Part shown: positions 1 through 64,000 of the stretch, piece by piece | Numbering within the stretch: position 1 is the stretch's first letter | Layout of the letters: each line of letters begins with the position of its first letter | DNA from: an uncultured Chloroflexia bacterium | GTDB taxonomy: Bacteria > Chloroflexota > Limnocylindria > Limnocylindrales > CSP1-4 | Direction of reading: 5' to 3' | NCBI GenBank assembly: GCA_963719145.1 | Contig: CAVRAX010000001.1 | Location: 71,544-135,543 of the forward strand | Length of the DNA: 64,000 nucleotides | The notes under the pieces: generated by a model | The model's input: only the letters and a program-made list of their open reading frames with translations | Told to the model about the DNA's origin: nothing | Databases searched by the model: none | Program-made: the position numbers and the translations under genes

Positions 1-2579
1 TCCTCCTTCGCGTACGAGTTCATGTCGCCGATCAGCAGGACGTCGCGGTCGCCGCTGCCGGTGGGGTCCGTCGCGAGCCAGTCGACCAATGCCTCGGCCG
101 CCATCGTCCGGGTGACGTTGCAGTTGCCCTGGCCGTCACCGGTGTCGGGGTCGCCGACGGCGTTGCAATCGGAGCCCTTCGACTTCAGGTGGTTCACGAC
201 GACCGTGAGTCGCCCGCCGCCCCCGGCGGCCTCGAACGTCTGGGCCAGCGACGGCCGGTTGAAGTCGTCGCGGAACCGGGCATCAACGTTGTGGTCGATG
301 ATGGCCGGCGAGCCGACCGGCGCGACCGCCGCCGGTCGGTAAACCAGGCCGACCTTGATCGCGTCGGTCCCGATCGTGCCGGTGTCGACGTAGGCATACG
401 TGCCGGCGCCGAGGTCGGCGTTGAGCCCGGCGACGATGTCCGCCAGCGACGCGGTGGCGTTGTTCTCGAGCTCCGTGAGCCCGACGATGTCGGCGTTCAG
501 GCCCTCGAGCGCCGCGAGGATCTTGGTCCGCTGGCGCTCGAGCTCGAAGGCGCTGTTCGCACCCCGGCAGTCGAGCCCGCCGCTCGGCCCGCAGATCGGG
601 GACCCGGTGTCGAGCGTCGTGAAGTAGTTCAGGACGTTCAGGCTCGCCACGCGAAGGTCGCCGCCGACCGTCGGCGGTGCCGCCGGGCGCGGGTTCGTGT
701 GGTCGAACTCGATCGGGCTGGCGTCGAAGACCGGCTGGACACGGTAGACGCCGAACCGGAAGTCCATCACGCCCGTGAGGCCGTCGAGGCTGTCGCCGAC
801 GCGGAGGGTGTTCGTGGCGCTCAGGCCGCCCTGGGGGTAGAGGGTCGGGTCGATGTTCTGCTGGTTGTCGCCGTCATCGAGCAGGATCCGGCTGCGGTCG
901 TTGAGGTCCTGGAGGGCGATCGCCGGCGCTCCGGGCGCGACGACGTTGGTCGGGTTGGCGAGCCGCCCCGCGGCTGACAGGGCGACCTCACCGAAGCGGG
1001 CCAGGGTGAAGACCTCGGTCACGGTGAGCTCCTGGTCGATCGAGATCCGCATGCCCTCGAAGGCTTCGAGGTCGTCGATCGAGGCGACCGGGAAGTCGAC
1101 ATCGGTGGCCGTCGGGAGCGGGTTGCCGGACGAGTCGATCGTGACGCCGGCGACCGAGCTGAGCTCGGTCAGGCCGCTGAACTCGGCGGCTGTTCCGCAG
1201 ACGGTCACGGCATCGCCGACGGCCACGTCCGGAGCAGTCGGGGCAAAGACGAAGATGCCCTCACTCGTTGCCGGATCCGCGTCAGCGTCGGAGTCCTCCT
1301 CCTGGACGTAGAAGCCGCCGAAGCCGCCGGGCTGCTGGTAGTCGCCGACGACGATGCCCTCGACGACCACGACGTCGCCGGCAAGCGGCGAGCTCGCGCC
1401 GTCGCCCTGGATCGCGTGGATGGGCGTCGCGGCGCTCGTGCACTGCGGCGGCGTGGCGCAGTCGTTCGCGGCGCCGGGAGTGGCCAGGTGGAACGACAGG
1501 TCGACGTTGTTCTGGTTCGTGTCAGCGCCGTCCGGGCAACGGGAGATCCCGGCACCGGTGAATGCCGAGTCATCCTCGAGGCCCGTCCCTGAGCCCTCGG
1601 TGTACGGCGCCGCCGTGTCGCCCTCGTAGCTCACGGCATCCACGAGCTCGGTGCCGTTCAGGAGGCCGACGGCATCGGGCGAGCCGTTCTGGATCAGGTT
1701 GGTGTCTGGGCTTACGTCGAGGTCACAGTTCGCGACCGTGGCGGCGTTGGCGCAGACGACGAAGTAGTCGCCGGCAGAGAGGGATTCGGCGGGCAGGGCG
1801 ATCGTGTCGTAGATTGCGCCGCCGTTGCCGTTGACAAGGACGACGCTCCAGCCGTCGAGATCGATGGTCGTGCTGCCGACGTTCTTGAGCTCGACGAACT
1901 CCGCTGTATCCGTGCTCGGCTGGTCGTAGTCGATCTCGTTGATGACGAGGCTGCCCGCGGTCGGGCAGTCGTTCGCCAGGCCGGGCGTCGCCGGCCGCAG
2001 GGTGAAGTCGGTAGCGTTCACGTCCGTGTCGGCGCCGTCCGGGCAACGCGACAGGCTGTCGGCGGCGTTCACCCCGTCGTCGACCAGGCCCGCGCCCGAC
2101 CCCTCCGTGTACGGCGCCCCGGTATCGCCCTCGTAGCTGAGGGCATCGACGACGGTCGCGCCGAAGCGCAGGCCGATGCCATCGGGCGCTCCGTTCTGGA
2201 TGAAGTTCGTGTCGGGACCGTCGTCGAGGTCACAGTTCGTGACCGTGACGGCGTTGGCACAGACAACGAAGTAGCCGCCGGCGGGCAGGGTCACCGACGG
2301 CAGCGCGATCGTGTCGTAGGCCACGGCCCCGCCGCCGTTGCCGTTGACCAGCTCGAGGGTGTAGCCGCTGAGGTCGAGAGCCGTCGGGCCGACATTCTTG
2401 AGCTCGACGAATTCGGCGGCGTCGGTTCCCGGCTGGTCGTAGTCGACCTCGTTGATGACCAGCGTCGTCGAGACGGCGGCGGCTGACGGGGCGAGGCCGA
2501 CGAGCCCGGCCACGAGCGCCGCGGCCGCGGCGGTCGCAAGGCGCGCGCGAACGGGCGAGCGCCGGATGGAGGTCTGGGA
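1..2579 (-). CDS. Secreted ExeM/NucH-family extracellular nuclease, partial (C-terminus runs off window start). It has a signal peptide, two lamin-tail domains (LTD) and an endonuclease/exonuclease/phosphatase (EEP) domain.
   Basis: Continuous minus-strand frame from a GTG at 2579 (RBS GGAGGG upstream) to position 1. It is absent from the ORF track only because it is incomplete. The N-terminus MSQTSIRRSPVRARLATAAAAALVAGLVGLAPSAAA is signal-like. There are two repeats of LVINE(V/I)DYDQPGTD.AEFVELKNVG...GNGG...YDTIALP...FVVCAN...NCDLD (LTD). Downstream, LRVASLNVLNYF...GLTELENN...VVVNHLKSKG matches the EEP nuclease fold of the ExeM/NucH family. Confidence 0.8.
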
Positions 2580-2736
2580 CACGATTGAACCCTCCACAGG
2601 TGGCTGTGGGAATGCCCACGGGTTTCGGCCCATCCTAGTCCCGGAAACTCCACCAGACCCCACCGAACCGTTGAGGACTGCACCGGAATCGTTGCGTCCG
2701 CGCAACACGAGTGGCGCCGCAGCCGTCCGGGTGTGG

Positions 2737-4422
2737 CTAGCCCTCGCCGAGCATCGGGACTCGGACGCCGCGCTCCCGAGCGACCTCGACCGCCCGGTCG
2801 TATCCGGCGTCGACGTGACGGAGGACGCCCATCGCCGGGTCCGTCGTCAGGACCCGCTCGAGCTTCTGCGCAGCGAGGTCTGTGCCATCCGCGACGACGA
2901 CCATGCCGGCGTGCTGCGAGTACCCGATCCCGACGCCGCCGCCGTGGTGGATGCTGACCCAGGTCGCGCCGGCAGCGGTGTTGACGAGGGCGTTGAGGAG
3001 CGGCCAGTCGGCGACCGCATCGGACCCGTCGAGCATCGCCTCGGTCTCGCGGTTGGGCGAGGCCACGGAGCCCGAGTCCAGGTGGTCCCGGCCGATGACG
3101 ATCGGGGCAGCGACCTCGCCCGTTCGGACCAGCTCGTTGAACGCCAGGCCGGCCTTCGACCGCTCGCCGTAGCCGAGCCAGCAGATCCGGGCCGGCAGGC
3201 CCTGGAACGGGACCCTGGCCTCGGCCATCTCGATCCAGCGCCGCAGGCCCGCATCCTCCGGGAAGAGCTCGAGGATCGCCCGGTCGGTCCGGAGGATGTC
3301 CTCGGGATCGCCGCTCAGGGCGGCCCAGCGGAACGGCCCGCGGCCCTCGCAGAACTGTGGCCGGATGAAGGCCGGCACGAAGCCCGGGTAGTCGAAGGCG
3401 TCCTCGACGCCGGCCTCGACCGCCATCGCCCGGAGGTTGTTGCCATAGTCGAAGACGACCGCGCCGGCCCGCAGGAACGACAGCATCGCCCGGACGTGGG
3501 CGCCCATCGCCCGGATCGACCGCCGGATGTACTCCTCGGGCTGGCTCGCGCGCAGGAGTAGCGCGTCGCCGAGCGCGATCTCGTCGGGCACGTAGCCGCC
3601 CAGTGGGTCATGGGCGGAGGTCTGGTCGGTGACGACGTCGAACTCCTCGCCGGCGGCGGCCCAGGCCGGCTCGATCTCGGCGGCGTTGCCGACGAGGGCG
3701 ATGCTCCGAGCCTCGCCGGCGGCCGCCCATGCCCGGGCCGTTGCCAGCGCCTCCGCCGGGTCCGCGGTGATGGCCTCCACGTAGCCGATGTCGAGGCGGC
3801 GCCGGGCCCGCTGCTCGTCGACCTCGATCGCCAGGCAAACGCCCTCGTTCATCGTCACCGCGAGGGGCTGCGCGCCGCCCATGCCGCCGAGCCCGGCCGT
3901 CAGCGTGACCCGGCCGCGCAGTGTTCCGCCGAAGTGCTGCCGGGCCAGCTCGGCGAACGTCTCGTAGGTGCCCTGGAGGATGCCCTGGGTGCCGATGTAG
4001 ATCCACGACCCGGCGGTCATCTGGCCGTACATCATGAGGCCCCGCCGTTCGAGGTCGCGGAAGTACTCCCAGGTGGCCCACTTCGCCACGAGGTTCGAGT
4101 TGGCGATGAGGACGCGAGGGGCCCACCCATGGGTCTGGAGCACGCCGACCGGCTTGCCGCTCTGAACGAGCAGTGTCTCGTCGTCGCCGAGGCGGCGGAG
4201 CTCGCGGACGATCGCGTCGAACGCGTCCCAGCTGCGGGCCGCCCGCCCTGTGCCGCCATAGACGACCAGGTTGTCGGGGTCCTCCGCAACCTCGGGATCG
4301 AGGTTGTTCATGAGCATCCGGAGGACGGCTTCCTGCTGCCAGCCGCGACACGAGATCTCGGTGCCGCGGGGGGCGCGGACCGGCCGGGCGCCTGGGAGAG
4401 GCTGACGAGCCTCGGTCACCAC
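2737..4422 (-). CDS. hutU: Urocanate hydratase (urocanase)
   Basis: 561 aa with full-length similarity to HutU, including conserved blocks [15 protein letters not shown] and [13 protein letters not shown]. Confidence 0.95.
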
Positions 4423-4522
4423 GCCATCCTAGCCGGCGCGCCTGCGCCGGTCGATGCGGCCGGGCCGTGGTGGAGCGGACCGGACGCCGGGGTCGGGCGG
4501 CAAGGCCGCGTCGAGGCCATCT

Positions 4523-5161
4523 TCAGCCATTCTCGGGTCGCAGGCCTTCGAGCAGCTGCTCGCCAAGCCGCCGCTCGCCGGCGGCCGTCGCCGAGATGAG
4601 GATGCCCCGTTCCTCGAGCCAGACGTGGTACGTATGCACGCCGCCCTTGCACGTCCCGATGTACGCGGTCCGACCGTCGATCTCGGTCTCGGCATGGCCG
4701 GAGACGCCACCGGCCTGGGAGCAGGCCCCCTCGTCGAACGAGTCGCGCCAGTCCCTGAAGACCGCGGCGTCCATGGCGCCCGGAAGCAGGCGCACGACCG
4801 TGGCGTAGACGAACTCGCCGGACACCGGATCAATGGCCAGGCCGGCGGCGATCGCCGACGCCACCCGTCCGAGGAGAGGGTCGCCGAGCGACGCCGCTTC
4901 CGCTTCCGTGCTCTCCACGAGTGCCAGCCCGTCGACCGCCTCCGGGAGCACCTGGAGGAGCGCCGGGTCGATGTCCACAGGAGACCCCGAGGCCGGCGTC
5001 GGGGTCGAGACGCCGGGAGAGGCGGTCGGCTGGTTCGCTTCGGTCGCGGACGCCGACTGCGCCCCCGTCGGGCTTGGCGGCGCCGTGACGACAGCCGGGC
5101 CACAGGCCGCCGCAAGCGCGCCGGGGACCAGGAGCCAGAGTGGATTCGGGCGGCGGCTCAC
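4523..5161 (-). CDS. Hypothetical lipoprotein
   Basis: 212 aa with a signal peptide and lipobox-like LAAAC. It lies between hutU and the GNAT gene and overlaps the upstream gene by 4 nt. Confidence 0.55.
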   Translation of the reverse strand: MSRRPNPLWLLVPGALAAACGPAVVTAPPSPTGAQSASATEANQPTASPGVSTPTPASGSPVDIDPALLQVLPEAVDGLALVESTEAEAASLGDPLLGRVASAIAAGLAIDPVSGEFVYATVVRLLPGAMDAAVFRDWRDSFDEGACSQAGGVSGHAETEIDGRTAYIGTCKGGVHTYHVWLEERGILISATAAGERRLGEQLLEGLRPENG

Positions 5162-5916
5162 AGCTCCCGCCGGAGGACCGGGAAGCGATCGTCGTCGACG
5201 GCGACGGCGAACCGGCAGGCTTGCCAGAACTCGGGCGTCGCGGCGCTCGTCGCCTCGGGCTTGGTCCGGCGTTCGGGGTACGCCTCGACCGCAGCGAAGC
5301 CACGGCCGGCCAGGTCGTCACAGACCTCCTCGACGAGACGGATCGCGTGACCCTGCCCGCGGGCCTCGGGTGTCGTGGCGATACAGGTGATGACCGCCGG
5401 GAGCGGGGCTGCCGGGAGCTGGCGATAGAGCTCACGGAGGCGCTGCGCGCGGGGGTACGCGGACAGCGGGCCGAACTGGACGTAGCCAGCGGAGCGGCCA
5501 TCGACCTCCAGGACCTTGGCGTAGGTCCCGAAGACGCCGAGCCCGCGGCCGAGCAGCTGAAGCTTGCGCGGCTGGCCGGCCCCGATCGTCGGGCGCGTCT
5601 CGCGCCGCGGCGCGAACGGATTGTCGACGGACTCGTCGGCATCGGGACCGAAGGGGTTGGGCCTGGATCCGGTGCCCGATGCTGCGAACGGATTGAAGCC
5701 GGGGCCCGAGGTCGGCGCGAACGGATTCGCCGGCGGTCGCGGCGCGGGCGCCGGGGACGCGGACGGATCCCACCACGAGAGTCTCGCCGCCTTCGAGCCT
5801 CGGTCGGCGTCCTCCCAGTAGTCGCAGCTCCGATGGTCGAACCCCGGATCCGCGCACGGCGGGAGGCGGGCGAACCCCTCGGCGTCCCGGATGTCGATGA
5901 TCCGAACGCTGGGCAT
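5158..5916 (-). CDS. GNAT-family N-acetyltransferase with an internal Pro-rich insert carrying four NPF motifs
   Basis: The C-terminal acetyl-CoA-binding GNAT core (ARGQGHAIRLVEEVCDDLAGRGF) is split by a low-complexity NPF-repeat segment. It starts 3 nt after the hutH stop. Confidence 0.6.
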   Translation of the reverse strand: MPSVRIIDIRDAEGFARLPPCADPGFDHRSCDYWEDADRGSKAARLSWWDPSASPAPAPRPPANPFAPTSGPGFNPFAASGTGSRPNPFGPDADESVDNPFAPRRETRPTIGAGQPRKLQLLGRGLGVFGTYAKVLEVDGRSAGYVQFGPLSAYPRAQRLRELYRQLPAAPLPAVITCIATTPEARGQGHAIRLVEEVCDDLAGRGFAAVEAYPERRTKPEATSAATPEFWQACRFAVAVDDDRFPVLRREL

Positions 5917-5919
5917 CGG

Positions 5920-7620
5920 TCAGGCCGGCGCCCGGACGCCCGCGACCTGCGAGCTCGAGCCGTGCGGGCCCGCACCGGCGATCGACGCGAGAGCGCCATC
6001 GTGGACGAGCGCGACGACCGCGCTCACGTCGGGGCCCAGCTCGCGGTCGACATCGACGAACCGTGCGGCGGCGCGCACCCGGGCGTGGCCCTCGCGAACG
6101 CCGACACCGGCCTCCACCCCGGCGAGCGTGGCAAGCCGGAGATCGAGGGCCTGGGCAGCGCAGATGGCCTCGATGGCGAGGATCCGTTCGACGTGCTCCA
6201 GGACCGTCCAGGCATGGCGACCCGCGATGGGGCCCATCGACACATGGTCCTCCTGGTTGGCGCTCGTAGGGATCGAATCCGCGCTCGCCGGATGGGCGAG
6301 GACCTTGTTCTCGGAGGCCAGCGCGGCGGCCGTGTACTGGAGGAGCATCAGGCCGGAGTCCAGCCCCGACGCCGGCGCGAGGAATGCCGGGAGACCGCCG
6401 TTCAGCGCCGGATCCAGGAGCAGGGCGGTCCGGCGTTCGCTGATCGAGCCCAGCTCGGCGATGGCGAGCTTCGCGAAGTCGAGGGCGAGGGCGATCGGCT
6501 CGCCGTGGAAGTTGCCGCCGGAGATCACCAGGCCGCCACCGGTCGCGATGGTGCCGGCGTCGGCGACCCCGCCACCCGGGAAGACGAGCGGGTTGTCGGT
6601 GGCCGAGTTGAGCTCGATGTCGAGGACGCGCCGGAGGTGGTCGAGGGCGTCGCGGACCGCGCCGTGAACCTGGGGAATGCAGCGGAGCGAGTACGGATCC
6701 TGGACCTTGTGATGCGACCCATGGTGGGACGCCTGCAGGCCGGAGTCGGCGAGCAGGGCTCGAAGCTCGGCTGCCACGGCGACCTGGCCGGGGTGCGGTC
6801 GCGCCAGCTGGTAGGCCGCGGCGAAGGCGACGTCGGTACCCAGGAGCGCCTCGACGCTCATCGCCGCGACGGTGCTCGCCGTCCGGACGAGGCGGTCGGC
6901 ATCGGCCAGGAGGAGCGCCCCGAGAGCGGACATCAGCTGGGTCCCGTTGAGGAGCGCGAGGCCCTCCTTGGGGCCCAGGGTCAGCGGCTCCAGCCCCACT
7001 TCGCGGAGGGCGACGAGGGCCGGCACGATCTGGCCGCCCAGCTCCACCGTCCCGCGGCCGATCAGCGGCAGGGCGAGATGGGCGAGAGGGGCGAGGTCCC
7101 CCGACGCGCCGACCGACCCCTGCGCCGGCACGACCGGATGGACACCGAGGCGCAGGAATTCGAGGAGACGATCCACCACCAGCGGACGAGCCCCGGAGTG
7201 GCCGAGGGCCAGGGTGTTCGCCCGGAGCAGGAGCATCGCCCGAACGACGTCCCGCGGCAGCGGCCCGCCGACGCCGACGGCGTGGCTCCTGAGGAGGTTC
7301 TCCTGGAGCCGCTCCACGTCCCCCATCGCGATCGAGCGATCGGCGAGGGCCCCGAACCCGGTCGTCACGCCGTACACGACGGCCCCCTCGGCGACCAGCC
7401 GATCGATGACCGCCCGCGCCTCCTCCATCCGCGCCCGCGCGTGGACGTCCAGGGCCGCGGCGGCCCCGCGTCGTGCGACCGCCTCGACATCGCCGATCGT
7501 CAGGTCGGCACCGGTGAGGACGATCGTGTCGCCGGCAGCCGGCGAGGGCGCGCGCTGCGGCACGAAGTGGGGGTCGGTCACGCGGGCAGGATAGTCGGCT
7601 ATGCTCCCCGGCGTCCCCAC
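5920..7620 (-). CDS. hutH: Histidine ammonia-lyase
   Basis: The catalytic-region motif GSVGASGDL is present, with overall HAL/PAL-family similarity. The track start at 7620 (GTG) overlaps the divergent DedA ORF. The true start may be an internal GTG near 7563. Confidence 0.9.
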   Translation of the reverse strand: MGTPGSIADYPARVTDPHFVPQRAPSPAAGDTIVLTGADLTIGDVEAVARRGAAAALDVHARARMEEARAVIDRLVAEGAVVYGVTTGFGALADRSIAMGDVERLQENLLRSHAVGVGGPLPRDVVRAMLLLRANTLALGHSGARPLVVDRLLEFLRLGVHPVVPAQGSVGASGDLAPLAHLALPLIGRGTVELGGQIVPALVALREVGLEPLTLGPKEGLALLNGTQLMSALGALLLADADRLVRTASTVAAMSVEALLGTDVAFAAAYQLARPHPGQVAVAAELRALLADSGLQASHHGSHHKVQDPYSLRCIPQVHGAVRDALDHLRRVLDIELNSATDNPLVFPGGGVADAGTIATGGGLVISGGNFHGEPIALALDFAKLAIAELGSISERRTALLLDPALNGGLPAFLAPASGLDSGLMLLQYTAAALASENKVLAHPASADSIPTSANQEDHVSMGPIAGRHAWTVLEHVERILAIEAICAAQALDLRLATLAGVEAGVGVREGHARVRAAARFVDVDRELGPDVSAVVALVHDGALASIAGAGPHGSSSQVAGVRAPA

Positions 7621-7687
7621 CCTGCCGGTCCCGCCGGCCGGTCAGACGAAAGCGCCGTCCGACACTCCGCCACGCCCGAGGAGGCCC

Positions 7688-8344
7688 GTGCTCGCGTTCA
7701 TCGACCAGATCGTCATCCCCTTCCTGAACACCCTCTACGGGGCCGCCGGCTACCTGGGCGTGGGGATTGCGATGACGATCGAATCGGCGATGATCCCGCT
7801 GCCCTCGGAGCTGATCCTTCCATACGCCGGGTTCCTCGTCTCGGACCCGGCCTCGGTCGAACCGTTGACCGGCGGCTCGTGGAGCTTCTGGGTCGTGGTC
7901 GTCGTCGCCACCATCGGCAACACCACCGGCTCGCTGCTCGCGTATGCGATCGGGGCCTGGGGCGGTCGCCCCTTCCTCGAGCGGTGGGGCCGATTCCTCC
8001 TGATCCGCCCCCACGAGATCGAGCTGGCCGAGCGCTACTTCGAGAAGTACGGCCCCGCGACGACGTTCTTCAGCCGGCTCCTGCCCGTGGTGCGCACGTT
8101 CATCTCGTTTCCCGCCGGGGTCGCCCGGATGCCGCTCGGCAAGTTCATCGCCTACTCGACGGCCGGGGCGATCCCGTGGTCGATCCTGCTGGTGTTCGCC
8201 GGGCGGCAGCTGGGTGCCAACTGGGTCGACATCCGCCACGCCCTCCAGCCGTTCGACCTGGCGATCGCCATCGGGGTCATCGCGCTCGTCATCCTCTTCA
8301 TCTGGTGGCGGCTGGGCATGCCCGGCCGGCCGCGGTCGACCTGA
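7688..8344 (+). CDS. DedA/SNARE-associated (TVP38/TMEM64) family membrane protein
   Basis: Contains the DedA signature (ESAMIPLPSE...GYLGV). I trimmed the start to the GTG at 7688, which is preceded by GAGGAGG. The track ORF began at 7601 and overlapped hutH. Confidence 0.8.
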   Translation: MLAFIDQIVIPFLNTLYGAAGYLGVGIAMTIESAMIPLPSELILPYAGFLVSDPASVEPLTGGSWSFWVVVVVATIGNTTGSLLAYAIGAWGGRPFLERWGRFLLIRPHEIELAERYFEKYGPATTFFSRLLPVVRTFISFPAGVARMPLGKFIAYSTAGAIPWSILLVFAGRQLGANWVDIRHALQPFDLAIAIGVIALVILFIWWRLGMPGRPRST

Positions 8345-8353
8345 CACCGGCCG

Positions 8354-9649
8354 CTATGGGGCGGCGCGACGGAGCGCCTCCTCGGGAGCCGGACGGGCCC
8401 GGAAGGCGACCCAGAGCGAGACGTCGTAGACGATCTTGAGCCCGCCGGCGATGAGGAAGGGCAGGCTGGCGAGGGCGGCGTTCGCAACGAGCGGCGCCGA
8501 GATGGCGGGCGATATCGCGGCGCCGGTCGTGCGGGCGATGCCGGTGACGCCCGCCGCCGCCGAGCGCTCGTCCGCATCGACCACGGCGATCACGTACGAC
8601 TGGCGGGTCGGGACGTCCATCTGGCTGAGGACGTAGCGGGCGAGGAGCACGCCGACGGCAAGCGGCAGCGTCGGCATGAGCGGCACGAGGATCAGAAGGA
8701 CGTTCGACGGCAGGTGGGTGAAGACCATCGTGTTCACGAGACCGATCCGGGCCGCGATCCGGGCCGCCGACAGCGACGAGACCGCCGCCAGCAGGTTGGC
8801 GCCGAAGAAGACCCCGCCGAGGACCGCCGGCTCGACCCCGAAGCGGAGGTGGAACCAGTAGGCCATGAGGCTCTGGGGGACGAAGCCGCCGGCGAACGCG
8901 TCGAGGGCGAACAGGGCCGAGAGCCGGGCCACGATCCCGCGCGAGCGGCCCAGACCGAGACGCCGGCCAGTCCCGGCCTCCGACTGGCTCGCCGGTGGCG
9001 CCTCGATCTCCGGCCCGACGCGGGCGAAGACCAGCGTCATCGCCGCGCCGACGACCACGTACCCGAGCACGATGACGCGGTAGGCGTCGACCGCATCAAC
9101 GCTGGCCCCGAGCAGCATCTGGCTCACCAGACCGGCGCCCAGCGCTCCGAAGGCAGTCGCGACGTAGCCGACGAGGTTGTACCAGGCGAAGGTCGGTGTC
9201 CGCCGGGCATCCGGCGTGATCTGGCTCAGGGCCGCCTGCTCGACGGCCAGGAACGGCCCCACCTCGTTGCCGGTCGGGCTGATCACGCCGATCGTCGCCG
9301 CGGCGACGAGGAGTGGCACCCAGCTGGTCGACGCGAACACCGTACCGGCGAGGACCATGAGCAGCGATCCGGCCACGAGGACGCGGCGCCGCCCGAGCCG
9401 ATCGGCGCTCGTCGTGAGCCACAGCGAGATCAGGGTGTCGCCGACCAGTGTCAGAGTCAGGATCGCGCCGATCATGACGGGGTCGATCCCCAGGCCGTCG
9501 AGGTACAGGACGAGGACGACCGCGAGAAAGCCGTAGCCGAACATCCGGAGAACCCGGGTTGCGAAGAGCAGCCGCCCGTCGGGGCCGAGCCCGCGCAGGC
9601 TGGCCACGAGCCCCGTGTCGATCGACGGCGCGGGCGCCGACAGGTGCAT
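8354..9649 (-). CDS. MFS transporter
   Basis: 431 aa with 12 predicted TM segments and an MFS motif-A-like region (TTSADRLGRRR). Confidence 0.85.
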   Translation of the reverse strand: MHLSAPAPSIDTGLVASLRGLGPDGRLLFATRVLRMFGYGFLAVVLVLYLDGLGIDPVMIGAILTLTLVGDTLISLWLTTSADRLGRRRVLVAGSLLMVLAGTVFASTSWVPLLVAAATIGVISPTGNEVGPFLAVEQAALSQITPDARRTPTFAWYNLVGYVATAFGALGAGLVSQMLLGASVDAVDAYRVIVLGYVVVGAAMTLVFARVGPEIEAPPASQSEAGTGRRLGLGRSRGIVARLSALFALDAFAGGFVPQSLMAYWFHLRFGVEPAVLGGVFFGANLLAAVSSLSAARIAARIGLVNTMVFTHLPSNVLLILVPLMPTLPLAVGVLLARYVLSQMDVPTRQSYVIAVVDADERSAAAGVTGIARTTGAAISPAISAPLVANAALASLPFLIAGGLKIVYDVSLWVAFRARPAPEEALRRAAP

Positions 9650-9704
9650 GAGGCGAGTCTACGTGGGAGACGTGTACGATCCTTTCGGAGGTGGCTTGGC
9701 CTCG

Positions 9705-9926
9705 ATGAGCACGACGACCCCCGGGACGCATGCCAGCGACGCACTGGCCGGCCCGCACGGCCAGGGCGATCACGGCGAGACGCACGGCCACGACGACCAC
9801 GCCCATGGCGACGGCGAGTCGCTCGGGCCGGTCGATGTCTTCGCCTGGGGCGCAGGTGCGCTGGGGATCGTCGCCGGGCTCGTTGTGGCCCTGGTGATGG
9901 CGGTGAGCGCGGGCTGGCTCGACTGA
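9705..9926 (+). CDS. Small His/Asp-rich membrane protein (possible metal-binding)
   Basis: A 73 aa ORF starting at an ATG preceded by GGAGG. It is His/Asp-rich (HGQGDHGETHGHDDHAHGDGE) with one C-terminal TM helix. It is divergent from the MFS gene. Confidence 0.4.
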   Translation: MSTTTPGTHASDALAGPHGQGDHGETHGHDDHAHGDGESLGPVDVFAWGAGALGIVAGLVVALVMAVSAGWLD

Positions 9927-10052
9927 TCACAGCCGGGGGCGAGCGCGCCGGGGGCGAGCTCAGCCGTGGGGGAGCTCAGCCGTGGGGCGAGCGCACCGGG
10001 GCGAGTGGCCGGGCGGCGCGACCGCAGGTGGGCGGGCCCGCGACCCGACGGC

Positions 10053-11759
10053 TCAGAAGAGCCCGACGATCTCCCCGGCGGCGTCGATATCGATGTTCTC
10101 GCCGCCCGGCCGTGACGGCAGGCCCGGCATCGTCCGCATCTCCCCCGCGAGCGGCGTGACGAACCCGGCGCCCGCCGACAGCCGAACCTCGCGGACGGGC
10201 ATCCGGAAGCCGGTCGGTCTGCCCTTCAGCGAGGCGTCATGGCTCAGCGAGTACTGGGTCTTGGCCATGCAGATCGGGAAGTTGCCGAATCCCAGGGCCT
10301 CGTACTGCTTGAGCGAGCGGGTTGCCGCGGGCAGGTAGTCGACGCCGTTGGCCCCGTAGACCTTCGTCGCGATGGCTTCGATCTTGTCGGCGAGCGGGGC
10401 GTCGTCACCGTAGAGGAACTGGAAGTCCGGGGCTCCCTCTTCGGCCGCGGCCCAGACCGCGGCGGCGAGCTCGGTCGCTCCGGCACCGCCCTCGGCCCAG
10501 TGGTTGGCGACGACGGCATCGCGGGCGCCGGCCTCGAGGGCGACCCGACGAACCGCCTCGACCTCCGCCGTCGAATCGGTCGGGAAGGCGTTGATCGCGA
10601 CCACGACCGGCACGTTGAAGAGGCTGACATTCTCGATCTGCTTCGCGAGGTTCTGGGCGCCGCGGGCGACGGCCTCCGGGTTCTCCTCCTGAAGGGCCGG
10701 GTCGAGCGGCTTGCCAGCCACGATTCGGCCGACCCCGCCGTGCATCTTGAGGGCCCGGATCGTGGCGACCACGACGGCGGCGTCAGGCCTGAGCCCCGAG
10801 GCTCGACACTTGATGTCGAAGAACTTCTCGGCGCCCATGTCCGCCCCGAAGCCGGCTTCCGTGCAGACGATGTCGTTCGTGACGAGGGCGATCCGGTCGG
10901 CGAGGACGGAGTTGTTGCCGTGGGCAATGTTGGCGAACGGTCCGCAGTGGACGAACGCCGGCCCACCCTCCAGCGTCTGGAGCAGGTTCGGCTTGATGGC
11001 GTCCGTGAGGAGGGCGGTCATCGCCCCGGCGACCTTGAGGTCGTCGGCCGTGATCGCCGCTCCGTCCCGCGTCGTGGCCAGGACCATCCGTCCCAGCCGA
11101 GCGCGGAGGTCGGCAAGATCGCGAGCGAGGGCGAGCACGGCCATCACTTCCGAGGCGACGGTGATCACGAACTCGGTCTCGCGGGGGTACCCGTTCCCGC
11201 GGCCGCCGAGGCCGACGACGACCTTCCGGAGGGCGCGATCGCTGATGTCGACAGCCCGCGGCCAGAGAACATTGAGGGCATCGATCGCCAGGGCGTTGCC
11301 GTGGTGGATGTGGTTGTCCACGAACGCCGCCCCGAGGTTATGGGCCGCCCCGATCGCGTGGACGTCGCCGGTCAGGTGGAGGTTGAAGTCCTCCATCGGG
11401 ATGACCTGGCTGCGCCCGCCGCCCGCCGCGCCGCCCTTGATCCCGAAGACCGGCCCGAGGCTGGGCTGACGGAGGCAGACGGCCGCCCGATGTCCGATCC
11501 GGTTCAAGCCCTGGGCGAGGCCCACGGTCGTCGTGCTCTTGCCCTCGCCCAGCGGTGTCGGGGTGATCGCGGTGACGACGACATACTTGCCACGCGGCCG
11601 TTCGGCCTCCAGGCGCTCGATCCCGGCGAGGCGGATCTTGGCCTTCGTGAAGCCGTAGGGCTCGACCTCGTCATCGTGGAGGCCGAGCTCGCGGGTGAGG
11701 TCGAGGATCGGGCGCGGCGCGACGGAACGGGCGATCTCGAGATCGGATTGCGGGCTCAT
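10053..11759 (-). CDS. fhs: Formate--tetrahydrofolate ligase
   Basis: 568 aa with full-length FTHFS similarity (PTPLGEGKSTTTVGL, FANIAHGNNS). Its ATG overlaps the folD stop (ATGA). Confidence 0.95.
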   Translation of the reverse strand: MSPQSDLEIARSVAPRPILDLTRELGLHDDEVEPYGFTKAKIRLAGIERLEAERPRGKYVVVTAITPTPLGEGKSTTTVGLAQGLNRIGHRAAVCLRQPSLGPVFGIKGGAAGGGRSQVIPMEDFNLHLTGDVHAIGAAHNLGAAFVDNHIHHGNALAIDALNVLWPRAVDISDRALRKVVVGLGGRGNGYPRETEFVITVASEVMAVLALARDLADLRARLGRMVLATTRDGAAITADDLKVAGAMTALLTDAIKPNLLQTLEGGPAFVHCGPFANIAHGNNSVLADRIALVTNDIVCTEAGFGADMGAEKFFDIKCRASGLRPDAAVVVATIRALKMHGGVGRIVAGKPLDPALQEENPEAVARGAQNLAKQIENVSLFNVPVVVAINAFPTDSTAEVEAVRRVALEAGARDAVVANHWAEGGAGATELAAAVWAAAEEGAPDFQFLYGDDAPLADKIEAIATKVYGANGVDYLPAATRSLKQYEALGFGNFPICMAKTQYSLSHDASLKGRPTGFRMPVREVRLSAGAGFVTPLAGEMRTMPGLPSRPGGENIDIDAAGEIVGLF

Positions 11760-12706
11760 GCGGTTCCTCGGAGCTTGGGCGGCGAAGCGACGCCGGGCGA
11801 CGGATCGGCCGGCGACGACGCAACCACGGAGGTGCCCGCGGCCTGCCGTTGGGCAGCGCGGACGAGATGGGCCAGGAGAAGGGCGTTCGTGAGCGGCCCG
11901 ACGCCCCCCGGCACCGGCGTGATCGCCGCCGCGACCTCGCGGGCGGAGGCGAAGTCGACGTCGCCGACGATCCGGCCGTCGACGACGTTGATGCCGACGT
12001 CGATGACGACCGCCCCGGGCTTCAGCATTGCGCCGGTCAGGAGTCCCGGCCGCCCCGCGGCCACCACGACGATGTCCGCGCGCCTCGTGTGGGCCGCGAG
12101 GTCGCGTGTCTTCGAATGGCAGACCGTCACCGTCGCCCCGCCCTTCACGAGCATGAACGCGACGGGCATGCCCACGACGGGCGAGCGACCGATCACGACC
12201 GCGTCGGCGCCCGAGATCGGCGCGCCCGACCGCTCGAGCATCTCGAGCGCGGCGTGGGCGGTCGCCGGCACGAATCCCTCGAAGCCGAGACGCAGGAGCC
12301 CGGCGTTGAGAGGATGGATGCCGTCGATGTCCTTGAGTGGATCGATGGCATCGACCACCGTCCGCAGCCGGATCCCGGGTGGCAGCGGCATCTGGACGAT
12401 GACCCCGGACACCGTGACGTCGTCGCCCAGCCGACGAAGAACGGCTTCGAGCTCGGCCTCCTGAGCAGCGGGGTCGTCACCCGCCACGTCGACGAACCGG
12501 GCCTCGATGCCGACGGCCGCACAGGCCTTCAGGATCCGTTCGAGGTAGACCATCGACGGCGCGCTGCGGCCGCAGACGACGACCGCCAGACCGGGTGGGC
12601 GGCCGTTGGCCGCCACGAAGCCGGCGACATCGGTGGCGACCTTCCCCCGGATCTCCTCGGCGATCGGAGCGCCTTCGAGAAGGCGCGCGCCGGCCTGCAA
12701 CGTCAT
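11756..12706 (-). CDS. folD: Bifunctional methylenetetrahydrofolate dehydrogenase / methenyl-THF cyclohydrolase
   Basis: The internal start MTLQAGARLLEGAPIAEEIRG... has FolD motifs (PGLAVV, VIGRSPVVGMP, PVPGGVGPLT). The 586-aa track ORF is an upstream over-extension. The ATGA overlap with the upstream gene's stop fixes the start. Confidence 0.9.
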   Translation of the reverse strand: MTLQAGARLLEGAPIAEEIRGKVATDVAGFVAANGRPPGLAVVVCGRSAPSMVYLERILKACAAVGIEARFVDVAGDDPAAQEAELEAVLRRLGDDVTVSGVIVQMPLPPGIRLRTVVDAIDPLKDIDGIHPLNAGLLRLGFEGFVPATAHAALEMLERSGAPISGADAVVIGRSPVVGMPVAFMLVKGGATVTVCHSKTRDLAAHTRRADIVVVAAGRPGLLTGAMLKPGAVVIDVGINVVDGRIVGDVDFASAREVAAAITPVPGGVGPLTNALLLAHLVRAAQRQAAGTSVVASSPADPSPGVASPPKLRGTA

Positions 12707-13425
12707 CCGATCGGAGCTACCGGGGGTCGCGCTTCGCCGCTGGCCACCACCTCGTGGGTGACTGAGCACAGCCCACCGATGCGTTCGAGCATGTCGGCGA
12801 GACGTTGCTCGGTCGCTTCTGCCCAGGCGGGATCGCCGATCGAGGGCAGGTTGACGCGGACGTTGGCCGCCGCGCCCTTGGCGGCCGCCTCGGTCAGGAG
12901 CGCGGCCACGTGGAGGTCGGACGACGCGTTGACGTTGCAGCGCGCGGCCAGCAGCTCGGCCGCGGTGACGACCTCGAGGCAGGCCTCGACGCAGCGGAGC
13001 GGGACTTCGGCAGCGACCCTGGCGGCGCCCCGGATGGCCTCGGCGCGGGTGATCTGCTGCTCCTCCGTGTCGCGGGCGAGCTTGAGGGCCGCCGAGAACG
13101 CGCCGTAGGCGGCGGCGTCCTCGTCGGCGATCCGGAGCAGCCTGTCCGCCAACTCCGTCCCGGCGGCCTTCGCCCGCGCATGCACCTCCGCGTGCATCGC
13201 GTACCTGGGCCGTCCCTCGGAAAGCGAGGCGACCATCACGACCAGGCCCGCGGCCAGGCTCGCCGCGATCGCGGCCGCGCTGCCGCCGCCGGGAACCGGC
13301 GCCGGTGAGGCGAGTCGGTCGATGAAGGTACCGAGGGTCAGGTCCCGGAACCGAGTGGGATCGTCCTGCACGCCGCCGATTGTAGGCGCGCCGGCGTGGC
13401 CGGCGGGGGCCGGATGACCCACCAT
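12703..13425 (-). CDS. Formimidoyl-THF cyclodeaminase / methenyl-THF cyclohydrolase (FtcD cyclodeaminase-domain family)
   Basis: Contains the conserved TLGTFIDRLASPAPVPGGGSAAA N-terminal motif of cyclodeaminase/FchA proteins. The start is uncertain: ATG near 13425 or GTG near 13371. The track over-extends to 13530. Confidence 0.8.
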   Translation of the reverse strand: MVGHPAPAGHAGAPTIGGVQDDPTRFRDLTLGTFIDRLASPAPVPGGGSAAAIAASLAAGLVVMVASLSEGRPRYAMHAEVHARAKAAGTELADRLLRIADEDAAAYGAFSAALKLARDTEEQQITRAEAIRGAARVAAEVPLRCVEACLEVVTAAELLAARCNVNASSDLHVAALLTEAAAKGAAANVRVNLPSIGDPAWAEATEQRLADMLERIGGLCSVTHEVVASGEARPPVAPIG

Positions 13426-13674
13426 GTGGGCGCAATCCGGCTCTCTGTCGGGCACGGGGCGGGCGCGGTACCGGCCGCGCCCGCCCCGTCTCGACGCCCG
13501 GCGAGGGAGGAGCCATCGCCGGATGGGCACTGCCCAGGCCTCGTGGGAGATGAGCCCGAGCGGGGAATTCAGCTACCGCGCCGGCCCGCGGGGTTCCTGG
13601 CGCCGGCGTGATTCAGATGTGGCGAAGATGCATGGTTTCGCGCCGGGATCGCATCGCCAAGGCGGCGGCGAAAT

Positions 13675-13941
13675 TCAGGCCGCGCGGTGCTCGTCCATCC
13701 CCTCGATCGCCCAGCGCCGCGCGCGATGGCGATAGGAGAGCGTCAGTCGGGCGACCGGCGTGTCGACCTCGAAGATCGTCCTGGGGCCGACGACGACCGG
13801 ATAGGCCGAGGTCTCCTCGCGCACCGCGAGGACCTGGGTGACAGGCACGCGCTGGGCATGCCAGGTGATCTCTCGGGGACGGCCGTCGAACCAATCGGCC
13901 CTGACCCTGACCTGGACCGGCTCGACTCGGATCATGGCCAC
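13675..13941 (-). CDS. Small hypothetical protein under SOS (LexA) control
   Basis: About 88 aa (VAMIRVEPVQVRVRADWFDGRPREITWHAQRVPV...). The GTG start is preceded by AAGGAG. Its promoter lies 70-115 nt upstream and carries two LexA boxes. The track ORF is extended to 14097 and would run through those boxes. Confidence 0.45.
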   Translation of the reverse strand: MAMIRVEPVQVRVRADWFDGRPREITWHAQRVPVTQVLAVREETSAYPVVVGPRTIFEVDTPVARLTLSYRHRARRWAIEGMDEHRAA

Positions 13942-14007
13942 GGATGGCTCCTTTCCCGGGGGCGGAAGGTGCATCTGGTCGCTCCGTCGGCCGGGCACTG
14001 GTCGTAC

Positions 14008-14061
14008 AGAACGGGTGTTCGATATGCTCGGAGCGTAGACCGAACACCTGTTCGATGTCAA
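14008..14061 (-). promoter_or_regulatory. SOS promoter: -35 TTGACA, a LexA box in the spacer, -10 TACGCT, and a second LexA box just downstream
   Basis: The minus strand reads cgcTTGACAtCGAACaggtGTTCGgtcTACGCTccgagcatATCGAACacccGTTCTgt. The first box matches the CGAAC-N4-GTTCG operator exactly. The second box is one mismatch off (GTTCT, 11/12 core positions). Confidence 0.6.
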
Positions 14062-14115
14062 GCGTCCGGGTTCCGACGCACCGGACGATCGAGCCACCGC
14101 GTGCCAGCTAGCCTG

Positions 14116-15498
14116 TCACGCCCGATTGGACGGCTCGACGACTTCGTCAACATCCGGCTGGCCCGCCCCGACGTCGATGTCGACGTCGGGATCCGGTGCC
14201 ACCGGCGGTGGGGCCTTCGGCCGCTTGCGGCCGGACCGCTCGACATCGGCCGCGAGCTCCCCGCGGCGTTCGGTCGCCGTCCCGAAGTCGCGCTCGAACG
14301 GCGCGGGTAGGCCGGCCCGGAGAAGCCGGGCCCGGGTGACGGCCCGAGGGCCGAAGCGGCGACGCAGCTCGTCGGCGGCCTCGACCGCTCGTCGGCGGCG
14401 CGGGTCGAGCGTCTCGAACAGCCCGAGCTGCTCGCGGTCGCCGAAGCCCGAGGCGGTGACGCCGAGGAGCCTGATCTTCCTGCCCCGGATCTCCGGCCGA
14501 GCGAGCTCGAGCGCCGCGCGCCAGATGGGCTCGGTCAGGTCGGTCGGCTCGGCCAGTGCCCGCTGGCGGGTGACCGTCCGGAACGTCGTGTCCCGGACCT
14601 TGACCGTCACCGTCCCAGCCTTCACTCCGGCCGAGCGGAGCCGACCCGACACCCCCTCGGACAGGGCGAGCAGGGTGCGCTCGAGGACATCCGGGTTGGA
14701 CGTGTCCCGGTCGAAGGTCGTCTCGTGGCCGATCGTCTTCGCCGCGTCCGGGTCGTCGACGGGGTCGGGATCCAGCCCATGGGCGCGATCAACGAGGCTG
14801 GCGCCATGCTGGCCAAACCGACGGACGAGGGCGACCCGATCCATCGCCGCGAGGTCGCCGATGGTGACAACGCTGAAGTCGCGCAGCGCGGCGGCCGTCT
14901 GCGGCCCGACACCCCAGAGGCGGGAGATCGGCAGTGGCGCGAGAAACGCCGCCTCCTCGCCCGCGGGGACGACGACGAGGCCGTCCGGCTTGCGGAGATC
15001 CGAGGCGATCTTCGCCACCAGCTTGGTCGCGGCGACGCCGACCGACGCCGTCAGCTCGAGCTCACCCCGGATCGTGGCCTTGATCCGCCGGGCGATGGTC
15101 GGGCCGTCGCCGAACAGGGCCCGTGACGCGGTCACGTCGAGGAAGGCCTCGTCGATGGAGATCGGCTCGACGAGCGGGGTGAAGCGTCGCAGGATCGCCA
15201 TGACCTCGCGGCTCACCCGCTGGTAGGTCCGGCCGTCGACCGGGACGAAGATGCAATCGGGGCACAGCCGGCGGGCGGTCCGGATCGGCATCGCCGAGTG
15301 GACGCCGAACTTGCGCGCTTCATAGGAAGCGGCGCTCACGACACCTCGATCGTTCGTCCCGCCCATGCCCACGGCGACCGGCTTGCCCCGGAGCTCCGGG
15401 TGGTCGCGCTGCTCTACCGAGGCGAAGAAGGCATCGAGGTCGACGTGCAGGATCGTCCGCGGGGACAAAGCGGCGGGCTCGGCGCGAGTCGCGGCCAC
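14116..15498 (-). CDS. dinB: DNA polymerase IV (Y-family translesion polymerase)
   Basis: 460 aa containing the Y-family motifs ILHVDLDAFFASVE and SIDEAFLD. Confidence 0.9.
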   Translation of the reverse strand: MAATRAEPAALSPRTILHVDLDAFFASVEQRDHPELRGKPVAVGMGGTNDRGVVSAASYEARKFGVHSAMPIRTARRLCPDCIFVPVDGRTYQRVSREVMAILRRFTPLVEPISIDEAFLDVTASRALFGDGPTIARRIKATIRGELELTASVGVAATKLVAKIASDLRKPDGLVVVPAGEEAAFLAPLPISRLWGVGPQTAAALRDFSVVTIGDLAAMDRVALVRRFGQHGASLVDRAHGLDPDPVDDPDAAKTIGHETTFDRDTSNPDVLERTLLALSEGVSGRLRSAGVKAGTVTVKVRDTTFRTVTRQRALAEPTDLTEPIWRAALELARPEIRGRKIRLLGVTASGFGDREQLGLFETLDPRRRRAVEAADELRRRFGPRAVTRARLLRAGLPAPFERDFGTATERRGELAADVERSGRKRPKAPPPVAPDPDVDIDVGAGQPDVDEVVEPSNRA

Positions 15499-15634
15499 GG
15501 GCGCATCTTCGCGCCGGCCGTCAACTGCCGTTCGGTCGGCTGACGCGGCCGGCAGGCCTGTCTTGCCCCCGCCTCGGGTCGATCTGCCCGTTCGTGAACG
15601 ATGCCCGGCGGCGGAACTGGGGCGCCGACGCTCT

Positions 15635-16081
15635 CTAGCCCTTCGGCTCGACGACCACGGTGACCTCGGGCGTCATGCCCGAGAGGACCTTGACGGCGAC
15701 CTTGTAGGTGCCGAGCGACTTGAGCGGCTCCTCGAGCTCGATCTTGTGCCGGTCGACCTCGATGCCCCGCCGGCCGAGCGCGTCGGCGATGTCCTTGGCC
15801 GTGATGGAGCCGTAAAGCTTGCCGCCGTCGCCGACCTTGACGCCCATCGTGAGCGTCGTGGATGCGATCCGGGTCGCCGCGATCTCGGCGTCCTCGCGCT
15901 CGCGCTTCCGCTTCTCCTCGCGCGACGCGATGTCGTGCTGCCAGGCTCGATAGGCGCCGCCGGCCGCGGGCACGGCGAGCCGCTGGGGGATGAGGTAGTT
16001 GGTGGCGAAACCGTCGGCCACCGACTTCATCTCGCCCGACCTGCCGAGCTTGGCGATGTCCTGGGTCAGGATGACCTTCAC
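15635..16081 (-). CDS. rplI: 50S ribosomal protein L9
   Basis: 148 aa with the L9 N-terminal signature (MKVILTQDIAKLGRSGEMKSVADGFATNYLIPQRLAV). Its GTG start overlaps the upstream gene's stop (GTGA). Confidence 0.9.
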   Translation of the reverse strand: MKVILTQDIAKLGRSGEMKSVADGFATNYLIPQRLAVPAAGGAYRAWQHDIASREEKRKREREDAEIAATRIASTTLTMGVKVGDGGKLYGSITAKDIADALGRRGIEVDRHKIELEEPLKSLGTYKVAVKVLSGMTPEVTVVVEPKG

Positions 16082-16614
16082 GCGATCGAACCCTCCTTCG
16101 TGATCCAGGCTCGAAGTCTGGGGCCGACGCCTGAACGTTGCAACGCCTCGCCGGCCGCGGCGACGACGCCGGGAAGCCGCCGCACCGCCCGCCGGACGGG
16201 GCCCGGGAGGAGACGCCGAATTCGGGCGATATCCTCGTCGAACGCCGCCCGCTCGATGCTCAGCTCGTCGAGCTTCTCATCGAGGACCGCCGGATCGATA
16301 CCATCGAGAAAGAGCTCGATGGCGATGGCCACGACCACGAGGTCGTCGAGCCCCCCGACGATCGGAATGTCGTCGGGAATGATGTCCCGCCCGAGGACGA
16401 CGTAGCCGAGGCTCCCGGCGAGCAGCGCCTTGCGCGAGGTGGGGGTCCTGGCATCGACCGCGAGTGACCAGACGAGCCGGGTATACAGGGGCGCCCGGCT
16501 GGCGACGGGCAGCAGGGCCAGCAGGCCGAGCGCGCGGCGGAGGCTCCCGCCGGTGCTGCCGCCGCGCCTCCGGCGGCCCCGATCGTTGCCTGCCTTTCCA
16601 TCCTGCCGAGCCAT
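16078..16614 (-). CDS. DUF1232 (YkvA-like) membrane protein
   Basis: The internal start MARQDGKAG... carries the DUF1232 motif (GRDIIPDDIPIVGGLDDLVVVAIAIE). The track's N-terminal extension is low-complexity and was discarded. Confidence 0.7.
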   Translation of the reverse strand: MARQDGKAGNDRGRRRRGGSTGGSLRRALGLLALLPVASRAPLYTRLVWSLAVDARTPTSRKALLAGSLGYVVLGRDIIPDDIPIVGGLDDLVVVAIAIELFLDGIDPAVLDEKLDELSIERAAFDEDIARIRRLLPGPVRRAVRRLPGVVAAAGEALQRSGVGPRLRAWITKEGSIA

Positions 16615-16699
16615 TCGCGGAACGGGCCTCCGAAGCCGACGCCGCGGCCACGGCGTCGACGGCGCCGATCCTCCGCGGGGAGGGGAGTCTAGCAGGCCC

Positions 16700-16790
16700 G
16701 GCGCTGTGGGCCGGGGTGGGCCGGGGTGGTTGTCCGGGGTGGTGGGCCGGGGTGGCTGTCGTTGCCGGGGTGGCCCGATCCCGGGATGGT
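16700..16790. repeat. GC-rich imperfect tandem repeats with core CCGGGGTGG (about 6 copies)
   Basis: gggccggggtgggccggggtggttgtccggggtggtgggccggggtggctgtcgttgccggggtggcccgatcccggg. It lies between the divergent DUF1232-rplI-dinB unit and lexA. Confidence 0.6.
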
Positions 16791-16817
16791 TGACATCGAA
16801 CGTTCGTTCGGTATCAT
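16790..16817 (+). promoter_or_regulatory. lexA promoter with an SOS box in the spacer
   Basis: gTTGACAtCGAACgttcGTTCGgTATCATg. The LexA box (CGAAC-N4-GTTCG) sits between -35 and -10, about 30 nt upstream of the lexA GTG. Confidence 0.7.
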
Positions 16818-16843
16818 GTTCACAGTCGCCCCAGGAGGTGCCC

Positions 16844-17494
16844 GTGACCAGGCACGATGCCGATCGCAAGCTGAAGATCCTGCACCACATCGCGGGGACC
16901 CTGCGGGCGCGTGGGTATCCACCGTCGGTCCGCGAGATCGCGCGCGCAGTCGGCCTCAGCTCAACGTCGGCCGTCCACCATCACCTCCAGATCCTCGAGA
17001 AGGACGGGTACCTCGAGCGTGGCGCCGCCCAATCGCGGGCGATCCGCCTCACGCCGACCGCTGCGCTGTCACTCGGGCTCTCGAGCGAGCTCGTGCCCCA
17101 GTCGGGTGCGGCGGACGCTCACGTCGTCCCGATCGTCGGCGAGATCGCTGCAGGCGGCCCGATCGAGGCGTACCAGGACGCCTCCGAGACGATGGCGGTC
17201 CCCGAGATCCTCGCCCCCAGCGGCGATGCCTACGTGCTCCGGGTCCGAGGCGACTCGATGATCGACGCCCACATCGCTGATGGGGACTTCGTCCTCATCC
17301 GGCCCCAGAACACCGCCCATGACGGGGACATCGTCGTCGCCCAGGTCGAAGAGAACGCGGTGACCCTCAAGACATTCTTCCGCGAGAAGGATCGAGTCCG
17401 CCTGCAGCCGGCGAACGCCAACTACCCGGCCCAGTTCTACCCGGACGTGCGGATCCAGGGAAAGCTCATCGGCGTGATCCGGCGGCTCGACTGA
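16844..17494 (+). CDS. lexA: LexA repressor
   Basis: GTG start behind AGGAGG. Contains the winged-helix motif (SVREIARAVGLSSTSAVHHHLQILEKDGYL) and the S24 peptidase domain (GDSM..., KTF). Confidence 0.95.
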   Translation: MTRHDADRKLKILHHIAGTLRARGYPPSVREIARAVGLSSTSAVHHHLQILEKDGYLERGAAQSRAIRLTPTAALSLGLSSELVPQSGAADAHVVPIVGEIAAGGPIEAYQDASETMAVPEILAPSGDAYVLRVRGDSMIDAHIADGDFVLIRPQNTAHDGDIVVAQVEENAVTLKTFFREKDRVRLQPANANYPAQFYPDVRIQGKLIGVIRRLD

Positions 17495-17500
17495 TCCATC

Positions 17501-17800
17501 GTGGTCGTGTCGCGGCGGGTCGCCGACCGCGTGACCCGCGACTTCGACGAGCGGGTCCAGGCGGACGTCCTCGACCTGCTCGAGAGCACGACTCGGACCG
17601 ACTGGCGTGAGCACGGAACCGAAGCGGGCCGGGAGCGCCTCCACGCCGCGATCCTGAAGCTTGCTTCGGGCGATATCGACGCCCTCATCGTCGCGGCCGA
17701 CACGGCCGAGCGCGACTGGCGAGACGTCCTCGTTGCTGCGGGGCTGGCCGAAGGGGATTGGCAGGATCGCGTTGCCGAGATCCTGGGCGAGACGCGCTAG
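17501..17800 (+). CDS. Small acidic hypothetical protein immediately downstream of lexA
   Basis: 99 aa with a GTG start 6 nt after the lexA stop. It is helical and acidic, and I find no recognisable family. Confidence 0.4.
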   Translation: MVVSRRVADRVTRDFDERVQADVLDLLESTTRTDWREHGTEAGRERLHAAILKLASGDIDALIVAADTAERDWRDVLVAAGLAEGDWQDRVAEILGETR

Positions 17801-17954
17801 CCTCCCTTGGCCTCTCCACAGCTCGTCCACAGCCTCCGACGTTCCGTCCACCCGCTTGGATGATGTTCAGCGAGCCGATGCGGATAAGCGCCTTCCTGTC
17901 CCGGGACGGGTCGGTGACACTCGAGCTGGCACGTCCCGGACGCAACGTGAGGCC

Positions 17955-19301
17955 ATGATCGATCGACTGCCGCCCCAGAGCCTCGAGGCCGAGCAATCGG
18001 TTCTCGGCGCAATCCTGATCGACCGCGAGACGATCATCGAGGTCGCCGAGTTCCTGCGGCCGGAGGATTTCTACCGGCAGGCCAACGGGACCATCTATCG
18101 GGCGATGCTGGACCTCTTCGAGCGTCGAGAGCCGGTCGACATCGTCACGACCTCGGAGACGCTCGAGCGCAAGGACGAGCTCGAGGCGGTCGGTGGGCGG
18201 AGCTACCTGTCCACGCTCTCGAACCAGACGCCCACCGCGGTCCACGCGACCCAGTACGCGCGGATCGTCGAGCGCAAGGCGGTCCTCCGCAACCTGATCG
18301 GGGCCGCCGGCAAGATCGCCGGCATCGGGTATGAGGATCCGGCCGAGATCCAGGAGGCGATCGACCGCGCGGAGTCGGAGCTCTTCCAGGTCTCGAATCG
18401 CCGGATCACCGCCGGGTTCGCCCAGCTCCGGGACCTCCTCCACGCGGCCTACGATCGCCTCGACTACCTCCATGCCCATCGAGGCGAGCTCAGCGGCGTC
18501 ACCTCGGGATTCCCGGACCTGGATGCCCTCACGACCGGCTTTCAGAAGAGCGACCTGATCGTCGTCGCCGCCAGGCCGTCGGTCGGCAAGACGAGCTTCG
18601 CCCTGAACGTCGCCGAGTTCGCGGCGGTCCGGGAGCGACGGAGCGTCGGCCTCTTCAGCCTCGAGATGAGCAAGGAGCAGCTGGTCCTGCGCCTCCTCTC
18701 GAGCGTCGCCAACATCGACTCCAAGCGCCTCCGGACCGGGTTCCTCGAGGAGATGGACTTCGCCCGGATCGCGCCGGCGATGAACGACCTCTCCGAGGCA
18801 CCCGTCTACATCGATGACACGCCGAACATCACCTCGATGGAGCTCCGGACCAAGGCTCGTCGGCTCCAGGCGGAGTCGGGCCTGGACCTCGTCATCGTCG
18901 ACTACCTCCAGCTGATGCAGGCGACCACCCAGAACCGCGACAACAACCGCGTCCAGGAGGTCAGCGAGATCTCGCGTGGCCTCAAGGCACTCGCCCGCGA
19001 GCTCTCCGTTCCGGTCATCGCCCTCTCGCAGCTGTCCCGCCAGCCGGAGATGCGGGAATCCAAAGAACCGCGCCTGTCAGACCTGCGCGAGTCGGGCGCG
19101 ATCGAGCAGGATGCCGACCTCGTGATCTTCCTGTGGCGGGAAAAGGACAAGGGCGGAGAGGACGCGGAGACGGACGGCGAGGTCGTCAACATCAAGCTGG
19201 CGAAGCATCGGAACGGCCCCACGGGCGAGATCCAGCTCTGGTTCAAGAAGAGCCAGACCCGCTTCCAGAGCTATGCCGGCCAACGCTACGCCGAGACCTG
19301 A
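17955..19301 (+). CDS. dnaB: Replicative DNA helicase DnaB
   Basis: The internal ATG gives MIDRLPPQSLEAEQSVLGAIL (the DnaB N-terminus). It contains the Walker A motif (ARPSVGKTSFAL) and the H4 motif. 448 aa, no intein. Confidence 0.95.
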   Translation: MIDRLPPQSLEAEQSVLGAILIDRETIIEVAEFLRPEDFYRQANGTIYRAMLDLFERREPVDIVTTSETLERKDELEAVGGRSYLSTLSNQTPTAVHATQYARIVERKAVLRNLIGAAGKIAGIGYEDPAEIQEAIDRAESELFQVSNRRITAGFAQLRDLLHAAYDRLDYLHAHRGELSGVTSGFPDLDALTTGFQKSDLIVVAARPSVGKTSFALNVAEFAAVRERRSVGLFSLEMSKEQLVLRLLSSVANIDSKRLRTGFLEEMDFARIAPAMNDLSEAPVYIDDTPNITSMELRTKARRLQAESGLDLVIVDYLQLMQATTQNRDNNRVQEVSEISRGLKALARELSVPVIALSQLSRQPEMRESKEPRLSDLRESGAIEQDADLVIFLWREKDKGGEDAETDGEVVNIKLAKHRNGPTGEIQLWFKKSQTRFQSYAGQRYAET

Positions 19302-19351
19302 CCGCCCCCAAGTTCGGGTCTCTGCGGACGGTGGTCCTGAGCGGCTGAGGG

Positions 19352-20260
19352 TCAGTACGGCTCGTCCGGGAGGAGCGGCCGCAGGGCGAAGAAGTAGACG
19401 TTGCCGTCGGGACCGGAGAGGTCCAGACCGCTGAACCCTCCTTCGATCCCATCGAGTCCGAGCTTGTCGACCTCCGCCGCGGTCAGCGTCCGGACCGGGA
19501 GCGATGGTGCGCCAGGCTCCGAGTGCTGGACGAAGTCAGCGGGCGCAATCGAGGGCCAGGGCCAGTCCCTGGGCGGACCCTGCCAGTCCGGCGCCAGGAC
19601 GCCGCGCCAGCGATCCGGAGTCCAGAGCACCTCGCCGTCCACGACCGCGCCGTAGGCCCGGACCCTGTCGCCAAGCTCCGCCAGGGCCCCAAGGATCGGC
19701 GTGTCCGGGCCGTCCTCGCGATCCATGCCGAGGGCCATGACGCTCACCGTCCTGGTCTGCCTGGCGGCATTGATGGTGAAGATCGCGGTGGGCAGATCGG
19801 CCCCTGGCGCCGGGTAGGAGTCGCGGGCGACGCCGAGGCCGGCGTCGGCGATCGCGTAATGGAGGAAGACCTGGATCGCCACCTCGTCGAGGTGAGTCGT
19901 CTGGAACGGGACCATTCGCACGATGCCGTCCGCCGCCGGTGGTGGTGCCGCCGTGCCGTCTCGGAAGATGACCGTGCCGTCGCCGTAGAGGGTGAAGGTC
20001 GGCGCCTCGGTGGCGAAGAAGCCCATCGGCACGAATCCACCGCCTTCCTCGAAGCGAAACACGACGTCGGTGGATCCCATGGCATGGTCGATGTCGCCGT
20101 CCGTCCCCGTCGCGGGGCTGGGGCTCGGGCCGGACGTACCGCCGGGCAGCGGGCTGGTCGGGCCCGAGGCGTTGCAGGCGACGGTTGCGACCGTGGCGGC
20201 CAGCAACAGGAGGCCTCGTAGCCGGTCGGGCGCATCGAGGCGGGCGAGGAGGGTCTTCAT
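19352..20260 (-). CDS. Hypothetical lipoprotein
   Basis: 302 aa with a signal peptide and lipobox (TVACN). It has Pro/Gly-rich linkers. Confidence 0.6.
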   Translation of the reverse strand: MKTLLARLDAPDRLRGLLLLAATVATVACNASGPTSPLPGGTSGPSPSPATGTDGDIDHAMGSTDVVFRFEEGGGFVPMGFFATEAPTFTLYGDGTVIFRDGTAAPPPAADGIVRMVPFQTTHLDEVAIQVFLHYAIADAGLGVARDSYPAPGADLPTAIFTINAARQTRTVSVMALGMDREDGPDTPILGALAELGDRVRAYGAVVDGEVLWTPDRWRGVLAPDWQGPPRDWPWPSIAPADFVQHSEPGAPSLPVRTLTAAEVDKLGLDGIEGGFSGLDLSGPDGNVYFFALRPLLPDEPY

Positions 20261-20563
20261 GGGGCATCCGACGTCCGGCGCCGTCCGCCGGTTCCTCGGC
20301 CGCCGGCGTCAGTAGCAGGCGCACGGCCTGGCCGAGCTGCTCGTCGGGGTCCGGCAGGAGACGCGCCACCATCGAGTGCCAGAACGCGCCACGATCGATC
20401 GGCCGGACGGGTATCCTCGCGGAGAGGATTTTCCCGGGCCTACATGCCCGGGCGGAACCGAGCGCGTGCGAGCAGCCCCGCCGGCGACACCGTCTGGTCG
20501 CGGCTCGTCCCGCGTTTGCGGTCCCGATCTCGGTCGCGCGTCCGAGATGGAGGGAACGAGAGC

Positions 20564-20878
20564 GTGTACGAGGACCGCACGCTGTCCTGCCGCGACTGCG
20601 GCGAGGCATTCATCTTCTCGGCCGGCGAACAACGCTTCTTCGCGGAGAAGGGCCTCACCAATGACCCGCAGCGCTGCCTCGACTGCCGGGCGGCAGCGAA
20701 ACAGGCTCGCTCGGGCGCCGGTCCCCGGCAATACCATGCTGCCGTCTGCGGTGCCTGCGGGAATCAGGCCATGGTCCCATTTGCGCCGCGGACCGACCGC
20801 CCGGTCTATTGCAGCACCTGCTACGACAAGGTCCGGGCCGGCCTCATCGAACCGCCCGTTGCGCCCGCAGACGCCTGA
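20564..20878 (+). CDS. Zinc-ribbon domain protein (two CxxC pairs plus a second C-rich cluster)
   Basis: GTG start behind GGAGGG. Contains CRDCGEAFIFSAGEQRFFAEKGLTNDPQRCLDCR, then CGACGNQ...CSTC. Confidence 0.6.
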   Translation: MYEDRTLSCRDCGEAFIFSAGEQRFFAEKGLTNDPQRCLDCRAAAKQARSGAGPRQYHAAVCGACGNQAMVPFAPRTDRPVYCSTCYDKVRAGLIEPPVAPADA

Positions 20879-21079
20879 CCAGCATCTCGCGGACCGGGGC
20901 ACGGCCACGACGCGACCCGGCCCGGCGCCGCCGGCCGGCCCGCTTTGTTGGCGCCGTGGGCGACCGGCTTCGCCGGCGCCCGCCGCGGGCGACCGGCTTC
21001 GCCGGCGCCGTCCGGTCGCGTCCCCTGCGCGCCGTAGACTGTCCGGACCGCAGCAGGGCCGTCGCCCGAGGAGGATCGC

Positions 21080-21283
21080 GTGGGCGTCATCATCATCCGG
21101 GAGATGGTCGGCACGAGCCCGAGCTCGTGGAGCGATGCCGCTCGGCAGGCCGTCGCCACCGCGTCGCGGACGGTGCGCAACATCAGGACGGTCGAGGTCG
21201 TGCAGTCGACGGCCAGGGTCGAGGACGGCGAGATTGTCGAGTATCGCGTCGAGATCAAGATCGGTTTCGAGTACGAGGGCTGA
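21080..21283 (+). CDS. Dodecin (small flavin-binding protein)
   Basis: 67 aa (MVGTSPSSWSDAARQAVATASRTVRNIRTVEVVQSTARVEDGEIVEYRVEIKIGFEYEG) with full dodecin-family similarity. GTG start behind AGGAGG. Confidence 0.85.
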   Translation: MGVIIIREMVGTSPSSWSDAARQAVATASRTVRNIRTVEVVQSTARVEDGEIVEYRVEIKIGFEYEG

Positions 21284-21640
21284 CCGGGCCGACGGCCGAA
21301 ACCGGCGACCATTGGTCGACTCGTTGACCGCCGGACGAGCCCGGGGCCGGTCGCAGCTAATCGCCGGGTGAGCGTTTGCCGCCACCATGGCGGCATGCCC
21401 AGCCCTCGACCGGCCGCGGTCGCGCGCCAAGCCTCGACTCCCGACTCGAACCGGAGGGCGGAGCTTGAGGCTCGCGTTGACACGGCCCGCGCGCCGTCCG
21501 TAGAGTTCGCGCCGCCTGGGCCCCCCATTCGCGAGTCGGACCCGAACGTCGAACCCGACCGGCAGGCGCGGATGCCGGTTGGACCGGGCCGACCGGCGGA
21601 GCCCGCGCCCAACCACGCTCCTGGAGGCCCGCTCGGCTCG

Positions 21641-24600
21641 ATGCCCGAGTACCCGGTTCAGATCAGCAAGGTCCAGGCGCCACCCCTCCGCGACGAGACG
21701 CTCGAGCGGGTCCGCCTCCTCGAGTGGTTGCACGTCAAGGTCCATCGGCGGGTGGTCCTGGTGACCGCCGAGGCCGGCTACGGCAAGACGACCCTGCTGG
21801 CGGACTTCAGCCGGCGCAGCCGGGTTCGCGCGCTCTGGTTCCGCCTCGACCGCGGCGATCGAGACTGGGTCGGCTTCCTCGCCTATCTCGTGGCTGCGTT
21901 GAGGATCCACCTGCCGACGTTTGCGCCGGTCACCCAGTCCCTGCTTCGAGAGACCGGGGCGACGGCTCCACCGCGGAGCACGGTGCTCGACACCTTCATC
22001 CGAGAGCTGGGCGAGCTCCCTCCCGACCCAACGGCCCTCATACTCGACGACCTTCACGCGGTCGACGACTCGGTGGACGTCAAGATCATCCTGCGCGAGC
22101 TGCTCGCGCGAGCCCCGGAGCGCCTGACGTTCGTCTTCATCAGCCGAAGACCACCGCCCGTCCCGCTGGCCCGCTTGCGCGCCCTCGGCGAGGTCGCCGA
22201 GCTGCGCACGGCCGAGCTCCGGTTCGATCCGGGCGAGACTGAGCAGCTCTTCCGGGAGACCTATTCGCTTGCCCTGGAGCCATCGGTTGCGGCCGAGCTT
22301 TCACGGCGAACCGAGGGCTGGGCCGCGTCCCTGCAGCTCGTTCGGACCGCCATCCGCGACAGGAGCCAGAGTGAGATCCGCGCATTCGTGAGCTCCTTGA
22401 GCGGCGCCGAGGGCGACCTCTACGACTACCTGGCTGAAGAGGTCGTAGGCGAACTTGCGTCGGATCTCCAGCAATTCCTGATGAAGACGTCGCTTCTCGA
22501 CACCGTCGAGCCGGTGCTCGGAAGCGTCGCGGCAGGAACCTCGCCCGAAGCCACGCGCGCCGCGATCACCGAGGGGGAGCTCATCGGCCTGTTCAGCCGG
22601 ACAGGCCCGCACACTCGCGACCAGGTCCGCGCCCATCCTCTCGTCCGGGACTTCCTGCAGGCCCGCCTCCTTCGTTCGGTTGGCCGGGAGGCGGTCGTCG
22701 CGATCCACCACGCCGTCGCGGTGGCTGCCGAACCGATCGACTGGCGGATCTCCGGCCACCACTACGTCGCCGCCGGCAGCACGGACGACGCTCGACGCGT
22801 CCTTGCCGACGCCATCGAATCAATCCTCGCAACTGGCGAATACGCGGCGGCTGAGGAGCTCGCGACCACGCTACCCGAAGCGGCAACACCAGATCCAAAC
22901 GTCCTCGTCGTCTTGTCGCGGACCGCGCAGCAGCGGGGCGAATCGGAGGTGGGCCGTGCATTCGCAGAGGCGGCATTCGGGGTCGAACCCGCGAAGCCTG
23001 CCGTGGTGCTGACCCTCGTGACAGCCCGACTGTGGGCCGGAGACATCTCTGGGGCGCTGACCGCGCTTGAGGGTCTCGAAGGCGCTCCCGGCAGCGCAAG
23101 CATTGCCTTGATGGCGCGCTCAATCCGACTGATGATCGCGTGCTCGGTCGATGGAAACCTCTCTACCGCAGCAGGCGCGCTCGAGAGCCTGGGCGCCATG
23201 CTCCGTGACCAATCGCAGCTTCACTTCTTGGGCGTTGCTCTGACGAACCTCGCGTACATCAGGAAGGCACAAGGGCGGGCGCCTGAGGCTCTGTCAATCG
23301 CAACCGAGGCGATAGGCGATCTTGAGTCCACGTCCGGAGGCATCGAGCTTGTCTCAGCGCGACTCGTGCGCGGCTGGGCCCTCGCGCACCTCGGTGACCT
23401 CGATTCCGCGCGTGACGAGATCGCGATTGCGTCGATCGCTGCAACGCCAGCTCAGGCGATCGAAGTTGCCTGGGAGGCTTGTGAGGTCGAGTTGCTCTAT
23501 GGAGACCCGAATCGAGCGAGCGATTGGGTAGAACCATTTGATGCGGTCCCTGCCGGGAGCGATCACGGTGAGCAGATCGCCCTCGTCGCCATCCATACGG
23601 ACCTACTGCTGGGCCGCCACGAGAAGGCCGCCACGAGGATTCTGGAACTTGTGCCTGGAGCTCCGAGAACCACGGTCGCATTCGAAGTCCGCCGCCTCCT
23701 TGTTGGAGCGCTCGCCTATGTCCTCGGCGCAGTCGCGGAAGGCTCGACGAAGGCCACAGCGGCCGTGGAGCTGGCGACCCGACAAGGCGCCGACCTTTGG
23801 TCCAGAGTCGCATCGATCCTCGCTGCGGCCTCGGAGGGCCGCGCCATTTCGCCGTTGATCCTGAGATCCGCTGGCCGGGATCCGGCAATCATGTCGATTT
23901 GTGCCGACACGGTTGCGCTGAGGCTAGGGGCGCTTGAGCAACCCGCGCTCGAGGCTGTTCAGCAGGAGGCCTCAAAGCGCAAGGAGCGATGGCGGCCAGC
24001 GCTCAGGCGCGCTTTGGAAGATGAGAATGACCGCACCCAGTACGCTGCTGCCATATTGCTCGATCGCGTCGGTTCAGCCGAAGACGTGTCTCGGCTGCGG
24101 CGAGCCGCACGAAACCTTCGATCACACCCCGACTCCTCGACTCTTGGCCGAGGCCTCGCGCGCCGGCTAGCTCCGCGCGTCGAGATCGAGGACCTGGGGA
24201 GGGTTCAACTTCGGATAGGCGACCGCGTAGTGGATGGCTCGACCATGCGACGCAAGGTACTTGCGCTCCTCTGCTACCTGATCACACGTCCAGGACAGAG
24301 TTCAACCCGAGAGGAGGTGCTCGAGGCGCTTTGGCCATCGCTCGCCCCGTCAACAGCGCTGAATTCCCTGAACCAGACTGTCTACTTCCTGCGCCGGGTG
24401 TTCGAGCCCACGTTCTCCGAAGATATTACGGCCGGATACCTCGGCCAAGACGGCGAGACCGTTTGGCTGGACCAAGAGCTGTTGAGTGCCAAGAGTCAGC
24501 GCTGCCGAGACATGATCCGGACCATGCCCGGAACACCTCGCCCCGAGGACGTCCTGACCTTGGCTGAGCTCTATAGGGGGCGATTTGCGCTCGACTTCAT

Positions 24601-24886
24601 GTACGAAGAGTGGGCAGGCGGCTACCGAGACTCGCTGCACGCTTCATATCTGCGGGTCGTAGAGGCCTCGTTGCGCCTAGACACAGACACAGGGCACTAT
24701 GCCCGTGGAATCGCCGTGGCCGAACTTGCGGCGGAGGTCGAACCGGACTCCGAGGAACTCCAGGTCGCGCTCTTGCGCCTCTATCGGCTTGCTGGGTCCT
24801 TCGCGGCTGCAGCCGAGCAGTACGGACACTATTCGCAGACGCTTCGCGAGATCGGAGTCGAGCCACAGCCGTTCGGCTCGCTCTAG
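21641..24886 (+). CDS. Large transcriptional regulator: MalT-like STAND ATPase N-terminus, helical/TPR-like middle region, C-terminal SARP module (OmpR-type wHTH + BTAD)
   Basis: The N-terminus (MPEYPVQISKVQAPPLRDETLERVRLLEWL...VLVTAEAGYGKTTLLADF...WFRLDRGD) resembles the MalT N-terminus with a Walker A motif. The C-terminus has a winged helix (RVQLRIGDRVVDGS...RRKVLALLCYLITRPGQSSTREEVLEALWP...LNQTVYFLRRVFE) followed by a BTAD. The start was trimmed to the ATG at 21641. The track start at 21368 is an alternative. Confidence 0.8.
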   Translation: MPEYPVQISKVQAPPLRDETLERVRLLEWLHVKVHRRVVLVTAEAGYGKTTLLADFSRRSRVRALWFRLDRGDRDWVGFLAYLVAALRIHLPTFAPVTQSLLRETGATAPPRSTVLDTFIRELGELPPDPTALILDDLHAVDDSVDVKIILRELLARAPERLTFVFISRRPPPVPLARLRALGEVAELRTAELRFDPGETEQLFRETYSLALEPSVAAELSRRTEGWAASLQLVRTAIRDRSQSEIRAFVSSLSGAEGDLYDYLAEEVVGELASDLQQFLMKTSLLDTVEPVLGSVAAGTSPEATRAAITEGELIGLFSRTGPHTRDQVRAHPLVRDFLQARLLRSVGREAVVAIHHAVAVAAEPIDWRISGHHYVAAGSTDDARRVLADAIESILATGEYAAAEELATTLPEAATPDPNVLVVLSRTAQQRGESEVGRAFAEAAFGVEPAKPAVVLTLVTARLWAGDISGALTALEGLEGAPGSASIALMARSIRLMIACSVDGNLSTAAGALESLGAMLRDQSQLHFLGVALTNLAYIRKAQGRAPEALSIATEAIGDLESTSGGIELVSARLVRGWALAHLGDLDSARDEIAIASIAATPAQAIEVAWEACEVELLYGDPNRASDWVEPFDAVPAGSDHGEQIALVAIHTDLLLGRHEKAATRILELVPGAPRTTVAFEVRRLLVGALAYVLGAVAEGSTKATAAVELATRQGADLWSRVASILAAASEGRAISPLILRSAGRDPAIMSICADTVALRLGALEQPALEAVQQEASKRKERWRPALRRALEDENDRTQYAAAILLDRVGSAEDVSRLRRAARNLRSHPDSSTLGRGLARRLAPRVEIEDLGRVQLRIGDRVVDGSTMRRKVLALLCYLITRPGQSSTREEVLEALWPSLAPSTALNSLNQTVYFLRRVFEPTFSEDITAGYLGQDGETVWLDQELLSAKSQRCRDMIRTMPGTPRPEDVLTLAELYRGRFALDFMYEEWAGGYRDSLHASYLRVVEASLRLDTDTGHYARGIAVAELAAEVEPDSEELQVALLRLYRLAGSFAAAAEQYGHYSQTLREIGVEPQPFGSL

Positions 24887-24887
24887 A

Positions 24888-25921
24888 TGTGATTCATGAG
24901 GACGTTGTTGACAGGTGAGAGCCCTGTCCGTGGGATTTGGGGTGTCTGGCTCCAAACCACGGGAGGGCTCTCACGATGCATCGTACGGCGAAGCTGACGG
25001 TGTTCGGCAGGCGGCTGCTGGTCGAACGGATCGAGCTTGAGGCTTGGCCGATCGCCCATGCCGCGGCGATGACCGGCGTGAGCCGCCAGACGGCCACCAA
25101 GTGGGTCCGGCGGTACCGGGCCGAGGGCCTGACCGGTCTCGAGGATCGCAGCTCCCGGCCGCATCGCTCGCCCCGCAGGCTCACGCCGGAGCGGGTCGCG
25201 GCGATCCTCGCCGCCCGCCACGAGCTGGGGTACGGCCCGCATCGCCTGGCGCCGGTCGTCGGCAGCCCGCGCTCGACGATCGGTGACGTCCTGCGCCGTC
25301 ATGGCCTGTCCCGGCTACGTGACCGCGACCGGCCGTCGGGTGTCCCGATCCGCTATGTCCGAGAGCGACCGGGCGAGCTCCTCCACATCGACGTCAAGAA
25401 GCTGGGGCGGATCCCCGACGGTGGCGGCCATCGGTTCCGCGGCCGGGGCAACGGCACACCCAAGGCGCGGTCCGGCTACGACTACGTCCATCAGGCCATC
25501 GATGACATGAGCCGGGTGGCCTATGTCGACGTCTTCGCCGACGAGCGTGGTCCGACCTGCGCCGCGTTCCTGCGCGATGCCGCGGCGTGGTTTGCTCGGC
25601 AGGGTGTCCGGATCGAGCGGGTCATGACCGACAACGCCCGCAACTACACCGTTTCGCGTGACTTCCAGGCGGCCCTCAGCGACCTCGGAGCCCGCCACAA
25701 GCGGACCCGCTTCCACCGGCCGCAGACCAACGGCAAGAGCGAGCGCTTCAACCGGACCCTGCTCGACGAGTGGGCCTACACCCGCCCGTACACGTCCAAC
25801 AACGAGCGGTTGCTCGCCCTGCCAGACTTCGTCGATCACTACAACAACCACCGACCCCACACCGCGCTGAACGGGCTCACGCCGATGGCGGTCCTCGTCA
25901 ACAACGTGTCCGGGAATCACA
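24888..25921 (+). mobile_element. IS481-family insertion sequence (~1034 bp) with imperfect terminal IRs and 6-bp TCTAGA target-site duplications
   Basis: The left IR is TGTGATTCATGAGGACGTTGTTGACAGG. The reverse complement of the right IR is TGTGATTCCCGGACACGTTGTTGACGAGG. TCTAGA flanks both ends (24882-24887 and 25922-25927). The NCTAGN target preference and TGTG termini are typical of IS481. Confidence 0.85.
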
Positions 25922-25926
25922 TCTAG
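24976..25926 (+). CDS. IS481-family transposase (DDE, rve integrase core)
   Basis: Starts MHRTAKLTVFGRRLLVERIELEAWPIAHAAAMTGVSRQTATKWVRRYR (HTH), followed by the rve core (LHIDVKKLG...DNARNY...TNGKSERFNRTL). Preceded by GGGAGGG. Confidence 0.9.
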   Translation: MHRTAKLTVFGRRLLVERIELEAWPIAHAAAMTGVSRQTATKWVRRYRAEGLTGLEDRSSRPHRSPRRLTPERVAAILAARHELGYGPHRLAPVVGSPRSTIGDVLRRHGLSRLRDRDRPSGVPIRYVRERPGELLHIDVKKLGRIPDGGGHRFRGRGNGTPKARSGYDYVHQAIDDMSRVAYVDVFADERGPTCAAFLRDAAAWFARQGVRIERVMTDNARNYTVSRDFQAALSDLGARHKRTRFHRPQTNGKSERFNRTLLDEWAYTRPYTSNNERLLALPDFVDHYNNHRPHTALNGLTPMAVLVNNVSGNHI

Positions 25927-26092
25927 ATCTAGAGCCCGATAGGTACAGATGCGTATTGACCGGTTTAGTTTGGGATCCCTATAGTCCTGACACTTCGTAG
26001 TACTCACGTACTAGGGAGCTCAGCCTAAAACGCTCGGACGCGCTGAAGCCGCACCTGAAATGGGCACTTAGGGTGGGGCGGAGCGAGTAGTG

Positions 26093-26125
26093 CAACCGAC
26101 CGACCACGTGTCTGGTCGGTTTTCG
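26093..26125 (+). terminator. Intrinsic terminator-like hairpin with a T-run
   Basis: gaCCGACCAcgtgtcTGGTCGGttttcgcgtcttt. This is probably the original terminator of the regulator gene, displaced about 1.2 kb by the IS insertion. Confidence 0.5.
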
Positions 26126-26210
26126 CGTCTTTACGATGCGGAGGCCGCAAGGAGGAACGAGCGTGCAGCCGGAAAGCACCCTTAAGGGCTTCTAGGTCGA
26201 GGAGATCGGC

Positions 26211-26300
26211 ATGAAAGCCCGAATCGTCCGATTGGCGATCACCTTGAGCGCCATTGCCGCCACAGCACTCGCCGGAGGGGCCACCCTCAAGGGCTTCTAG
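26211..26300 (+). CDS. Tiny hydrophobic ORF (29 aa, MKARIVRLAITLSAIAATALAGGATLKGF), speculative
   Basis: ATG behind GAGGAG. A 10-aa ORF 15 nt upstream (GTG behind AAGGAGG) ends with the same TLKGF-stop, encoded by a repeated CACCCTYAAGGGCTTCTAG element. Coding status is unproven. Confidence 0.25.
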   Translation: MKARIVRLAITLSAIAATALAGGATLKGF

Positions 26301-26377
26301 TACGTCTTGGCCATTCGGTCGCCCCAGCAAATGGGCGTAGAGTTTCGGACCGAAGGTCGAGGTCGTACGAAGAGCAA

Positions 26378-27787
26378 GTGACCAGGTCGCTCAAGGCGTA
26401 TATCACCGGGCTCGTGGGAGCCGCAGCAATTGTGCTGTTGGCCACGAGCCTTGTGATTCCTGTTGACGCACGCATTGCGCTCCAGTTCGATGCTGACCCC
26501 GCGAACGCCTCGCGCCTAGAGCTTCTTGCGGGCGTCGCATTCTGGACGGTCGTCACCCTATTTGCGTCCGCACTACCTGTGCGCTTGACGGACGGCGTCC
26601 AGGTGGCTGTTTCGATTGCTCCCCTTATGGCGGCAACCGCGCTTGGGGGTCCGACAGCCGGGGCTTGGGTAGCCTTGCTTGGCACGACAGACATGCGCGA
26701 GGTCCGTGGCAAGGTAATTTGGTACGGCACGCTCACGAACCATGCGGCGATCGTGCTTCCGGTCATTCTCGGCGGCTGGGTGATGTCGAGCCTTCGCGGG
26801 CCATCCGGCAACCTCCTCCAGGAACTTGCGGCAATCCTTGCCGGGTCACTGGTCTACTTCGCCCTCAACCTGATCTTTGTGTCGGCCATCGTGGTGCTGC
26901 GCGGCGGTCGCACGATCCGAGAGTTCCTAACCAAGGCGGAAACCGCGAACATCTGGGTGAACCTCGTAACGCTTGCCCCGCTCGGTTGGCTCATGGCCAG
27001 GATGTACGAGACCGAGGGGGCCGGATGGTGGACCACGCTCCTCTTCGCCCTGCCCCTGTACACGACCCGGGTTGCGTACCACCGGTTCGTCGAGATGCGC
27101 GACATGTTCACGCAGACGATCGGAGCACTCGCGCGGGCCGTCGACAAGCGCGATCCGTTCACCGCGGAGCACAGCCAGAACGTCCGGATGATCAGCGTCG
27201 ACATCGGCCGCGAGATGCGGGTCAGCGCGGCCGAGCTGGAGGCCCTGGAGTGGGGCGGGCTCCTTCATGACGTCGGCAAGATCGGCGTTCCCGACAAGAT
27301 CCTCCTGAAGCAGGAGCGCCTGACGCGCGAGGAGCGGATGGTGATGAACGCCCACCCTGTACTGGGCGCCGAGATCATTCAACCGGTCAACCGCCTCGCC
27401 GCCGAGTTGCCGATCATTCGCCACCATCACGAGTGGTTCAACGGCTCCGGCTACCCGGACCGGCTGATGGGCGACGAGATCCCGAGGCTGGCCAGGATCC
27501 TGCATGTCGCCGATGCGTTCGAGGCGATGACGGCCGCTCGTCCGTATCGCATGACGCCGCTCACCAATGAGCAAGCCCTGTCCGAGCTCCGCAAGTTCGC
27601 CGGCATTCAGTTCGACCCTGTCGTGGTCGATGCGTTCGTTCGAACGCGTTGGGCAGACGACGTCCGCGATCCGGGCCGCACGAACGAGCTTCGACCGATC
27701 CCGCTTCTCGGCCAGCACGCGGCGCGGGCGACGCAGCCAGCCTACGACGGTCCGGCGCCCGGTTCCCCCGCCTCCGACCTAGCCTGA
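26378..27787 (+). CDS. HD-GYP domain c-di-GMP phosphodiesterase with an N-terminal multi-TM sensor domain
   Basis: About 7 TM helices, then HD (GLLHDVGKIGVPD), HHEWFNGSGYP (the GYP motif) and the remaining HD-GYP core. GTG start behind GAAGAG. Confidence 0.85.
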   Translation: MTRSLKAYITGLVGAAAIVLLATSLVIPVDARIALQFDADPANASRLELLAGVAFWTVVTLFASALPVRLTDGVQVAVSIAPLMAATALGGPTAGAWVALLGTTDMREVRGKVIWYGTLTNHAAIVLPVILGGWVMSSLRGPSGNLLQELAAILAGSLVYFALNLIFVSAIVVLRGGRTIREFLTKAETANIWVNLVTLAPLGWLMARMYETEGAGWWTTLLFALPLYTTRVAYHRFVEMRDMFTQTIGALARAVDKRDPFTAEHSQNVRMISVDIGREMRVSAAELEALEWGGLLHDVGKIGVPDKILLKQERLTREERMVMNAHPVLGAEIIQPVNRLAAELPIIRHHHEWFNGSGYPDRLMGDEIPRLARILHVADAFEAMTAARPYRMTPLTNEQALSELRKFAGIQFDPVVVDAFVRTRWADDVRDPGRTNELRPIPLLGQHAARATQPAYDGPAPGSPASDLA

Positions 27788-27925
27788 TCACGGATCGCGT
27801 CCGCGGCAGGGTCACCCGGGACGCGTCCCAGCTCGGCCGCACGCCGTCATTGTCGAGCCCGCAGAATGCGCGCGTGGAGCCCGCAGGACGCACCGAGCCG
27901 GGGAGATGATCCTCGCGACTGACCC

Positions 27926-29995
27926 GTGCTGATCGGGGGTCTCGCGCTCGGCCTGATCCTGGGCCTCCTCGGCGGCGGGCGAATCGAACACCTCGCATCG
28001 ATTCGTTTCCGGCTGCTCCAGGCCACGTTCCTGGGACTCGTGATCCGGATCGCGACGCAGATCGCGATCGAGCAGGGCAATGCTCCGGCCGATGCCCTGC
28101 GGCTCCCGCTCTTCACGATCGCCTTCGTCCTCATCCTCGTCGGGTTGTGGGCCAACCGCGAGCAACCCGGCCTCAGCCTCGCGTTCGTCGGGGTTCTGCT
28201 GAACACGATCGTCATCACGATCAACAGCGGCTACATGCCGGTCTGGCAACCGGCCTACGAGGTCGCCGGGTTCGGGCCCGGGAACGACCTGGGCCCGCTC
28301 CACGTGATCGTCCCCGGCGTGGTCAGTGGTGACTTTCTTGTTCGTGCGGGACCGCTCGGGGACATCCTGCCGATCCCGCTTCCGCTCGTTCGAAACGTCG
28401 CGAGCCTGGGCGACGTCTTCCTCGGAATCGGCCTGGCGTTCTTCCTCTTCGCAACGACGATCAGGACGCCGGAGGAGCTCGATGAGGCAAGCCGCGAGGC
28501 GATCCGGCGCCGCCTCACCTCGATCGCCCCCGTGCGCGGCGCCGGCGTCGTGTCGACGACGGCGCTCGTGGCCCGTGGACTCGGGGCGACCACCACGCTC
28601 GAGAGGCCCGCGCTGTTGGGCGGGACTGCGGTTGGGGCGGAGACTGCGCTCGGGGGCGATTCGGCGCGTCGTGCCGTCGCGCTCGGTGCTCCAACGGCGC
28701 CGACGCCGCCATTGGCCTATTTCCCGGTCCCGGCGGTTCCGGCGGTACCGCCTCTCATCGAACGCGTCCGCCGCCACGCCTATGTGCGGCTCGCCCTCGA
28801 CGGCTCGTTCTCGGCCCTCTGGACCGGGCAGCTCGTGAGCCTGGTCGGCGACCGGCTTCACCAGGTCGCGCTGGCATTCGTCGTCCTGGATGCGACCGCT
28901 TCCCCGCTCGCGGTTGGTGCGGTCTTCTTCGTGGCTACGCTGCCGAACCTCATGTTCGGCCCGATCGCCGGCACGCTCGTCGACCGCTGGGATCACCGCG
29001 AGGTGATGATCGTGTCGGATCTGCTCAGAGCCGGCGTCGTTCTCCTGATCCCGGTCGCGGCCGTGACGAACCTGGCCCTCGTCTATCCGCTCGTCTTCCT
29101 CGTGACCACGATCTCGATCTTCTTCCGGCCGGCGAAGGTGGCGATTCTGCCGCGCCTCATCTCCAGCGACGATCTCGTCGCCGGTAACTCGGCGATGTGG
29201 GTGGCCGACACGTTCGCGGACATCGGCGGGTACGTCCTGGCCGGCCTGTTCGTCGCCGTCCTGGGCAGCCAGCTGCCGCTCGCCTTCTGGGCCGACGCGG
29301 TGACCTATATCGCGTCGGCGATCCTCATCGCCACGATCTCGGTCGCTCCGATGAAGCGAGTGGCGACCATGGCCGGCCGAGGTGAGGGCTTCCTCGCCGA
29401 GCTCGTCGAGGGCTGGCAATTCCTCCGGGGCGAGGCCGTCCTCCTCGCTAACACGATCCAGGCAACGGTCGGGCAATTCATGCTCGGCGTGTTCCTCGCC
29501 CTGACCCCGGTGTATGCCAAGGACGTCATCGATGCCGGCGCGCTCGACGCGAGCACGGCCTACTCCTTCCTCGAAGGCGCGATCGGTGCCGGGAACCTCA
29601 TTGGCGGCTTCGCGATCGGGCTCCTCGGCTCGAGGATGGCCCTCGGCAGGATGGTCATCTTCGGCTACGTCTGGACGGGGGCGTGCGTCGCGGCCCTCGC
29701 CTTCACCAGCAACCTCGGGCTCGCGATCGGGCTCTCGTTCGGCGCCGGCGTCGGGAACCTCGCCTTCGTCATTCCGAGCCAGACGCTCGTCCAGCGCCGG
29801 ACGCCCGAGGCGCTCATGGGTCGCCTGCTCGGACTCCGCTTCTCGTTGGTCTACGGCTCGATGACCGTGGCGATGGGCGTCGCCGGCGTCCTCGGTGAGA
29901 TCTTCGGCGCGGCGCCGGTCCTGGGTGCCTTCGGGCTGGTCACGGTCGCCGCGGGCCTGGCCGGGCTGTTGTTCCCGGCCGTCCGAGATGCGTGA
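27926..29995 (+). CDS. Fusion (or two unresolved in-frame genes): N-terminal DUF5317-like membrane domain plus C-terminal MFS transporter
   Basis: Residues 1-200 are a small polytopic domain. A ~90 aa linker is followed by an MFS region beginning LALDGSFSALWTGQLVSLVGDRLHQVALAFVVLD, with 12 TM segments. No stop codon lies between the two parts. Confidence 0.7.
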   Translation: MLIGGLALGLILGLLGGGRIEHLASIRFRLLQATFLGLVIRIATQIAIEQGNAPADALRLPLFTIAFVLILVGLWANREQPGLSLAFVGVLLNTIVITINSGYMPVWQPAYEVAGFGPGNDLGPLHVIVPGVVSGDFLVRAGPLGDILPIPLPLVRNVASLGDVFLGIGLAFFLFATTIRTPEELDEASREAIRRRLTSIAPVRGAGVVSTTALVARGLGATTTLERPALLGGTAVGAETALGGDSARRAVALGAPTAPTPPLAYFPVPAVPAVPPLIERVRRHAYVRLALDGSFSALWTGQLVSLVGDRLHQVALAFVVLDATASPLAVGAVFFVATLPNLMFGPIAGTLVDRWDHREVMIVSDLLRAGVVLLIPVAAVTNLALVYPLVFLVTTISIFFRPAKVAILPRLISSDDLVAGNSAMWVADTFADIGGYVLAGLFVAVLGSQLPLAFWADAVTYIASAILIATISVAPMKRVATMAGRGEGFLAELVEGWQFLRGEAVLLANTIQATVGQFMLGVFLALTPVYAKDVIDAGALDASTAYSFLEGAIGAGNLIGGFAIGLLGSRMALGRMVIFGYVWTGACVAALAFTSNLGLAIGLSFGAGVGNLAFVIPSQTLVQRRTPEALMGRLLGLRFSLVYGSMTVAMGVAGVLGEIFGAAPVLGAFGLVTVAAGLAGLLFPAVRDA

Positions 29996-30113
29996 CGGCC
30001 TGCTGTTCCCGGCCATCCGAGAAGCGACGACGGCCTGGGGATGAGGCGTTCGCGTACACTGGCGCGCGCGACGGTCGGGCTCGGCCGTCCGGACTGGAGA
30101 CCCACCACCCGCA

Positions 30114-30728
30114 ATGAGCGAGCGACCGAGCGACGCCTCCGAAGGGCCGATCGAGGGCCACGGCGAAGGGCCGGCCACCGACGATGATGGCCGCGGCGAA
30201 GAGGACTTCCCTCTCGAGGATGACGGCAGCATCGAAGCAGACGCGCCCGAGGAGACGGGCGACGCCGGTTGGGGCGGAAACGCAGACGATGAGTCGGCAG
30301 GCGAGGAGCAGGAACGCGACGAGGCCGCGGCGGTGGCGGCCGAAGCCGACATCGAACGGCATCGGGGCATGCGCCCAAGCGAGCGACGGGCCGCGCGGTC
30401 CCATGCCGAGCGCTCCCAGATCCAGGTCGATCCGTCCCTCCGGATCCGGGACCGAGCATCGTCCCTGTTCGTGCTGGTGACGGTCCTCGTCTTCGGCCTG
30501 ATCTTCCTCAACGGGTTGGTCCTCGGCAAGGGCGGCCTCCTGACCCCATTCCAGACGCCCACGCCGGTCCCGGTCCTGACGCCCTCACCGTCACCGAGCG
30601 AGACTCCGAGCTCCTCGCCGGCACCGACGAGCACGTCGGTTCCGCTACCGACTGCGACGCCAGTGGCGACATCAGAAGTGACGGCGGCACCGAGCGCCGC
30701 CCCCACTGCGACACCCGGCGCCTCCTGA
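30114..30728 (+). CDS. Hypothetical single-pass membrane protein with an acidic N-terminus and a Pro/Thr/Ser-rich C-terminal tail
   Basis: 204 aa. The cytoplasmic part is D/E-rich, followed by one TM helix (LFVLVTVLVFGLIFLNGLVLG), then PT-repeats. Confidence 0.5.
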   Translation: MSERPSDASEGPIEGHGEGPATDDDGRGEEDFPLEDDGSIEADAPEETGDAGWGGNADDESAGEEQERDEAAAVAAEADIERHRGMRPSERRAARSHAERSQIQVDPSLRIRDRASSLFVLVTVLVFGLIFLNGLVLGKGGLLTPFQTPTPVPVLTPSPSPSETPSSSPAPTSTSVPLPTATPVATSEVTAAPSAAPTATPGAS

Positions 30729-30819
30729 CCTCACGGCGCCCGCCGCGCCGGCCCAGCGTGCCAGCCGCGCGGCGAGCCGAGCCGGTCGCCGGGTCCGCGC
30801 CGGGGCGTATTCTCGCGAC

Positions 30820-31527
30820 GTGCCACGCCGTCAGGAGCGACCCGAGGAGCGGTCGCGGCGCGAGATGGTCGCGGGCCAGCTCCGCCGGAGGGGGATCGCC
30901 GACGAGCGCATCCTCGCGGTGATGGGCGAGCTCCCCCGCGAGCGATTCGTCCCCGCTCGCTACCAAGCCGCTGCCTATGCTGACGCTGCGGCTCCCATCG
31001 ACGAGGGCCAGACGATCAGCCAGCCCTACATCGTCGCCCGGATGACCGAGCTGCTGCGGGTCGCGCCGGGCGATCGGATCCTGGAGATCGGCACCGGGTC
31101 CGGCTACCAGACGGCCGTCCTCGCCGGCCTCGGGGCTCGGGTCACCTCGATCGAGCGGTTCGCCGCGTTGGCCGAGGCGGCGCAACGCCGTCTCTCCGAC
31201 ATCGGAGTCGAGGGGGTCGAGATCCGGGTGGCGGATGGCAGCGCCGGAGAGCCGGCGGGGGCGCCGTGGGACGGGATCATCGTCACCGCGGCGGCGCCGG
31301 CGGTGCCCGAGGTCCTCCGCGAGCAGCTGGGGGTCGGCGCCAGGCTCGTGATCCCCGTCGGCGGCCGCGTGGAGCAGCAGCTCCTCGTCGTCGAGCGGCG
31401 GGGGCCGGCCGACTGGTCGGAGACGTCGGACGGAGCGGTCGTCTTCGTGCCACTCGTCGGCGAGCAGGGCTTCCCCGACCGATCACAGCGACGGCAGGAC
31501 GAGCCCGGCCCCGACGAGTGGCTCTGA
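30820..31527 (+). CDS. pcm: Protein-L-isoaspartate O-methyltransferase
   Basis: Contains the PIMT motifs (TISQPYIVARMTELL, VLEIGTGSGYQTAVLA). Confidence 0.9.
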   Translation: MPRRQERPEERSRREMVAGQLRRRGIADERILAVMGELPRERFVPARYQAAAYADAAAPIDEGQTISQPYIVARMTELLRVAPGDRILEIGTGSGYQTAVLAGLGARVTSIERFAALAEAAQRRLSDIGVEGVEIRVADGSAGEPAGAPWDGIIVTAAAPAVPEVLREQLGVGARLVIPVGGRVEQQLLVVERRGPADWSETSDGAVVFVPLVGEQGFPDRSQRRQDEPGPDEWL

Positions 31528-31549
31528 GCGCTCGGTATACTCGGCCCGC

Positions 31550-32632
31550 ATGTCGCACGTCTTCATCGCCCCCCACCCGGACGACGTCGCCCTGTCCTGC
31601 GGCGGCCTCATCGCGAGCCTTCGCGAGCTCGGCCAGAACGTCACGATCCTGACCGTCTTCTCGGGTGGCGGAGAAGACCCGGCCCTGTCCACGTATCGAC
31701 GCGAGGCGCTGGGCTTCGGCTCGAAGGCGCTCTGGCCGAACACCGAGGCGTTCAATCGAGCGGCGATCCGGGCCGACTACCCGATCGACGCCGATGCGGA
31801 CGTCGCGCCGGCATGGGCCGCGGTCGCGGAGCGGCTCGACGCGACCCAGGAGGACGCCGACGCGGCCGCAAAGCGGTTCTGGCAGCGCTCCTCCTGGTAC
31901 CGCCGGGCGAGCATCCGAAATCAGCCCCTGGCCGGCCAGGGGCTGGTCGACGAGCTTCCGACGCAGGGGGCGGTGATGACGGACGAGGTCGTCGTCGCGG
32001 CGGCGTCGGGCGATGTCATGGCCCAGCGGCGCGTCGAGGACGAACGCTTTGCCTACTTCGCGGAGGCCGCCGTCGTCTTCCTCGACATGCCCGACGCCGT
32101 CTTCCGCGGCTACGCGGGCGACGCGGAGCTGCTCGGCTCGCCACGCGTTGACGACGAACCGCCCGTTGCCCGGATCAGGAGCGAGCTCGCCCGGCTTGAG
32201 CCACAGACGGTCTATGTCCCCCTCGGCGTGGGCAATCACGTCGACCACCAGCTCTGTCGGGAGGTCGGCAGCGCCCTCGTCGGCGCGCCGCGCTCGTGGC
32301 TGATGCCCGGGCCGGAGTGGGCCGGCAGCGTCGTCTTCTACGAGGACTTCCCGTACGCCTGGTGGAGCGGCTTCGATCGCCTCGAACAGCTCCCCGAAGG
32401 TTCGCTCGACGGCCTTCCGTCAGACGTCCTGCTGACGCCTGAATTCGCGGACATCACCGACCAGCTCGAGCGCAAGGTCCGTGGCGTCGCCATCTACGAG
32501 AGCCAGCTCGACCGGCTGTTCGGCGGCGAGGCCGCCATGGCCGCCGCGGTCCGAGCCCACGGGGCCAAGACCGCCGAGCTCGGCGGCCACGGTGGCGCCG
32601 CGGAGCGGTACTGGCACACGCTCCGGGCCTGA
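31550..32632 (+). CDS. PIG-L/LmbE-family N-acetylglucosaminyl deacetylase
   Basis: Starts MSHVFIAPHPDDVALSCGG, which carries the LmbE signature. A His-rich metal site is present (HVDHQ). Confidence 0.85.
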   Translation: MSHVFIAPHPDDVALSCGGLIASLRELGQNVTILTVFSGGGEDPALSTYRREALGFGSKALWPNTEAFNRAAIRADYPIDADADVAPAWAAVAERLDATQEDADAAAKRFWQRSSWYRRASIRNQPLAGQGLVDELPTQGAVMTDEVVVAAASGDVMAQRRVEDERFAYFAEAAVVFLDMPDAVFRGYAGDAELLGSPRVDDEPPVARIRSELARLEPQTVYVPLGVGNHVDHQLCREVGSALVGAPRSWLMPGPEWAGSVVFYEDFPYAWWSGFDRLEQLPEGSLDGLPSDVLLTPEFADITDQLERKVRGVAIYESQLDRLFGGEAAMAAAVRAHGAKTAELGGHGGAAERYWHTLRA

Positions 32633-32645
32633 GCCCCGACCGGTA

Positions 32646-33890
32646 ATGGAACGGGTCGGGCAGGGAGGCCGGCTGGCGCTAGTCCTCGGGCTAGCGGCCG
32701 CCATCTCGATCCGGGTCCTCCTCCTGCCCCGGCCGGGTCTCGCCGGCGACGTCGACGACTTCCTGGCCTGGGCCCGGGCGATCGGCGCCGACGGGCTGGG
32801 GCGGGCGTATGACCAGACCGTCTCGTTCCCGCCGGTCCTGCCCTGGATCTGGTGGCTCCTGGGATCTGTCGCCCCCGGGCTGCTGAACCCGGCCGCCGAC
32901 GACCCCGTGGCGTTGACCTTGATCAAGCTGCCGGCGACGGTCGCCGACTTCGCGATCGCCGTCCTCGTCGGCCTGGCCCTGCGGGCCCGCCCGGGCTGGG
33001 TGATCGCCGGCGCCCTGGCCGTCCTCCTCGTCCCTGCCGCCTGGTACGTGTCGGCCTGGTGGGCCCAGTTCGAGTCGCTCTACGTCCTGCCGATGCTGGC
33101 CGGCTGGTGGCTCGTCACGCGCGGCCGGCCTGGCTGGGCCGCCGTGGCGATCGCGATCGGGCTGATGACCAAGCCCCAGGCGCTGCCACTTGCTGTCCCG
33201 TTCGCCGCGGTCTATCTCCGGCAGTTCGGTCTGAACGGGTCCCTCCGGACCGTGGGGATCGCCATCGTCACCGCGGCGGTGCTGTGGTTGCCCTTCCTGT
33301 CCGCCGGTGGGCTCGGCAACTATCTCCGCAACCTCGGCGACTACTCGTCCCTCTTCGCCGTCGTGTCGCTCCGGGCCTGGAACCCCTGGTGGGTCCTGAC
33401 CGACCTCGCCGGCGGCGGTCAGCTGATCGCCGACGGCGTCTCGATCGCGGGACCGGTCACCTTCCGCTGGATCGGCGTCGCCATCGCCGGGCTCCTCGAG
33501 GCGATGGTCTTCCTGTGGGTCTGGCGTCGACCGACCGCGACCGGCCTCGCCTGGGGCCTGGCCGCGGCCGCGCTGGCGGGATTCGTGGGCCTGACCGAGA
33601 TGCACGAGCGCTACGCCTTTCCGGCGATCGTGTTCCTCGTCCTCGCCTGGCCGGATCGGTTGGCCGTCGGGACCTGGCTCCTGCTCGCAGTGACGGTCTC
33701 GCTCAATGTCGTCGCGGCCGTCCCGCCGTCGGGCGCCCCCGGGTCGGTCGTTCCCGTCGGCGGCGCCATCGGGATCGCCGGCTCGCTGGCCATGACGGTC
33801 GGCCTCGGGGCGTGCCTCTGGGGTCTGCGGCGCGGAGCGCCGGAGCCGGAAGACGTCGGGCCGGTCAGTCCCCTCGGGGCGCCCGCCTGA
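32646..33890 (+). CDS. GT-C fold integral membrane glycosyltransferase (DUF2029/GT87-like)
   Basis: Internal start MERVGQGGRLALVLGL. The first extracytoplasmic loop carries GDVDDFLAWARA (an Asp-rich GT-C loop). 10+ TM segments. The track's N-terminal extension is low-complexity. Confidence 0.65.
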   Translation: MERVGQGGRLALVLGLAAAISIRVLLLPRPGLAGDVDDFLAWARAIGADGLGRAYDQTVSFPPVLPWIWWLLGSVAPGLLNPAADDPVALTLIKLPATVADFAIAVLVGLALRARPGWVIAGALAVLLVPAAWYVSAWWAQFESLYVLPMLAGWWLVTRGRPGWAAVAIAIGLMTKPQALPLAVPFAAVYLRQFGLNGSLRTVGIAIVTAAVLWLPFLSAGGLGNYLRNLGDYSSLFAVVSLRAWNPWWVLTDLAGGGQLIADGVSIAGPVTFRWIGVAIAGLLEAMVFLWVWRRPTATGLAWGLAAAALAGFVGLTEMHERYAFPAIVFLVLAWPDRLAVGTWLLLAVTVSLNVVAAVPPSGAPGSVVPVGGAIGIAGSLAMTVGLGACLWGLRRGAPEPEDVGPVSPLGAPA

Positions 33891-34629
33891 GCCGGCCCCG
33901 CAGGGCCATGAGATACCAGCGGAGGTAGTGCGGCAGCCACTGGCGAAGACGGAAGCGGCTTTCGCCGCCAGTCCGGTCTCGCCAGGTCGTGGGGACCTCG
34001 GCCACTCGGCGGCCGGCGAGGGTGGCCTTCACGGTGAGCTCGAGGGCCAGCTCGAAGCCGGCCTCGCTCTCGATCGAGACCGACTCGAGGAAGTCGCGAC
34101 GATAGAGCTTGAAGTTGTTCGTCGGGTCGTGGGTCGCGACGCCGCCGAACCAGTGGAGGGTCAGCCCGGCGGCCCGGCTCAGCAACCGCTTCAGGGGCGG
34201 CCCGCCGATCTGCCGGCCGCCGGGCATGTAGCGCGACGCCGACACGACCGCTGCCCCGTCCCGGGCGAGCGCGACCATCGGGTCCACGACGCGCGGCTCG
34301 TCGGAGCCGTCTGCCATCGAGATGAGGACGAACGACCCGCGAGCGGCGCCGATCCCCGCCCGCATCGCGTTGAGGACGCCCCGCCCGATGTCGTTCCGAT
34401 GGCCGCGGAGGCCCGGCAGCTCCGCCGCGAGCCGCTCCACGACCGGCCGCGTCGTGTCGGCGTCGAAGTCCCAGACGACGATGAGCTCGTTCGGCGTCGC
34501 GACGCCGGCGTGGAGCGCCCGGAGGACGGGCTCGACCCGCTCCCCCTCGTTGTAGACCGGGATGACGATCGACAGCTCGGGATCGAGTGCCGGCACGGCC
34601 GGGGTTCCGGCGGGCACGGCCTCGGTCAC
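33865..34629 (-). CDS. GT2 glycosyltransferase, Dpm1/Ppm1-like polyprenol-phosphate sugar synthase
   Basis: Contains LSIVIPVYNE, a DxD (VWDFDAD) and a GtrB/Dpm1-like C-terminus. The start was trimmed to the GTG near 34629. Confidence 0.8.
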   Translation of the reverse strand: MTEAVPAGTPAVPALDPELSIVIPVYNEGERVEPVLRALHAGVATPNELIVVWDFDADTTRPVVERLAAELPGLRGHRNDIGRGVLNAMRAGIGAARGSFVLISMADGSDEPRVVDPMVALARDGAAVVSASRYMPGGRQIGGPPLKRLLSRAAGLTLHWFGGVATHDPTNNFKLYRRDFLESVSIESEAGFELALELTVKATLAGRRVAEVPTTWRDRTGGESRFRLRQWLPHYLRWYLMALRGRLRRAPRGD

Positions 34630-34639
34630 GGGCGCTCGG

Positions 34640-35662
34640 TCACAGGTGCCCGGCCTCGACCTCGGCTCGGATCCAGGGCACGACCTCCTCGAGCATCGTC
34701 TCGAGCGGGGTTGTCGCTTCGAAGCCGAGGACCTCGCGAGCCTTCGTGACATCCGGCACCCGGCGCTGGACGTCGTGCTCGAATGGCGGATCGGAGACGA
34801 CGCGGAAGGGCCGCTTCGGGCCGTACACGGCGCGCCAGACGAGCTCGGCCAGCTCGAGGACCGTCGTGGAGGTGGCGGTCGAGAGATTGAAGTCCTCGTT
34901 CACGGCTTTCGGCGATTCCATGACCATCCGGATCCCGCGGGCCAGGTCGCCGCCGTAGGTGTAGTGCCGGACCTGCGAGCCCTTGCCCAGGATGTGGAGC
35001 GGGTCCTGACCCTTGAGGGCCTTGAGGACGAGGTCCGGGACGACGTGGCTGAGGGCGAGCTTGACGTTGCCCGAGTAGGCATCGGAATCACGACTGGCCC
35101 GGCGCTCGCCGATGCCGACGCAGTTGAACGGCCGGACGATCGAGTACGGCAGCCCGTACTGCTGCTGGGCACCCCTCGCGAAGTACTCCGAGGCGAGCTT
35201 CTGGAAGCCGTACGTCGAGACCGGCGGCGGCGACGTCTCCTGGGCGCCTTCGGGGGTCGGGAAGACGGTGGCCGACTCGTAGACCATCGACGAGCTCACG
35301 ACGATGATCCGCTCGACGGAGCCGGCGAGGTAGGCGTCGATGGCGGCGTCGAACGTCGACGCCAGGATTCGCTCGTTCTCGGCGAGGAGCTCGTAGGCGA
35401 AGCGGTGGAAGTACGAGATCCCGCCGATCATCGCCGCGGCGGCCACGACCTGCTGGCAGTCCCGGGCCAGCTCCTGGAGGAGGCGCACGTCCTTCGCGTC
35501 CCCCTGGACGAAACGGTACATGGGGTCGTCGTCGTAGGAGCGCTTGACGGGCCCGTACTTCGAGTAGTCGTCGATGCCGACGACCTCGTGACCCGCGGCG
35601 AGGAGCTCCGGGATCAGGTAGCCATTGATGAACCCGGCGGCGCCGGTGACGAGGACCTTCAC
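34640..35662 (-). CDS. NAD-dependent epimerase/dehydratase (SDR family)
   Basis: Starts VKVLVTGAAGFINGYL, a Rossmann motif, and carries a YxxxK catalytic motif. Its GTG start overlaps the udg stop (GTGA). Confidence 0.85.
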   Translation of the reverse strand: MKVLVTGAAGFINGYLIPELLAAGHEVVGIDDYSKYGPVKRSYDDDPMYRFVQGDAKDVRLLQELARDCQQVVAAAAMIGGISYFHRFAYELLAENERILASTFDAAIDAYLAGSVERIIVVSSSMVYESATVFPTPEGAQETSPPPVSTYGFQKLASEYFARGAQQQYGLPYSIVRPFNCVGIGERRASRDSDAYSGNVKLALSHVVPDLVLKALKGQDPLHILGKGSQVRHYTYGGDLARGIRMVMESPKAVNEDFNLSTATSTTVLELAELVWRAVYGPKRPFRVVSDPPFEHDVQRRVPDVTKAREVLGFEATTPLETMLEEVVPWIRAEVEAGHL

Positions 35663-36909
35663 AGCTGGATGCCTCCGCCCATTGCGCCCCACACGTCAAC
35701 GACGTCACGGCCGCGGACCTCGAGCGAACGATACGCGGCATGCGGCGCGCCGAGCACGAGGATCTCGCTCCCGGTCAGGACGCTGTCCAGCGACACGAGC
35801 CGGTCGTCGGCGACGTACGGATCCGTGGCCAGGACGGTCGCGCCGGCCCAGATGAGGAGCTTCCGGAGCTTGTACGAGAGCGACGCCCGAGGGTCATCCG
35901 AATCGGCCTTGAAGGCCATCCCGAGGATCCCGATCCGGCGACCGGCGAGGTCGCCGTAGCGCAGCCGCATCCGATCGACGATGAAGCCTGGCAGGCCCTC
36001 GTTGACCTGGACCGCGGCCTGGCCCAGAGGAAAGTGGTCGGTCGTGAACGCGGCGAGCTGCATCGTGTCCTTGAACAGGCAGGGACCGGCGGCGAAGCCG
36101 GGGCCTGGCAGGTCGGCCGCCCGCGGGTAGCCGTCGCGGACCGCGTGGAGGACGTTGGCGTAGTCGACGCCGGCCTGCTGGGCGATCATGAGGAACTGGT
36201 TGGCGATGGCGAACTTCATGTAGCGCCAGGTGTTCGTCATCAGCTTCGCCAGCTCGGCCTCGCGGGTCGAGGTCCGGATGAACCGGGTGGCGAAGCGGGC
36301 GAAGACGGCCTCCGCCCGGTCGCCGGACGCAGGCTCGTCGGCGCCGATGATCTGGGGCAGGCTCCGGAGCTCGTCGAGGGCCTTGCCCTCGGCGATCCGC
36401 TCCGGGCAGAACGCGACCTCCACGTCCGCGCCGTGCTCCCGGAAGCGCTCCTTCACGTACGCCGTCGTCCCCGGGAAGACCGTGCTCCGGAGGATGATGA
36501 GGGTTCCCGGCCGGAGGTGGGGCACGATCTCGTCGACGCTCTCCTCGAACGGCGCCATCGACGGGCCCAGGAACTCGTCGACAGGCGTCCCGACGACGAC
36601 GAGGACGACATCCGCCCGGGCGCACATCGCCGCCTCGGTCGCGAACTCAAGGCGGTCGGTCTCGAGGACCCGGGCGAGGAGCTCGTCGGCGCCGGTCTCG
36701 AGGAACGGCATCGCGCCGGCGGCGAGTCGCTCGAGCTTGGCCGCGTCGCGATCGAAGATGCCAACCCGGGCGCCACTGTCGGCCAGCGTCAGCGACAGCG
36801 GCAGGCCGACGTGGCCCGCGCCGCCGAGGACGACGACATCGAGGTCTGGTGCGGCCGTCGAGGCCGGCTCGGCCCGGGTGGCGGGATCGGTCGTCGCTGC
36901 GAGGTCGGT
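35659..36909 (-). CDS. UDP-glucose/GDP-mannose 6-dehydrogenase family nucleotide-sugar dehydrogenase
   Basis: Contains VVVLGGAGHVGLPL, the catalytic Cys region (GPGFAAGPCLFKD) and a UDPG_MGDP_dh C-terminus. The start is probably the GTG near 36909. The track extends to 37092. Confidence 0.85.
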   Translation of the reverse strand, partial: TDLAATTDPATRAEPASTAAPDLDVVVLGGAGHVGLPLSLTLADSGARVGIFDRDAAKLERLAAGAMPFLETGADELLARVLETDRLEFATEAAMCARADVVLVVVGTPVDEFLGPSMAPFEESVDEIVPHLRPGTLIILRSTVFPGTTAYVKERFREHGADVEVAFCPERIAEGKALDELRSLPQIIGADEPASGDRAEAVFARFATRFIRTSTREAELAKLMTNTWRYMKFAIANQFLMIAQQAGVDYANVLHAVRDGYPRAADLPGPGFAAGPCLFKDTMQLAAFTTDHFPLGQAAVQVNEGLPGFIVDRMRLRYGDLAGRRIGILGMAFKADSDDPRASLSYKLRKLLIWAGATVLATDPYVADDRLVSLDSVLTGSEILVLGAPHAAYRSLEVRGRDVVDVWGAMGGGIQL

Positions 36910-36943
36910 CACGATCGAGAGGATAGCCCGGCGGCGGTACCGG

Positions 36944-38428
36944 TCATCGGTCGGACCGCACCCAGACTGATCCGTCGTCGTCGCCGTGGACGAGGCGCCA
37001 CGTTGGGGAACCGGCGAGGGCCGCGGCGAGCGGGGTTGCCGGCGGACCGTTCGCGACCACGATCGTGGCCCTCCGAGCGTCGAGGACGTCATCCCAGCCG
37101 GGACCGGCGCTCGCGATGAGGTCGCCGTCGGCCCAGGCGTCCGAAGGGATCACGTCGAATCGAGTATCGAGGGCGTAGGCGGGTGCCGGGACCGCGAGCT
37201 CGAACCAGGAGCCCCAGGCCTGCGGGTTCCAGACGCGGTCCGCCGGGCCGGCAAGGTCGCGGAGGGCGGCCGTGACGCCGGACGGAGCTTGCGCCAGCAG
37301 GCCGCGCGGGGCGTCGAGGCCGGAGTCGACCGATCGCCAGGGGGGCAAGACGGCGACGCCGGCAACCACCAGGGCGGCTCCGACGAGCGCGTTGAGCCGG
37401 CTGCCGCGGCCGGGCCGGCCCGAGACCCGGGTCCACATCGGCGCGGCGATCCCGGCGAGCGTGACCGCCGCGACCCCCGGCCACCAGGCGGTCCCGCGGG
37501 CGGCGACGGCACCCAGCGCGGCGAACGCCACCAGCGAGGCGATGGCTGGCCACGCGATACGGCCGCGGCGCCGGGCCATCGCCGCGACCGCCACGGCCAC
37601 GAGCACGACGCTGGCCCAGAACAGGATCCCCGGCACGTCTGTCGGGGTTGGCGGCTGCCACTCACTGATCCGCGCCGTGACCTCGCGGTTCACGGCGATG
37701 CCGGCCGCGTAGCGCCAGGCGTCGAGCCCGAACGGGGTGGCCAGCGTCGCGACACCGGTCGCGAGCCCGACCGCGAAGGTGTGGCGGGCGCGGGCCGAGC
37801 CCTCCCCCACGTCTTCGAGCCAGGCCAGCCCTACGAGGGCCGGGGCGAGGATGAAGCTGCCATGCACGTTCGCCCAGGCGATTGCGACCACGGGCACGAG
37901 CCAGGCCTCGCGCGGCCGCTGGCGACGCCCGGCGAGGAGGGCGAGGGTGAGCGCGAAGCAGGCCATTCCGAAGAGCTGCGGGCGAAGGGCGAGGGCGGGC
38001 GCCGTGACGATGAACGCGGCGAGGGCCAGCCAGGCGGCGACGCGCGGATTGATCCCCGGCACTCGGCGCCGGATCGCGACCAGGATGAGCCCGAAGGCCA
38101 GGGCGACGACCGCGGCCCGCAGAATCGCCAGGCCGGTCCAGCCGGCGGCGCCGTAGACGGCCGCGAGGATCGCCTGGGCGCCCCACTGCTGGTCGAGCCA
38201 GGGCTGGCCGGCAGCGGTGAACGTCCAGGTGTCGACACTGGGTATCCCCGCGCCGGAGAGGATCTCAGCGCCGGCACGCAGCTGGTAGGCGAGATCGACG
38301 GTCGGGAGGGTCGCAACGAGCGCCGCGAGCCCCGGCAGGGCGATCGCCAGAAAGGTCCATAGCTCGGGGAGCGTCGGGCGAATGAGCTGCTCGCGCAGGC
38401 TCCTCGCGGAGGCCTGAGGCGAAGGCAT
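36944..38428 (-). CDS. Polytopic membrane protein with a periplasmic C-terminal domain (possible GT-C glycosyltransferase)
   Basis: Internal start MPSPQASARSLREQLIRPTLPELWTFLAIAL, 9 nt after the upstream gene's stop. 10+ TM segments and a ~160 aa soluble C-terminus. The upstream 215 codons of the track ORF are low-complexity. Confidence 0.55.
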   Translation of the reverse strand: MPSPQASARSLREQLIRPTLPELWTFLAIALPGLAALVATLPTVDLAYQLRAGAEILSGAGIPSVDTWTFTAAGQPWLDQQWGAQAILAAVYGAAGWTGLAILRAAVVALAFGLILVAIRRRVPGINPRVAAWLALAAFIVTAPALALRPQLFGMACFALTLALLAGRRQRPREAWLVPVVAIAWANVHGSFILAPALVGLAWLEDVGEGSARARHTFAVGLATGVATLATPFGLDAWRYAAGIAVNREVTARISEWQPPTPTDVPGILFWASVVLVAVAVAAMARRRGRIAWPAIASLVAFAALGAVAARGTAWWPGVAAVTLAGIAAPMWTRVSGRPGRGSRLNALVGAALVVAGVAVLPPWRSVDSGLDAPRGLLAQAPSGVTAALRDLAGPADRVWNPQAWGSWFELAVPAPAYALDTRFDVIPSDAWADGDLIASAGPGWDDVLDARRATIVVANGPPATPLAAALAGSPTWRLVHGDDDGSVWVRSDR

Positions 38429-38439
38429 TTCCGTGGGTG

Positions 38440-39318
38440 TCACGCTGGCGGCGTCTCTGCCACCCTCGCCGCCGGACGGGCTCCTCTGCCAAGCCAGCGC
38501 GAAGCCGGGGTCTCGCCGACGAGCCGGGGCACGAAGGGGACGATCGCCACGAGCATCGCCAGGCTGTTCACCCACAGGATCGGCAGCGCGAGCATCGAGG
38601 CCACCGGCACCGTCCAGCGTCGATCGGTCAGCGCACCCCAGATCACGATGGCGAGGGCCGCGATCGCGCGGAGCCAGAACGGGATGGCGATGAAGACCGC
38701 CGGGTCGGGGGCCTTCGTTGCGGCCCCGAGGACGCGGATCCAGTCGAACCAGGGACCTGGCGCGACCACGAACGACACCGTCGAGATCGCGGCGGTCGCG
38801 CCCAGCGCGATTGCCAGGTTGCGCCACTCGCGCCGAATCGCGAACCACAGGAGGCCGATCCCCGGGGTCACCTTGGTCAGGAGCGGGAGCGACCACAACC
38901 AGGGCCAGCGGAAGCCGGCGACGATCGCCAGGCCGAGGAGGAGGTGGACGTTGCCGAGCGTGACCTCGGCGAAGACCGGCTCGAGCAGGAGGATGAACCC
39001 GGTCCACAGGCCGGCCTGCCAGACGAGCGCAGCGGTCAGGGCGAGCGTCCACAGTGCGACGAACCACGGCCATGGCAGGAGGTGGAGCGGCCCGAGCAGC
39101 TGGGTGAACGCGGGCGCATAGAAGTAGGCGTCCTGCTCGGCGGGGCGGGTGACGCCGTACGGATCGAACGGGTCGGCTGCCCAGTAGGCGTGGGCGTCTA
39201 CGCCGGTCGGCAGGAGACCGAGGGCGTACGCGACGACCAGGACGAGGCAGGCCACGATCGCACCGTCCCGCATGGGGCGGAGCCTGGAGAGACGGATGGG
39301 CAGCACCCCGGCGGTCAC
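38440..39318 (-). CDS. DUF2029/GT87-like GT-C membrane glycosyltransferase (paralog group A)
   Basis: Contains DAHAYWAADPFDPY and GNVHLLLGLAIVAGFRWP...LLTKVTPGIGLLWFAIRREWR. These motifs are shared with the 39431, 43007 and 47453 genes. Confidence 0.7.
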   Translation of the reverse strand: MTAGVLPIRLSRLRPMRDGAIVACLVLVVAYALGLLPTGVDAHAYWAADPFDPYGVTRPAEQDAYFYAPAFTQLLGPLHLLPWPWFVALWTLALTAALVWQAGLWTGFILLLEPVFAEVTLGNVHLLLGLAIVAGFRWPWLWSLPLLTKVTPGIGLLWFAIRREWRNLAIALGATAAISTVSFVVAPGPWFDWIRVLGAATKAPDPAVFIAIPFWLRAIAALAIVIWGALTDRRWTVPVASMLALPILWVNSLAMLVAIVPFVPRLVGETPASRWLGRGARPAARVAETPPA

Positions 39319-39430
39319 CCGGTCATCCTATGGCGGGCGCCAAGCGCCCCGCAGGGGCCCGAAGGTCCTGGGCGGGCAGCGTGGGCGCACAGGGGATGCC
39401 GTCGTATGCTCCCCGCCATGTCTGACCCGG

Positions 39431-40309
39431 ATGTCTGACCCGCCGGTCATGGTTGCCGGCCGGCCCACCTCGTTGCTGAACCGCCTGCTCCCGGCTCGCG
39501 GTCACCAGCTCGGTTGGACGCGGATCGCGCGCGACGGTCTCTCGATCGCCGGCGTCATCATGCTTGTCTTCTTCTGGCGAGAGGGTTGGCCGCCCGCGCT
39601 CGGCGCGGACACGTACGCGTACTGGGTGGCGGATCCGGTCGCGCCCTATCACCCGAACGGCGACCCGCTCGAGCTCGGCGCGTTCCGCTACAGCCCCGCC
39701 GTGGCCCAGCTGCTCAGCCTGGTCAACTGGCTGCCCTGGGACGTGTTCTTCTGGCTGTGGATGGGCCTGCTGTTCGCGGCCGTCGTGTACATCGGCCGCT
39801 GGTGGAGCGTCGCCATCCTCGGCTTCCCCCCGGTCCTCATCTCGCTCTGGTACGGCAACATCGACGTCCTCCTGGCCGCGGCCGTAGTAGCCGGCTTCCG
39901 CTGGCCGGCAACCTGGGCGTTCATCCTCCTGACGAAGGTCACGCCGGGACTCGGCCTCCTGTGGTTCGCGATTCGCCGCGAGTGGCGGAGCCTGGCGATC
40001 GCACTCGCAGCGACGGCGGTCATCGCCACGATCTCGTTCGTCATCGCGCCGTCGCCATGGTTCGAGTGGCCGAAGGCGCTCATGGCGGTTTCCGGGTTCC
40101 CCGGCCAGGATTCGCTCCCGCTGCGACTCGCGGCCGCCGCTCTGCTCGTCGGCTGGGGTGCCCTGACAGATCGGCGCTGGACGGTGGCCGCCGCGGCAGC
40201 GCTCGCGAATCCGACGATCGCCGGCCGGGCTTTCGCGATGGTGATCGGCGTCGTGCCGCTGCTCAGGTGGCAGCGGGACCGGTCGCGAGCCGCCGAGTCG
40301 CGGAGCTGA
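39431..40309 (+). CDS. DUF2029/GT87-like GT-C membrane glycosyltransferase (paralog group A)
   Basis: Contains DTYAYWVADPVAPY and GNIDVLLAAAVVAGFRWP...LLTKVTPGLGLLWFAIRREWR. The start ATG is the second copy of a 12-bp tandem duplication. Confidence 0.7.
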   Translation: MSDPPVMVAGRPTSLLNRLLPARGHQLGWTRIARDGLSIAGVIMLVFFWREGWPPALGADTYAYWVADPVAPYHPNGDPLELGAFRYSPAVAQLLSLVNWLPWDVFFWLWMGLLFAAVVYIGRWWSVAILGFPPVLISLWYGNIDVLLAAAVVAGFRWPATWAFILLTKVTPGLGLLWFAIRREWRSLAIALAATAVIATISFVIAPSPWFEWPKALMAVSGFPGQDSLPLRLAAAALLVGWGALTDRRWTVAAAAALANPTIAGRAFAMVIGVVPLLRWQRDRSRAAESRS

Positions 40310-40439
40310 CGTTTCCTGGCCGAGGGTTCGTCGCTGTCAACCTCCTCGCGCCGAGGGCACCGAACGCCGGAGGGATGACGGCGCGGCGGGCGAGTGCGGC
40401 GCGCGAGTGCGACGCGAGAGCCGTGACCCAGTCCCGGCG

Positions 40440-40514
40440 CTAACCGGCGAGGAGCTAACCGGCGAGGCGTTGATCGGCGAGGCGCTAACCGGCGAGGCGT
40501 TGACCGGCGAGCAC
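40440..40514. repeat. 15-bp tandem repeat (CTAACCGGCGAGGCG-like, 5 copies) spanning the 3' end of the GT4 gene
   Basis: ctaaccggcgaggag ctaaccggcgaggcg ttgatcggcgaggcg ctaaccggcgaggcg ttgaccggcgagcac. On the coding (minus) strand each unit reads ...RLAG-stop, except the unit at 40470-40484 (CGCCTCGCCGATCAA, no TAG). Three of the five units carry a TAG. Confidence 0.7.
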
Positions 40515-41681
40515 CGCCTCGTCGTAGATCGTCTCGACGGCGCGGGCCATGAGCTGGACGCAGAACCGCTCGTGGACGAGGTCGTGGCCGGCCCGGCCGA
40601 GCGTGTCGGCCAGCGGATGGTCGCGGAGGAGCCGGAGGACCGCGCCGGCCAGCGCCGCGGGATCGTGGGGCGGGACCAGCAGCCCGGTGACCCCGTCCTC
40701 GATCATCTCCGGGATGCCGCCGACGTTCGAGGCCACGACCGGGCGCGACAGGGCCATCGCCTCGAGGATCGTCAGACCCTGGGCCTCGCGGTACGACGGC
40801 AGGACCGCGACGTCGAGCGCCTTCGTCACCGCCGGGACGTCGTCGCGGCGGCCGGTGAAGACCACGGAACCGCCGATCCCGAGCCCTTCGACCTGGGCCT
40901 CGAGCGCCTCCCGGCGCGAGCCCTCGCCGATGATGAGCAGCGTCGCACTCGGGAACTCGGCGAGGACGCCGGGCCAGGCATCGAGCAGGGTCGGGTGGCC
41001 CTTCTCCGGCTCGAGGCGGGCCACGACCCCGACCATCGGCCCCTCGGGCGGGAGGCCGTACTCCTCGCGGAGCGTGCAGCACGGCAACTGCTGGTCGTAG
41101 CGCTCGAGGTCGATGCCGTTGTAGATCAGGGTGACCGGCGCCCCGACCCGCTCCTCGACCTCGATCTTGTGGGCCATCGACGTCGAGACCGCAATCAGGT
41201 GGTCCATCCGCGGCGTGAGCCGCCGGATGAGCGCCCGATCCTCGTCGGAGCGGATCCGTGAGGAGTGGACCGTGCTGACGATGTACGGCCGGGGCAGGCC
41301 GGCCTCGGCCACCCGCCAGGCGGCCTGGGTCCCCACGATCTCGGCCCGGTACATGTGGTTATGAATGACGTCGGCCCGGGTCGCGACGAGGTGGGCGGCG
41401 ACCGCCTCGACCGCCGCGGCGTTGTCCAGGGCATCGATGGCGCAGACCTCGATGCCCTCTCGCTCGAGACGCCGGACCGCGCTGCCGGATGAGAGCGCGC
41501 AGACCGACAGGTCATAGCGGTCGCGGTCGATCCTCGTGACGAGGTTGAGGACGTGCTCCTGGGCGCCGCCGTTCGTGCCGGTCGCGAGCAGCTCGACGAC
41601 ACGGATGCGCTCGTGGCCGGCGGGCAGCGGCAGCCGGACGACCGGGCGGAAGCAGGGATCGTCGCCGAAGGGCGTGGTCAT
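40485..41681 (-). CDS. GT4 (GT-B fold) glycosyltransferase
   Basis: Contains the GT4 motifs (EGFGLPxLEAMA-like: EAQGLTILEAMALSRPVVASNVGGIPEMIED). The track start may be over-extended by about 25 codons. Confidence 0.85.
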   Translation of the reverse strand: MTTPFGDDPCFRPVVRLPLPAGHERIRVVELLATGTNGGAQEHVLNLVTRIDRDRYDLSVCALSSGSAVRRLEREGIEVCAIDALDNAAAVEAVAAHLVATRADVIHNHMYRAEIVGTQAAWRVAEAGLPRPYIVSTVHSSRIRSDEDRALIRRLTPRMDHLIAVSTSMAHKIEVEERVGAPVTLIYNGIDLERYDQQLPCCTLREEYGLPPEGPMVGVVARLEPEKGHPTLLDAWPGVLAEFPSATLLIIGEGSRREALEAQVEGLGIGGSVVFTGRRDDVPAVTKALDVAVLPSYREAQGLTILEAMALSRPVVASNVGGIPEMIEDGVTGLLVPPHDPAALAGAVLRLLRDHPLADTLGRAGHDLVHERFCVQLMARAVETIYDEAVLAGQRLAG

Positions 41682-42808
41682 CCGACGACCCTACGTCGAA
41701 CCAGGAGCCGCTGGATCGGCTCGTCCACCGCACCCCACTCGTACTTGTACGGCTCGTTGCCTCGGAGGAAGTCGAGGCGGCGCCGGCCACGCTCGATGGC
41801 CCGCCGGGCGAGGCGCTCCACGAAGAGCACGCCCGGCGAGAGGTCGCGAGCGTCGGGATCCACGCCGGCGTTGTAGTAGAGGATCGCGTCGGGGGTCTCG
41901 AAGTGGACGCCGCAGGCGATCCGCCGGCCGCCGACCGAGAGGACGCTGAGCCGGAGCTCCCCGTCCGGCCCGAACAGCTCGAACAGCCGCCGGAAGAGGA
42001 CCCGGCTCTGGTCCCCACCGGGGGTCGGCGGGAAGAGGCCGTCCGCGCCCCAGCGGCGCTGGTGGAGCTCGATGAACGCATCGAGGTCGGCGAGCGGCTC
42101 CGCGGATTCCGCGAGGACCACCTCGCCCACGGCCTCGGCCCGGCGGACCTTGCGCCGGATCTCGTGGCGTTCCTTCTTGCCGAGGGCCGCGAGGTAGTCG
42201 TCCATGCTCCCGCCGGCCGGGAGGGTGGCCACCGGACAGGCGTCCTCGCGCTCGAGATCGACCGACCAGGACTCGGCCGCGGCCCGGCGGCGGAAGGCCG
42301 CGGCCAGGGCCTCGCCCGCGGGGTCGTCGCAGCGCAGCCGGCGGAGGTCGATCACGTCCCAGGGCCGGTCGGGGCTGCCCGGCCGGTTCGCCTCGGCGAG
42401 GTGATCGACGAGGGCGTCGGCGACCGCCGGGAGGTCGGCCGGATCGGCCAGGACCGTGGCGTAGTCGGCGTGATAGGAGGCCCCGAAGAAGATCGCCTTG
42501 GCTGTCGGCGGGACCGGCGTCAGCGCCTCGCCGCCCTCGTGCCGGAGGGTCGTGTGGAGCTCGGCGTCACCCGGCTCGACCTCGTGGCGGTGCATGAGCG
42601 GGACGATCGCGACCGGATCCGCGCCGGGCTCGGCGCCGGGAGCCACGGCGACGAGCGTCTGCTCGTGGGCGTTGTCCCCGTAGGCGTCCCACCAGGCGCG
42701 ATGGAAGGCCCAGGCGGCGAACGGGGTGGCCCAGGGATTCGCCTCGGCCAGCCGATCCCAGGTCGCACGCGGGATCGCGACGATGTCACGGGGTTCAATG
42801 CGAAGCAT
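41678..42808 (-). CDS. GNAT-fold acyltransferase of the FemAB/CelD-like family (Acetyltransf_6)
   Basis: Internal start MLRIEPRDIVAIPRATWDRLA. The C-terminus (LLYYNAGVDPDARDLSPGVLFVERLARRAIERG) resembles BioF2/CelD-like GNATs. It overlaps the GT4 gene by 4 nt. Confidence 0.7.
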   Translation of the reverse strand: MLRIEPRDIVAIPRATWDRLAEANPWATPFAAWAFHRAWWDAYGDNAHEQTLVAVAPGAEPGADPVAIVPLMHRHEVEPGDAELHTTLRHEGGEALTPVPPTAKAIFFGASYHADYATVLADPADLPAVADALVDHLAEANRPGSPDRPWDVIDLRRLRCDDPAGEALAAAFRRRAAAESWSVDLEREDACPVATLPAGGSMDDYLAALGKKERHEIRRKVRRAEAVGEVVLAESAEPLADLDAFIELHQRRWGADGLFPPTPGGDQSRVLFRRLFELFGPDGELRLSVLSVGGRRIACGVHFETPDAILYYNAGVDPDARDLSPGVLFVERLARRAIERGRRRLDFLRGNEPYKYEWGAVDEPIQRLLVRRRVVG

Positions 42809-43006
42809 TCGCGTCGCCCTGGGCGGAGCGGGCTCCGGCGTGGCCGACGCCGAGCGCCCCGGCGCGAGCCGGGTGAGGGGCCGATGCTCGACGTCCTGAC
42901 CGCCCGGACAGGCAGGCTCCGTTTCGAGGGCAGGGGAGGTCACGCGGCGAGGATAGCACCGGTCTCCGGAAGTGGTTGCTCAGGCAACGGCTCGAGCGCC
43001 GTGCGC

Positions 43007-43936
43007 TCAGAGCGCTCCCGGCGCGCGCGACGGCGCCGCGCCGGGCGCCGAGAGTCCCCCGGTCTCCCCGGGCGGCCGGAGCCACCGACCGACCGCGGAA
43101 CGGAGGAAGGGCAGGACGCCGACGAGCATGGACGGGCTGATCGACCAGTAGATCGGGAGCGCGAGGGCGGAGCCGGCGGCGACCGTCCAGCGCCAGTTCC
43201 GCCATGCGCCGATGGCAAGGATCGCCACCGCGAACGGGAGCCGGGCGAAGAACGGCAGGTACCAGGGGTCGGGCGTCGGCGGAGCGTAGGCAGTCAAGAG
43301 GTGGATGTAGCCGACCCATCGATCCGGCCAGATGACCGCGGTGACGACCGCGATGAGCCCGCTCACCCCGAGGGCGATCGCGACGTGGCGCCACTCGCGG
43401 CGGAGCACGAACCACAGGAGGCCCAGGGCGGGTGTGAGCTTCGTCAGGATCACGAAGGCCCAGGTCGCGGGCCAACGGAAGCTCTTCACCACCGCGAGGG
43501 CCAGGAGGAGCTGGATGTTGCCGGCGTTGATCTCCGAGGCGACCGGGAACGTGAGGAGCGCCGCCAGGGTCAGCGGCCCGGCGAGGTAGACGAGCACGCC
43601 CAGCAACATGGCGCGATAGATCGCCACGAACGTCTCGAACGGGATCAGCCGGCTGATCCCGGCGACGAGCTCGAAGGCCGGGCTGTACACGTAGCCAGTT
43701 ACTCGCCAGTCCTCGCCGGTCGGGTACAGGGCATCCGGGTTGGCCGACCAATACGCGCGGACGTCGCCCGGGTCGCCGCCACCGGTCGTGAGCAGCCACC
43801 AGTAGTAGATCGCCAGGGCGATCCCGAGCCCCGTCGCGATGCGACTCGCGAACGGCGCCGCGCGCGCCGCCCGTTCACGTGCGGCGGCAAGCCGGCCGGC
43901 TTCGGAGGACGAGGCTGCGCCCACGGGCCAGCTCAT
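43007..43936 (-). CDS. DUF2029/GT87-like GT-C membrane glycosyltransferase (paralog group A)
   Basis: Internal ATG MSWPVGAASS... overlaps the upstream gene's stop (ATGA). Contains DVRAYWSANPDALY and GNIQLLLALAVVKSFRWP...ILTKLTPALGLLWFVLRREWR. Confidence 0.7.
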   Translation of the reverse strand: MSWPVGAASSSEAGRLAAARERAARAAPFASRIATGLGIALAIYYWWLLTTGGGDPGDVRAYWSANPDALYPTGEDWRVTGYVYSPAFELVAGISRLIPFETFVAIYRAMLLGVLVYLAGPLTLAALLTFPVASEINAGNIQLLLALAVVKSFRWPATWAFVILTKLTPALGLLWFVLRREWRHVAIALGVSGLIAVVTAVIWPDRWVGYIHLLTAYAPPTPDPWYLPFFARLPFAVAILAIGAWRNWRWTVAAGSALALPIYWSISPSMLVGVLPFLRSAVGRWLRPPGETGGLSAPGAAPSRAPGAL

Positions 43937-45041
43937 CGCGCCACCCGGCCTTCCCGGGCGACCGCGATCAGCGTGGTCCAGTACGCGGCGACGTAGGTGA
44001 CCGGCGGGATGAGCTGGACGAAGGGCACGGCCGTCGCGATCGGGACGATGGCTGCCCAGCGATGCCCGCGCGAGATCAGCCATGCGACGGGCAGGAGGAG
44101 CATCAGCGCGTAGTGATCCCACAGGATCGGCGAGATCAGCTGGGAGGCGATCACGACCGCCAGGTATGAGGCGACCGGCGTGCAGCGCAGAGTCGCCCAC
44201 AACAGCACAACCGCGACCGAGGCCCAGTTGGCGATCTGGACGACCCAGGCGAGGGCCTGCCCGGCACCGGCCTCGAATGCGACTCGACCGGGGGTGAAGT
44301 TGTGGGGCGTGTCGATCGGCTTGCTGACCCGGGCGAGGAGCGTCGCCTGGTCGATCCACGAGGACGGGCCGGCGACGAGCGTGGCGGCCAGGGCCAGGAC
44401 AGCCAGGACGGCGATGCCCACGACGACCGCACGGCGGCGACCGGTAAGCACCGCCCAGCCGAACAGGAGGAAGGGCTGGATCTTGATCGCGGTCCCGACC
44501 GCGGTTGCGGTGCCGAAGCGCCACGGGCGGTCCATCCAGCGCCAGCCGATCGCAAACGTGAGCAGCAGGATCGGACCGACCTGGCCGAGCTTGATCGCGT
44601 AGACCAGGGGCCAGGACAGGCCGCCGAGCATGAGGATCGCCCAGCGGATCGTCCGGCTGACCGGCAGGATGGCCACCGCCACGACGAACGTCGCGCCGAG
44701 GATCGCGGTGAAGATCCAGGCGGCGACCGGGGGATCCACGATTGACAGCGGGGCCGCGAGAAGCACGAACGGCGGCGGGTAGTAGAAGAGCCCGAACGCG
44801 CCCGTGTACTCGAACGACTGGTCGTACAGGATCCCACCGTCGAAGAAGCGCCGGACGGCTGAGTCGTAGGACAGGAAGTCGAAGCCGAGCGTGCCGGCCT
44901 GAGCGGCCGCGATCACGGCGGACCCGGTGACCAGCGCGAGTGTCGCGATCGCAACGATCGGCAGGGCGGCGGCGGCAAGGCGACCAGGGTCAAGGGCGGT
45001 CGCTCCGCCGCGATCCGCGGGCGCCGCCGGTAGGCCCACGC
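43933..45041 (-). CDS. DUF2029/GT87-like GT-C membrane glycosyltransferase (paralog group B)
   Basis: Contains FDFLSYDSAVRRFF...ILY and ...AIKIQPFLLFGWAVLTGRRR. The start is a TTG/GTG overlapping the upstream GT2 stop. The track's N-terminal extension was discarded. Confidence 0.65.
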
Positions 45042-45869
45042 TCAACCCTGGACGCGCCGGTGGAGGAGCGGGATCCGAAAGAGGTCCCACGCGACTCGCA
45101 CGGCCAGGCGCAGGCCCGGGTGCATCCGGGAGCCGTGGACGTCGGACCAGCGGACCGGCACGATGGCCAGCCGGCAGCCGAGCCGCCGGGCCAGGTGGAT
45201 CAACTCGACGTCGAAGACGATCGAGGTGACCAGCTGACGCGAGAAGATCTCGCGTGCCGCATCCCGGCGGAAGCCCTTGAAGCCGCACTGCGTGTCCTGG
45301 ACCGGACCGACCACCCAGATGGAGGCGAGCGTATGGAACAGCCGGCCGAGGAGGCGGCGGTAGCCGGGCTGCGAGGCGCGCATGTCCGAGCCGTCCGGCT
45401 GGATCCGGCTGCCGAGGGCGACGTCCGCGCCGGGCTCATCGGCGTTCCCGGCGAGGGCGGCGAGGAGCTTCGGCAGCTCATCGGGCGGGGTGGCCATGTC
45501 GGCATCGGCGAATACGACCACATCGCCACCGGCGGCCAGCATTCCCGCCCTGACGGCCGCGCCCTTGCCGCCGTGTGGCACCCGCAGGAGCTCAAGGCGG
45601 AGGGGCGCGTCCTCGGGAACGGCCGCCTCGGGCCGGTCGAGGACGAGGTGAGCGGTCCAATCGGTGCTGCCGTCGTCGACGACGAGGACCTGGACACTGG
45701 GCGGGAGCGGCGGGTCGACGCTCGCGGCCGGGCCCCGAAGCCAGCCGAAGAGCTCGTCCAGCGCGGGCCCGATCCGGGCGGCCTCGTTGTAGGCCGGCAG
45801 GACGAGGGTCAGCCGCTCGAACGAGAAGGGCGTGGCGGATTGCACGCTCGAGCTCGATGTCAACGCCAT
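45042..45869 (-). CDS. GT2 glycosyltransferase, Dpm1/GtrB-like polyprenol-phosphate sugar synthase
   Basis: Contains LTLVLPAYNE and a DxD (VVDDGSTD, FADADM). Confidence 0.85.
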   Translation of the reverse strand: MALTSSSSVQSATPFSFERLTLVLPAYNEAARIGPALDELFGWLRGPAASVDPPLPPSVQVLVVDDGSTDWTAHLVLDRPEAAVPEDAPLRLELLRVPHGGKGAAVRAGMLAAGGDVVVFADADMATPPDELPKLLAALAGNADEPGADVALGSRIQPDGSDMRASQPGYRRLLGRLFHTLASIWVVGPVQDTQCGFKGFRRDAAREIFSRQLVTSIVFDVELIHLARRLGCRLAIVPVRWSDVHGSRMHPGLRLAVRVAWDLFRIPLLHRRVQG

Positions 45870-45970
45870 TGAGCGGCCAGTCTAGCCGCGCCGCCACCCC
45901 CGGCGACCACCCGATCGTCCGGTCCCGGCCTGCCTCGTCGGTCGCGCGGGGCGCGTGGATTGTGCCTCTG

Positions 45971-46215
45971 GTCAGGCGGAGCGGGTCGGATCCGCGCCCG
46001 TCAGGCGGGGCGGGTCGAATCCGCCCTCGTCAGGTATGCACCTCGGCGGAATGGTCTCCAAGTGGCGGACGGCGGCGTCGGATCTGCCCTCGTCAGGTAT
46101 GCACCTCGCCGGAATGGTCTCCAAGTGGCGGACGGCGGCGGGTCGGATCCGCCCTCGTCAGGTATGCACCTCGCCGGAATGGTCTCCAAGTGGCGGACGG
46201 CGGCGGATCGCGGGC
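45971..46215. repeat. Intergenic tandem repeat: two ~26-bp units followed by three 63-65-bp units
   Basis: Unit: ccctcgtcaggtatgcacctcgccggaatggtctccaagtggcggacggcggcgggtcggatccg. The short units (cgggtcgRatccgcccNcgtcagg) resemble a tRNA T-arm plus 3' acceptor (GGCGG-GTCGAAT-CCGCC-CTCGTCA). Confidence 0.75.
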
Positions 46216-46229
46216 ATCCTGACTCGTCG

Positions 46230-47426
46230 TCAGCCAGTCGTGGCCGGCGCCAGGGCAGGGCTCGGAGGCGCGCCGCGCCGCAAGGACAGCCAGAGGAGCA
46301 GCAGCGCGCCGGCGGTGGGCAGGCCGCGGTTCACGATCCAGCTGAGATCGCCGAGGGCCGTCTGCTGGCCGCCGGACATGAGGAGGTACGCGAGGCCGAG
46401 CCAGGCGATGGGGCGACCCTCGGCAAGGAGCAGGAGGAAGGGCAGGACCAGGATCGCGAGGTAGTGATGGTAGAGGCCCGGGGCGACGAGGATCGAGACG
46501 AGGACGGCGACCGTGAAGCTCATCCGGGCGGTCAGGCGCAGGGCGGCCCAGGCGAGGAGGACGAGGCCGACACCGGTGATGATGAGCCGGGCCGCGGTGA
46601 AGTCGAGATATGACGCCAGCCAGACCGTGGGGGCGAGGGTGTCGGTGGTGTCCTTGGGGGCCGACAGGTTCGCCAGGACGGTCGGGTAGTCCAGCCACGG
46701 CTGGACGCCGGTGAACGGCAGAGCCAGGAGCGTCGTCGCGATGACCCCCACGAAGACGAACGCCGCGCCCTGCCATCGGCGGGTTACGAGGAACCACAGG
46801 AGCAGGAGGCCCGGGAACACCTTGACGACCGCGGCGACCCCGACGGCGATGCCGGCAAGTCGCTCGCCGCGAGGGCTCGCGTCGCGGAGCCCGAGCCAGG
46901 CCAGGCCCAGCAGCCCGAGCAGGAGCAGGTGCACGTTGCCGAGGACAAGCTCGCCGATGACCGGCGGGAACCCGATCGCGGCCGCGACGAGCACCCATGA
47001 GCCGAGGCCGGTCGCGCGGCGGACCCGGTCCGTCAGCCCCTCTGCCCGGGCGATGGCGAGGACCGTGGTGACGAGGATCGCGAACCCGAGGGCGGTCCAG
47101 CCCCAGGCCGCGAGGCGGTAGTCAGCAGGGCCGATGGCGGCCCAGCGCGACACGAACCCGGCAAGGGGTGGCGGGTAGAGGAAGCCGTTCTGGCCCTGCG
47201 GCGCGTATGGCCCGGCCAGCTGCTCAGCCGAGTAGATCGGCTCACCCCGCAGCAGCGCCGCGCCGGCCCGCCAGTAATACGAGAAGTCGTAGCCCCACTG
47301 GGCCTGGCCGGTGAAGACGACGAACTGGACGAGCCGGAAGCCGACGAGGATCGCAGCGGCCACGATGAGCACCTGGCGTCGCACGCGCGGCTGGCCGAGC
47401 AGGCGGACCCCATACAGGTTCGACAT
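46230..47426 (-). CDS. DUF2029/GT87-like GT-C membrane glycosyltransferase (paralog group B)
   Basis: Contains the DUF2029 hallmark YDFSYYWRAGAALLRGEPIYS and ...GNVHLLLLGLLGLAWL...VVKVFPGLLLLWFLVTRRW. Confidence 0.7.
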   Translation of the reverse strand: MSNLYGVRLLGQPRVRRQVLIVAAAILVGFRLVQFVVFTGQAQWGYDFSYYWRAGAALLRGEPIYSAEQLAGPYAPQGQNGFLYPPPLAGFVSRWAAIGPADYRLAAWGWTALGFAILVTTVLAIARAEGLTDRVRRATGLGSWVLVAAAIGFPPVIGELVLGNVHLLLLGLLGLAWLGLRDASPRGERLAGIAVGVAAVVKVFPGLLLLWFLVTRRWQGAAFVFVGVIATTLLALPFTGVQPWLDYPTVLANLSAPKDTTDTLAPTVWLASYLDFTAARLIITGVGLVLLAWAALRLTARMSFTVAVLVSILVAPGLYHHYLAILVLPFLLLLAEGRPIAWLGLAYLLMSGGQQTALGDLSWIVNRGLPTAGALLLLWLSLRRGAPPSPALAPATTG

Positions 47427-47452
47427 CGCGGATCCAACCCTAGCAGCGGGCG

Positions 47453-48320
47453 GTGCCCGGGATGCGCGTGCCGCGGGTCGGGAACTCCTATCCTCGGCGC
47501 ATGATGGCGGCTGCGCTGTGGCTTCAATTCCGCCGCCCGGTACGCCACGCGCTCAGCGTCGTCGGGCTCGTGGGCCTGATCGTCCTGCTGCTGAACCCCG
47601 ACGCTCACGGCCAGGACGCCCACGCCTACTGGTCGTTCGATCCGGCCGATCCGTATGCCCTTTCCCACGGCACGGTCACGGCGCAGGATGCGTTCCTGTA
47701 CTCCCCGGCCGTGGCCCTCCTCTTCGTTCCCTTCCACGCGCTGCCCTGGACCGTGTTCATCACCGGCTGGACCCTGCTCCTCGCCGGCGCGGCGATCTGG
47801 CTTGGACGGTCGTGGGGGCTCGCGCTGCTCGCCCTCTACCCCGTCCTGCTCGAGGTCGGCTACGGCAACATCAGCCTCCTCCTGGCCGTGGCCATCGTGG
47901 TCGGGTTCAGGCGACCGGGCGCCTGGGCCGTGGTGCTCCTGACGAAGGTGACCCCGGGGATCGGGCTGTTCTGGTTCGTCCTCCGCCGAGAGTGGGCCGC
48001 GCTGGCGGAGGTCCTGGTTGTCGTCGCGGCGGCTGTCGTCATCTCGGCGCTGATCGTTCCGGACCTGTGGCCGCAGTGGTTCCGCCTCCTCGCGGAATCG
48101 TCGACTCTCCCCGACCCCGGGGCATTCGGGATGGTGCCGCGGTGGGCTCCGCTACGGACTCGCCTTCGTGTTGGTGGCCTGGGGCGCCCGGACGGACCGG
48201 CGCTGGCTCGTGCCGATCGCCGCCGGCATCGCGACGCCGGTCTCGTGGCTCTTCGCGCCGATCATGCTCGGGGCGATCCCACTGTGGCGGGAGCGCAGCG
48301 ACGAGGAGGGGCCAAGGTAG
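47453..48320 (+). pseudogene. DUF2029/GT87-like GT-C glycosyltransferase (group A) with a frameshift near 48140
   Basis: The N-terminal ~230 aa match the paralogs (DAHAYWSFDPADPY, GNISLLLAVAIVVGFRRP...LLTKVTPGIGLFWFVLRREW). After ...PDPGAFG the conserved C-terminus (LRYGLAFVLVAWGARTDRRWLVPIAAGIATPVSWLFAPIMLGAIPLWRER...) continues in a different frame and ends at 48320. Confidence 0.55.
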
Positions 48321-48329
48321 GATCCGCGG

Positions 48330-50630
48330 ATGCGGCGAAACGGGGTCCGCGTCGCTGTCCTCCTCCTGACCTGCTACCTCGTCCTCGTGGGCGGAAGCTG
48401 GTTCGGGCTGTATCTGAGCTCGCTTCGGACGGCTCGGTGGCGCTCGCCGCGATGACCTGCGGTATGGGGCGATCGTTGCCTGGCGGTTCGCCGGAATGGC
48501 GCCCCAGGAGCGCGCTGCTGCCGGCGATCGGCGTCGCCCTCGCCTCGCTCGCGGCCTCGACCGCCTTGTCGCGCTTCCCCCGGCAGTCCGTCGAGTACCT
48601 CGGCTACGCCGTCATCCTCGCCGCCCTCTACCTCCTGCTCGTCAGGATCCTGGCCGAACCCTTTCCTCCGCGGTCGGATGGGCGCCGCGGCCGTCGTCCT
48701 GTGCGCGGCCTGTCATCGCGTTCGTCTGGCTCACCGTCTCGCACTGGGTGGGATGTGGGCCCTCGTCGGCCGAGTGACCGTGCCGCCGCTTCGACCCGCC
48801 TTCGAGAGCCTCAGCTTTGGCAACCCGGCAGCCGCGCTGGCGATCACTGGTCCTGCTGCTGGCCTCCGTGCTCGGCATCGCGGATATGGGATCCCGCCTC
48901 CGATGCGTCGCCGGGCGTCCTGGCCTGCTCTGGTGCTGGCGTTCGTGATCATCGCGAGCGGCTCGCGTGCAGGCTGGCTGGCGGTCAGGATCGCGGTTCG
49001 TCGTGATCCCGGCCCTCGCGATGCGAAGGCCCGGGCGTCGGCGGCAGGTCCGCGCGACGGCCCATCGATCCTGGCGGAGCACCTCGGCGCCGGCTTGTGC
49101 TGGCGGGCCTGGCGGTCCGGGCTGGTCGGGAGCTGGCCATGCTGGCCCGGGGATCCTCGAGCGCCGGTGACCGGCGGCGAGAGCGATGCGGACCGCCTAT
49201 CTCAGCGCGGCCCTGCGGATGTTCGCAGAGTCGCCGATCCTGGGCACGGGACCGGGGACGTGGGTGATCCAGCGCGTCCGCTACACGGAGTCGTCCGAGG
49301 ACGGACTACTACATCCCGCACGCCCACAACATCTACCTCCAGACGCTGTCCGAGCTCGGGATCGCGGGCGCGCTTGCCGGGGTCGTCTCGTCGTCGGCCT
49401 GGCCGTGCTCGCGCGGGGGGCGATCAAGGATCCGGACCCAGCTCGACGCACTGGGGCTGGTTGGCGGCGATCGTGCTCATCTACCTCGCCGTCCATCAGC
49501 TGTTCGACTTCTACGCCAACATGCCGGCCATCCTGTTCGCCGCGGCGCTCCCCGTGGCCTGGCTGGACGCGACGCGCCGGGATGATCGGAGCGGCGTCCG
49601 ACGGCCCGGCCCCCGGAGGATCCGGATCGCGGCGATCGGCGCGGTCGGGGCGATCGGCGCGGTCGGGGCGATCGCGGTGGCCTGCGGGGGCCTCCTGCTC
49701 TCGGAGAGCGCAGCCATGACCCACGAGACGGCCGTCGCCGCGTACGAGGCAGGCAATTGGGCCCGCGCCGATGACCTGGCCCAGCAGGCCGATGTCGCGG
49801 ATCCAGCGTGGCCCCCGTATCAGCTGACCGAAGGTCTGACCGCCGCGGCTGTCGGCGACCACGCGCGGGCGGCGGCCAGGCTCCGTCGCGCCGCCGAGGC
49901 GGACGATCTCCCTGAAGCCTGGCTCGACCTGGCCGCCGAGGAGAGGCTCATCGGCCATGAAGCGGCGGCCCGGGACGCTCTTGGCCGCTCCGCTCGCCTG
50001 GGGCTCCAACGCCCGGCGCTGGCAATGGCGATCGGGGACCTCGCGATGCGCCTCGGCGACGATCAGCTGACGCTGACCGCGTTCGCTGCCGCTCTGGCGA
50101 GGATCCCGAGCCTCGCCGGCGATCCGTGGTGGCGCGGCGAGCCAGATCGAGCAGCCTTGTTCCCGGCCATCCTCGACGCGGGCATCGCCCGGGCCGGCGC
50201 GGGCGCGAGATGGCAGATCGCCCTGGCCGCGGGTGACATCGAAAAGGCTCGGTCCCTTGCCGGTGTCTCACGTGTCGGCGGCTCCGTCACGGCCGCCGAC
50301 GTGATCGACGCCTGGGACGGCGACGCGACGGCGATGGAGCGCGTGATCGCCGGCTGCGAGCAATTCCCGACGATGGCGGCCGTGATCGACTGGTGCGCCC
50401 GCCTTTCCGCCCGTGACGGAAACTCCGCGGAGGCAGACAGGTACCGCGCGTGGTCGTTCCCGTTGCTCGGCGAATCGACCGGCCCGTTCGAGGTTCGCGT
50501 CAGCGAGGGTCCCGTCCTGGGCAGCGCCATCCAGGGTGATGTCGCCGCCTTCTACGGCACCTACACCTATCGCCGGACGACGCCCTGGAATCTCCTGGTC
50601 CCGAGCCTTGTCCAGCTCAAGCTGACGTAG
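48330..50630 (+). pseudogene. O-antigen ligase/polymerase-like (Wzy_C) membrane protein with a C-terminal TPR-like domain, disrupted by at least 5 frameshifts
   Basis: ATG at 48330 gives MRRNGVRVAVLLLTCYLVLVGGSWFGLYL, then a stop. Wzy_C signatures are spread over three frames. These include ...RRRASWPALVLAFVIIASGSRAGWLAV, ...AESPILGTGPGTW and ...HAHNIYLQTLSELGIAG. The 49600-50630 portion (TPR-like, AAYEAGNWARAD...) is in a single frame. Confidence 0.55.
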
Positions 50631-50682
50631 GCCACCGGTACCATTGCGCCGACGCACCACCCGCGCCTAGGCTGGCCCGCGA

Positions 50683-52074
50683 ATGATCCGACGTCACGCC
50701 ATCGGGTTCCGGACGCTGCTCATGCTCGTCGACGGCACGCTCGCGGCCGTCGTCCTGGGCGCGGTTTCGTTCGCCCGATTCGGGCCCGACTGGTACGGCC
50801 GGTGGCTGCCGTATGTCAAGGAACCATGGGGATTCGGGGTCATCTTTGCCGCGGGCTGGGTGTCGGTCCTGTGGCTGCACGGCCTGTATCGGCCACGTGC
50901 CCGATGGACGATTCGGAGCGAGGCGCTGGCTCTCGCTCGGGCGACGTTCGTGACGGCCCTCGTCACACTCAGTGTGCTCTTCGTCATGCGGCTCCCGGAC
51001 ATCAGCCGGTCCTATCTCGTCCTGCTCTTCCCCGTCCAGTGGGGCGTTGGCCTCGCGACTCGCATCGTTCTGCGATACGCGTTCATGCGATTGCGTGAGC
51101 GCGGTTACAACCTCCGATACGTCCTCGTCATCGGCGCAGGCCCCAAGGCGCAGGCGTTCGCCGCAAAGCTCGAGGATCACAAGGAGCTGGGCCTGCGAAT
51201 TCACGGCTTCCTCGACGACGACGATTGGGATCTCGCCCGCGGCTGGAAGCTGCTCGGACGTATCGACACGCTCCAAAGCGTTCTCCACGACCGCGTGATC
51301 GATGAGGTCGTGATCTGCCTTCCGTTCGACCAGTGGGATCGGGTGAACGCGATCGCCCACCTCTGCGAGGAAGAGGGCAAGATCGTCCGCGTCCCCGTGG
51401 ATGTCCTCGACCGCGCGTTTGCAGCCGGCCGCGTCGAGGAGCTCGACGGGACGCCGGTCTACTCGATGATCTCGGGACCCGATCGGGTCGCCGCCCTCGT
51501 CGTCAAGCGCGTCTTCGATGTCGTCGTGACGGTTCTCGCGATGGTCGCCGGCGCACCGATCTTCTTCTCCGTCGCGCTGCTGGTCCGGCTGCGCGCCGGG
51601 TCTCCGATCTTCTTCCGCCAGGAGCGGGTGGGCCTCCATGGCCGGCGCTTCCAGGTCGTCAAGTTCCGAACCATGACGGTCGACGCCGAAGAGCAGTACG
51701 CGGACCTCGTGGCGAAGTCCGACCCCCGCGCCTTCAAGCTGGCCGACGACCCCAGGATCACGCCGACCGGCCGGTTCCTCCGCCGGACGTCGCTCGACGA
51801 GCTGCCCCAGCTGTGGAACGTCCTGAAGGGCGAGATGTCCCTCGTCGGGCCGCGACCGGCACCGCCCAGAGAGGTGGAGGGGTACGACCTCTGGCACCGC
51901 CGCCGGCTCTCGATGAAGCCCGGGATCACCGGTCTCTGGCAGGTCACCGACCGCCGGTCGGAGGTCTTCGACGACCGGGCCTTGCTCGACCTCTCGTACA
52001 TCGACCGCTGGTCGCTCTGGCTCGACGTCAAGATCCTGGCCCGGACCATTCCCGCCGCCTTCGATGGCCGCTAG
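50683..52074 (+). CDS. Polyprenyl-phosphate sugar phosphotransferase (WbaP/WcaJ-like initiating transferase)
   Basis: N-terminal TM segments, a CoA_binding_3-like domain and a Bac_transf C-terminus (FRQERVGLHGRRFQVVKFRTM...DELPQLWNVLKGEMSLVGPRP). Confidence 0.9.
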   Translation: MIRRHAIGFRTLLMLVDGTLAAVVLGAVSFARFGPDWYGRWLPYVKEPWGFGVIFAAGWVSVLWLHGLYRPRARWTIRSEALALARATFVTALVTLSVLFVMRLPDISRSYLVLLFPVQWGVGLATRIVLRYAFMRLRERGYNLRYVLVIGAGPKAQAFAAKLEDHKELGLRIHGFLDDDDWDLARGWKLLGRIDTLQSVLHDRVIDEVVICLPFDQWDRVNAIAHLCEEEGKIVRVPVDVLDRAFAAGRVEELDGTPVYSMISGPDRVAALVVKRVFDVVVTVLAMVAGAPIFFSVALLVRLRAGSPIFFRQERVGLHGRRFQVVKFRTMTVDAEEQYADLVAKSDPRAFKLADDPRITPTGRFLRRTSLDELPQLWNVLKGEMSLVGPRPAPPREVEGYDLWHRRRLSMKPGITGLWQVTDRRSEVFDDRALLDLSYIDRWSLWLDVKILARTIPAAFDGR

Positions 52075-52103
52075 GGCGTAAGGAGGGCCGGCGGCTGAAG
52101 CAG

Positions 52104-54242
52104 GTGCTGTTGCGTCGGGGATCGATCGCGGTGTCGGAGGTCCCGGCGCCGCTCGTGGAGGCCGGAACGGTCCTCGTCCGGGTCGCGTACTCGGCGATCT
52201 CCGCGGGTACCGAGATGAGCGGCATCCGCCACAGCGGAGCGCCGCTCTGGCAGCGTGCCCTCCGCCAACCGCAGAAGGTCGCCAAGGTCGTCGAGACCGT
52301 CGCGACGCGCGGCATTGGGGCGACTCGTCGGATCGTCGAGGCGCGGCTGGACTCGCCCGAGGCCGTCGGCTACTCCGCTGCCGGCGTCGTCGTCGAGGTC
52401 GGCGACGGCATCGACGACCTGCAGCCGGGCGATCGCGTCGCCTGTGCGGGCGCCGGCCACGCGCACCACGCCGAGGTGATCCGCGTGCCGCGAAACCTCG
52501 TCGTACCGGTGCCCGACGGCCTGGGCTTCGATGCGGCGAGCACCGTCACGCTCGGGGCGATCGCCCTCCAGGGCATCCGCCGGGCGCAGCCCACGATCGG
52601 CGAGACCTTCGTCGTGATCGGGCTCGGCATCCTCGGCCAGCTGACCGTCCAGCTGCTCCGGGCGAGCGGCTGCCGGGTCATCGGCGCGGACCTCGATACG
52701 AGCAGGGTGAAGCTGGCCCTCGACCTCGGCATGGACATGGCCCTCGGTGCCGACGCCCCGGACGGGCCCGAGACGGTCGCGCGCCTGACCGACCGGGTCG
52801 GGGCCGACGGCGTGATCGTGACCGCGGCGACCCGCTCCAGCGACGTCGTGGCAAGTGCCTTCCGGATGTGCCGGAAGAAGGGGCGCGTCGTGGTCGTCGG
52901 GGACGTGGGCATGGACCTGGACCGCGCCGACATCTACGCGAAGGAGCTGGACTTCCTCATCTCGACGTCCTACGGCCCCGGCCGCTATGACCGGCGCTAC
53001 GAGGAGGAGGGCCTGGACTATCCCGTCGGCTACGTCCGCTGGACCGAGAACCGCAACATGGCCGAGTACCTCCGGCTCGTCGCCGACGGCCGCGTGAACG
53101 TCGCCGACCTGATCTCCGCCCGCTACGACGTCGGCTCGGCGCCCGAGGCCTATGCCGCGCTCACGTCGGGTGACCAACGGCCGCTCATCACCCTGCTCCG
53201 CTACCCCGAAGCCGAGACCGGGGAGGCGGTAGTCCGGACCGTCCCGGCGTCCCGCCCGGCGCCGCTCAGGGACGGCGTCGTGGGCGTCGCGATCGTGGGC
53301 GCCGGAGCCTTCGCGAGCGCTGTTCACCTGCCCAACCTCGAGGCCATGCCCGACCGCTTCCAGGTCCGCGCCGTCGTGGGGCGGGCCGGTCACCGGGTCA
53401 CGGCGCTGGCGGATCGGCTCGGCGCCGCCTACGGCACGACCGACTACCCCCGCGTCCTCGACGATCCGGCGATCGACCTGGTCCTGATCGCGACGCGCCA
53501 TGACAGCCACACGGCGCTGGCGCTCCAGGCGCTCGGTCGTGGCAAGCACGTGTTCGTCGAGAAACCGCTTGCGCTCACCCGCGAGGAGCTCGACCAGGTC
53601 TCAGGCTTCTACGCCTCCTACGCCGAGACGGCGCCGATCCTCACGACCGGCTTCAACCGCCGCTTCTCGCCGCACGCAAGCCGACTGCGTGAGCTCGTCG
53701 GCGGGCGCCACGGCCCGATGGTCCTCGACTACCGGATGAACGCCGGGCACATCCCTGCCGACAGCTGGGTCCAGGGCCGCGAGGGCGGCGGCCGCAACCT
53801 CGGCGAGGCCTGCCACATCTACGACCTCTTCACGTTCCTCGCGGACAGCCCGGTGGTCGACGTCCACGCGACGCCGATCCGGCCCAGGGGCCGAGCCGTG
53901 CTGCCGACGGACAACTTCGCGGCGACGATCCAGTTCGAGGACGGGTCCGTCGCGACACTGACCTACACGGCCCTCGGGTCGGCAGACCATCCCAAGGAGC
54001 AGCTCGAGGTCTTCGTGGACGGCCGGGTCCACGTCCTGAACGACTACCTCACCCTGGAGAACCCCGGCTCGCAGGAACCCGGGGTCCGCACCCGGGTCCA
54101 GGACAAGGGCCATCGCGCCGAGCTGGAGGCCGTCGGCACGGCCCTCCGGGCCAATGGCCCCTGGCCCATCCCGCTCTGGCAGCAGGTGCAGGCGACCGAC
54201 GTCGCCCTCCGCGTCGAGGCGTACCTCCGGGCCGACGCCTGA
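52104..54242 (+). CDS. Bi-domain oxidoreductase: Zn-dependent alcohol-dehydrogenase-like (MDR) N-terminus fused to a Gfo/Idh/MocA C-terminus
   Basis: Contains a GroES-like ADH_N domain (GDRVACAGAGHAHHAEV). Two Rossmann folds are present (VIGLGILGQ and VAIVGAGAFAS), plus the GFO_IDH_MocA motif (FVEKPLALT). The start is a GTG near 52104. The upstream 770 nt of the track ORF are an artefact overlapping the sugar transferase. Confidence 0.85.
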   Translation: MLLRRGSIAVSEVPAPLVEAGTVLVRVAYSAISAGTEMSGIRHSGAPLWQRALRQPQKVAKVVETVATRGIGATRRIVEARLDSPEAVGYSAAGVVVEVGDGIDDLQPGDRVACAGAGHAHHAEVIRVPRNLVVPVPDGLGFDAASTVTLGAIALQGIRRAQPTIGETFVVIGLGILGQLTVQLLRASGCRVIGADLDTSRVKLALDLGMDMALGADAPDGPETVARLTDRVGADGVIVTAATRSSDVVASAFRMCRKKGRVVVVGDVGMDLDRADIYAKELDFLISTSYGPGRYDRRYEEEGLDYPVGYVRWTENRNMAEYLRLVADGRVNVADLISARYDVGSAPEAYAALTSGDQRPLITLLRYPEAETGEAVVRTVPASRPAPLRDGVVGVAIVGAGAFASAVHLPNLEAMPDRFQVRAVVGRAGHRVTALADRLGAAYGTTDYPRVLDDPAIDLVLIATRHDSHTALALQALGRGKHVFVEKPLALTREELDQVSGFYASYAETAPILTTGFNRRFSPHASRLRELVGGRHGPMVLDYRMNAGHIPADSWVQGREGGGRNLGEACHIYDLFTFLADSPVVDVHATPIRPRGRAVLPTDNFAATIQFEDGSVATLTYTALGSADHPKEQLEVFVDGRVHVLNDYLTLENPGSQEPGVRTRVQDKGHRAELEAVGTALRANGPWPIPLWQQVQATDVALRVEAYLRADA

Positions 54243-54243
54243 G

Positions 54244-56118
54244 ATGTGCGGGATCGCGGGAATCATGCGGCTGGGCGAGGGCCCGCCGGTGGATCCGGGG
54301 CTGGTCACGAGGATGCGCGACACGATGGCCCACCGCGGGCCCGACGGCGCGGGGACCTGGGTCGCCCGGACGGCGGATCGGCCTCGGGTTCCGGCGCCTC
54401 GCGATCATCGACCTCTCGAGCGCGGCCGCCCAGCCGATGGCGAACGAGGACGGATCGCATCCATCTGGTCTTCAACGGCGAGATCTACAACCACGCCGAG
54501 ATCCGCCGCGAGCTCGAGGCGATCGGCGGACACACCTGGCGGACCGACCACTCCGACACCGAGATGATCCTGCACGCGTACGAACAGTGGGGCATCGACT
54601 GCCTGCAGCGGTTCCGCGGGATGTTCGCGTTCGCGCTCTGGGACGCGCGCGCCGAGCGCTGTGGCTCGTCCGGGACCGGATCGGCATCAAGCCGCTCTAC
54701 TACGCGTTCCACGACGGCCGGCTCGCCTTCGCCTCGGAGATCAAGGCGCTGCTCGGCGATCCGGACCAGCCGCGGGCCGTGGACGAGGAGGCCTTCTTCC
54801 ACTACCTGTCGTTTCTGACGACACCGGCCCGCTCACGCTCTTCGAGGGCATCCACAAGCTGCCGGCCGGCACCTGGCTGCGCATCCGAGCCGGGGCGATC
54901 GAGGAGCGCCGGTACTGGGACGTCTGGGACCACGCCGCCGCTCCGGGGTGTGTCACGAGGAGATCGCCGAGCGGGTCCTCGATGAGCTGCGCACGGCCGT
55001 GCAGCTCCGCAAGGTCAGCGACGTGCCGGTCGGCGTGTTCCTGTCCGGCGGGATCGACTCGAGCACCAACGCCGCGCTGTTCTCCGAGGGCGAGCGGCGC
55101 CCGTGAAGACCTTCTCGATCGGCTACGACGGCGATACCAGAGCTACAAGAACGAGCTCGACTACGCGCGCGCATGGCCGCCGAGGTCGGGGCCGAGCACC
55201 ACGAGCTGCGCCTGACCCAGGACGACCTGTCGAGTTCCTGCCGCAGATGGTGCAGCTCCAGGACGAGCCGATCGCCGATCCGGTCTGCGTCCCCGTCTAC
55301 TACGTCTCGAAGCTGGCGCGGGAGAACGGGGTCGTCGTCGCCCAGGTCGGCGAGGGGGCCGACGAGCTGTTCTGGGGCTACCCGACGTGGAAGCGTGCCC
55401 TCCGCCTGCAACGGCCGATGACCTCCCGGTGCCGCGATCGCTCAAGCGGCTCGGCCTGCCGGGTCTGCGACGGCCGGGCGGGACCGGGGGATGGCTTCGA
55501 GTGGCTGCGCCGCGGGGCCGCCGGCCAGCCGGTGTTCTGGGGCGGGGCGGAGGCGTTCACCAGCGCAGAAGGAGCTGCTCCTGTGGCCGCGCCTCCGAGC
55601 GCCGTTCGCCGGGCCCACGTCGTGGGACGCGCTCGAGCCGATCCGGCGGCGCTTCGAGGCCGGCGCGTGGGAGCGTCGGCCTTGCACTGGATGACCTACC
55701 TCGACCTCAATCTCCGTCTGCCCGAGCTGCTCCTGATGCGCGTCGACAAGATGAGCATGGGCGTCAGCCTCGAGGGCCGCGTGCCGTTCCTCGACCACAG
55801 GTTCGTCGAGCTCGCGATGGGCATCCCGGCCGCGGTGAAGACGCGGGGCGGGACGCTCAAGTACGTCCTCAAGAAGGCGGTGCGGGGCGTCATCCCCGAC
55901 GAGCTGATCGACCGTCCCAAGCAGGGCTTCGGCGTTCCCGTCCACGAGTGGTTCTTCGACCGGCTCGGCACTGAGGCCCGCAGGGAGCTGGACGCGTTCT
56001 GCGCCAGACCGACTTCCTCGACGCGGGAGGCGTGCGGGCGACGCTCGACGCGGGCCACGGACCCCAGGCGTGGTACCTGCACAACTTCGCGATGTGGTGG
56101 CAGGAGTACGTGGCGTGA
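54244..56118 (+). pseudogene. asnB: Asparagine synthase (glutamine-hydrolysing, AsnB/WbpS-like) disrupted by at least 7 frameshifts
   Basis: Starts MCGIAGIMRLG (a Ntn-hydrolase N-terminal Cys) 1 nt after the oxidoreductase stop. Conserved blocks lie in alternating frames. These include IHLVFNGEIYNH...RGMFAFALWD, RIGIKPLYYA, GTWLRIRAG and VPVGVFLSGGIDSS. Others are VQLQDEPIADP, MSMGVSLEGRVPFLD and KQGFGVPVHEWF. It ends WWQEYVA-stop at 56118. Confidence 0.6.
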
Positions 56119-57404
56119 TGGTGGGGCCGAACCAACGTGGCCTCCGGGCGATCCGCTCGTCCCTCTCCGGCGAAGCGGGCGTCTCGCTGGCCCGCGACGT
56201 CGGTGCGACGATGGGCAACCGTATCCTCCTCATCGGGATCGGCATTGTCACATCGGTCATCGTCGCCAGGACCCTGGGGCCAAGCGGTCGCGGGATCTAT
56301 GCGGTCGCCGTCGCCCTGACGGCGATCTGCGTCCAGTTCGGCAATCTCGGCCTGCATGCCTCGAACACCTGGGCGGTCGCACGGAGACCCGACCTCCTCG
56401 GGACGCTGATCGCCAACAGCCTGCTGGTCAGCGCCGCGCTGGGCGGCGGCATCGCGGTCCTCGTCCTGCTCCTCGTCGTGGCATTCCCGCACCTGATCGT
56501 GCTGCCCACCGCGGTACTTGTGCTGGCACTGCTCGCGATCCCCGCGAACCTGGCGTACCTGCTGCTCCAGAACCTCCTCCTTGGCACGCAACGTATCCGG
56601 TATTTCAACGGCGTGGAACTGTTGAACCGGGTCGTCGTCGTGGCTGCGTTCGCCGCGGCGATCTGGCTTGGGATCGTGTCGCCGGAGGTCGCAGTCGGAG
56701 CCGGACTGGTGGCCGCCGTGGTGACGACCACCTTGGCCGGCGCCGTCCTCGTGCGCTCGGCCGGCGGATCGATCGCGCCGAGGCTCGCGACCCTCGTCGA
56801 GAACAGCCGATACGGATTCCGCGCCTACTCCGCGGCGCTCTTCTCATTCCTCGTCCTTCGGGCGGACTTGCTGCTGGTCAACTACTTCCGGGGTGCGACG
56901 GACACCGGTTACTACTCGATCGCAGTCTCACTCGCAGATCTCGTGTACCTGCCGCCGGTCGTTATCGGCTCGATGCTCTTTCCGAGGCTCGCCGCGATGA
57001 AGGACTCGACCGAACGTCGGGCGCTTACGAACGCGAGCCTCGTCGTCACTTTCGGCGGAATGCTGCTCGCTGTCGTTGCAGCTTCCCTGCTCGGCGACTT
57101 TGGTGTCCGGCTCCTCTTCGGGGCCGAGTTCGAACCAGCTGTCCCAGCCTTCCTGTGGCTGCTGCCTGGGATCCTCGCGCTCTCTGCCTACACGGTGCTT
57201 TCGAGCTTCTTTGCGGCCATAGGATTTCCAGCGATTTCAATACTCGCTCCCCTGGCCGGGTTTTGCGTCGCCGTCGTACTCGATATCGCATTGATCCCCC
57301 GCCTCGGCGTGGTCGGCGCCTCAATCGCTTCATCCACCGCATATGGGCTGATGATCGTGACCGCTCTGCTTGCGTACCGAAATCTCAGGGAGCCAACGAT
57401 CTGA
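56118..57404 (+). CDS. Wzx-like oligosaccharide flippase (MOP superfamily polysaccharide biosynthesis protein)
   Basis: 12+ TM segments with Polysacc_synt-like organisation. Its ATG overlaps the asnB stop by 1 nt (TGATG). Confidence 0.8.
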   Translation: MVGPNQRGLRAIRSSLSGEAGVSLARDVGATMGNRILLIGIGIVTSVIVARTLGPSGRGIYAVAVALTAICVQFGNLGLHASNTWAVARRPDLLGTLIANSLLVSAALGGGIAVLVLLLVVAFPHLIVLPTAVLVLALLAIPANLAYLLLQNLLLGTQRIRYFNGVELLNRVVVVAAFAAAIWLGIVSPEVAVGAGLVAAVVTTTLAGAVLVRSAGGSIAPRLATLVENSRYGFRAYSAALFSFLVLRADLLLVNYFRGATDTGYYSIAVSLADLVYLPPVVIGSMLFPRLAAMKDSTERRALTNASLVVTFGGMLLAVVAASLLGDFGVRLLFGAEFEPAVPAFLWLLPGILALSAYTVLSSFFAAIGFPAISILAPLAGFCVAVVLDIALIPRLGVVGASIASSTAYGLMIVTALLAYRNLREPTI

Positions 57405-57483
57405 TGCGGCATCCGAAGGCGTCCGGGGGCACCAATTGTCCCAGTCGAGCCCAAGGTGCGTGCCTCGGCCCGTGGGGCGAGGC

Positions 57484-58377
57484 ATGAGGAGTGGTCGATC
57501 GCGGTGCCTTGCTCATGTCACCGCACGCCAGGGCAAGATTTATCGCCCTGCTGCGATCAAGGCGAATACCGTCAGCGTCTGGGGTGCGTCGCCTGCTGGC
57601 TCCGCGCATGTGAAAGGGGGCCTCGACGGTTCTCAAGACGCCTTCGATCTGGCGCGACAAGTTCGGAGCCAGCACGAGCTAACATGGATTGCCGAGCTGA
57701 TTCCATTTGAGAGCTTCCGGGGTCGTGATGTCCTCGAGGTCGGCTGCGGTGCCGGATTCGACGCGTATGAGTTCGTGCGCCACGGGGCTAGGTATGTCGG
57801 GATCGACATCGTTCCCGCCAACATCGACCTAGCTCACCGCCACTTGGCCCACCACGGGCTCAGCCCCAAGTTGTTGGTGGGCGATGCCGAGCACGTGCCA
57901 TTCGAAGATGAGTCGTTCGATTTCGTCTACTCGAACGGTGTTCTCCATCACACCCCCGACCTGCCACGCGCGATATCAGAGGCAAGGCGGGTGCTCAGAC
58001 CGGGCGGACGTCTTTGTGTAAGCCTCTACCACCGCAACTCCGCTTTCTATTGGCTGACGTTGTTCCTGGAGCAACACGTGATCCGGGGAGGATTCCGAAG
58101 GCGAAGTTTCCGGGACAGAGTCGCGATGATCGAGCACACGTCGAGTGGTGCTTTGCCGCTGGTAAATACGTACTCGAAGTCTGACGTCCGGCACCTCCTG
58201 GAAGCAAGCGACTTCGAGATCCGGCGGGTGGTCGTCAGGAAGTTACGACCGGAAGACCTCCCCACATTGCCGGTTCTGGAATTATTGTGGCACCTCATTC
58301 CCCAGGGGACCCTTGACACGCTCGGGCGTCGATTCGGCTGGTATGTCATCGCCTCGGCGAGGAGACCTGTGAAATGA
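57484..58377 (+). CDS. Class I SAM-dependent methyltransferase
   Basis: Contains motif I (VLEVGCGAGFDA) and motif II (LRPGGRL). The start is uncertain. The track start at 57370 overlaps the flippase gene. Confidence 0.75.
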   Translation: MRSGRSRCLAHVTARQGKIYRPAAIKANTVSVWGASPAGSAHVKGGLDGSQDAFDLARQVRSQHELTWIAELIPFESFRGRDVLEVGCGAGFDAYEFVRHGARYVGIDIVPANIDLAHRHLAHHGLSPKLLVGDAEHVPFEDESFDFVYSNGVLHHTPDLPRAISEARRVLRPGGRLCVSLYHRNSAFYWLTLFLEQHVIRGGFRRRSFRDRVAMIEHTSSGALPLVNTYSKSDVRHLLEASDFEIRRVVVRKLRPEDLPTLPVLELLWHLIPQGTLDTLGRRFGWYVIASARRPVK

Positions 58378-59969
58378 GACGAACCCTGACGATCGTGCGG
58401 GGTTCCACTCGCGAGCGACCGACTAGCGACACAACTGTCATCGAATTCGAGCAGCTGCGTACCTGGATCGGGCTCCGTACGATCTGGAGTCATCTATTTC
58501 GCTATACCGATGTCACGCTCAGAGTCGCGTGTGCGGAGATGCTGACGCGTCCCCTCTTCACCCTCTTGCTGATCCGAGTCCTCTCTCGTGGTCAGTGCGA
58601 GATTGTCGACGACCATGGGGCGAAGTCCGCCGTCAGCGTCCGCACGCTCGGGCACGCGTGTGCTCAGTACCTGCGCGATGCGCTCTCGATCCAGCGTGCC
58701 CGTGAAACGTCTAAGAGGCAACTCGAGCAGGTAGTCAGAGATTTAGGCCGCGCGCCAGCGATGGCTTCAGGTGCTCGACGTTCCCGGCCGGTGTACGTGC
58801 ACGCAAATCCGCTCAGAGGTCTGGTGTCTGGTGGCTCGGTAGGGCACATCGCGGGGGTGCTCAACAGCCTTGACACGCTCATCGGGTCACCCATCGTCCT
58901 AACGACCGACCGCACGCCAACGGTTCGAGAGGGTATCGAGACGCACGTTATTCGACCGAACCGATTCAGAGACTTCCCCGAAATTCTCAGAGTCGCCTTC
59001 AATTCGGAGCTCTTGCCACAAGCGATATCTCTTGTTGATGAGCGCGATCCTGCCTTCGTTTACGAGCGCTACAGCGAGTTCAGCTACACGGGCGCGATGC
59101 TCGCCCGGGAGTGGTGCGTCCCGTTTGTGCTCGAGTACAACGGCTCGGAGGTCTGGATTGCTCGCCATTGGGGACGGCCTTTGGCGAACGAAAGCCTTGC
59201 CGCTGAGATCGAGATGGCGAACCTGCGCGCCGCGGACCTCATCGTCGCGGTGAGCGAGGTCATGAAAGACGGACTTGTCGATCGGGGCGTCGATCCCGGG
59301 AAGATCCTGGTAAACCCAAACGGCGTAGATCCCAAGCGTTATGCACCCGATGTTGACGGGTCGGCGATCCGGGCTCGGCTCGGTCTCGACGGCAAGGTCG
59401 TCATCGGGTTCATCGGGACGTTCGGGCCCTGGCATGGCGCCGAGGCACTCGCCAAGGCATTCGGGCTTCTCCTGGCCAAACGGCCAGACTTCCGGGAGCA
59501 CGTCCGGCTGCTGATGATCGGCGACGGAGCGCGCTTCGAGGCGACGCGGCGGGAGATCGCCGCTCGAGGCGTCGAGTCGGAGACGATCCTCGTGGGTCGA
59601 ACCCCCCAGGAAGACGGCCCTGCGTACCTCGCCGCCTGCGACATCCTGGCTTCACCCCACGTGCCGAACGCTGACGGCTCTCGCTTCTTCGGGTCGCCGA
59701 CCAAGCTCTTCGAATACATGGCGATGGGCAAGGCGATCGTCGCCTCTCGCCTCGAGCAGATCGGCGAGGTCCTTGAGGACGATCGGACGGCCGTCCTCGT
59801 GGAGCCCGGCGACGCGGCGGAGCTAGCGAGCGCGCTCGAGGCGCTCATCGACGACCCGGAGCGTCGCGCGCGCCTCGGGGTCGCGGCGCGGGAGGAGGCG
59901 GTTGCCAACCACACCTGGCTTGATCACACTCGCCGGATCCTGGATCGCGTGGCCGCGCTCGGCGCCTGA
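58374..59969 (+). CDS. GT4 (GT-B) glycosyltransferase with a ~130 aa N-terminal extension
   Basis: Contains the GT4 C-terminal motifs (SPTKLFEYMAMGKAIVAS, EPGD). ATGA overlap with the methyltransferase stop. Confidence 0.85.
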   Translation: MRRTLTIVRGSTRERPTSDTTVIEFEQLRTWIGLRTIWSHLFRYTDVTLRVACAEMLTRPLFTLLLIRVLSRGQCEIVDDHGAKSAVSVRTLGHACAQYLRDALSIQRARETSKRQLEQVVRDLGRAPAMASGARRSRPVYVHANPLRGLVSGGSVGHIAGVLNSLDTLIGSPIVLTTDRTPTVREGIETHVIRPNRFRDFPEILRVAFNSELLPQAISLVDERDPAFVYERYSEFSYTGAMLAREWCVPFVLEYNGSEVWIARHWGRPLANESLAAEIEMANLRAADLIVAVSEVMKDGLVDRGVDPGKILVNPNGVDPKRYAPDVDGSAIRARLGLDGKVVIGFIGTFGPWHGAEALAKAFGLLLAKRPDFREHVRLLMIGDGARFEATRREIAARGVESETILVGRTPQEDGPAYLAACDILASPHVPNADGSRFFGSPTKLFEYMAMGKAIVASRLEQIGEVLEDDRTAVLVEPGDAAELASALEALIDDPERRARLGVAAREEAVANHTWLDHTRRILDRVAALGA

Positions 59970-59970
59970 C

Positions 59971-62037
59971 GTGTCCGTGAAGGCGGCCGCCGTCCGACGC
60001 GCTCTAGGGACGCCGCCCGGCATTCTCGTGCGAAAGGTCCTCCGCCGGACGACGTCCGCAGCCACCTCCACCATGGCGCGCCGGCGCGATTCGCCGAGTC
60101 TGACGTACGTGCCCGACCTGAACGCCCCTAACCTCCGCGCCCCGATTGCCGCGGGCGCGGTCCGACCTGGGCGGGATCTCGGGGCCGTGTTGGGTCCGCT
60201 GACCGCCCGATACCTCGGTCACGAGTTCGACCTGCTCGGCTCGGGCTGGGTCTCGCCGGGCTACGGCACCGAAGCCGCCGGCGTGGAAGGCCACCACTAC
60301 CCAGCAGCGCCCGCCGTGCGGCCGGATCCTGAGGGCAGGTGGCTCGCCGATCGGATTGCCGGCCCGAACGCCCGCGAGTCGGCCCGGATCTGGAGCCTCG
60401 TGGACGCTGGGTACGGCCCGATCGACTGGCAGCTGGACTTCAAGTCCGGCTGGCGCTGGGCCGAGCGGACCTGGTACCGCGAAATTCGGTACGGCGATCA
60501 GCCGGGCGCGGACGTCAAGGTCCCCTGGGAGCTGGGCCGCATGGAGCATCTGCCCCAGCTGGCGCTGGCGGCGATCCTCGCGCGAAGCGGGTCGCACGGC
60601 TTCCGTCCACCCGCGGAGTACGAACGGGAGTTTCGGAACCAGGTTCTCGACTTCATCGCGACGAACCCGCCGCGGTTCGGGGTCAACTGGGTCACCGCGA
60701 TGGACGTGGCGATCCGGGTCTCAAACTGGCTGCTCGCCCGCGACCTCTTCGTTGCCGGGGGAGCCGAGTTCGATGCCGCGTTCGAGGCCGTCCTCGCTCG
60801 CAGCGTCGTCGAACACGGGCGCCATATCGCTGGGAACCTGGAGTGGGCAGAGCAGCGCGGCAACCACTACCTGGCCGACGTCGTGGGCCTGGTCCTCGTC
60901 GCGGTTCACCTCCCACGGGGGCGCGAAGTCGACGGCTGGCTTGCGACCGGCCAGCGCGAGCTCCTCGCCGAGGTCGACCGGCAGTTCCTGCCCGACGGCT
61001 CGAACTTCGAGTCCTCGACCGCGTACCACGGGCTGGCGGCCGAGCTCGTGGTCTTCGGCCTGGCCGCCCTCATTGGTCTCGACGACGATCGCCGACCGCC
61101 GCTTCCCGAGCACCTCGGCGGGACGCTCCACCGGATGGCCGACTTCGTCGCGGGCATCACGAAGCTGGACGGACGGGTGCCGCAGATCGGGGACAACGAC
61201 AGCGGGCGACTCTTCACCTTTGGCAACGAGCGAGACCTCGATCTCGGTCACGTCATCGCCGCGGTGGATGCGCTGGCCCCCACCCAGGACGGCCAACCCA
61301 CACCGGGGAACGAGACGAGGGCTGACGTCGTTCGGGCGCTTGCGAATGGCCGGACGCTTGGAGCGCCGCGGGCGATGGCTCGCGCGCGCTCATCGCGGGA
61401 CGATCCGGCTGCATTCGGAGAGCTCGACCGATGGATCGCGGCGCGCCAGGCCACGCAGCGGCGTGCGATCGACATCCCGCTGCCTTCTGGCACGCTCGAT
61501 GCGGTCACCCTCAGCGCGTTCCCCGACTTCGGCGTCCACGTCGCTCGCTCCCCCAGGCTGTACCTCGCGGTCCGGTGCGGCACGCCCGTCTCGCGGGCGC
61601 CGTCCGGACACGTCCACAACGACCAGCTTTCGGTCGAGCTGGCGGTGGATGGCGAGGACCTCATCCGAGATCCCGGCTCGTACCTGTACACGCCGCTGCC
61701 GGAGCGACGGAACGCGTATCGGTCGGCGGCGGCGCACTTCGGCCCGCGACCAGCTGACGGCGAGCCCGCCCGGCTCGACCAGGGACTCTTCCAGGTCCCG
61801 GACGTGCCGACCACGACCTGCCTGTCATGGGGCCCGGAGGGGTTCGCCGGACGATCGATCCTCGCCGGGGGCCGCACCCTCGCGGCGACGGTCCGGTGGA
61901 GCGACGGGCTGCTGGCGGTTCGCTGGGGTTCCGAAGGCTGCGACCTGGCTGGACCACGAGACGGCGCCGACTGGCGGGCCTGGCTTCCGGGCCTGCCCTT
62001 CTCACCCGGCTACGGACGCGTGGAGACGGTCCCCTGA
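59971..62037 (+). CDS. Heparinase II/III-like (alginate-lyase superfamily) protein
   Basis: The toroid region (NWVTAMDVAIRVSNW...EQRGNHY) is followed by a Hepar_II_III beta-sandwich domain (HVHNDQLSVEL). GTG start 2 nt after the GT4 stop. Confidence 0.8.
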   Translation: MSVKAAAVRRALGTPPGILVRKVLRRTTSAATSTMARRRDSPSLTYVPDLNAPNLRAPIAAGAVRPGRDLGAVLGPLTARYLGHEFDLLGSGWVSPGYGTEAAGVEGHHYPAAPAVRPDPEGRWLADRIAGPNARESARIWSLVDAGYGPIDWQLDFKSGWRWAERTWYREIRYGDQPGADVKVPWELGRMEHLPQLALAAILARSGSHGFRPPAEYEREFRNQVLDFIATNPPRFGVNWVTAMDVAIRVSNWLLARDLFVAGGAEFDAAFEAVLARSVVEHGRHIAGNLEWAEQRGNHYLADVVGLVLVAVHLPRGREVDGWLATGQRELLAEVDRQFLPDGSNFESSTAYHGLAAELVVFGLAALIGLDDDRRPPLPEHLGGTLHRMADFVAGITKLDGRVPQIGDNDSGRLFTFGNERDLDLGHVIAAVDALAPTQDGQPTPGNETRADVVRALANGRTLGAPRAMARARSSRDDPAAFGELDRWIAARQATQRRAIDIPLPSGTLDAVTLSAFPDFGVHVARSPRLYLAVRCGTPVSRAPSGHVHNDQLSVELAVDGEDLIRDPGSYLYTPLPERRNAYRSAAAHFGPRPADGEPARLDQGLFQVPDVPTTTCLSWGPEGFAGRSILAGGRTLAATVRWSDGLLAVRWGSEGCDLAGPRDGADWRAWLPGLPFSPGYGRVETVP

Positions 62038-63203
62038 ACGCGTCGCGGCCGAAGGCCCTCGTCGCGAGCCCATACGCCTGGACGTCGTCGTTCCAGCTCG
62101 GCGGCCACCACCTCGCCCGCGCGCTCGTGGGTCTCGGCTGGGACGTCGCGTACATCTCGAACCCGATCTCGCCACTTCATCTCGCCCGCGGTCTGTCGAT
62201 CGAGCTCCGCAATCGCATCGCCCTCTATCGCGCCGGTGGGAAGTCCGACCTGGACGGCCATTTGTGGACCTACGTGCCCGGCGCCCTGGCGACCCCGAAC
62301 CGGGGGCCGATCCTGGGCAGCCGCTGGCTCCTCCGTTCCTGGGACCGCCTGACGTTGCCGAGGGCCGCCCACGTGCTCCGCAGTCACGGCTTCGGCGAGG
62401 TCGACCTGCTCTTGATCGATACGGTCGTCCAGGGCCTGTGGCTGGATCGGATCGGCCACGAGGCCTCCGTGCTTCGCATCGGTGACCGGATGGCCGGGTT
62501 TCGGGCGTTCTCGACCGCCATGCAGGCCCGCCAGCGAGAGCTGGCCGGGGCAGTCGACCTCGTGGCCTACACGGCGACGGGCCTGGAGCCGGAGATCGCG
62601 GCCATGGGTCCGCGCCGGATGCTCCACCTTCCCAACGGCGTCGACGTCGCCCATTTCGCCGAGGGTGACCGCTCGATGCCGGCCGACCTCGCGGGCATTC
62701 CCAGGCCGATCGCGATCTACGTCGGCGCGATGGATGAGTGGTTCGACTTCAAGGCCGTCGACGCGATGGTTGCCGCCTTGCCCGACGTCTCCTTCGTGCT
62801 GATCGGTCCGCCCGAGCTCGCGAGTCGCAGCCTCACGACCTGGCCAAATCTGTACCTGCTCGGCCGTCGACCATACGAACAGCTCCCGCGCTACCTCCAG
62901 AATGCGGACGTCGGCCTGATCCCCTTCGACGTCGACGGGCATCCGCTGGTCGTGAACACAGTCGATCCGCTCAAGCTCTACGAGTACCTCGCCTGCGGCC
63001 TGCCGGTCGTCGCTTCGTCGTGGCCGGAGCTCGCCCAGCTGCACAGCCCAGCGATCCTGGCTAGTTCACGAGAGGAGCTGATCACAGGAGTTCGGCGAGC
63101 GTTGGACGGCGACGTCGACAGGGGCCTCGGCGAGGGATTCGCGCACGCGGCAGACTGGAACGGTAGAGCGCGAAACCTGGTTGCGGCGATCGAGCTCCGA
63201 TGA
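62034..63203 (+). CDS. GT4-like (GT-B) glycosyltransferase; start uncertain
   Basis: The N-terminus reads KALVASPYAWTSSFQLGGHHLARAL. The C-terminus has a glycos_transf_1-like motif (DVGLIPFDVDGHPLVVNTVDPLKLYEYLACGLPVV). Just upstream of KALV there is no in-frame ATG/GTG/TTG, only a CTG overlapping the heparinase stop. The alternative GTG is about 120 nt inside the heparinase gene. Confidence 0.7.
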   Translation: MNASRPKALVASPYAWTSSFQLGGHHLARALVGLGWDVAYISNPISPLHLARGLSIELRNRIALYRAGGKSDLDGHLWTYVPGALATPNRGPILGSRWLLRSWDRLTLPRAAHVLRSHGFGEVDLLLIDTVVQGLWLDRIGHEASVLRIGDRMAGFRAFSTAMQARQRELAGAVDLVAYTATGLEPEIAAMGPRRMLHLPNGVDVAHFAEGDRSMPADLAGIPRPIAIYVGAMDEWFDFKAVDAMVAALPDVSFVLIGPPELASRSLTTWPNLYLLGRRPYEQLPRYLQNADVGLIPFDVDGHPLVVNTVDPLKLYEYLACGLPVVASSWPELAQLHSPAILASSREELITGVRRALDGDVDRGLGEGFAHAADWNGRARNLVAAIELR

Positions 63204-63243
63204 AGCGCGCTCAGACGGTCAGGCTGTGAACACCGGCCGCCTC

Positions 63244-64000
63244 ATGGCTGTCACGGGCGCGATCACATATGCGCTCGTGAGCCTGCTCACCCTGGACCGC
63301 GTCCCATTGGTCTGGATGGATGAGCCCTGGTACACCCAGCCCGCGTGGTCGTTCGCGACGAATGGGACCTTCGCAGAACCCATGTTCCCGGGACTCCACG
63401 GGCTTGACATCAGCAACGTGGCATACGGCCGGATCTATCTCGTCGCTGTGGCGGCGGTCTTCAAGATCCTGGCAGTCGGTCCATTTCAGGCTCGCTTGAT
63501 CTCCCTCATAGCCGGCCTGGCTGTGATCGGGTTCACCTACCTCATCGGGCGGCGCCTTTGGAATGCGACGGCGGGGGCAATCGCGGCAGTCGTTCTGGCG
63601 GTGTCGCCTGTCTTCGTGTTCCAGACGCATGACGCGCGACCCGAGATGCTACAGCTCGCGTTCACGATCGCCGGGCTGTGGGCCGTGCTCAGATCAGAGG
63701 ATGGCCATCGGGCGCGGTGGTTGTTCGGGGCGGGACTCCTCTCCGCCCTCGCAGCCGACATTCACGTCAATGGCGTGATCGCGCCGTTGGTCCTCGGAGC
63801 GTTCCTTCTGATCCGCGTCGGCCGCCCGCTCCTTGGGCGGCCCCTGGCGGCCTGCGTTGCAGGACTCTCGGCGGGCGCGATGTGGTGGTTGGCGGTCCAC
63901 GTCCTCCCGAACCCAGGGCTCTTCGGCGACCAGTGGAGCAACTACTGGGCGCCCAAGCCGCCATTGCTCGGGGTCGCCGGCGCACCGTTCGCCCCGTTTC
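63244..64000 (+). CDS. GT-C membrane glycosyltransferase of the PMT/ArnT-like (GT39/GT83) type, partial (runs off window end)
   Basis: MAVTGAITYALVSLLTLDRVPLVWMDEPWY... contains a DE motif in the first loop and multiple TM segments. It is missing from the ORF track because it is incomplete. Confidence 0.6.
   Translation, partial: MAVTGAITYALVSLLTLDRVPLVWMDEPWYTQPAWSFATNGTFAEPMFPGLHGLDISNVAYGRIYLVAVAAVFKILAVGPFQARLISLIAGLAVIGFTYLIGRRLWNATAGAIAAVVLAVSPVFVFQTHDARPEMLQLAFTIAGLWAVLRSEDGHRARWLFGAGLLSALAADIHVNGVIAPLVLGAFLLIRVGRPLLGRPLAACVAGLSAGAMWWLAVHVLPNPGLFGDQWSNYWAPKPPLLGVAGAPFAPF

Follow-up and report, generated by a model that had tools for sequence, protein, structure and literature searches.

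ImuB-C, the C-terminal domain of the mutasome scaffold ImuB, is essential to the bacterial mutasomes behind damage-induced mutation and drug resistance. To our knowledge, the domain is biochemically uncharacterised, and its standalone versions have been predicted but never studied experimentally. Comparative genomics predicts that it acts with error-prone DNA polymerases. It has been described as beta-rich, with conserved basic residues and a Trp near the C-terminus that is highly conserved (PMC3765255). A 2026 survey portrays it as a beta-barrel without close relatives in the PDB and counts it among the putative small subunits of Y-family polymerases carrying a RecA-NT motif (PMC12926913). 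In Pol V, YqjW-YolD and ImuB, RecA (or ImuA) and the small subunit assemble on a RecA-NT motif that is followed by a conserved tail or by ImuB-C (Timinskas and Venclovas 2019, PMC6511836). Standalone ImuB-C is found most often with DinB, in operons that often encode LexA (PMC3765255, Aravind et al. 2013), and the supplement to that study gives the order SRAP-LexA-ImuB-C-DinB in Geobacter and Pelobacter (PMC3765255 supplement).

The small ORF examined here, in a 64-kb window (the whole stretch of Chloroflexota DNA that was analysed), invites comparison with these proteins. Like standalone ImuB-C (GSU0042-like, DUF6504/PF20114; PMC3765255, PMC6511836, PMC12926913), its product is a small all-beta protein in a size class of ~90-100 residues, and the two share a C-terminal Trp, basic residues, the lack of a PDB relative, DinB and LexA neighbours and a profile match over the whole domain. 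There are also differences. The small-ORF family scores below the DUF6504 threshold, and the order lexA-imuB-C-dinB of Geobacter contrasts with dinB followed by the small ORF here. Unlike the known standalone domains, the small ORF is served by a promoter of its own carrying two LexA boxes, and it has a C-terminal Ala-Ala and a 5'-UTR hairpin, both conserved; the named homologues of its family come only from Chloroflexota (Limnocylindria) metagenome-assembled genomes (MAGs).

A Small Gene and Its Product

The small ORF extends on the minus strand from a GTG at 13941..13939 to a stop codon at 13677..13675 (Table 1). GTG 13941 is the true start because the MAMIRV N-terminus is kept in homologues and the first codon is ATG in many relatives. 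The original prediction of a GTG-initiated ORF of ~88 aa thus had the start codon and length right, but the peptide quoted for it begins at Met3. Its spacing of 70 nt between box 2 and AAGGAG applies when counted from the start of the box, whereas the distance from the end of the box is 54 nt. It was also right that the mechanical ORF list over-extends the gene, as the frame runs to 14097 (140 aa) across the gene's own promoter.

Table 1. Features of the small-ORF locus and of the nearby lexA gene (window coordinates; strand "." for palindromic sites)
Feature	Position	Strand	Basis
-35 hexamer TTGACA	14056..14061	-	read directly; in 79/79 orthologous loci with sufficient upstream sequence
Promoter spacer, 18 nt	14038..14055	-	read directly
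LexA box 1, CGAACAGGTGTTCG, exact, palindromic, within the 18-nt spacer	14041..14054	.	read directly; exact-box count
-10 hexamer TACGCT, TAnnnT type	14032..14037	-	read directly
LexA box 2, CGAACACCCGTTCT, 1 mismatch, ~+4 to +18 of the predicted transcript	14008..14021	.	read directly
5'-UTR hairpin; outer stem pairs box 2 right half with GGAGCG (CGUUCU / GGAGCG); loop AGUGCCC 13993-13999	13980..14013	-	fold, conservation
Shine-Dalgarno AAGGAG, 6 nt ahead of GTG	13948..13953	-	sequence; (A)AGGAG kept in relatives
CDS, putative standalone ImuB-C-like protein, 88 aa, GTG start	13675..13941	-	homologues, codon-position entropy, AF2, hhalign
Codons of C-terminal Ala-Ala	13678..13683	-	family conservation
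dinB, DNA polymerase IV, catalytic residues present, presumed partner	14116..15498	-	Pfam IMS/IMS_C/IMS_HHH; NCBIfam equivalogs above cut-off
DinB residues 357-361, QLGLF, putative beta-clamp-binding-type motif	14416..14430	-	conserved in 78 DinB C-termini
DinB residues 371-393, AVEAADELRRRFGPRAVTRARLL, RecA-NT-like motif	14320..14388	-	conserved block; hhalign to RecA N-termini
DinB residues 398-404, PAPFERD, short conserved tail	14287..14307	-	PFERD at least 95% conserved in 78 sequences
lexA promoter: TTGACA 16790-16795, exact box 16797-16810, TATCAT 16812-16817	16790..16817	+	
lexA	16844..17494	+	TIGR00498 lexA 189.9 bits; Pfam LexA_DNA_bind and Peptidase_S24

Searches with the single sequence retrieve 388 homologues (E up to 0.01) and a profile retrieves 993, nearly all of them 86-93 aa long. 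They are annotated in public MAGs as "hypothetical protein", and every one with a named source derives from a Chloroflexota or "Candidatus Limnocylindrales" (Limnocylindria) MAG. An exhaustive HMMER search of 1.84 billion representatives finds only 154 clusters, and the family is therefore narrow. Among 81 orthologous sequences, entropy per site in the small-ORF frame is 0.60, 0.37 and 1.16 bits at codon positions 1, 2 and 3, so that position 3 has three times the entropy of position 2. By this coding-type substitution pattern the small ORF is a real gene under strong purifying selection. At 70% G+C, long ORFs arise by chance on both strands, and the conserved DNA might instead be regulatory only or belong to the opposite-strand ORF 13687-14310. 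We regard the chance of this as negligible, given the threefold entropy ratio, the confident AF2 model described below and ~1,000 homologues of conserved length, start and stop. The non-coding reading is refuted by the homologues, the protein conservation and the codon-position entropy, and the protein-level conservation that the original prediction had called for is present.

The 88-aa protein has a pI of 10.5, with 14 Arg among its 88 residues and neither Cys nor Lys. AF2 models it as a soluble, all-beta domain (pLDDT 84.8) of seven strands at residues 4-15, 22-27, 30-33, 36-43, 54-60, 64-71 and 76-84, in keeping with its earlier description as soluble and basic at its C-terminus. The window protein has no match in Pfam, NCBIfam or PADLOC, including Peptidase_S24 (UmuD) and YolD (PF08863); a sequence profile search of the PDB returns nothing even at E 10, and PHROGs yields one weak match (E 6e-4) to an unnamed family. 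No DNA-binding fold is recognised, and tblastn against phages and plasmids gives nothing significant.

A Conserved Promoter with Two LexA Boxes

The promoter elements lie where the original prediction had placed them, with TTGACA, an 18-nt spacer containing an exact CGAAC-N4-GTTCG box, TACGCT and then a second box. A default promoter scan misses this promoter because the -10 hexamer matches TATAAT at just 3/6 positions. The form conserved in relatives is TAnnnT, occurring as TAGGCT, TAGTCT, TACTGT, TATCCT or TATGCT. From the -10 hexamer, transcription would start near 14025. The LexA operator overlaps the core promoter, with the exact box in the spacer and the second box at the predicted transcript start. 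Boxes of the GAAC-N4-GTTC type are known from Firmicutes and Actinobacteria, and variants of them from Chloroflexi (PMC4951493).

Exact LexA boxes occur twice in the window, compared with 0.06 expected from shuffles, and the two sites are the promoters of the small ORF and of lexA. One-mismatch boxes number 8 versus 4 expected, so only exact sites and context carry weight. The predicted TTGACA-box-TATCAT arrangement of the lexA promoter is confirmed; it has the same layout as the small-ORF promoter, and its box is exact. The cognate lexA gene in the window thus carries the same exact box in its own promoter, which predicts auto-regulation.

When each GTDB species was represented by one genome, 80 small-ORF loci were obtained, 79 with enough upstream DNA. 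Measured from the first base of TTGACA, box 1 begins 7 nt on in 79/79 loci, in 77 of them without mismatch and in 2 with one. A second box with no more than two mismatches follows 36-42 nt past the -35 hexamer, again in all 79. The LexA half-sites are invariant, and the central N4 varies (AGGT, ACCT, GCCC, ATGT, AGAC and others). Invariant half-sites around a varying centre are, at the sequence level, the pattern of a selected protein-binding site. The two-box promoter is also found in a sister clade (L081-L083), where the protein is only 35-40% identical, and in the still more divergent branches L085-L087, one of them marine. Clades with as little as 30-40% identity in the small-ORF protein keep it.

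The presence of both boxes upstream of homologues, in 79/79 loci and in the divergent clades, answers the question of regulon conservation that the original prediction had raised. With the two-box promoter present throughout these loci, and also in relatives where identity has fallen to 30-40%, the sequence evidence for LexA control is as strong as such evidence can be. The small ORF is thus probably under LexA control from a tightly operated promoter, to which LexA is predicted to bind and from which induction would follow. The conserved boxes and the conserved protein together bear out the earlier proposal of a tight LexA-type promoter driving a real small protein.

Gene Neighbourhood and the Presumed DinB Partner

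The small ORF was described as immediately downstream of dinB, and indeed 54 nt separate the end of dinB, at 14116, from the -35 hexamer that follows it. In 77/80 loci, and also in the divergent clades, the gene immediately upstream of the small ORF on its strand is dinB. Synteny in the class is so rigid (rplI-dinB-ORF-FTCD_C-folD-fhs) that dinB adjacency alone is weak evidence. In L081-L083 the order is lexA-dinB-ORF, and the dinB-ORF pair is kept in loci with changed upstream genes (two unknown genes in one of them) and in the marine clade. A LexA box is lacking at dinB in 57/67 species of the clade, so co-regulation of dinB and the small ORF is not supported. The 64-kb window contains no recA, imuA, imuB or dnaE2.

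The genes downstream suggest another purpose for the promoter, which could serve mainly to raise nucleotide precursors through the folate genes FTCD_C, folD and fhs, with the small ORF as a passenger. In 72/80 loci FTCD_C follows with the same orientation, as does fhs in 67/80, and no intrinsic terminator was found after the small ORF. We nevertheless consider this very unlikely. FTCD_C is separated from the small ORF by 130-1,000 nt or more, and the small-ORF protein is itself under strong purifying selection. Furthermore, in L083 a convergent formyltransferase gene begins 4 nt past the small-ORF stop and the two-box promoter is kept. The small ORF can therefore be a monocistronic unit, and read-through into the folate genes, although possible in the window, is not general.

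In the C-terminal extension of DinB, a conserved QLGLF is followed by AVEAADELRRRFGPRAVTRARLL, then by PAPFERD and then by a variable tail. We take QLGLF to be a clamp motif, by the QLxLF consensus. The second block aligns with the RecA N-terminal motif by hhalign, scoring 14.9 compared with 8.7 +/- 1.7 for shuffles (0/60 as good). Pfam finds no DUF4113 or RecA match in the DinB C-terminus, and in the absence of a DUF4113 match the support for a RecA-NT motif is weak. By analogy with the tails of UmuC and YqjW (PMC6511836), the PAPFERD tail may be a docking site for the small protein. A read-through fusion of DinB and the small ORF was also considered, as the two share a frame with one TGA between them in the window; this arrangement occurs in only 13/82 loci and is a coincidence.

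Probable Homology to ImuB-C

The lead to ImuB-C was a set of sub-threshold DUF6504 matches in some family members, the best at 16.4 bits (E 0.011) against a Pfam gathering threshold of 24.2 bits. The window protein itself has no DUF6504 match, and no family member reaches the Pfam threshold. Weak DUF6504 matches occur in 14/95 members. The unrelated Peptidase_S6 scores in 11/95 too, and therefore Pfam alone does not discriminate. An instructive case is the imuB-dnaE2 pair located on Sinorhizobium meliloti pSymA, as the C-terminus of this ImuB (residues 429-499) matches DUF6504 with E 0.0069 and 17.0 bits, likewise below threshold. If a bona fide ImuB also falls short, the model is narrow, so the failure of the small-ORF family is not disqualifying. 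Database entries homologous to the ImuB C-terminal region go by the names "protein ImuB" or "DUF6504 family protein", with PF20114 as their Pfam family. Together with the match of the ImuB C-terminus, these labels identify DUF6504 as the ImuB-C domain (PMC3765255), and the name "DUF6504" was not found in the literature searched.

Profile comparisons depend on the breadth of the ImuB-C alignment. With alpha-proteobacterial ImuB-C only, hhalign gives a marginal match to the family (P 0.02-0.04; 0/60 shuffles as good), and HMMER cross-searches between the two are no better than decoys. This alignment was broadened with eight diverse ImuB C-termini, taken from alpha- and beta-proteobacterial and Bacteroidota plasmids. 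The family then matches the diverse alignment with P = E = 2.6e-4 and a score of 26.1 over 76 columns, covering residues 7-82 of the small-ORF family and 11-98 of the 100-residue ImuB-C. One hundred column shuffles score 10.9 +/- 2.0 with a maximum of 16.7, none as good as the real comparison. The hhalign probability is only 42%, so the match is moderate and not decisive. The gene after a Nonomuraea DinB, tried as a further source of ImuB-C, proved unrelated to the domain.

Structural models and conserved residues are consistent with this alignment. An ImuB C-terminus is modelled by AF2 with strands at residues 18-29, 39-42, 45-59, 72-80, 85-92 and 103-109; a strand order common to this model and that of the small-ORF protein follows the register of the alignment, and both proteins have the same weak PDB neighbours. 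Among 95 diverse family members W77, R41 and P53 never vary, and R54 and R76 reach at least 90% conservation. In the alignment, the ImuB counterpart of the family motif RRW-x-[IV]-E-G is [HR]-W-[FY]-x-H-G. Thus the hallmarks of ImuB-C are present in the small-ORF family, namely a beta domain without a close PDB fold, a C-terminal Trp and at least two basic residues.

The small-ORF family is most likely a divergent standalone ImuB-C, an assignment from sequence comparison that is moderately well supported and not proven. This replaces the original suggestion of a new SOS effector with membership in a divergent branch of the ImuB-C superfamily, whose standalone members have already been described (PMC3765255, PMC12926913). 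ImuB-C is thus a kind of protein known from comparative genomics, to which the small ORF most likely adds a divergent standalone example, not a new kind of SOS effector. Because standalone ImuB-C has been described in lexA-imuB-C-dinB neighbourhoods, the adjacency to dinB becomes the key to function and would not be incidental.

Membership in the superfamily leaves a choice of roles. The original proposal for ImuB-C was that of a DNA-damage sensor (PMC3765255), and a domain of this type could bind DNA or sense its damage for several repair systems without being a dedicated DinB subunit. Aravind et al. proposed DNA binding, and standalone ImuB-C also occurs beside Ku/ligase, SplB and SRAP genes (PMC3765255). 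The very basic character of the protein (pI 10.5, 14 Arg in 88 residues) and the lack of a LexA box at dinB in 57/67 species of the clade fit such a role. We consider it unlikely all the same, as linkage to dinB is strict across clades, no DNA-binding fold is recognised, and AlphaFold models of the mycobacterial mutasome put ImuB-C at the interfaces with DnaE2 and ImuA (PMC12926913).

Elements Beyond the Promoter

The 5' UTR of the small ORF contains a hairpin, with a local fold of -14.4 kcal/mol in the window. GUGCCC is invariant in the loop among 20 diverse UTRs, and the stems vary from clade to clade. Contiguous helices around GUGCCC are longer than in flank shuffles (4.4 versus 3.2 +/- 0.2), and a covariance model places the element where expected in nearly all loci. 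A fixed 12-bp model has a covariation of 0.137, compared with 0.100 for shuffled alignments (0/500) and 0.037-0.100 when slid. A single fixed structure is a moderate fit, with 66% of cells paired. A search of the 5' UTR against Rfam finds no family. Taken together, these data argue with moderate strength for a conserved 5'-UTR hairpin element, which may be regulatory.

Two further candidates were rejected. A second strong match of the covariance model, at L079 7110-7151, lies within a coding region and is due to chance. For pairing of the loop with the start-codon region, RNAalifold gave three invariant pairs and no covariation, and an extended form occurs in the L081-L083 clade only.

At the other end of the gene, 237/264 full-length family members end in -AA-COOH and 253/264 in a final Ala. 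Ala-Ala is kept whatever the length of the tail, which varies from 9 to 27 residues past the conserved Trp. ImuB lacks this trait and ends in ...HG-x-F-[AG]. ssrA-like C-terminal signals are a known basis for C-terminal degrons, and by this analogy the conserved Ala-Ala suggests a possible degron in the small-ORF protein. Turnover of SOS proteins by ClpXP has been mentioned in the literature (PMC3765255). On present sequence evidence, the conserved C-terminal Ala-Ala and the 5'-UTR hairpin with its invariant GUGCCC loop are new for standalone ImuB-C.

Late SOS products that are harmful typically have such features as a double operator, a likely degron and an additional element in the UTR. The small ORF might accordingly be read as an SOS effector unrelated to the polymerase, such as a division inhibitor or a growth-arresting toxin, placed beside dinB by the accident of the rigid synteny in the class; the family also has no above-threshold match to any other. 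This reading is quite unlikely given the ImuB-C profile match over the full length, with matching strand order, and a linkage to dinB that survives change of both flanks. The protein has no transmembrane segment or LysM, unlike YneA, ChiZ, DivS and SidA. The original prediction had already set it apart from the known SOS division inhibitors, and the soluble all-beta model and the lack of Pfam and NCBIfam matches agree, pointing to neither a SulA fold nor a membrane anchor.

A Proposed Mechanism

The best explanation, which we consider moderately probable, is that the small ORF encodes a free-standing ImuB-C-type beta domain that is gated by LexA and works with DinB, RecA or both. Its own sigma-70-type promoter has one predicted LexA dimer site between the -35 and -10 hexamers and a second over the transcript start, a layout shared by every relative examined. 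Without damage, LexA would block both RNA polymerase binding and promoter escape, leaving the small ORF nearly silent; RecA-stimulated cleavage of LexA would then allow its transcription. The small protein would bind the neighbouring DinB, RecA or both to give a multi-subunit translesion complex resembling Pol V or ImuB, in which the polymerase is active and ImuB-C acts in trans (a "split ImuB"). Two further controls would limit the complex to the time during which damage persists: ClpXP-type proteolysis of the small protein, directed by its C-terminal Ala-Ala, and a post-transcriptional check exerted by the 5'-UTR hairpin. By analogy with the known complexes, the product of the small ORF may thus serve a DinB-RecA translesion complex as its small subunit, gated by the SOS response.

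Parts of this scheme have precedents. ImuB has the same module order (Y-family core, clamp motif, RecA-NT-like motif, ImuB-C) and is LexA-controlled; in contrast, the polymerase here keeps its catalytic residues, ImuB-C is a separate gene and the window has no imuA or dnaE2. UmuD'/UmuC (Pol V) and YolD/YqjX with YqjW/UvrX follow the same logic of a small, beta-rich, LexA-controlled and proteolytically limited subunit whose partner is a Y-family polymerase with a RecA-NT motif and then a conserved tail, as proposed here. However, neither UmuD' nor YolD, for which an SH3-like core is characteristic, is homologous to the small-ORF protein, which has no evident self-cleavage site. Escherichia coli symE, doubly operated and repressed at multiple levels, likewise combines tight LexA control with a likely RNA element and likely proteolysis; at the small-ORF locus, by comparison, there is no antisense RNA found, no SymE/AbrB-fold match and no evidence of toxicity.

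A more elaborate version, which we put forward tentatively and hold to be possible rather than probable, is a three-layer switch over error-prone synthesis in Limnocylindria, in which two LexA operators, the GUGCCC hairpin, read by some further factor, and a C-terminal Ala-Ala degron gate an ImuB-C acting in trans, with the polymerase independent of LexA. If so, control logic like that of Pol V would have been built from unrelated parts.

Implications

These results add an uncultured Chloroflexota class to the range of the SOS regulon and of the LexA/DinB/ImuB-C module, and they indicate that Pfam DUF6504 is too narrow for many true members. The small-ORF family offers an 88-aa soluble example whose regulatory signature is unusually clear and whose candidate partner is a DinB with a conserved tail and a RecA-NT-like motif. 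Because the protein is small and soluble and its candidate partner is obvious, direct binding and lesion-bypass experiments are feasible. If the model of a LexA-gated DinB subunit is right, the damage signal would enter through the accessory gene, dinB itself having no LexA box in 57/67 species. The three-layer switch, if it holds, would provide the first tractable handle on the function of standalone ImuB-C.

Regulatory context and neighboring genes

The 5' UTR of the 88-aa ORF can fold into a conserved hairpin: LexA box 2 contributes its right half to the outer stem, and the loop carries an invariant GUGCCC. Covariation of the stems between clades provides moderate evidence for this structure, which had no match in Rfam. 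Two loci have insertion sequences beside the ORF. One (L079) has an IS3-type element between the ORF and its upstream genes, and its ORF protein ends in RLP rather than AA. In the other (L084), a DDE transposase takes the place of the -35 element and box 1, leaving box 2 alone.

Coordinates of the features discussed (window positions unless a locus is named)
Feature	Coordinates	Strand	Remarks
5'-UTR hairpin of the ORF	13980-14013, loop 13993-13999	minus	conserved
Insertion sequences adjoining the ORF	L079 2437-3796; L084 499-1824
DUF1232 membrane-protein gene	about 16078-16590	minus	Pfam name taken from homologous loci L081-L083
DinB C-terminal extension, residues 357-404	14287-14430	minus
Region upstream of dinB examined for a LexA box	15499-15634		loci L001-L080 likewise
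FTCD_C, folD, fhs (one-carbon folate genes)	10053-13530	minus	downstream of ORF
Codons of C-terminal Ala-Ala, ORF	13678-13683	minus	family conservation

A LexA box (≤2 mismatches) is absent upstream of dinB in 57 of the 67 species of the window's clade. In the sister clade (L081-L083), dinB follows lexA by 14-116 nt on the same strand. These three loci also retain the pairing of lexA with a divergent DUF1232 gene, and in the window the two genes have a common operator region (box 16797-16810). Because Gram-positive SOS division inhibitors frequently lie divergent from lexA, the DUF1232 gene could be a further SOS gene.

In the window, dinB and the ORF (13675-15498, minus strand) lie in one frame, with one TGA and 58 sense codons between them. 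Programmed read-through was rejected in favor of coincidence, since just 13/82 loci show this arrangement. Several “fusion” proteins in the databases (P0143, P0144, P0185 and P0232) are frameshifted assemblies. Along the DinB extension, QLGLF precedes a RecA-NT-like block and then the conserved PAPFERD tail, beyond which the end is variable and acidic/proline-rich. Y-family polymerases that work with small subunits share this architecture.

In most of L001-L089 the folate genes lie downstream of the ORF and point in its direction. No terminator was detected between them and the ORF, so SOS read-through from the ORF promoter into FTCD_C, folD and fhs is possible.

Annotation and C-terminus of the small protein

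The bona fide ImuB of Sinorhizobium meliloti pSymA (L091, 20879-22387) scores 17.0 bits on Pfam DUF6504, against a cut-off of 24.2 bits; the model therefore misses many true ImuB-C domains. Some ImuB genes carry the NCBI name “DUF6504 family protein.” One source names the ORF homologue P0090 “cytochrome oxidase assembly protein ShyY1,” almost certainly a mis-annotation.

Unlike ImuB, which lacks it, the ORF family has a C-terminal Ala-Ala (237 of 264 members), independent of tail length. This dipeptide may serve as a ClpXP-type degron.

Follow-up and report, generated by a model that had tools for sequence, protein, structure and literature searches.

The locus studied here raises the question of whether an insertion sequence located at the stop codon of a large regulator gene has changed the expression of that gene or of its neighbours. 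The whole stretch of DNA analysed (64 kb, hereafter the window) had been described in a first-pass annotation, where a hairpin beyond the element was read as the regulator's displaced terminator. Based on the results below, we suggest that the locus probably contains three separate neighbours, namely an intact regulator gene, an IS481-family element inserted into CTAG, and a transcription unit led by a riboswitch. The sequence-level statements of the first-pass annotation all hold, while its interpretation is supported in part.

Regulator Gene and Its Domain Organization

The open reading frame of the regulator occupies positions 21368–24886 and is probably translated from the ATG at 21641, so that the gene (21641–24886, plus strand) encodes 1081 aa. 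A database protein (P0001) is identical and of the same length. A promoter-like site, TTGACA-18-TAGAGT, was found by consensus scan at 21477–21506 (plus strand), and its TTGACAC...GTCCGTATCG block is kept upstream of orthologs. Based on Pfam, NCBIfam and PDB matches, an AF2 model with Foldseek, and homologs, the protein includes a MalT-clade STAND NTPase (residues ~1–410), a TPR-like helical sensor (~410–840) and a C-terminal SARP module composed of a winged helix (~845–945) and a BTAD domain (~950–1075).

The protein of about 1080 aa with a MalT-like N-terminus and a GYGKTTLL motif, as described earlier, was thus recovered. Its N-terminus, MPEYPVQISKVQAPPLRDE, is MalT-like, AEAGYGKTTLL represents Walker A, and ALILDD represents Walker B. 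In a PDB sequence search, MalT (8bob) matched residues 9–413 with an E value of 2.5e-35, and the AfsR SARP construct 8hvr matched residues 857–1077, covering both domains, with an E value of 2.7e-8. The NCBIfam matches, to MalT and AfsR models, were partial; the MalT equivalog model NF003420 aligned over positions 5–437 with 196 bits against a cut-off of 537. In Pfam, with positions counted on the 1172-aa open reading frame, AAA_16/AAA_22 was found at 108–252, Trans_reg_C at 961–1015 with 26.2 bits, which is exactly the cut-off, and BTAD at 1067–1168 with 39.5 bits against a cut-off of 22.1. Hence, both C-terminal domains, for which an HMM check had been proposed, were matched. Pfam gave a weak TPR_MalT match and no NB-ARC or GerE/LuxR match in the regulator, the C-terminus being Trans_reg_C and BTAD instead, and WHD_MalT was found on its homologs.

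In the AF2 model, residues 845–1075 form a beta-sheet, a helix-turn-helix and a wing, followed by the helical BTAD domain. Helical repeats extend over residues 350–840 (helices 333–825 with pLDDT of about 85–95), and confidence in the model is low for the N-terminal NOD. The top folds in Foldseek were the MalT NOD and the STAND-TPR protein 6mfv, and TPR superhelices were also matched.

The protein had been described as having an architecture inverted relative to AfsR-type SARPs. The order ATPase, sensor, winged helix and BTAD is indeed the opposite of theirs, but to call it an inverted AfsR would be misleading. Since the ATPase belongs to the MalT clade (WHD_MalT, no NB-ARC match), the domains follow the usual order of MalT, with a SARP output in place of the LuxR helix-turn-helix. 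If MalT and AfsR are taken as models, the sensor would bind a ligand, with ATP also bound, and this binding would relieve autoinhibition and promote oligomerisation; the oligomer may then bring the SARP modules onto repeated sites in the DNA, where they would recruit RNA polymerase.

Full-length homologs of the regulator number more than 1500 at 90% clustering. The family comprises 241 clusters at 50% identity (E ≤ 1e-30), and the C-terminal SARP module was present in all 150 of the best of these 241 clusters. From this family, 88 loci were fetched, all with the regulator gene in one syntenic setting between dnaB and HD-GYP, and those with names were Chloroflexota MAGs. The gene order dnaB, orf, zf_Tbcl, regulator, riboswitch, HD-GYP, DUF5317, MFS was the same across the 84 loci compared. 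The regulator is the local ortholog of a large family that keeps a single chromosomal position across a Chloroflexota lineage.

IS481-Family Element and Its Target Site

The insertion sequence of 1034 bp (24888–25921, plus strand) is bounded by a left inverted repeat at 24888–24912 and a right one at 25897–25921. These 25-nt arms are identical at 20 of 25 positions (21 of 30 over the first 30 nt), and both ends carry TGTGATTC. The transposase gene (24976–25926, plus strand) encodes 316 aa, as do all relatives at 85–92% identity; its product matched the IS481 family transposase model NF033577 with 334.5 bits against a cut-off of 224, together with LZ_Tnp_IS481, rve and rve_3 in Pfam. The earlier assignment of the element to the IS481 family was thereby confirmed.

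By direct reading, the left target repeat TCTAGA lies at 24882–24887 and, as had been noted, holds the regulator stop TAG (24884–24886). The right target repeat (25922–25927) is followed by a second, native TCTAGA (25928–25933), so that two copies stand at 25922–25933, and the transposase stop TAG (25924–25926) falls in the right repeat. After removal of the element and one repeat, the empty site reads TCTAGATCTAGA, which is the palindrome rebuilt in the first-pass annotation and in fact extends to the 16-bp palindrome GCTCTAGATCTAGAGC. In the 64-kb window TCTAGA occurs at this site only, and CTAG occurs 30 times, about a quarter of these occurrences being stop codons.

Four other copies of the element (L085–L088) have termini identical to those of the copy in the window and are always flanked by CTAG. 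However, whereas the window has a perfect TCTAGA/TCTAGA pair, only CTAG is common to both flanks of these copies (4 to 5 of 6 positions). The repeat could therefore be 4 bp and the element 1036 bp; judged from the flanking sequences, the pattern fits either a 4-bp repeat or chimeric metagenome joins. In three of them (L085, L086 and L087), the genes adjoining the element likewise end in the flanking CTAG.

The insertion had been singled out as lying exactly on the stop codon. The position is right, and it follows from the preference of the IS481-family element for CTAG targets. For such an element, it has been published that the TAG of the right flank serves as the transposase stop and that the TAG of the left flank can stop an uninterrupted target gene (PMC6794481), and the insertion at a stop codon is normal, already published behaviour for the family. 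In the window, the 1034-bp element would have entered the CTAG holding the regulator stop and duplicated it, with the right-hand CTAG supplying the transposase stop.

Because the target was duplicated on insertion, the regulator stop codon and protein were unchanged. In the comparison with related genomes, the element was absent in all 70 loci with readable sequence past the regulator stop, and none of the 84 orthologous loci searched for a transposase gave a match. The IS-free junctions were read directly, and the C-terminus of the regulator ends at the same residue in the window and in the IS-free orthologs, in line with the earlier proposal of an intact protein. The insertion point lies in an 11-nt spacer that is not conserved, and the conserved block of the next promoter starts 16 nt further downstream. 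Most likely, the insertion is neutral or nearly so.

Promoter and c-di-GMP-II Riboswitch Downstream of the Element

A promoter block (25938–25985, plus strand), found by consensus scan and invariant or nearly so in 58 orthologous intergenic regions, begins downstream of the element. It consists of the box GATAGGTA (25938–25945), a -35 hexamer TTGACC (25956–25961), an 18-nt variable spacer and a -10 hexamer TATAGT (25980–25985). The block is followed by a leader hairpin, CTTCgTAGTAC-N4-GTACTAGGgAG (25993–26018, plus strand), which forms in the MFE fold and has an invariant GTAC..GTAC and two-sided changes in 5 of its 11 pairs. At 26027–26110 (plus strand), a full-length match to the c-di-GMP-II riboswitch aptamer (Rfam RF01786) was obtained with 65.4 bits against a gathering score of 53.5, the orthologs reaching 69–72 bits. 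Compensatory changes were found in 5 of the 8 pairs of P3, and the pseudoknot is invariant.

The expression platform is a terminator stem-loop with a T tract at 26094–26125 (plus strand). Its stem is 99.5% paired and invariant in 58/58 sequences, it forms in the ligand-free MFE fold, and the 3' part of the aptamer doubles as its 5' arm, AACCGACCGAC. Since the two share this segment, the ligand-bound aptamer and the terminator are predicted to be mutually exclusive; on the basis of these overlapping helices we infer that the riboswitch is an ON switch. In a second hairpin (26122–26142, plus strand), the T tract is paired with CACGGAGG just 5' of the Shine-Dalgarno sequence; it is 98.5% paired, with two-sided changes in 5 of 7 pairs.

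These data bear on the earlier reading of the hairpin at 26093–26125 as the regulator's own intrinsic terminator, from which, and from the neighbours, the insertion would have uncoupled the gene with a regulatory effect. The hairpin with its T residues exists, but it belongs to the riboswitch. In none of the orthologs examined was a terminator-like structure found between the regulator stop and the terminator of the riboswitch. Transcripts running on from the regulator gene would therefore physically end at the riboswitch hairpin, to which the insertion lengthens the path by 1 kb. To this extent the earlier reading is favoured. On the other hand, the 5' arm of the hairpin belongs to the aptamer, of which it forms the conserved 3' part, an invariant -35/-10 promoter separates the stop codon from the aptamer in 58/58 sequences (in the window, between the element and the aptamer, with TTGACC at 25956 and TATAGT at 25980), and the conservation of the hairpin tracks the aptamer and not the 3' end of the regulator. 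In IS-free orthologs, the promoter-riboswitch block starts 3–120 nt past the regulator stop, with no terminator in between; it was found directly past the stop in 66/66 loci with at least 100 nt beyond it and in two of the three with 60–99 nt. The RF01786 match, the promoter of its own and the conservation with the aptamer thus rule against a displaced terminator, and we regard this reading as highly improbable. As the hairpin is a riboswitch platform with its own promoter downstream of the element, the insertion did not part the regulator gene from any terminator of its own.

It is also unlikely that the element is functionally significant in another way, by parting the regulator from a cis-linked target promoter or by transposase read-out altering HD-GYP expression. 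The IS481 element of Bordetella affects neighbouring genes, which counts in favour of such an effect. In addition, the transposase points toward the operon, its ORF reaching the very end of the element, and the regulator is adjacent to the operon in 70/70 loci extending past the stop. An effect could come about via the loss of regulator read-through or via transposase read-through into the leader. Against this, the element entered a spacer that is not conserved, so that the conserved block is intact, and any transcripts reading through would still run into the terminator of the riboswitch. In addition, the consensus scan showed no outward-facing promoter-like site in the element, and a diffusible regulator needs no adjacency.

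Another possibility, which we consider rather doubtful, is that the regulator directly activates the riboswitch promoter via the box GATAGGTA ... CGTA beside the -35 hexamer, in which case everything from regulator to HD-GYP would be one regulatory module. The box is invariant in the 58 orthologs, unique in the window and placed where an upstream activator could sit; TAGGTA and TGCGTA are 10 nt apart, and the adjacency of regulator and riboswitch is strict. However, this adjacency is part of a vertical synteny that also takes in dnaB and is thus not independent evidence. SARP target promoters have direct repeats with an 11-nt period, the 3' repeat being 8 bp from the -10 hexamer, and a weak -35 (PMC10936776). 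At the riboswitch promoter, the sole candidate examined, the hexamers are near-consensus with a good -35, TTGACC; the SARP repeat geometry is absent, and the spacer expected to hold the promoter-proximal repeat is variable.

Micro-ORFs and the HD-GYP Gene

Under the preferred reading of three separate neighbours, the unit downstream of the element would comprise the promoter, the leader hairpin, the riboswitch, two micro-ORFs, a MASE9-HD-GYP gene and DUF5317/MFS. The first micro-ORF (26163–26195, plus strand), with AGGAGG upstream, has 10 codons (MQPESTLKGF). All dereplicated orthologs carry it, and its sequence there follows the pattern [VM]-x-P-[ED]-x-x-x-K-x-[FWY] with a stop at the end. 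The second (26211–26300, plus strand) encodes 29 aa, MKARIVRLAITLSAIAATALAGGATLKGF, and was conserved in all dereplicated orthologs. Its product has a signal- or anchor-like hydrophobic helix and a tail, ...AGGA-[ST]-L-K-G-F, with the same terminal residues as the 10-codon micro-ORF. By eye and uncounted, the differences in this ORF between the window and one ortholog (L001) were mostly at third codon positions.

The gene at 26378–27787 (plus strand) is predicted to encode a c-di-GMP phosphodiesterase on the basis of Pfam matches (MASE9, HD_5 and HD) and is syntenic in orthologs; the motifs HD297, HHE350 and GYP358 are present in the protein. High c-di-GMP would thus cause read-through and more phosphodiesterase, after which c-di-GMP would drop.

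The C-terminal tetrapeptides of the two small ORFs co-vary by locus (LKGF/LKGF, LKGW/LKGW, LKGY/LKGY, LKSF/LKSF and LKPF/LKPF). At one locus (L056), the heptapeptide TSVTKGF occurs three times. One may ask whether the two micro-ORFs act with the regulator and the riboswitch in one circuit of peptide and c-di-GMP signalling, although we hold this to be very unlikely. If so, a short peptide ending in K-G-aromatic would be made from one or both small ORFs. The TPR-like region of the regulator would sense it, as RRNPP receptors sense Phr-type peptides, or alternatively the membrane domain MASE9 of the HD-GYP protein would do so, and c-di-GMP would gate peptide production via the riboswitch.

Comparison with Known Systems

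Among known systems, the N-terminal part of the regulator is closest to MalT, the activator of the E. coli maltose regulon, whose structure 8bob is the best sequence and fold match for the N-terminal 410 residues. Both proteins have an N-terminal NOD with Walker A/B, a MalT-type winged-helix domain and a long helical repeat sensor, followed by a DNA-binding output at the C-terminus. The output of MalT is a LuxR-type helix-turn-helix, whereas that of the regulator is an OmpR-type winged helix with BTAD.

With AfsR and other "large" Streptomyces SARPs, the regulator shares a winged helix and BTAD, a STAND NTPase and TPR-type repeats in one chain of ~1000 aa. However, in the AfsR-type proteins the SARP module is N-terminal and the NTPase is of the NB-ARC type, while in the regulator the module is C-terminal and the NTPase belongs to the MalT clade. 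Moreover, the regulator gene is found in Chloroflexota, where it has housekeeping genes as neighbours rather than those of a biosynthetic gene cluster. All SARP classes (small, medium, large and SARP-LAL) have an N-terminal SARP module (PMC10972967), as does every class in PMC10936776 and in a 2026 preprint; the order ATPase, sensor and SARP is absent from these three classifications.

The element resembles ISRe46/TnRErm46 of Rhodococcus equi (PMC6794481), also of the IS481 family, in its DDE transposase, TGT-initiated terminal inverted repeats, NCTAGN/CTAG target and the use of the flanking TAGs as stop codons of the transposase and the target gene. It differs in being a separate insertion sequence of 1034 bp with no cargo, in Chloroflexota (Limnocylindria-like) hosts.

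Finally, the riboswitch agrees with c-di-GMP-II riboswitches (RF01786) in its full-length aptamer above the gathering score, covariation in P3 and invariant pseudoknot, and in its location upstream of a c-di-GMP turnover gene, a gene class reported for RF01786. In contrast to the Clostridia, the host here is a Chloroflexota genome of 70% G+C, and two conserved micro-ORFs intervene before the HD-GYP gene.

Domain Architecture of the Regulator

The regulator is encoded within an ORF at 21368-24886 on the forward strand, and the ATG at 21641 is the most likely start, giving a protein of 1081 aa. A protein of the same length and identical to it (P0001) is present in a public collection, and comparison with homologs showed that the N-terminus MPEYPVQISKVQAPPLRDE is nearly invariant. 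Based on Pfam annotation of the complete 1172-aa ORF, AAA_16/AAA_22 was found at 108-252, Trans_reg_C at 961-1015 (26.2 bits, which is the cut-off value itself) and BTAD at 1067-1168 (39.5 bits against a cut-off of 22.1). The TPR and HEAT matches were weak, NB-ARC gave no Pfam match, and WHD_MalT was present in the homologs. In a search against solved structures, residues 9-413 of the regulator were aligned with the N-terminal nucleotide-binding part (NOD) of MalT (8bob, E 2.5e-35), and residues 857-1077 with the AfsR SARP construct (8hvr, E 2.7e-8). NCBIfam again returned MalT and AfsR, both as partial matches. The MalT-like N-terminus and the C-terminal winged helix plus BTAD described in the first-pass annotation were thus recovered.

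The AlphaFold model (mean pLDDT 76.8) consists of three parts: the NOD, modelled at low confidence; helical repeats stacked at about 350-840, modelled at high confidence; and residues 845-1075, where an OmpR-type strand/helix/wing pattern is followed by an all-helical BTAD. The top Foldseek match was the MalT NOD, and the next were a STAND-TPR protein and TPR superhelices. TPR proteins dominated the output for the whole model and SARP structures were not listed, so the SARP assignment draws on three other sources: HMM matches, sequence matches and secondary structure.

Judging by these sequence matches, the ATPase of the regulator belongs to the MalT clade, and the succession of NOD, sensor and DNA-binding output is MalT's own order. 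The regulator had been described as having an inverted architecture. This holds for the C-terminal location of the SARP module; an origin from AfsR by permutation was rejected, given the regulator's MalT-clade NTPase, which has no NB-ARC match. By analogy with MalT and AfsR, ligand and ATP would drive oligomerisation of the regulator, and the oligomer would position the SARP modules on repeated DNA sites, recruiting RNA polymerase.

The regulator gene is preceded by a conserved promoter-like site of its own (TTGACA to TAGAGT, 21477-21506) and by a structured 5′ leader. Within this leader, a conserved hairpin CCGGTCGG-N6-CCGACCGG (21540-21575) is located 5′ of the GGAGG ribosome-binding site. 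In addition, a conserved motif CGCAGCTAATCG-N4-GGTGAGCG ... CACCATG ... ATGCC was found at 21360-21420, about 250 nt upstream of the regulator start; it also occurs in the orthologous loci L010, L033, L082 and others, around positions 3700-3800. A small hairpin surrounds CACCAT in this motif, with the compensatory stems CCCGC/GCGGG, CTGCC/GGCAG and CCGCC/GGCGG.

Distribution and Synteny of the Regulator Family

More than 1500 full-length homologs of the regulator were found at E<=1e-5, and those with an organism name were Chloroflexota MAGs. Their automatic names included "BTAD domain-containing putative transcriptional regulator" and "MalT/DNA-binding SARP". When the C-terminal 242 residues were searched against 1.84 billion cluster representatives, 241 were obtained at E<=1e-30, and in all of the best 150 of these the match was at the C-terminal end. 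A genome-collection scan yielded relatives at 59-72% identity only.

The gene order dnaB, unknown ORF, zf_Tbcl, regulator, HD-GYP, DUF5317 and MFS recurs in the 84 loci compared and is also that of the window. The family members that could be placed on contigs are orthologs at one chromosomal locus. Identity across these loci was 75-95% for DnaB, 40-79% for the regulator and 41-89% for HD-GYP, the lowest HD-GYP values coming from genes cut by contig ends; the regulator diverges faster than either neighbour. Its third-position G+C (0.76) is also lower than that of the neighbouring genes (0.80-0.93). The segment at 19352-20878 (unknown ORF and zf_Tbcl), lying between dnaB and the regulator gene, is inverted in some orthologous loci, as judged from the window against L001, L002, L005-L009 and L029. 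One syntenic locus (L003, DATIUS010000317.1; DnaB 89%, regulator 65%) was deposited as Candidatus Sulfomarinibacteraceae (Acidobacteriota); since every other named relative is from Chloroflexota, this label is possibly a binning error.

To our knowledge, work on SARP regulators has been confined almost entirely to actinomycetes, and in the proteins studied the DNA-binding module is always N-terminal. The SARP classifications in a 2024 review (PMC10972967), the 2024 AfsR cryo-EM paper (PMC10936776) and a 2026 preprint contain N-terminal SARP modules only, and neither a MalT-SARP fusion nor a C-terminal SARP class was found in the literature searched. With so large a family, and no C-terminal SARP class in the literature searched, the architecture is real and common in databases. 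Its domain order defines a variant of MalT/SARP regulators that is lineage-wide and, to the extent we can tell, unstudied.

Insertion of the IS481-Family Element at the Stop Codon

The IS481-family element occupies 24888-25921 and has imperfect inverted repeats. As the first-pass annotation described, TCTAGA flanks it on both sides, the left repeat containing the TAG of the regulator and the right one the TAG of the transposase; one more TCTAGA follows to the right. In the 64-kb window, TCTAGA was found at the IS junction only. The transposase (ATG at 24976, 316 aa) passes the IS481-family model with 334.5 bits against 224. Its close relatives are numerous (85-92% identity, all 316 aa), and most are carried by contigs about 1-1.7 kb long, in keeping with a repeated element. 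For one of them the annotated source is Candidatus Limnocylindrales, an order of Chloroflexota.

The termini of the element were the same in four other copies (L085-L088). The left and right flanks were TCTAGA and TCTAGA in the window, CCTAGG and CCTAGA in L085, ACTAGC and CCTAGT in L086, TCTAGG and CCTAGG in L087, and CCTAGC and GCTAGA in L088. CTAG flanks the element in all five copies, one base from each end, and is all that both flanks have in common in every copy. The target repeat may be either 6 bp or 4 bp, and the reconstructed empty site is the same for both.

The right-hand CTAG supplies the TAG at which the transposase terminates in 5/5 copies; in L085 (on both sides), L086 and L087, the flanking CTAG likewise contains the ends of neighbouring genes. 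Such stop-codon/CTAG behaviour has already been published for ISRe46/TnRErm46 (PMC6794481). The window (70% G+C) contains 30 CTAG sites against 60 expected under a second-order model, and about a quarter of these 30 are stop codons of plausible ORFs. Since the element prefers CTAG and CTAG sites are often stops, its location on a stop codon is a predicted outcome. The insertion is ordinary, its position being already explained in the literature; it adds no new lesson and presents a clean case of a CTAG-targeting IS481 element hitting a TAG stop with no gene damage.

None of the 84 orthologous loci tested had a transposase match, and no IS followed the regulator stop in any of the 70 loci extending beyond it. 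The IS-free junctions of L001, L002, L004 and L089 were read directly. The regulator ends there with ...PQP[FY]xxL at the same residue, hence the window encodes an intact protein, as previously proposed. In L089, at 75% identity the closest of the orthologs with a 3′ end, the stop is TGA and TCTAGA is absent, which makes the palindrome GCTCTAGATCTAGAGC specific to the window's lineage.

c-di-GMP-II Riboswitch Downstream of the Regulator Gene

A full-length c-di-GMP-II aptamer was found by Rfam at 26027-26110 (65.4 bits against a gathering score of 53.5), and matches of 69-72 bits were located 3′ of the regulator gene in L001, L002 and L004. A profile was built on the region between the stop and HD-GYP and searched in the loci past the regulator stop. 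The block was directly 3′ of the stop in 66/66 loci with at least 100 nt beyond it and in two of the three loci with 60-99 nt; E-values of full-length matches ranged from 1e-47 to 1e-159, even at a regulator identity of 42-45%. In the 70 IS-free loci the block begins 3-120 nt past the stop. The IS lies in the non-conserved spacer between stop and block, 16 nt upstream of the box GATAGGTA, and all conserved elements of the block are intact despite it.

The block was aligned using 58 distinct sequences. All 58 orthologous promoters carry the box GATAGGTA (25938-25945) unchanged, roughly 11 nt 5′ of the -35 hexamer, and the 64-kb window has no second copy of it. Next come TTGACC, itself invariant, then 18 nt of variable spacer, then TATAGT. 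A conserved leader hairpin (25993-26018) has a TAGTAC-N4-GTACTA core, often with a UUCG loop and with some compensatory changes; it could be a 5′ stabiliser of the RNA or an operator palindrome at the DNA level. In the aptamer, P3 shows compensatory changes in 5/8 pairs and the pseudoknot is invariant. The 3′ part of the aptamer doubles as the 5′ arm of the terminator, AACCGACCGAC, and the terminator stem is 99.5% paired and invariant. Directly after the terminator, in a second conserved hairpin (26122-26142), the T tract pairs with CACGGAGG, located immediately ahead of the micro-ORF's AGGAGG; a Shine-Dalgarno sequence is the next element of the alignment. Changes on both sides were found in 5/7 pairs, several loci show compensatory changes, and the hairpin may couple read-through to translation initiation.

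In the minimum-energy fold computed without ligand, the terminator forms. Since some nucleotides belong to both aptamer and terminator, we infer from the sequence an ON switch, in which c-di-GMP would permit read-through. A simple scan found no terminators in 21000-27000: the bulge and the short T run of the riboswitch terminator kept it from being detected, and folding and alignment recovered it.

The first-pass annotation had taken the hairpin at 26093-26125 for the terminator of the regulator gene, separated from it by the IS. This idea is wrong, because the hairpin is the predicted expression platform of a c-di-GMP-II riboswitch with its own promoter. The earlier sequence observations were confirmed overall, and the interpretation was partly supported: the domain order and the IS stood, the terminator uncoupling did not. 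As at this locus, a hairpin downstream of a gene can be a riboswitch expression platform, and such a "terminator" is misassigned when annotation pipelines or readers ignore RNA families.

It should be noted that the regulator and the riboswitch operon are strictly adjacent across loci, and that the upstream box is conserved and unique in the window, as would suit control of the operon by the regulator. However, the synteny block to which this adjacency belongs, and which includes dnaB, is inherited vertically; the promoter hexamers are near-consensus, and the repeat geometry of AfsR-type SARP targets (PMC10936776) is absent. When SARP-type direct repeats were looked for in the riboswitch promoter, the spacer was variable in the 58 sequences; we therefore make no claim that the regulator acts there.

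Micro-ORFs and the HD-GYP Gene

Two conserved micro-ORFs lie between the riboswitch terminator and HD-GYP, at the same positions in L001-L084; both occur in every dereplicated locus. The first (26163-26195) has 10 codons, MQPESTLKGF and stop, and follows the pattern [VM]-x-P-[ED]-x-x-x-K-x-[FWY]-stop; in L056 it contains the heptapeptide TSVTKGF three times. The second (26211-26300) encodes a hydrophobic peptide of 29 aa with the pattern M-[KR]-x-R, a hydrophobic helix and A-[LIV]-A-G-G-A-[ST]-[LIV]-[KR]-G-F-stop. At a regulator identity of at least 50%, the last four residues of the two change together (LKGF, LKGW, LKGY, LKSF, LKPF). In the 29-aa ORF, the differences between the window and L001 are, by eye, mostly at third codon positions.

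An explanation of the micro-ORFs by RNA only was rejected, because the palindrome CCCTTAAGGG is missing in loci whose peptides end in KPW/KAW while the peptide pattern is kept. The product could conceivably be a secreted or membrane-anchored signalling peptide, a reading of low probability. No NCBIfam match was obtained for the 29-aa peptides or for the DUF5317 segment.

The MASE9-HD-GYP gene downstream of the micro-ORFs has intact HD, HHE and GYP motifs. Directly 3′ of it, DUF5317 and an MFS_3 transporter are read as one 689-aa ORF (27926-29995), and the pair is syntenic in orthologs. DUF5317/MFS_3 is probably within the riboswitch-controlled unit.

Comparison with Known Systems

c-di-GMP-II riboswitches have been reported with genes of c-di-GMP synthesis and breakdown, and MASE9-HD-GYP is a previously described architecture; neither member of the pair found here is of a new kind. 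The IS in the window uses the TAG of the flanking CTAG as a stop in the same way as ISRe46/TnRErm46 (PMC6794481). In a major Chloroflexota lineage of soil and freshwater, the regulator family is kept beside housekeeping genes. Here, a MalT-type switch carries the SARP module as its C-terminal output, which widens the known use of this module and makes the family a natural test case for the question whether gating from the opposite end is possible. Compared with MalT, the regulator keeps the order of NOD, sensor and output, whereas the LuxR helix-turn-helix is replaced by a SARP module; in contrast to the SARP classes of the classifications cited above, including AfsR-type proteins, where this module is N-terminal, in the regulator it is located at the C-terminus.

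Follow-up and report, generated by a model that had tools for sequence, protein, structure and literature searches.

Two conserved micro-ORFs with co-varying C-termini follow a c-di-GMP-II riboswitch in the leader of a Chloroflexota HD-GYP operon

Analysis of a 64,000-nt stretch of DNA (the window) from a Chloroflexota (Limnocylindria-type) genome revealed a c-di-GMP-II riboswitch and two micro-ORFs, ORF1 and ORF2, in the leader of a gene for an HD-GYP phosphodiesterase. The riboswitch belongs to an already known class and was found by a standard Rfam scan; its expression platform is new. What is unusual is the presence of two conserved tiny ORFs behind an ordinary riboswitch, with tails that change together between species. 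We consider the best explanation, at a probability of roughly 70%, to be a riboswitch-leader operon that comprises ORF1, ORF2 and a coupled HD-GYP gene, and whose two peptides act on a common partner.

All features described here lie on the + strand. The lower-GC interval that an earlier note on this DNA had marked at 25,928–26,377 is real and corresponds to the leader with its micro-ORFs, its composition being explained by the non-coding nature of this leader. The gene under its control (26,378–27,787) encodes a 469-aa protein with MASE9 and HD-GYP (HD_5) domains by Pfam, in which the HD and GYP motifs are both present and whose homologues are named HD-GYP domain-containing protein. It is followed by a gene for a DUF5317 + MFS_3 transporter fusion (27,926–29,995; Pfam), which is kept downstream in relatives and may belong to the same operon. 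Upstream, an intact ORF (21,368–24,886, with its TAG stop codon at 24,884–24,886) encodes a 1172-aa regulator with AAA/STAND, TPR, OmpR-type wHTH and BTAD (SARP-like) domains, the TPR matches being below Pfam thresholds; in relatives, the upstream neighbour likewise carries AAA_16, WHD_MalT and BTAD.

Riboswitch and expression platform

A promoter scan placed a sigma-70-type promoter (TTGACC, 18-nt spacer, TATAGT) at 25,956–25,985, matching 10/12 consensus positions with 0.2 matches expected by chance. Across 70 loci, both TTGACC and the 18-nt spacer recurred in 66 and TATAGT in 53, and transcription probably starts near position 25,992. About 10 nt 5′ of the –35 box, the promoter listing of these loci contains a conserved motif, GATAGGTA (25,938–25,945), which was seen by eye in most of the 70 rows, uncounted, and might be recognised by a regulator.

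At the 5′ end of the deduced transcript, sequence comparison revealed a hairpin, P0 (25,993–26,018; CUUCGUAGUAC-N4-GUACUAGGGAG), with a core (AGUAC/GUACU) that is invariant across 58 loci. Of its 11 pairs, counted on a manually written structure, five have changed on both sides and 86% of cells pair, a weak covariation that was matched by 13/500 shuffles; RNAalifold recovered the invariant core and nothing further. In the predicted minimum-free-energy fold of the whole leader, P0 and a downstream helix (H3, see below) exchange strands. We did not take this exchange as real, as no corresponding change accompanies the divergent P0 of one clade.

The aptamer itself (26,027–26,110) matched RF01786 over its full length (model positions 1–84 of 84) with 65.4 bits, the gathering score being 53.5 (E = 9e-14 locally, 2e-12 over the whole window). 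This was the sole Rfam match in 64 kb and the best-scoring member of its clan. The match delineates P1 (26,032–26,037 with 26,100–26,105), P2 (26,039–26,041 with 26,083–26,085) and P3 (26,048–26,055 with 26,072–26,079), and complementary sequences GCAC (26,064–26,067) and GUGC (26,090–26,093) are the candidate pseudoknot partners; as both are invariant in 16 aligned loci, there is no pseudoknot covariation to count. The earlier note had singled out the segments GGACGCGCTGAAGCC (26,036–26,050) and CAGCCTAAAACGCTCGG (26,021–26,037) as resembling, in non-colinear order, parts of a class I aptamer. Both segments are present, but they are colinear parts of one class II aptamer. RF01051 (c-di-GMP-I, GEMM-I) was absent from the matches listed at E ≤ 10 for positions 24,500–27,000 and stayed below its gathering score throughout the window; with RF01786 above its own, class I identity was ruled out. 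The covariance-model scan that the note had proposed as a check thus identifies the structured RNA as a canonical, full-length c-di-GMP-II riboswitch, predicted to bind c-di-GMP.

In relatives, all 15 orthologous loci scanned with RF01786 passed the gathering score (57–72 bits), and a custom covariance model located a single + strand copy in every one of the 76 orthologous loci of Limnocylindria-type Chloroflexota whose upstream DNA was long enough. Over these 76 loci, 90.9% of cells in the aptamer helices pair. P3 shows compensatory changes in 7/8 pairs, values reached by 0/500 shuffles, and P2 varies on one side only. P1 is short due to a C·C mismatch that is kept in 68/71 loci, leaving four solid pairs. 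The window copy of P3 carries one G·G mismatch.

In several respects, the leader conforms to what is known of this class (Lee et al. 2010, as summarised in PMC12564702), whose motifs have been linked to genes of c-di-GMP turnover (PMC12564702). It shares with it the full-length match, P1/P2/P3, the P3 covariation and the presence of the complementary sequences GCAC and GUGC, as well as the position 5′ of a c-di-GMP turnover gene and a terminator-like platform using the P1 3′ strand. It differs in its host (Limnocylindria-type Chloroflexota MAGs, whereas the class is best known in Clostridia), in its short P1 with the C·C mismatch, in the conserved hairpins that flank the aptamer (P0 and H2), and in the distance to the regulated gene, which lies ~270 nt downstream, behind two micro-ORFs predicted to be translated.

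Sequence, conservation and fold energy define a terminator-like hairpin, T1, followed by UUUU (26,094–26,123). In its GC-rich 11-bp stem, AACCGACCGAC (26,094–26,104) pairs with GUC-U-GGUCGGUU (26,110–26,121), and the 5′ arm includes the P1 3′ strand (26,100–26,105) together with a conserved CAACCG junction. The expression platform competes with the aptamer: the fold with T1 has −39.8 kcal/mol, compared with −23.1 kcal/mol when P1/P2/P3 are enforced. Stem and UUUUCG do not vary across 16 loci and hardly vary across 53. The hairpin and T-run of the earlier note are hence real, with a run of only four T (26,120–26,123). Canonical intrinsic terminators have U-tracts of about 5–8 U, and a consensus terminator scan did not call T1 because of its four. 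As the same scan found one terminator in 20 kb of the genome (70% GC), against 5.8 expected from shuffles, its criterion may not suit the organism.

A second conserved hairpin, H2 (26,118–26,146; 12–13 bp, GGUUUUCGCGUC/GAUGCGGAGGCC), re-uses the T1 U-tract and ends 2 nt 5′ of the ORF1 Shine-Dalgarno sequence. RNAalifold on 53 loci yielded 13 pairs, six of them with compensatory changes. Its variants include CGUG/CACG, CGCG/CGCG, CAUG/CAUG and UGUG/CACA. The ability of the T1 U-tract to pair in H2 is a point against T1 as a terminator. Of the earlier proposal that the leader might be an attenuator or other cis-regulatory RNA for the HD-GYP gene, the cis-regulatory part stands with the RF01786 match; a trp/his-type leader-peptide attenuator was rejected, as both ORFs start at least 40 nt 3′ of T1 and neither contains a codon run.

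Two micro-ORFs with a shared tail

Both small ORFs of the earlier note were confirmed. ORF1 (26,149–26,195 including its perfect Shine-Dalgarno sequence AAGGAGG at 26,149–26,155) runs from GTG at 26,163 to TAG at 26,193–26,195 and encodes VQPESTLKGF (10 codons). Among 57 unique relatives, GTG is kept in 54, Pro3 in 51, Glu/Asp4 in 41 and Lys8 in 57/57, and the stop is TAG in 45, TAA in 11 and TGA in one. The last residue is W in 37, F in 16 and Y in four (TGG/TTC/TAC), within a set selected for G-[FWY], i.e. for an aromatic end. Nearly all of these sequences have AGGAGG-N6/7-GTG, with N7 in the window.

ORF2 (26,199–26,300 including its Shine-Dalgarno sequence GAGGAG at 26,199–26,204) spans ATG at 26,211 to TAG at 26,298–26,300 and encodes the hydrophobic 29-codon product MKARIVRLAITLSAIAATALAGGATLKGF. 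Its length is exactly 29 aa in 70/72 loci, and variation is concentrated in third codon positions (entropy 0.87/0.53/1.53 for the three positions), with ~1.8 at the third position of the invariant A-G-G-A-S block and a drop in third-position variability in the last three codons. The product follows a pattern of a basic N-terminus (MK.R..R), 13 hydrophobic residues, A-x-A, GG and a tail of 6–8 residues. A19 is present in 69/72 loci, and A21 and G22-G23 in 72/72, at positions fixed by the search pattern. By inspection of this pattern, ORF2 resembles a Sec-type signal peptide or a single-pass membrane helix, and its export is predicted; counting against export, co-translational targeting requires a chain longer than 29 aa.

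A 29-aa profile search in which each sequence was duplicated head to tail matched the ORF2 family alone, always in the same context. The 149 matching database proteins are unnamed or hypothetical save for two incidental automatic names and contain no Pfam domain, and a search of Pfam and NCBIfam for known peptide families yielded nothing. A match of a tandem variant to NOVOEXAE (0.043) was dismissed as noise. Judged by conservation and coding-type substitution patterns, both micro-ORFs are real, selected peptide genes that are predicted to be translated.

The two ORFs share their ending. A 19-nt direct repeat encodes TLKGF and the stop of ORF1 (CACCCTTAAGGGCTTCTAG, 26,177–26,195) and of ORF2 (CACCCTCAAGGGCTTCTAG, 26,282–26,300), the copies being identical at 18/19 nucleotides (95%). 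The earlier note had seen the repeat and its coding capacity, with coordinates one base too high. The palindrome CCCTTAAGGG is confined to copy 1, copy 2 having CCCTCAAGGG. It results from the codons for Thr-Leu-Lys-Gly. As it is present in a single copy and not conserved in relatives, we rejected it as a functional site.

Across species, the tails follow the consensus [ST]-[LIV]-K-[GP]-[FWY] and change in concert. Tails of ORF1 and ORF2 from the same locus agree at 5/5 residues in 31/151 loci, as opposed to 1.2% of non-cognate pairs, and 14 distinct tails are matched in this way. Gene conversion as the sole cause was rejected: where residues are the same, codons differ equally often in cognate (33%) and non-cognate (34%) pairs, and most loci with Ser-initial tails use AGC in ORF1 and TCN in ORF2. 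In the count on tail co-variation, the codons differ for 36% of the same residues. As the tails are identical at 18/18 nucleotides in some loci, conversion may explain part of the co-variation. Of the earlier readings, that of a duplicated peptide cassette is borne out by the conservation of both ORFs, their coding-type substitutions and their co-varying C-termini. Since the tails co-evolve, a single partner shared by both peptides is their most likely target.

TnaC and SpeFL are stop-codon arrest peptides, in which the nascent chain halts its own ribosome at termination, and the micro-ORFs might likewise be purely regulatory uORFs whose K-G-aromatic-stop ending stalls termination, possibly on a small-molecule cue, so that the stalled ribosome keeps the next ribosome-binding site open while the free peptides are functionless. 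We regard this as unlikely, although several features are in line with it. Both ORFs share the terminal tripeptide and stop, each directly 5′ of its dependent cistron; RF1-read stops (UAG/UAA) account for 56/57 (98%) in ORF1 and 65/72 (90%) in ORF2 vs. ~30% in long ORFs, a bias that could point to a nascent-chain function at termination rather than free peptides; and third-position variability falls in the last three codons of ORF2. As in TnaC and SpeFL, a short leader ORF with a conserved C-terminal motif and a particular stop class lies upstream of a structure masking downstream expression signals. However, the ribosomal tunnel is conserved, and an arrest motif should therefore stay constant or drift independently, whereas the pentapeptides change together, between the two ORFs and between species. 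Moreover, amino-acid selection extends over all 29 residues of ORF2, the basic N-terminus and A-x-A-G-G as well as the tunnel-proximal end, and three loci (L024, L027 and L047) repeat the tail motif in frame without a following stop, i.e. in an internal position that is foreign to TnaC and SpeFL, to which there is no sequence similarity either.

Predicted coupling to the phosphodiesterase gene and a candidate circuit

An inverted repeat with a duplex energy of −30.7 kcal/mol in the window defines a long-range helix, H3 (26,293–26,375), between 26,293–26,318 and 26,350–26,375. Its 5′ arm consists of the last ORF2 codons, the stop and the next 18 nt, and its 3′ arm includes the Shine-Dalgarno region of the HD-GYP gene (GAAGAG, 26,369–26,374). 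H3 was tested by per-sequence pair probabilities and by cognate vs. non-cognate duplexes, with loci that are phylogenetically non-independent: 9.5 pairs are expected between the two zones compared to 2.6 in shuffles; at least five predicted pairs occur in 85% of loci (fewer in the remaining ~15%) compared to 22% of shuffles; and cognate arms anneal at −19.8 kcal/mol compared to −16.1 kcal/mol for non-cognate arms (p = 3e-8). Global RNAalifold of the ORF2–HD-GYP spacer, run on a poor MAFFT alignment, returned an empty consensus. The gap between ORF1 and ORF2 measures 2–33 nt, and UAGGAG often overlaps the ORF1 stop. The complementarity suggests that ORF2 and the HD-GYP gene are translationally coupled.

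Under the operon explanation that we favor, the conserved promoter would start an RNA in which P0 is followed by the aptamer. When the ligand is absent, T1 would form and transcription would most likely end there; when c-di-GMP is bound, P1 and the pseudoknot would hold the shared strand, and RNA polymerase would read through. Because the terminator-like T1 overlaps the P1 3′ strand, c-di-GMP likely prevents termination, which would make the riboswitch an ON switch. Read-through would express ORF1, a leaderless decapeptide, ORF2, a signal-peptide-like 29-mer, the MASE9–HD-GYP phosphodiesterase and possibly the DUF5317–MFS transporter. A ribosome terminating on ORF2 would unmask the HD-GYP ribosome-binding region, so that translation of the two would be coupled. 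High c-di-GMP would thereby induce its own degrading enzyme in a homeostatic negative feedback.

Riboswitch-controlled uORFs that are needed for downstream translation have been described for the B12 riboswitch of M. tuberculosis ppe2 (PMC11260477), and S. meliloti metA with its SAM-II riboswitch represents a further such system (PMC9373788). The present leader resembles them in having a short ORF between riboswitch and main gene, on which the latter is predicted to depend, and offers another case of cooperation between riboswitch and uORF. It departs from them in that two uORFs are arranged in series, that their peptides are strongly conserved and co-evolving, and that the riboswitch appears to act on transcription rather than on uORF initiation.

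As to the common partner of the tails, our best guess is the MASE9 sensor, which is embedded in the membrane and belongs to the co-translated phosphodiesterase, with the TPR-containing neighbouring regulator as an alternative. That the co-evolving peptides are ligands or subunits of either the MASE9 sensor or the STAND/TPR/SARP regulator, under control of a c-di-GMP riboswitch, is a tentative proposal. Modulators of the KdpF, CydX and MgrB type are small membrane proteins whose genes share an operon with that of their partner. Like these, ORF2 comprises ~29 aa with one hydrophobic helix and lies immediately 5′ of a gene for a polytopic membrane protein, with predicted coupling; unlike these, it shares no sequence similarity with any of them, and a soluble 10-aa peptide with the same tail, as from ORF1, has no counterpart there. 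To our knowledge, no ligand is known for MASE9 sensor domains, and the peptides would be the first candidate, if this holds true. Ligand binding by MASE9 has been proposed to take place inside the membrane (bioRxiv 10.1101/2021.11.05.467447). A confirmed interaction would tie peptide signalling to the homeostasis of c-di-GMP in a whole class of uncultured soil Chloroflexota.

Next in order, and likewise improbable in our estimate, both ORFs could be precursors of one diffusible, pheromone-like signal peptide sensed by the STAND/TPR/SARP regulator, with ORF2 exported and cut after A-x-A to release GGA[ST][LIV][KR]G[FW] or a shorter peptide from the C-terminus, and with the downstream MFS transporter as a potential exporter. 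RRNPP pheromone precursors (Phr, PapR, SHP) consist of a signal peptide and a short C-terminal mature peptide, which is re-imported in an Opp-dependent manner and bound by a cytoplasmic TPR receptor of the Rap/Rgg/NprR/PlcR/PrgX fold. ORF2 has a corresponding layout of signal peptide and short C-terminal tail, which diversifies among lineages yet stays matched in both precursors; the tandem in-frame tail units mentioned above resemble multi-copy peptide precursors; the conserved upstream neighbour is a regulator combining TPR with SARP-type DNA-binding domains; a conserved stretch, GATAGGTA...CGTATTGACC, overlaps the –35 box; and the conserved downstream neighbour is an MFS_3 transporter. Yet gene order is kept throughout the region (LexA, DnaB, dodecin, onward) in the two relatives examined, and gene adjacency consequently carries little weight. 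The search for a peptidase, an Opp permease or an RRNPP-family domain found none, including no Opp genes within 10 kb in the relatives examined. The regulator is of the STAND/SARP type and its TPR matches are sub-threshold, the ORF1 precursor is devoid of an export signal, and the cassette is riboswitch-controlled and linked to a phosphodiesterase, all of which sets it apart from RRNPP systems.

It is very improbable that the repeat, CACCCTYAAGGGCTTCTAG, is instead an RNA or DNA element (a palindromic protein site or an internal Shine-Dalgarno-like AAGGG) to which the ORFs are incidental. The near-identity of the two copies in the window and the full identity of the tails in some loci would fit such an element, as would the palindrome in copy 1, the strong preference for AAG GGC with its low third-position entropy, and the RNA role of the ORF2 end in H3. 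But the palindrome is missing from copy 2 and most relatives, the final codon alternates between TTC, TGG and TAC, remaining aromatic throughout while several bases change, and the two ORFs differ in their Ser codons (AGC vs. TCN) in most loci with Ser-initial tails and in 36% of same-residue codons. The ORFs have also retained their start codons and Shine-Dalgarno sequences, their frame and, in ORF2, the length of 29 codons.

The insertion sequence and the extent of the module

Upstream of the leader promoter, and outside the leader, an insertion sequence occupies 24,888–25,921 (inverted-repeat ends TGTGATTC...GAATCACA). Its transposase ORF (24,937–25,926) encodes a DDE transposase that Pfam assigns to the IS481 family (LZ_Tnp_IS481, 3.8e-21, with rve and rve_3), and the inverted repeats are 36 nt long, 81% complementary and flanked by TCTAGA; IS481 family target duplications read NCTAGN. 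Because TCTAGA occurs once on the left (24,882–24,887) and twice on the right (25,922–25,933), the ends of the element are uncertain by ±6 nt. That the leader is debris, be it the 3′ remains of the regulator envisaged in the earlier note or DNA brought in by the adjoining IS481-family element, or that the aptamer, with its P3 mismatch and 65 bits vs. up to 72 in relatives, is a decayed or non-c-di-GMP variant, is scarcely credible, as the regulator ORF is complete to 24,886, an IS-free allele (L081) has the same leader (444 nt, ~95% identical to the window minus the IS), the leader is found in 76/76 loci, and canonical RF01786 is the best match in its clan and above the gathering score. The leader is native to the operon.

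Structure and peptides are both kept in relatives, over ~150 independent loci, and the order is always riboswitch, ORF1, ORF2, HD-GYP. Metagenome loci recovered independently by the aptamer pattern contained ORF1, ORF2 and HD-GYP in 68/68 cases with enough downstream DNA. Riboswitch, 10-aa ORF, 29-aa ORF and MASE9–HD-GYP gene hence constitute a fixed module in abundant uncultured soil and groundwater Chloroflexota. Our literature searches found no papers describing these peptides or any family of them, and nothing relevant on c-di-GMP-II in Chloroflexi, on c-di-GMP in Limnocylindria, or on the combination of riboswitch, small protein, translational coupling and phosphodiesterase.

ORFs below 30 aa are mostly missed by gene callers or wrongly extended, and the coding signatures together with the tail co-variation rank with the stronger cases made by computation alone for genes of this size. 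Many database "proteins" of 55–90 aa that start with VQPTD... are in fact the riboswitch mistranslated and fused to ORF2, which calls for caution in annotation. Within ±5 kb in 81 sources, no further copies of the peptide genes were found outside two loci: L048 carries a local duplication of the peptide genes, and L059 a displaced copy.

Predicted c-di-GMP-II riboswitch and its expression platform

All features that the earlier note had listed for the leader between the IS481-family element and the HD-GYP gene were found in the sequence: two segments (26021–26050) forming part of a structured region, a hairpin followed by TTTT, two short ORFs, and a direct repeat. The Rfam scan suggested there matched RF01786 (c-di-GMP-II) at 26027–26110 over the full model, above the gathering score (65.4 vs. 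53.5 bits; E = 9e-14), which places the structured region in a cis-regulatory RNA class, one of the readings considered at the time. The likeness to c-di-GMP-I aptamer segments noted then did not hold up, as the Rfam search of the leader region reported no class I match at E ≤ 10, and RF01786 was the sole family to reach its own gathering score in the 64-kb window.

Among 17 orthologous loci tested, all 15 with enough upstream DNA scored above the RF01786 gathering score (57–72 bits). A custom covariance model built from orthologous loci passing this score yielded a single coding-strand copy in 76 of 81 sources, and the five without a hit were loci with ≤305 nt of upstream DNA. In the 76 sequences, 90.9% of aptamer cells pair, compensatory changes affect seven of the eight pairs of helix P3, and none of 500 shuffles reached the observed values. 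Helix P1 is short and retains a C·C mismatch in 68 of 71 sequences, while the pseudoknot partners GCAC (26064–26067) and GUGC (26090–26093) are present but invariant, hence without covariation signal. By sequence and covariation, the structured region is thus a c-di-GMP-II riboswitch and a member of RF01786. Its position before a c-di-GMP turnover gene is typical of the class, whose motifs are associated with such genes (PMC12564702).

A promoter scan detected a single promoter-like site in the interval, TTGACC-18-TATAGT (25956–25985, plus strand); across 70 loci, TTGACC was conserved in 66, the 18-nt spacer in 66, and TATAGT in 53. A conserved GATAGGTA usually lies upstream of the promoter, and the arrangement GATAGGTA-N(~6–8)-CGTATTGACC (25938–25961 in the window) recurs in most of the 70 listed loci, with GTA-containing half-sites about one helical turn apart adjoining the –35 box. 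The adjacent SARP-type (BTAD) regulator may bind here. The predicted transcript begins with hairpin P0 (25993–26018, plus strand), which has an invariant core, pairing in 86% of cells, and weak covariation.

The aptamer is followed on its 3′ side by the GC-rich hairpin T1 (26094–26121, plus strand; UUUU to 26123), the 5′ arm of which contains the 3′ strand of P1 and the CAACCG junction. The fold containing T1 has a predicted energy of –39.8 kcal/mol, compared to –23.1 kcal/mol for the T1-free fold with the aptamer helices, ligand energy not being counted. Such an overlap would be typical of an ON switch operating by antitermination. The U-tract of T1 comprises four U and fails a consensus terminator scan; in 20 kb of this genome the scan calls hardly any terminators. 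A further hairpin, H2 (26118–26146, plus strand; 13 pairs, six of them with compensatory changes over 53 loci), re-uses this U-tract by pairing it with a GGAGG/GAAGG run and ends just before the Shine-Dalgarno sequence of the first micro-ORF.

Two micro-ORFs with matching tails

While the riboswitch class is known, the clade-wide expression platform and peptide cassette appear to be new, and it is the peptide pair, not the riboswitch, that makes the leader noteworthy. ORF1 (26163–26195, plus strand) spans 10 codons (VQPESTLKGF) and starts with GTG behind AAGGAGG; ORF2 (26211–26300, plus strand) spans 29 codons (MKARIVRLAITLSAIAATALAGGATLKGF) and starts with ATG behind GAGGAG. Of the direct repeat described previously, the two 19-nt copies are indeed present and identical at 18 of 19 positions, although located one base lower than proposed (26177–26195 and 26282–26300); CCCTTAAGGG, thought to be part of the repeat, occurs in the first copy but is absent from the second.

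In 72 loci recovered via the HD-GYP protein, ORF2 measured exactly 29 codons in 70 cases, with codon-position entropies of 0.87, 0.53, and 1.53. Within its A-G-G-A-S block (A-G-G imposed by the search pattern, A24 and S25 free), codon positions 1 and 2 were constant and third positions nearly saturated (~1.8 bits). Among 57 unique ORF1 sequences, AGGAGG stood at the right distance in nearly all, GTG was found in 54, Pro3 in 51, Glu/Asp4 in 41, and Lys8—free of search constraint—in all 57; the final residue was aromatic, as the selection of the set required, and was W (TGG), F (TTC) or Y (TAC). A second locus set, recovered from metagenomes by the aptamer sequence pattern alone and independent of the HD-GYP set, contained ORF1, ORF2, and an HD-GYP homologue in 68 of 68 loci with enough downstream DNA. 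On this comparative evidence ORF1 and ORF2 are real genes, and the conservation and coding signatures of both bear out the earlier note's reading as a duplicated peptide cassette.

The ORF2 pattern (MK.R..R, a 13-residue hydrophobic core, a near-invariant A-x-A, GG, and a six-residue tail) looks, upon inspection, like a Sec signal peptide. Neither peptide has a family in Pfam or NCBIfam. Searching a collection of 5.8 billion proteins with an ORF2 profile returned 149 proteins of 31–90 aa, none with a Pfam domain; those given a name at source are labeled hypothetical, except for two incidental automatic names. Many long gene calls among these matches (55–90 aa; e.g. P0123, P0126, and P0128) start with VQPTD or MQPTD. 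As VQPTD is the riboswitch GUGCAACCGACCGAC in translation, these are over-extended calls from the same context, a systematic mis-annotation in which GUGCAACCGACCGAC of the riboswitch is translated in continuity with ORF2. In four metagenomic variants (P0121, P0124, P0192, P0234), a Tyr codon replaces the ORF2 stop (...GF-Y...), adding 15–28 residues. Two relatives' loci (L058, L079) carry the ORF2 frame (...LAGGASLRVF*) ~170 nt ahead of the HD-GYP start, with no ATG, GTG or TTG at the usual position; ORF2 in this sub-lineage may initiate at an unusual codon or be undergoing decay.

ORF1 and ORF2 ended in the same five residues in 31 of 151 unique loci, compared to 1.2% of random pairings from different loci. 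Matched tails were of 14 kinds (TLKGF, SLKGF, SIKGF, SVKGF, TVKGF, SVKGW, SLKGW, SAKGW, ALKGW, SLKGY, TLKPW, TLKPF, AVKPF, and SLKSF). Codons for the same residue differed between the two tails in 36% of cases; in most loci with Ser-initial tails, Ser is encoded by AGC in ORF1 and by TCN in ORF2. Since codon sharing is not raised in cognate pairs (33% differences vs. 34% in non-cognate pairs), the tails are kept alike by selection on the peptides, beyond gene conversion alone, and co-evolve; a few loci with 18/18 identical tail nucleotides leave room for occasional gene conversion. ORF1 is expanded in three loci by two or three additional tail units, repeated in tandem and in frame (L024, 1200–1290; L027, 4740–4830; L047, 4700–4800), examples being three repeats of SSVTKGF and four of VTKGW with TVLA between copies. 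The L027 copies retain ITKGW, with spacers that have diverged.

Riboswitch-controlled uORFs needed for downstream translation have been documented (PMC11260477; PMC9373788). The expression platform described here encodes a conserved, co-evolving micro-protein pair, a configuration on which we found no paper in the literature.

ORF2, the phosphodiesterase gene and a proposed mechanism

ORF2 stops 64–89 nt before the HD-GYP start in all loci but one. An inverted repeat on the plus strand, H3, pairs the last ORF2 codons, the stop and the next 18 nt with the 26 nt before the HD-GYP start codon, its 3′ arm including the HD-GYP Shine-Dalgarno sequence (GAAGAG/GAGGAG). The window duplex has a predicted energy of –30.7 kcal/mol. 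Between the H3 zones, 9.5 pairs are expected vs. 2.6 in shuffles, at least five pairs form in 85% of loci vs. 22% of shuffles, and cognate arms form a more stable duplex than arms combined across loci (–19.8 vs. –16.1 kcal/mol; p = 3e-8, loci treated as unrelated). As H3 would be unwound by a ribosome terminating at the ORF2 stop, translational coupling of ORF2 to the HD-GYP gene is the natural reading of this predicted structure. Third-position variation falls in the last ORF2 codons, possibly due to H3 pairing.

The P0 arms (CUUCGUAGUAC / GUACUAGGGAG, 25993–26018) resemble the H3 arms (CUUCUAGUAC / GUACGAAGAG, 26293–26302 and 26364–26375), and the minimum-free-energy fold of the whole leader swaps partners, its 5′ end pairing with the stretch that precedes the HD-GYP start. 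A clade with a different P0 (GCACUAGUAC...) showed no matching change.

UAG or UAA terminates ORF1 in 56/57 (98%) and ORF2 in 65/72 sequences (90%; window stops at 26193–26195 and 26298–26300, plus strand), compared to ~30% of long ORFs in the same DNA, ~70% of which end in UGA. This bias may stem from RNA pairing, from UAGGAG overlapping the next Shine-Dalgarno sequence, or from a requirement for RF1.

In the proposed mechanism, c-di-GMP binding would block T1 formation, and an ORF1-ORF2-HD-GYP operon, possibly including the DUF5317-MFS_3 gene, would then be transcribed. Ribosomes would be loaded by ORF1, ORF2 would be translated, and its termination would unmask the start of the phosphodiesterase, which would lower c-di-GMP and close a negative feedback loop. 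Both peptides probably act on one common partner. We favor MASE9, the membrane-embedded sensor domain of the phosphodiesterase, as ligand binding by this domain is proposed to take place inside the membrane (bioRxiv 10.1101/2021.11.05.467447) and as an ORF2 copy and the MASE9-encoding part of the gene were duplicated jointly in the relative's locus L048; the main alternative is the adjacent TPR/SARP regulator. The local duplication in L048 (3801–6383) comprises the riboswitch, ORF1, an ORF2 copy, and a truncated 226-aa MASE9-only gene (4157–4837), followed by a second ORF2 (4834–4923) and the full HD-GYP gene (4974–6383).

Genomic setting of the leader

The genome has a GC content of 70%. The HD-GYP gene (26378–27787, plus strand; MASE9 and HD_5 in Pfam) encodes a protein with hundreds of homologues at 60–95% identity from metagenome-assembled Chloroflexota, mostly labeled Limnocylindria or Limnocylindrales. 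Downstream lies a conserved DUF5317 and MFS_3 gene (27926–29995, plus strand), a possible operon member. It is overlapped by a 964-aa minus-strand ORF (27812–30706), a high-GC ORF that has no match in Pfam or NCBIfam and is probably spurious.

The upstream regulator is intact (21368–24886, plus strand; 1172 aa; AAA, TPR, OmpR-type, and BTAD domains in Pfam). Between it and the leader lies the IS481-family element (inverted repeats from 24888 to 25921; transposase ORF 24937–25926), flanked by one TCTAGA on its left side and two on its right (24882–25933). The insertion point is exactly the regulator's stop codon, and the element ends ~10 nt short of the conserved GATAGGTA motif and 35 nt short of the –35 box, leaving the leader promoter intact. 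In the closest relative found (L081; HD-GYP 95% identical), which lacks the IS, a 444-nt leader follows the regulator stop codon and is ~95% identical to the window leader minus the IS. By this comparison the leader is native to the locus, and the idea that it had arrived with the IS is refuted. Relative to the IS-free allele (GTTCTAGCCCG), the window contains ~8 extra bases, which could have been left behind by an earlier insertion or belong to the IS end.
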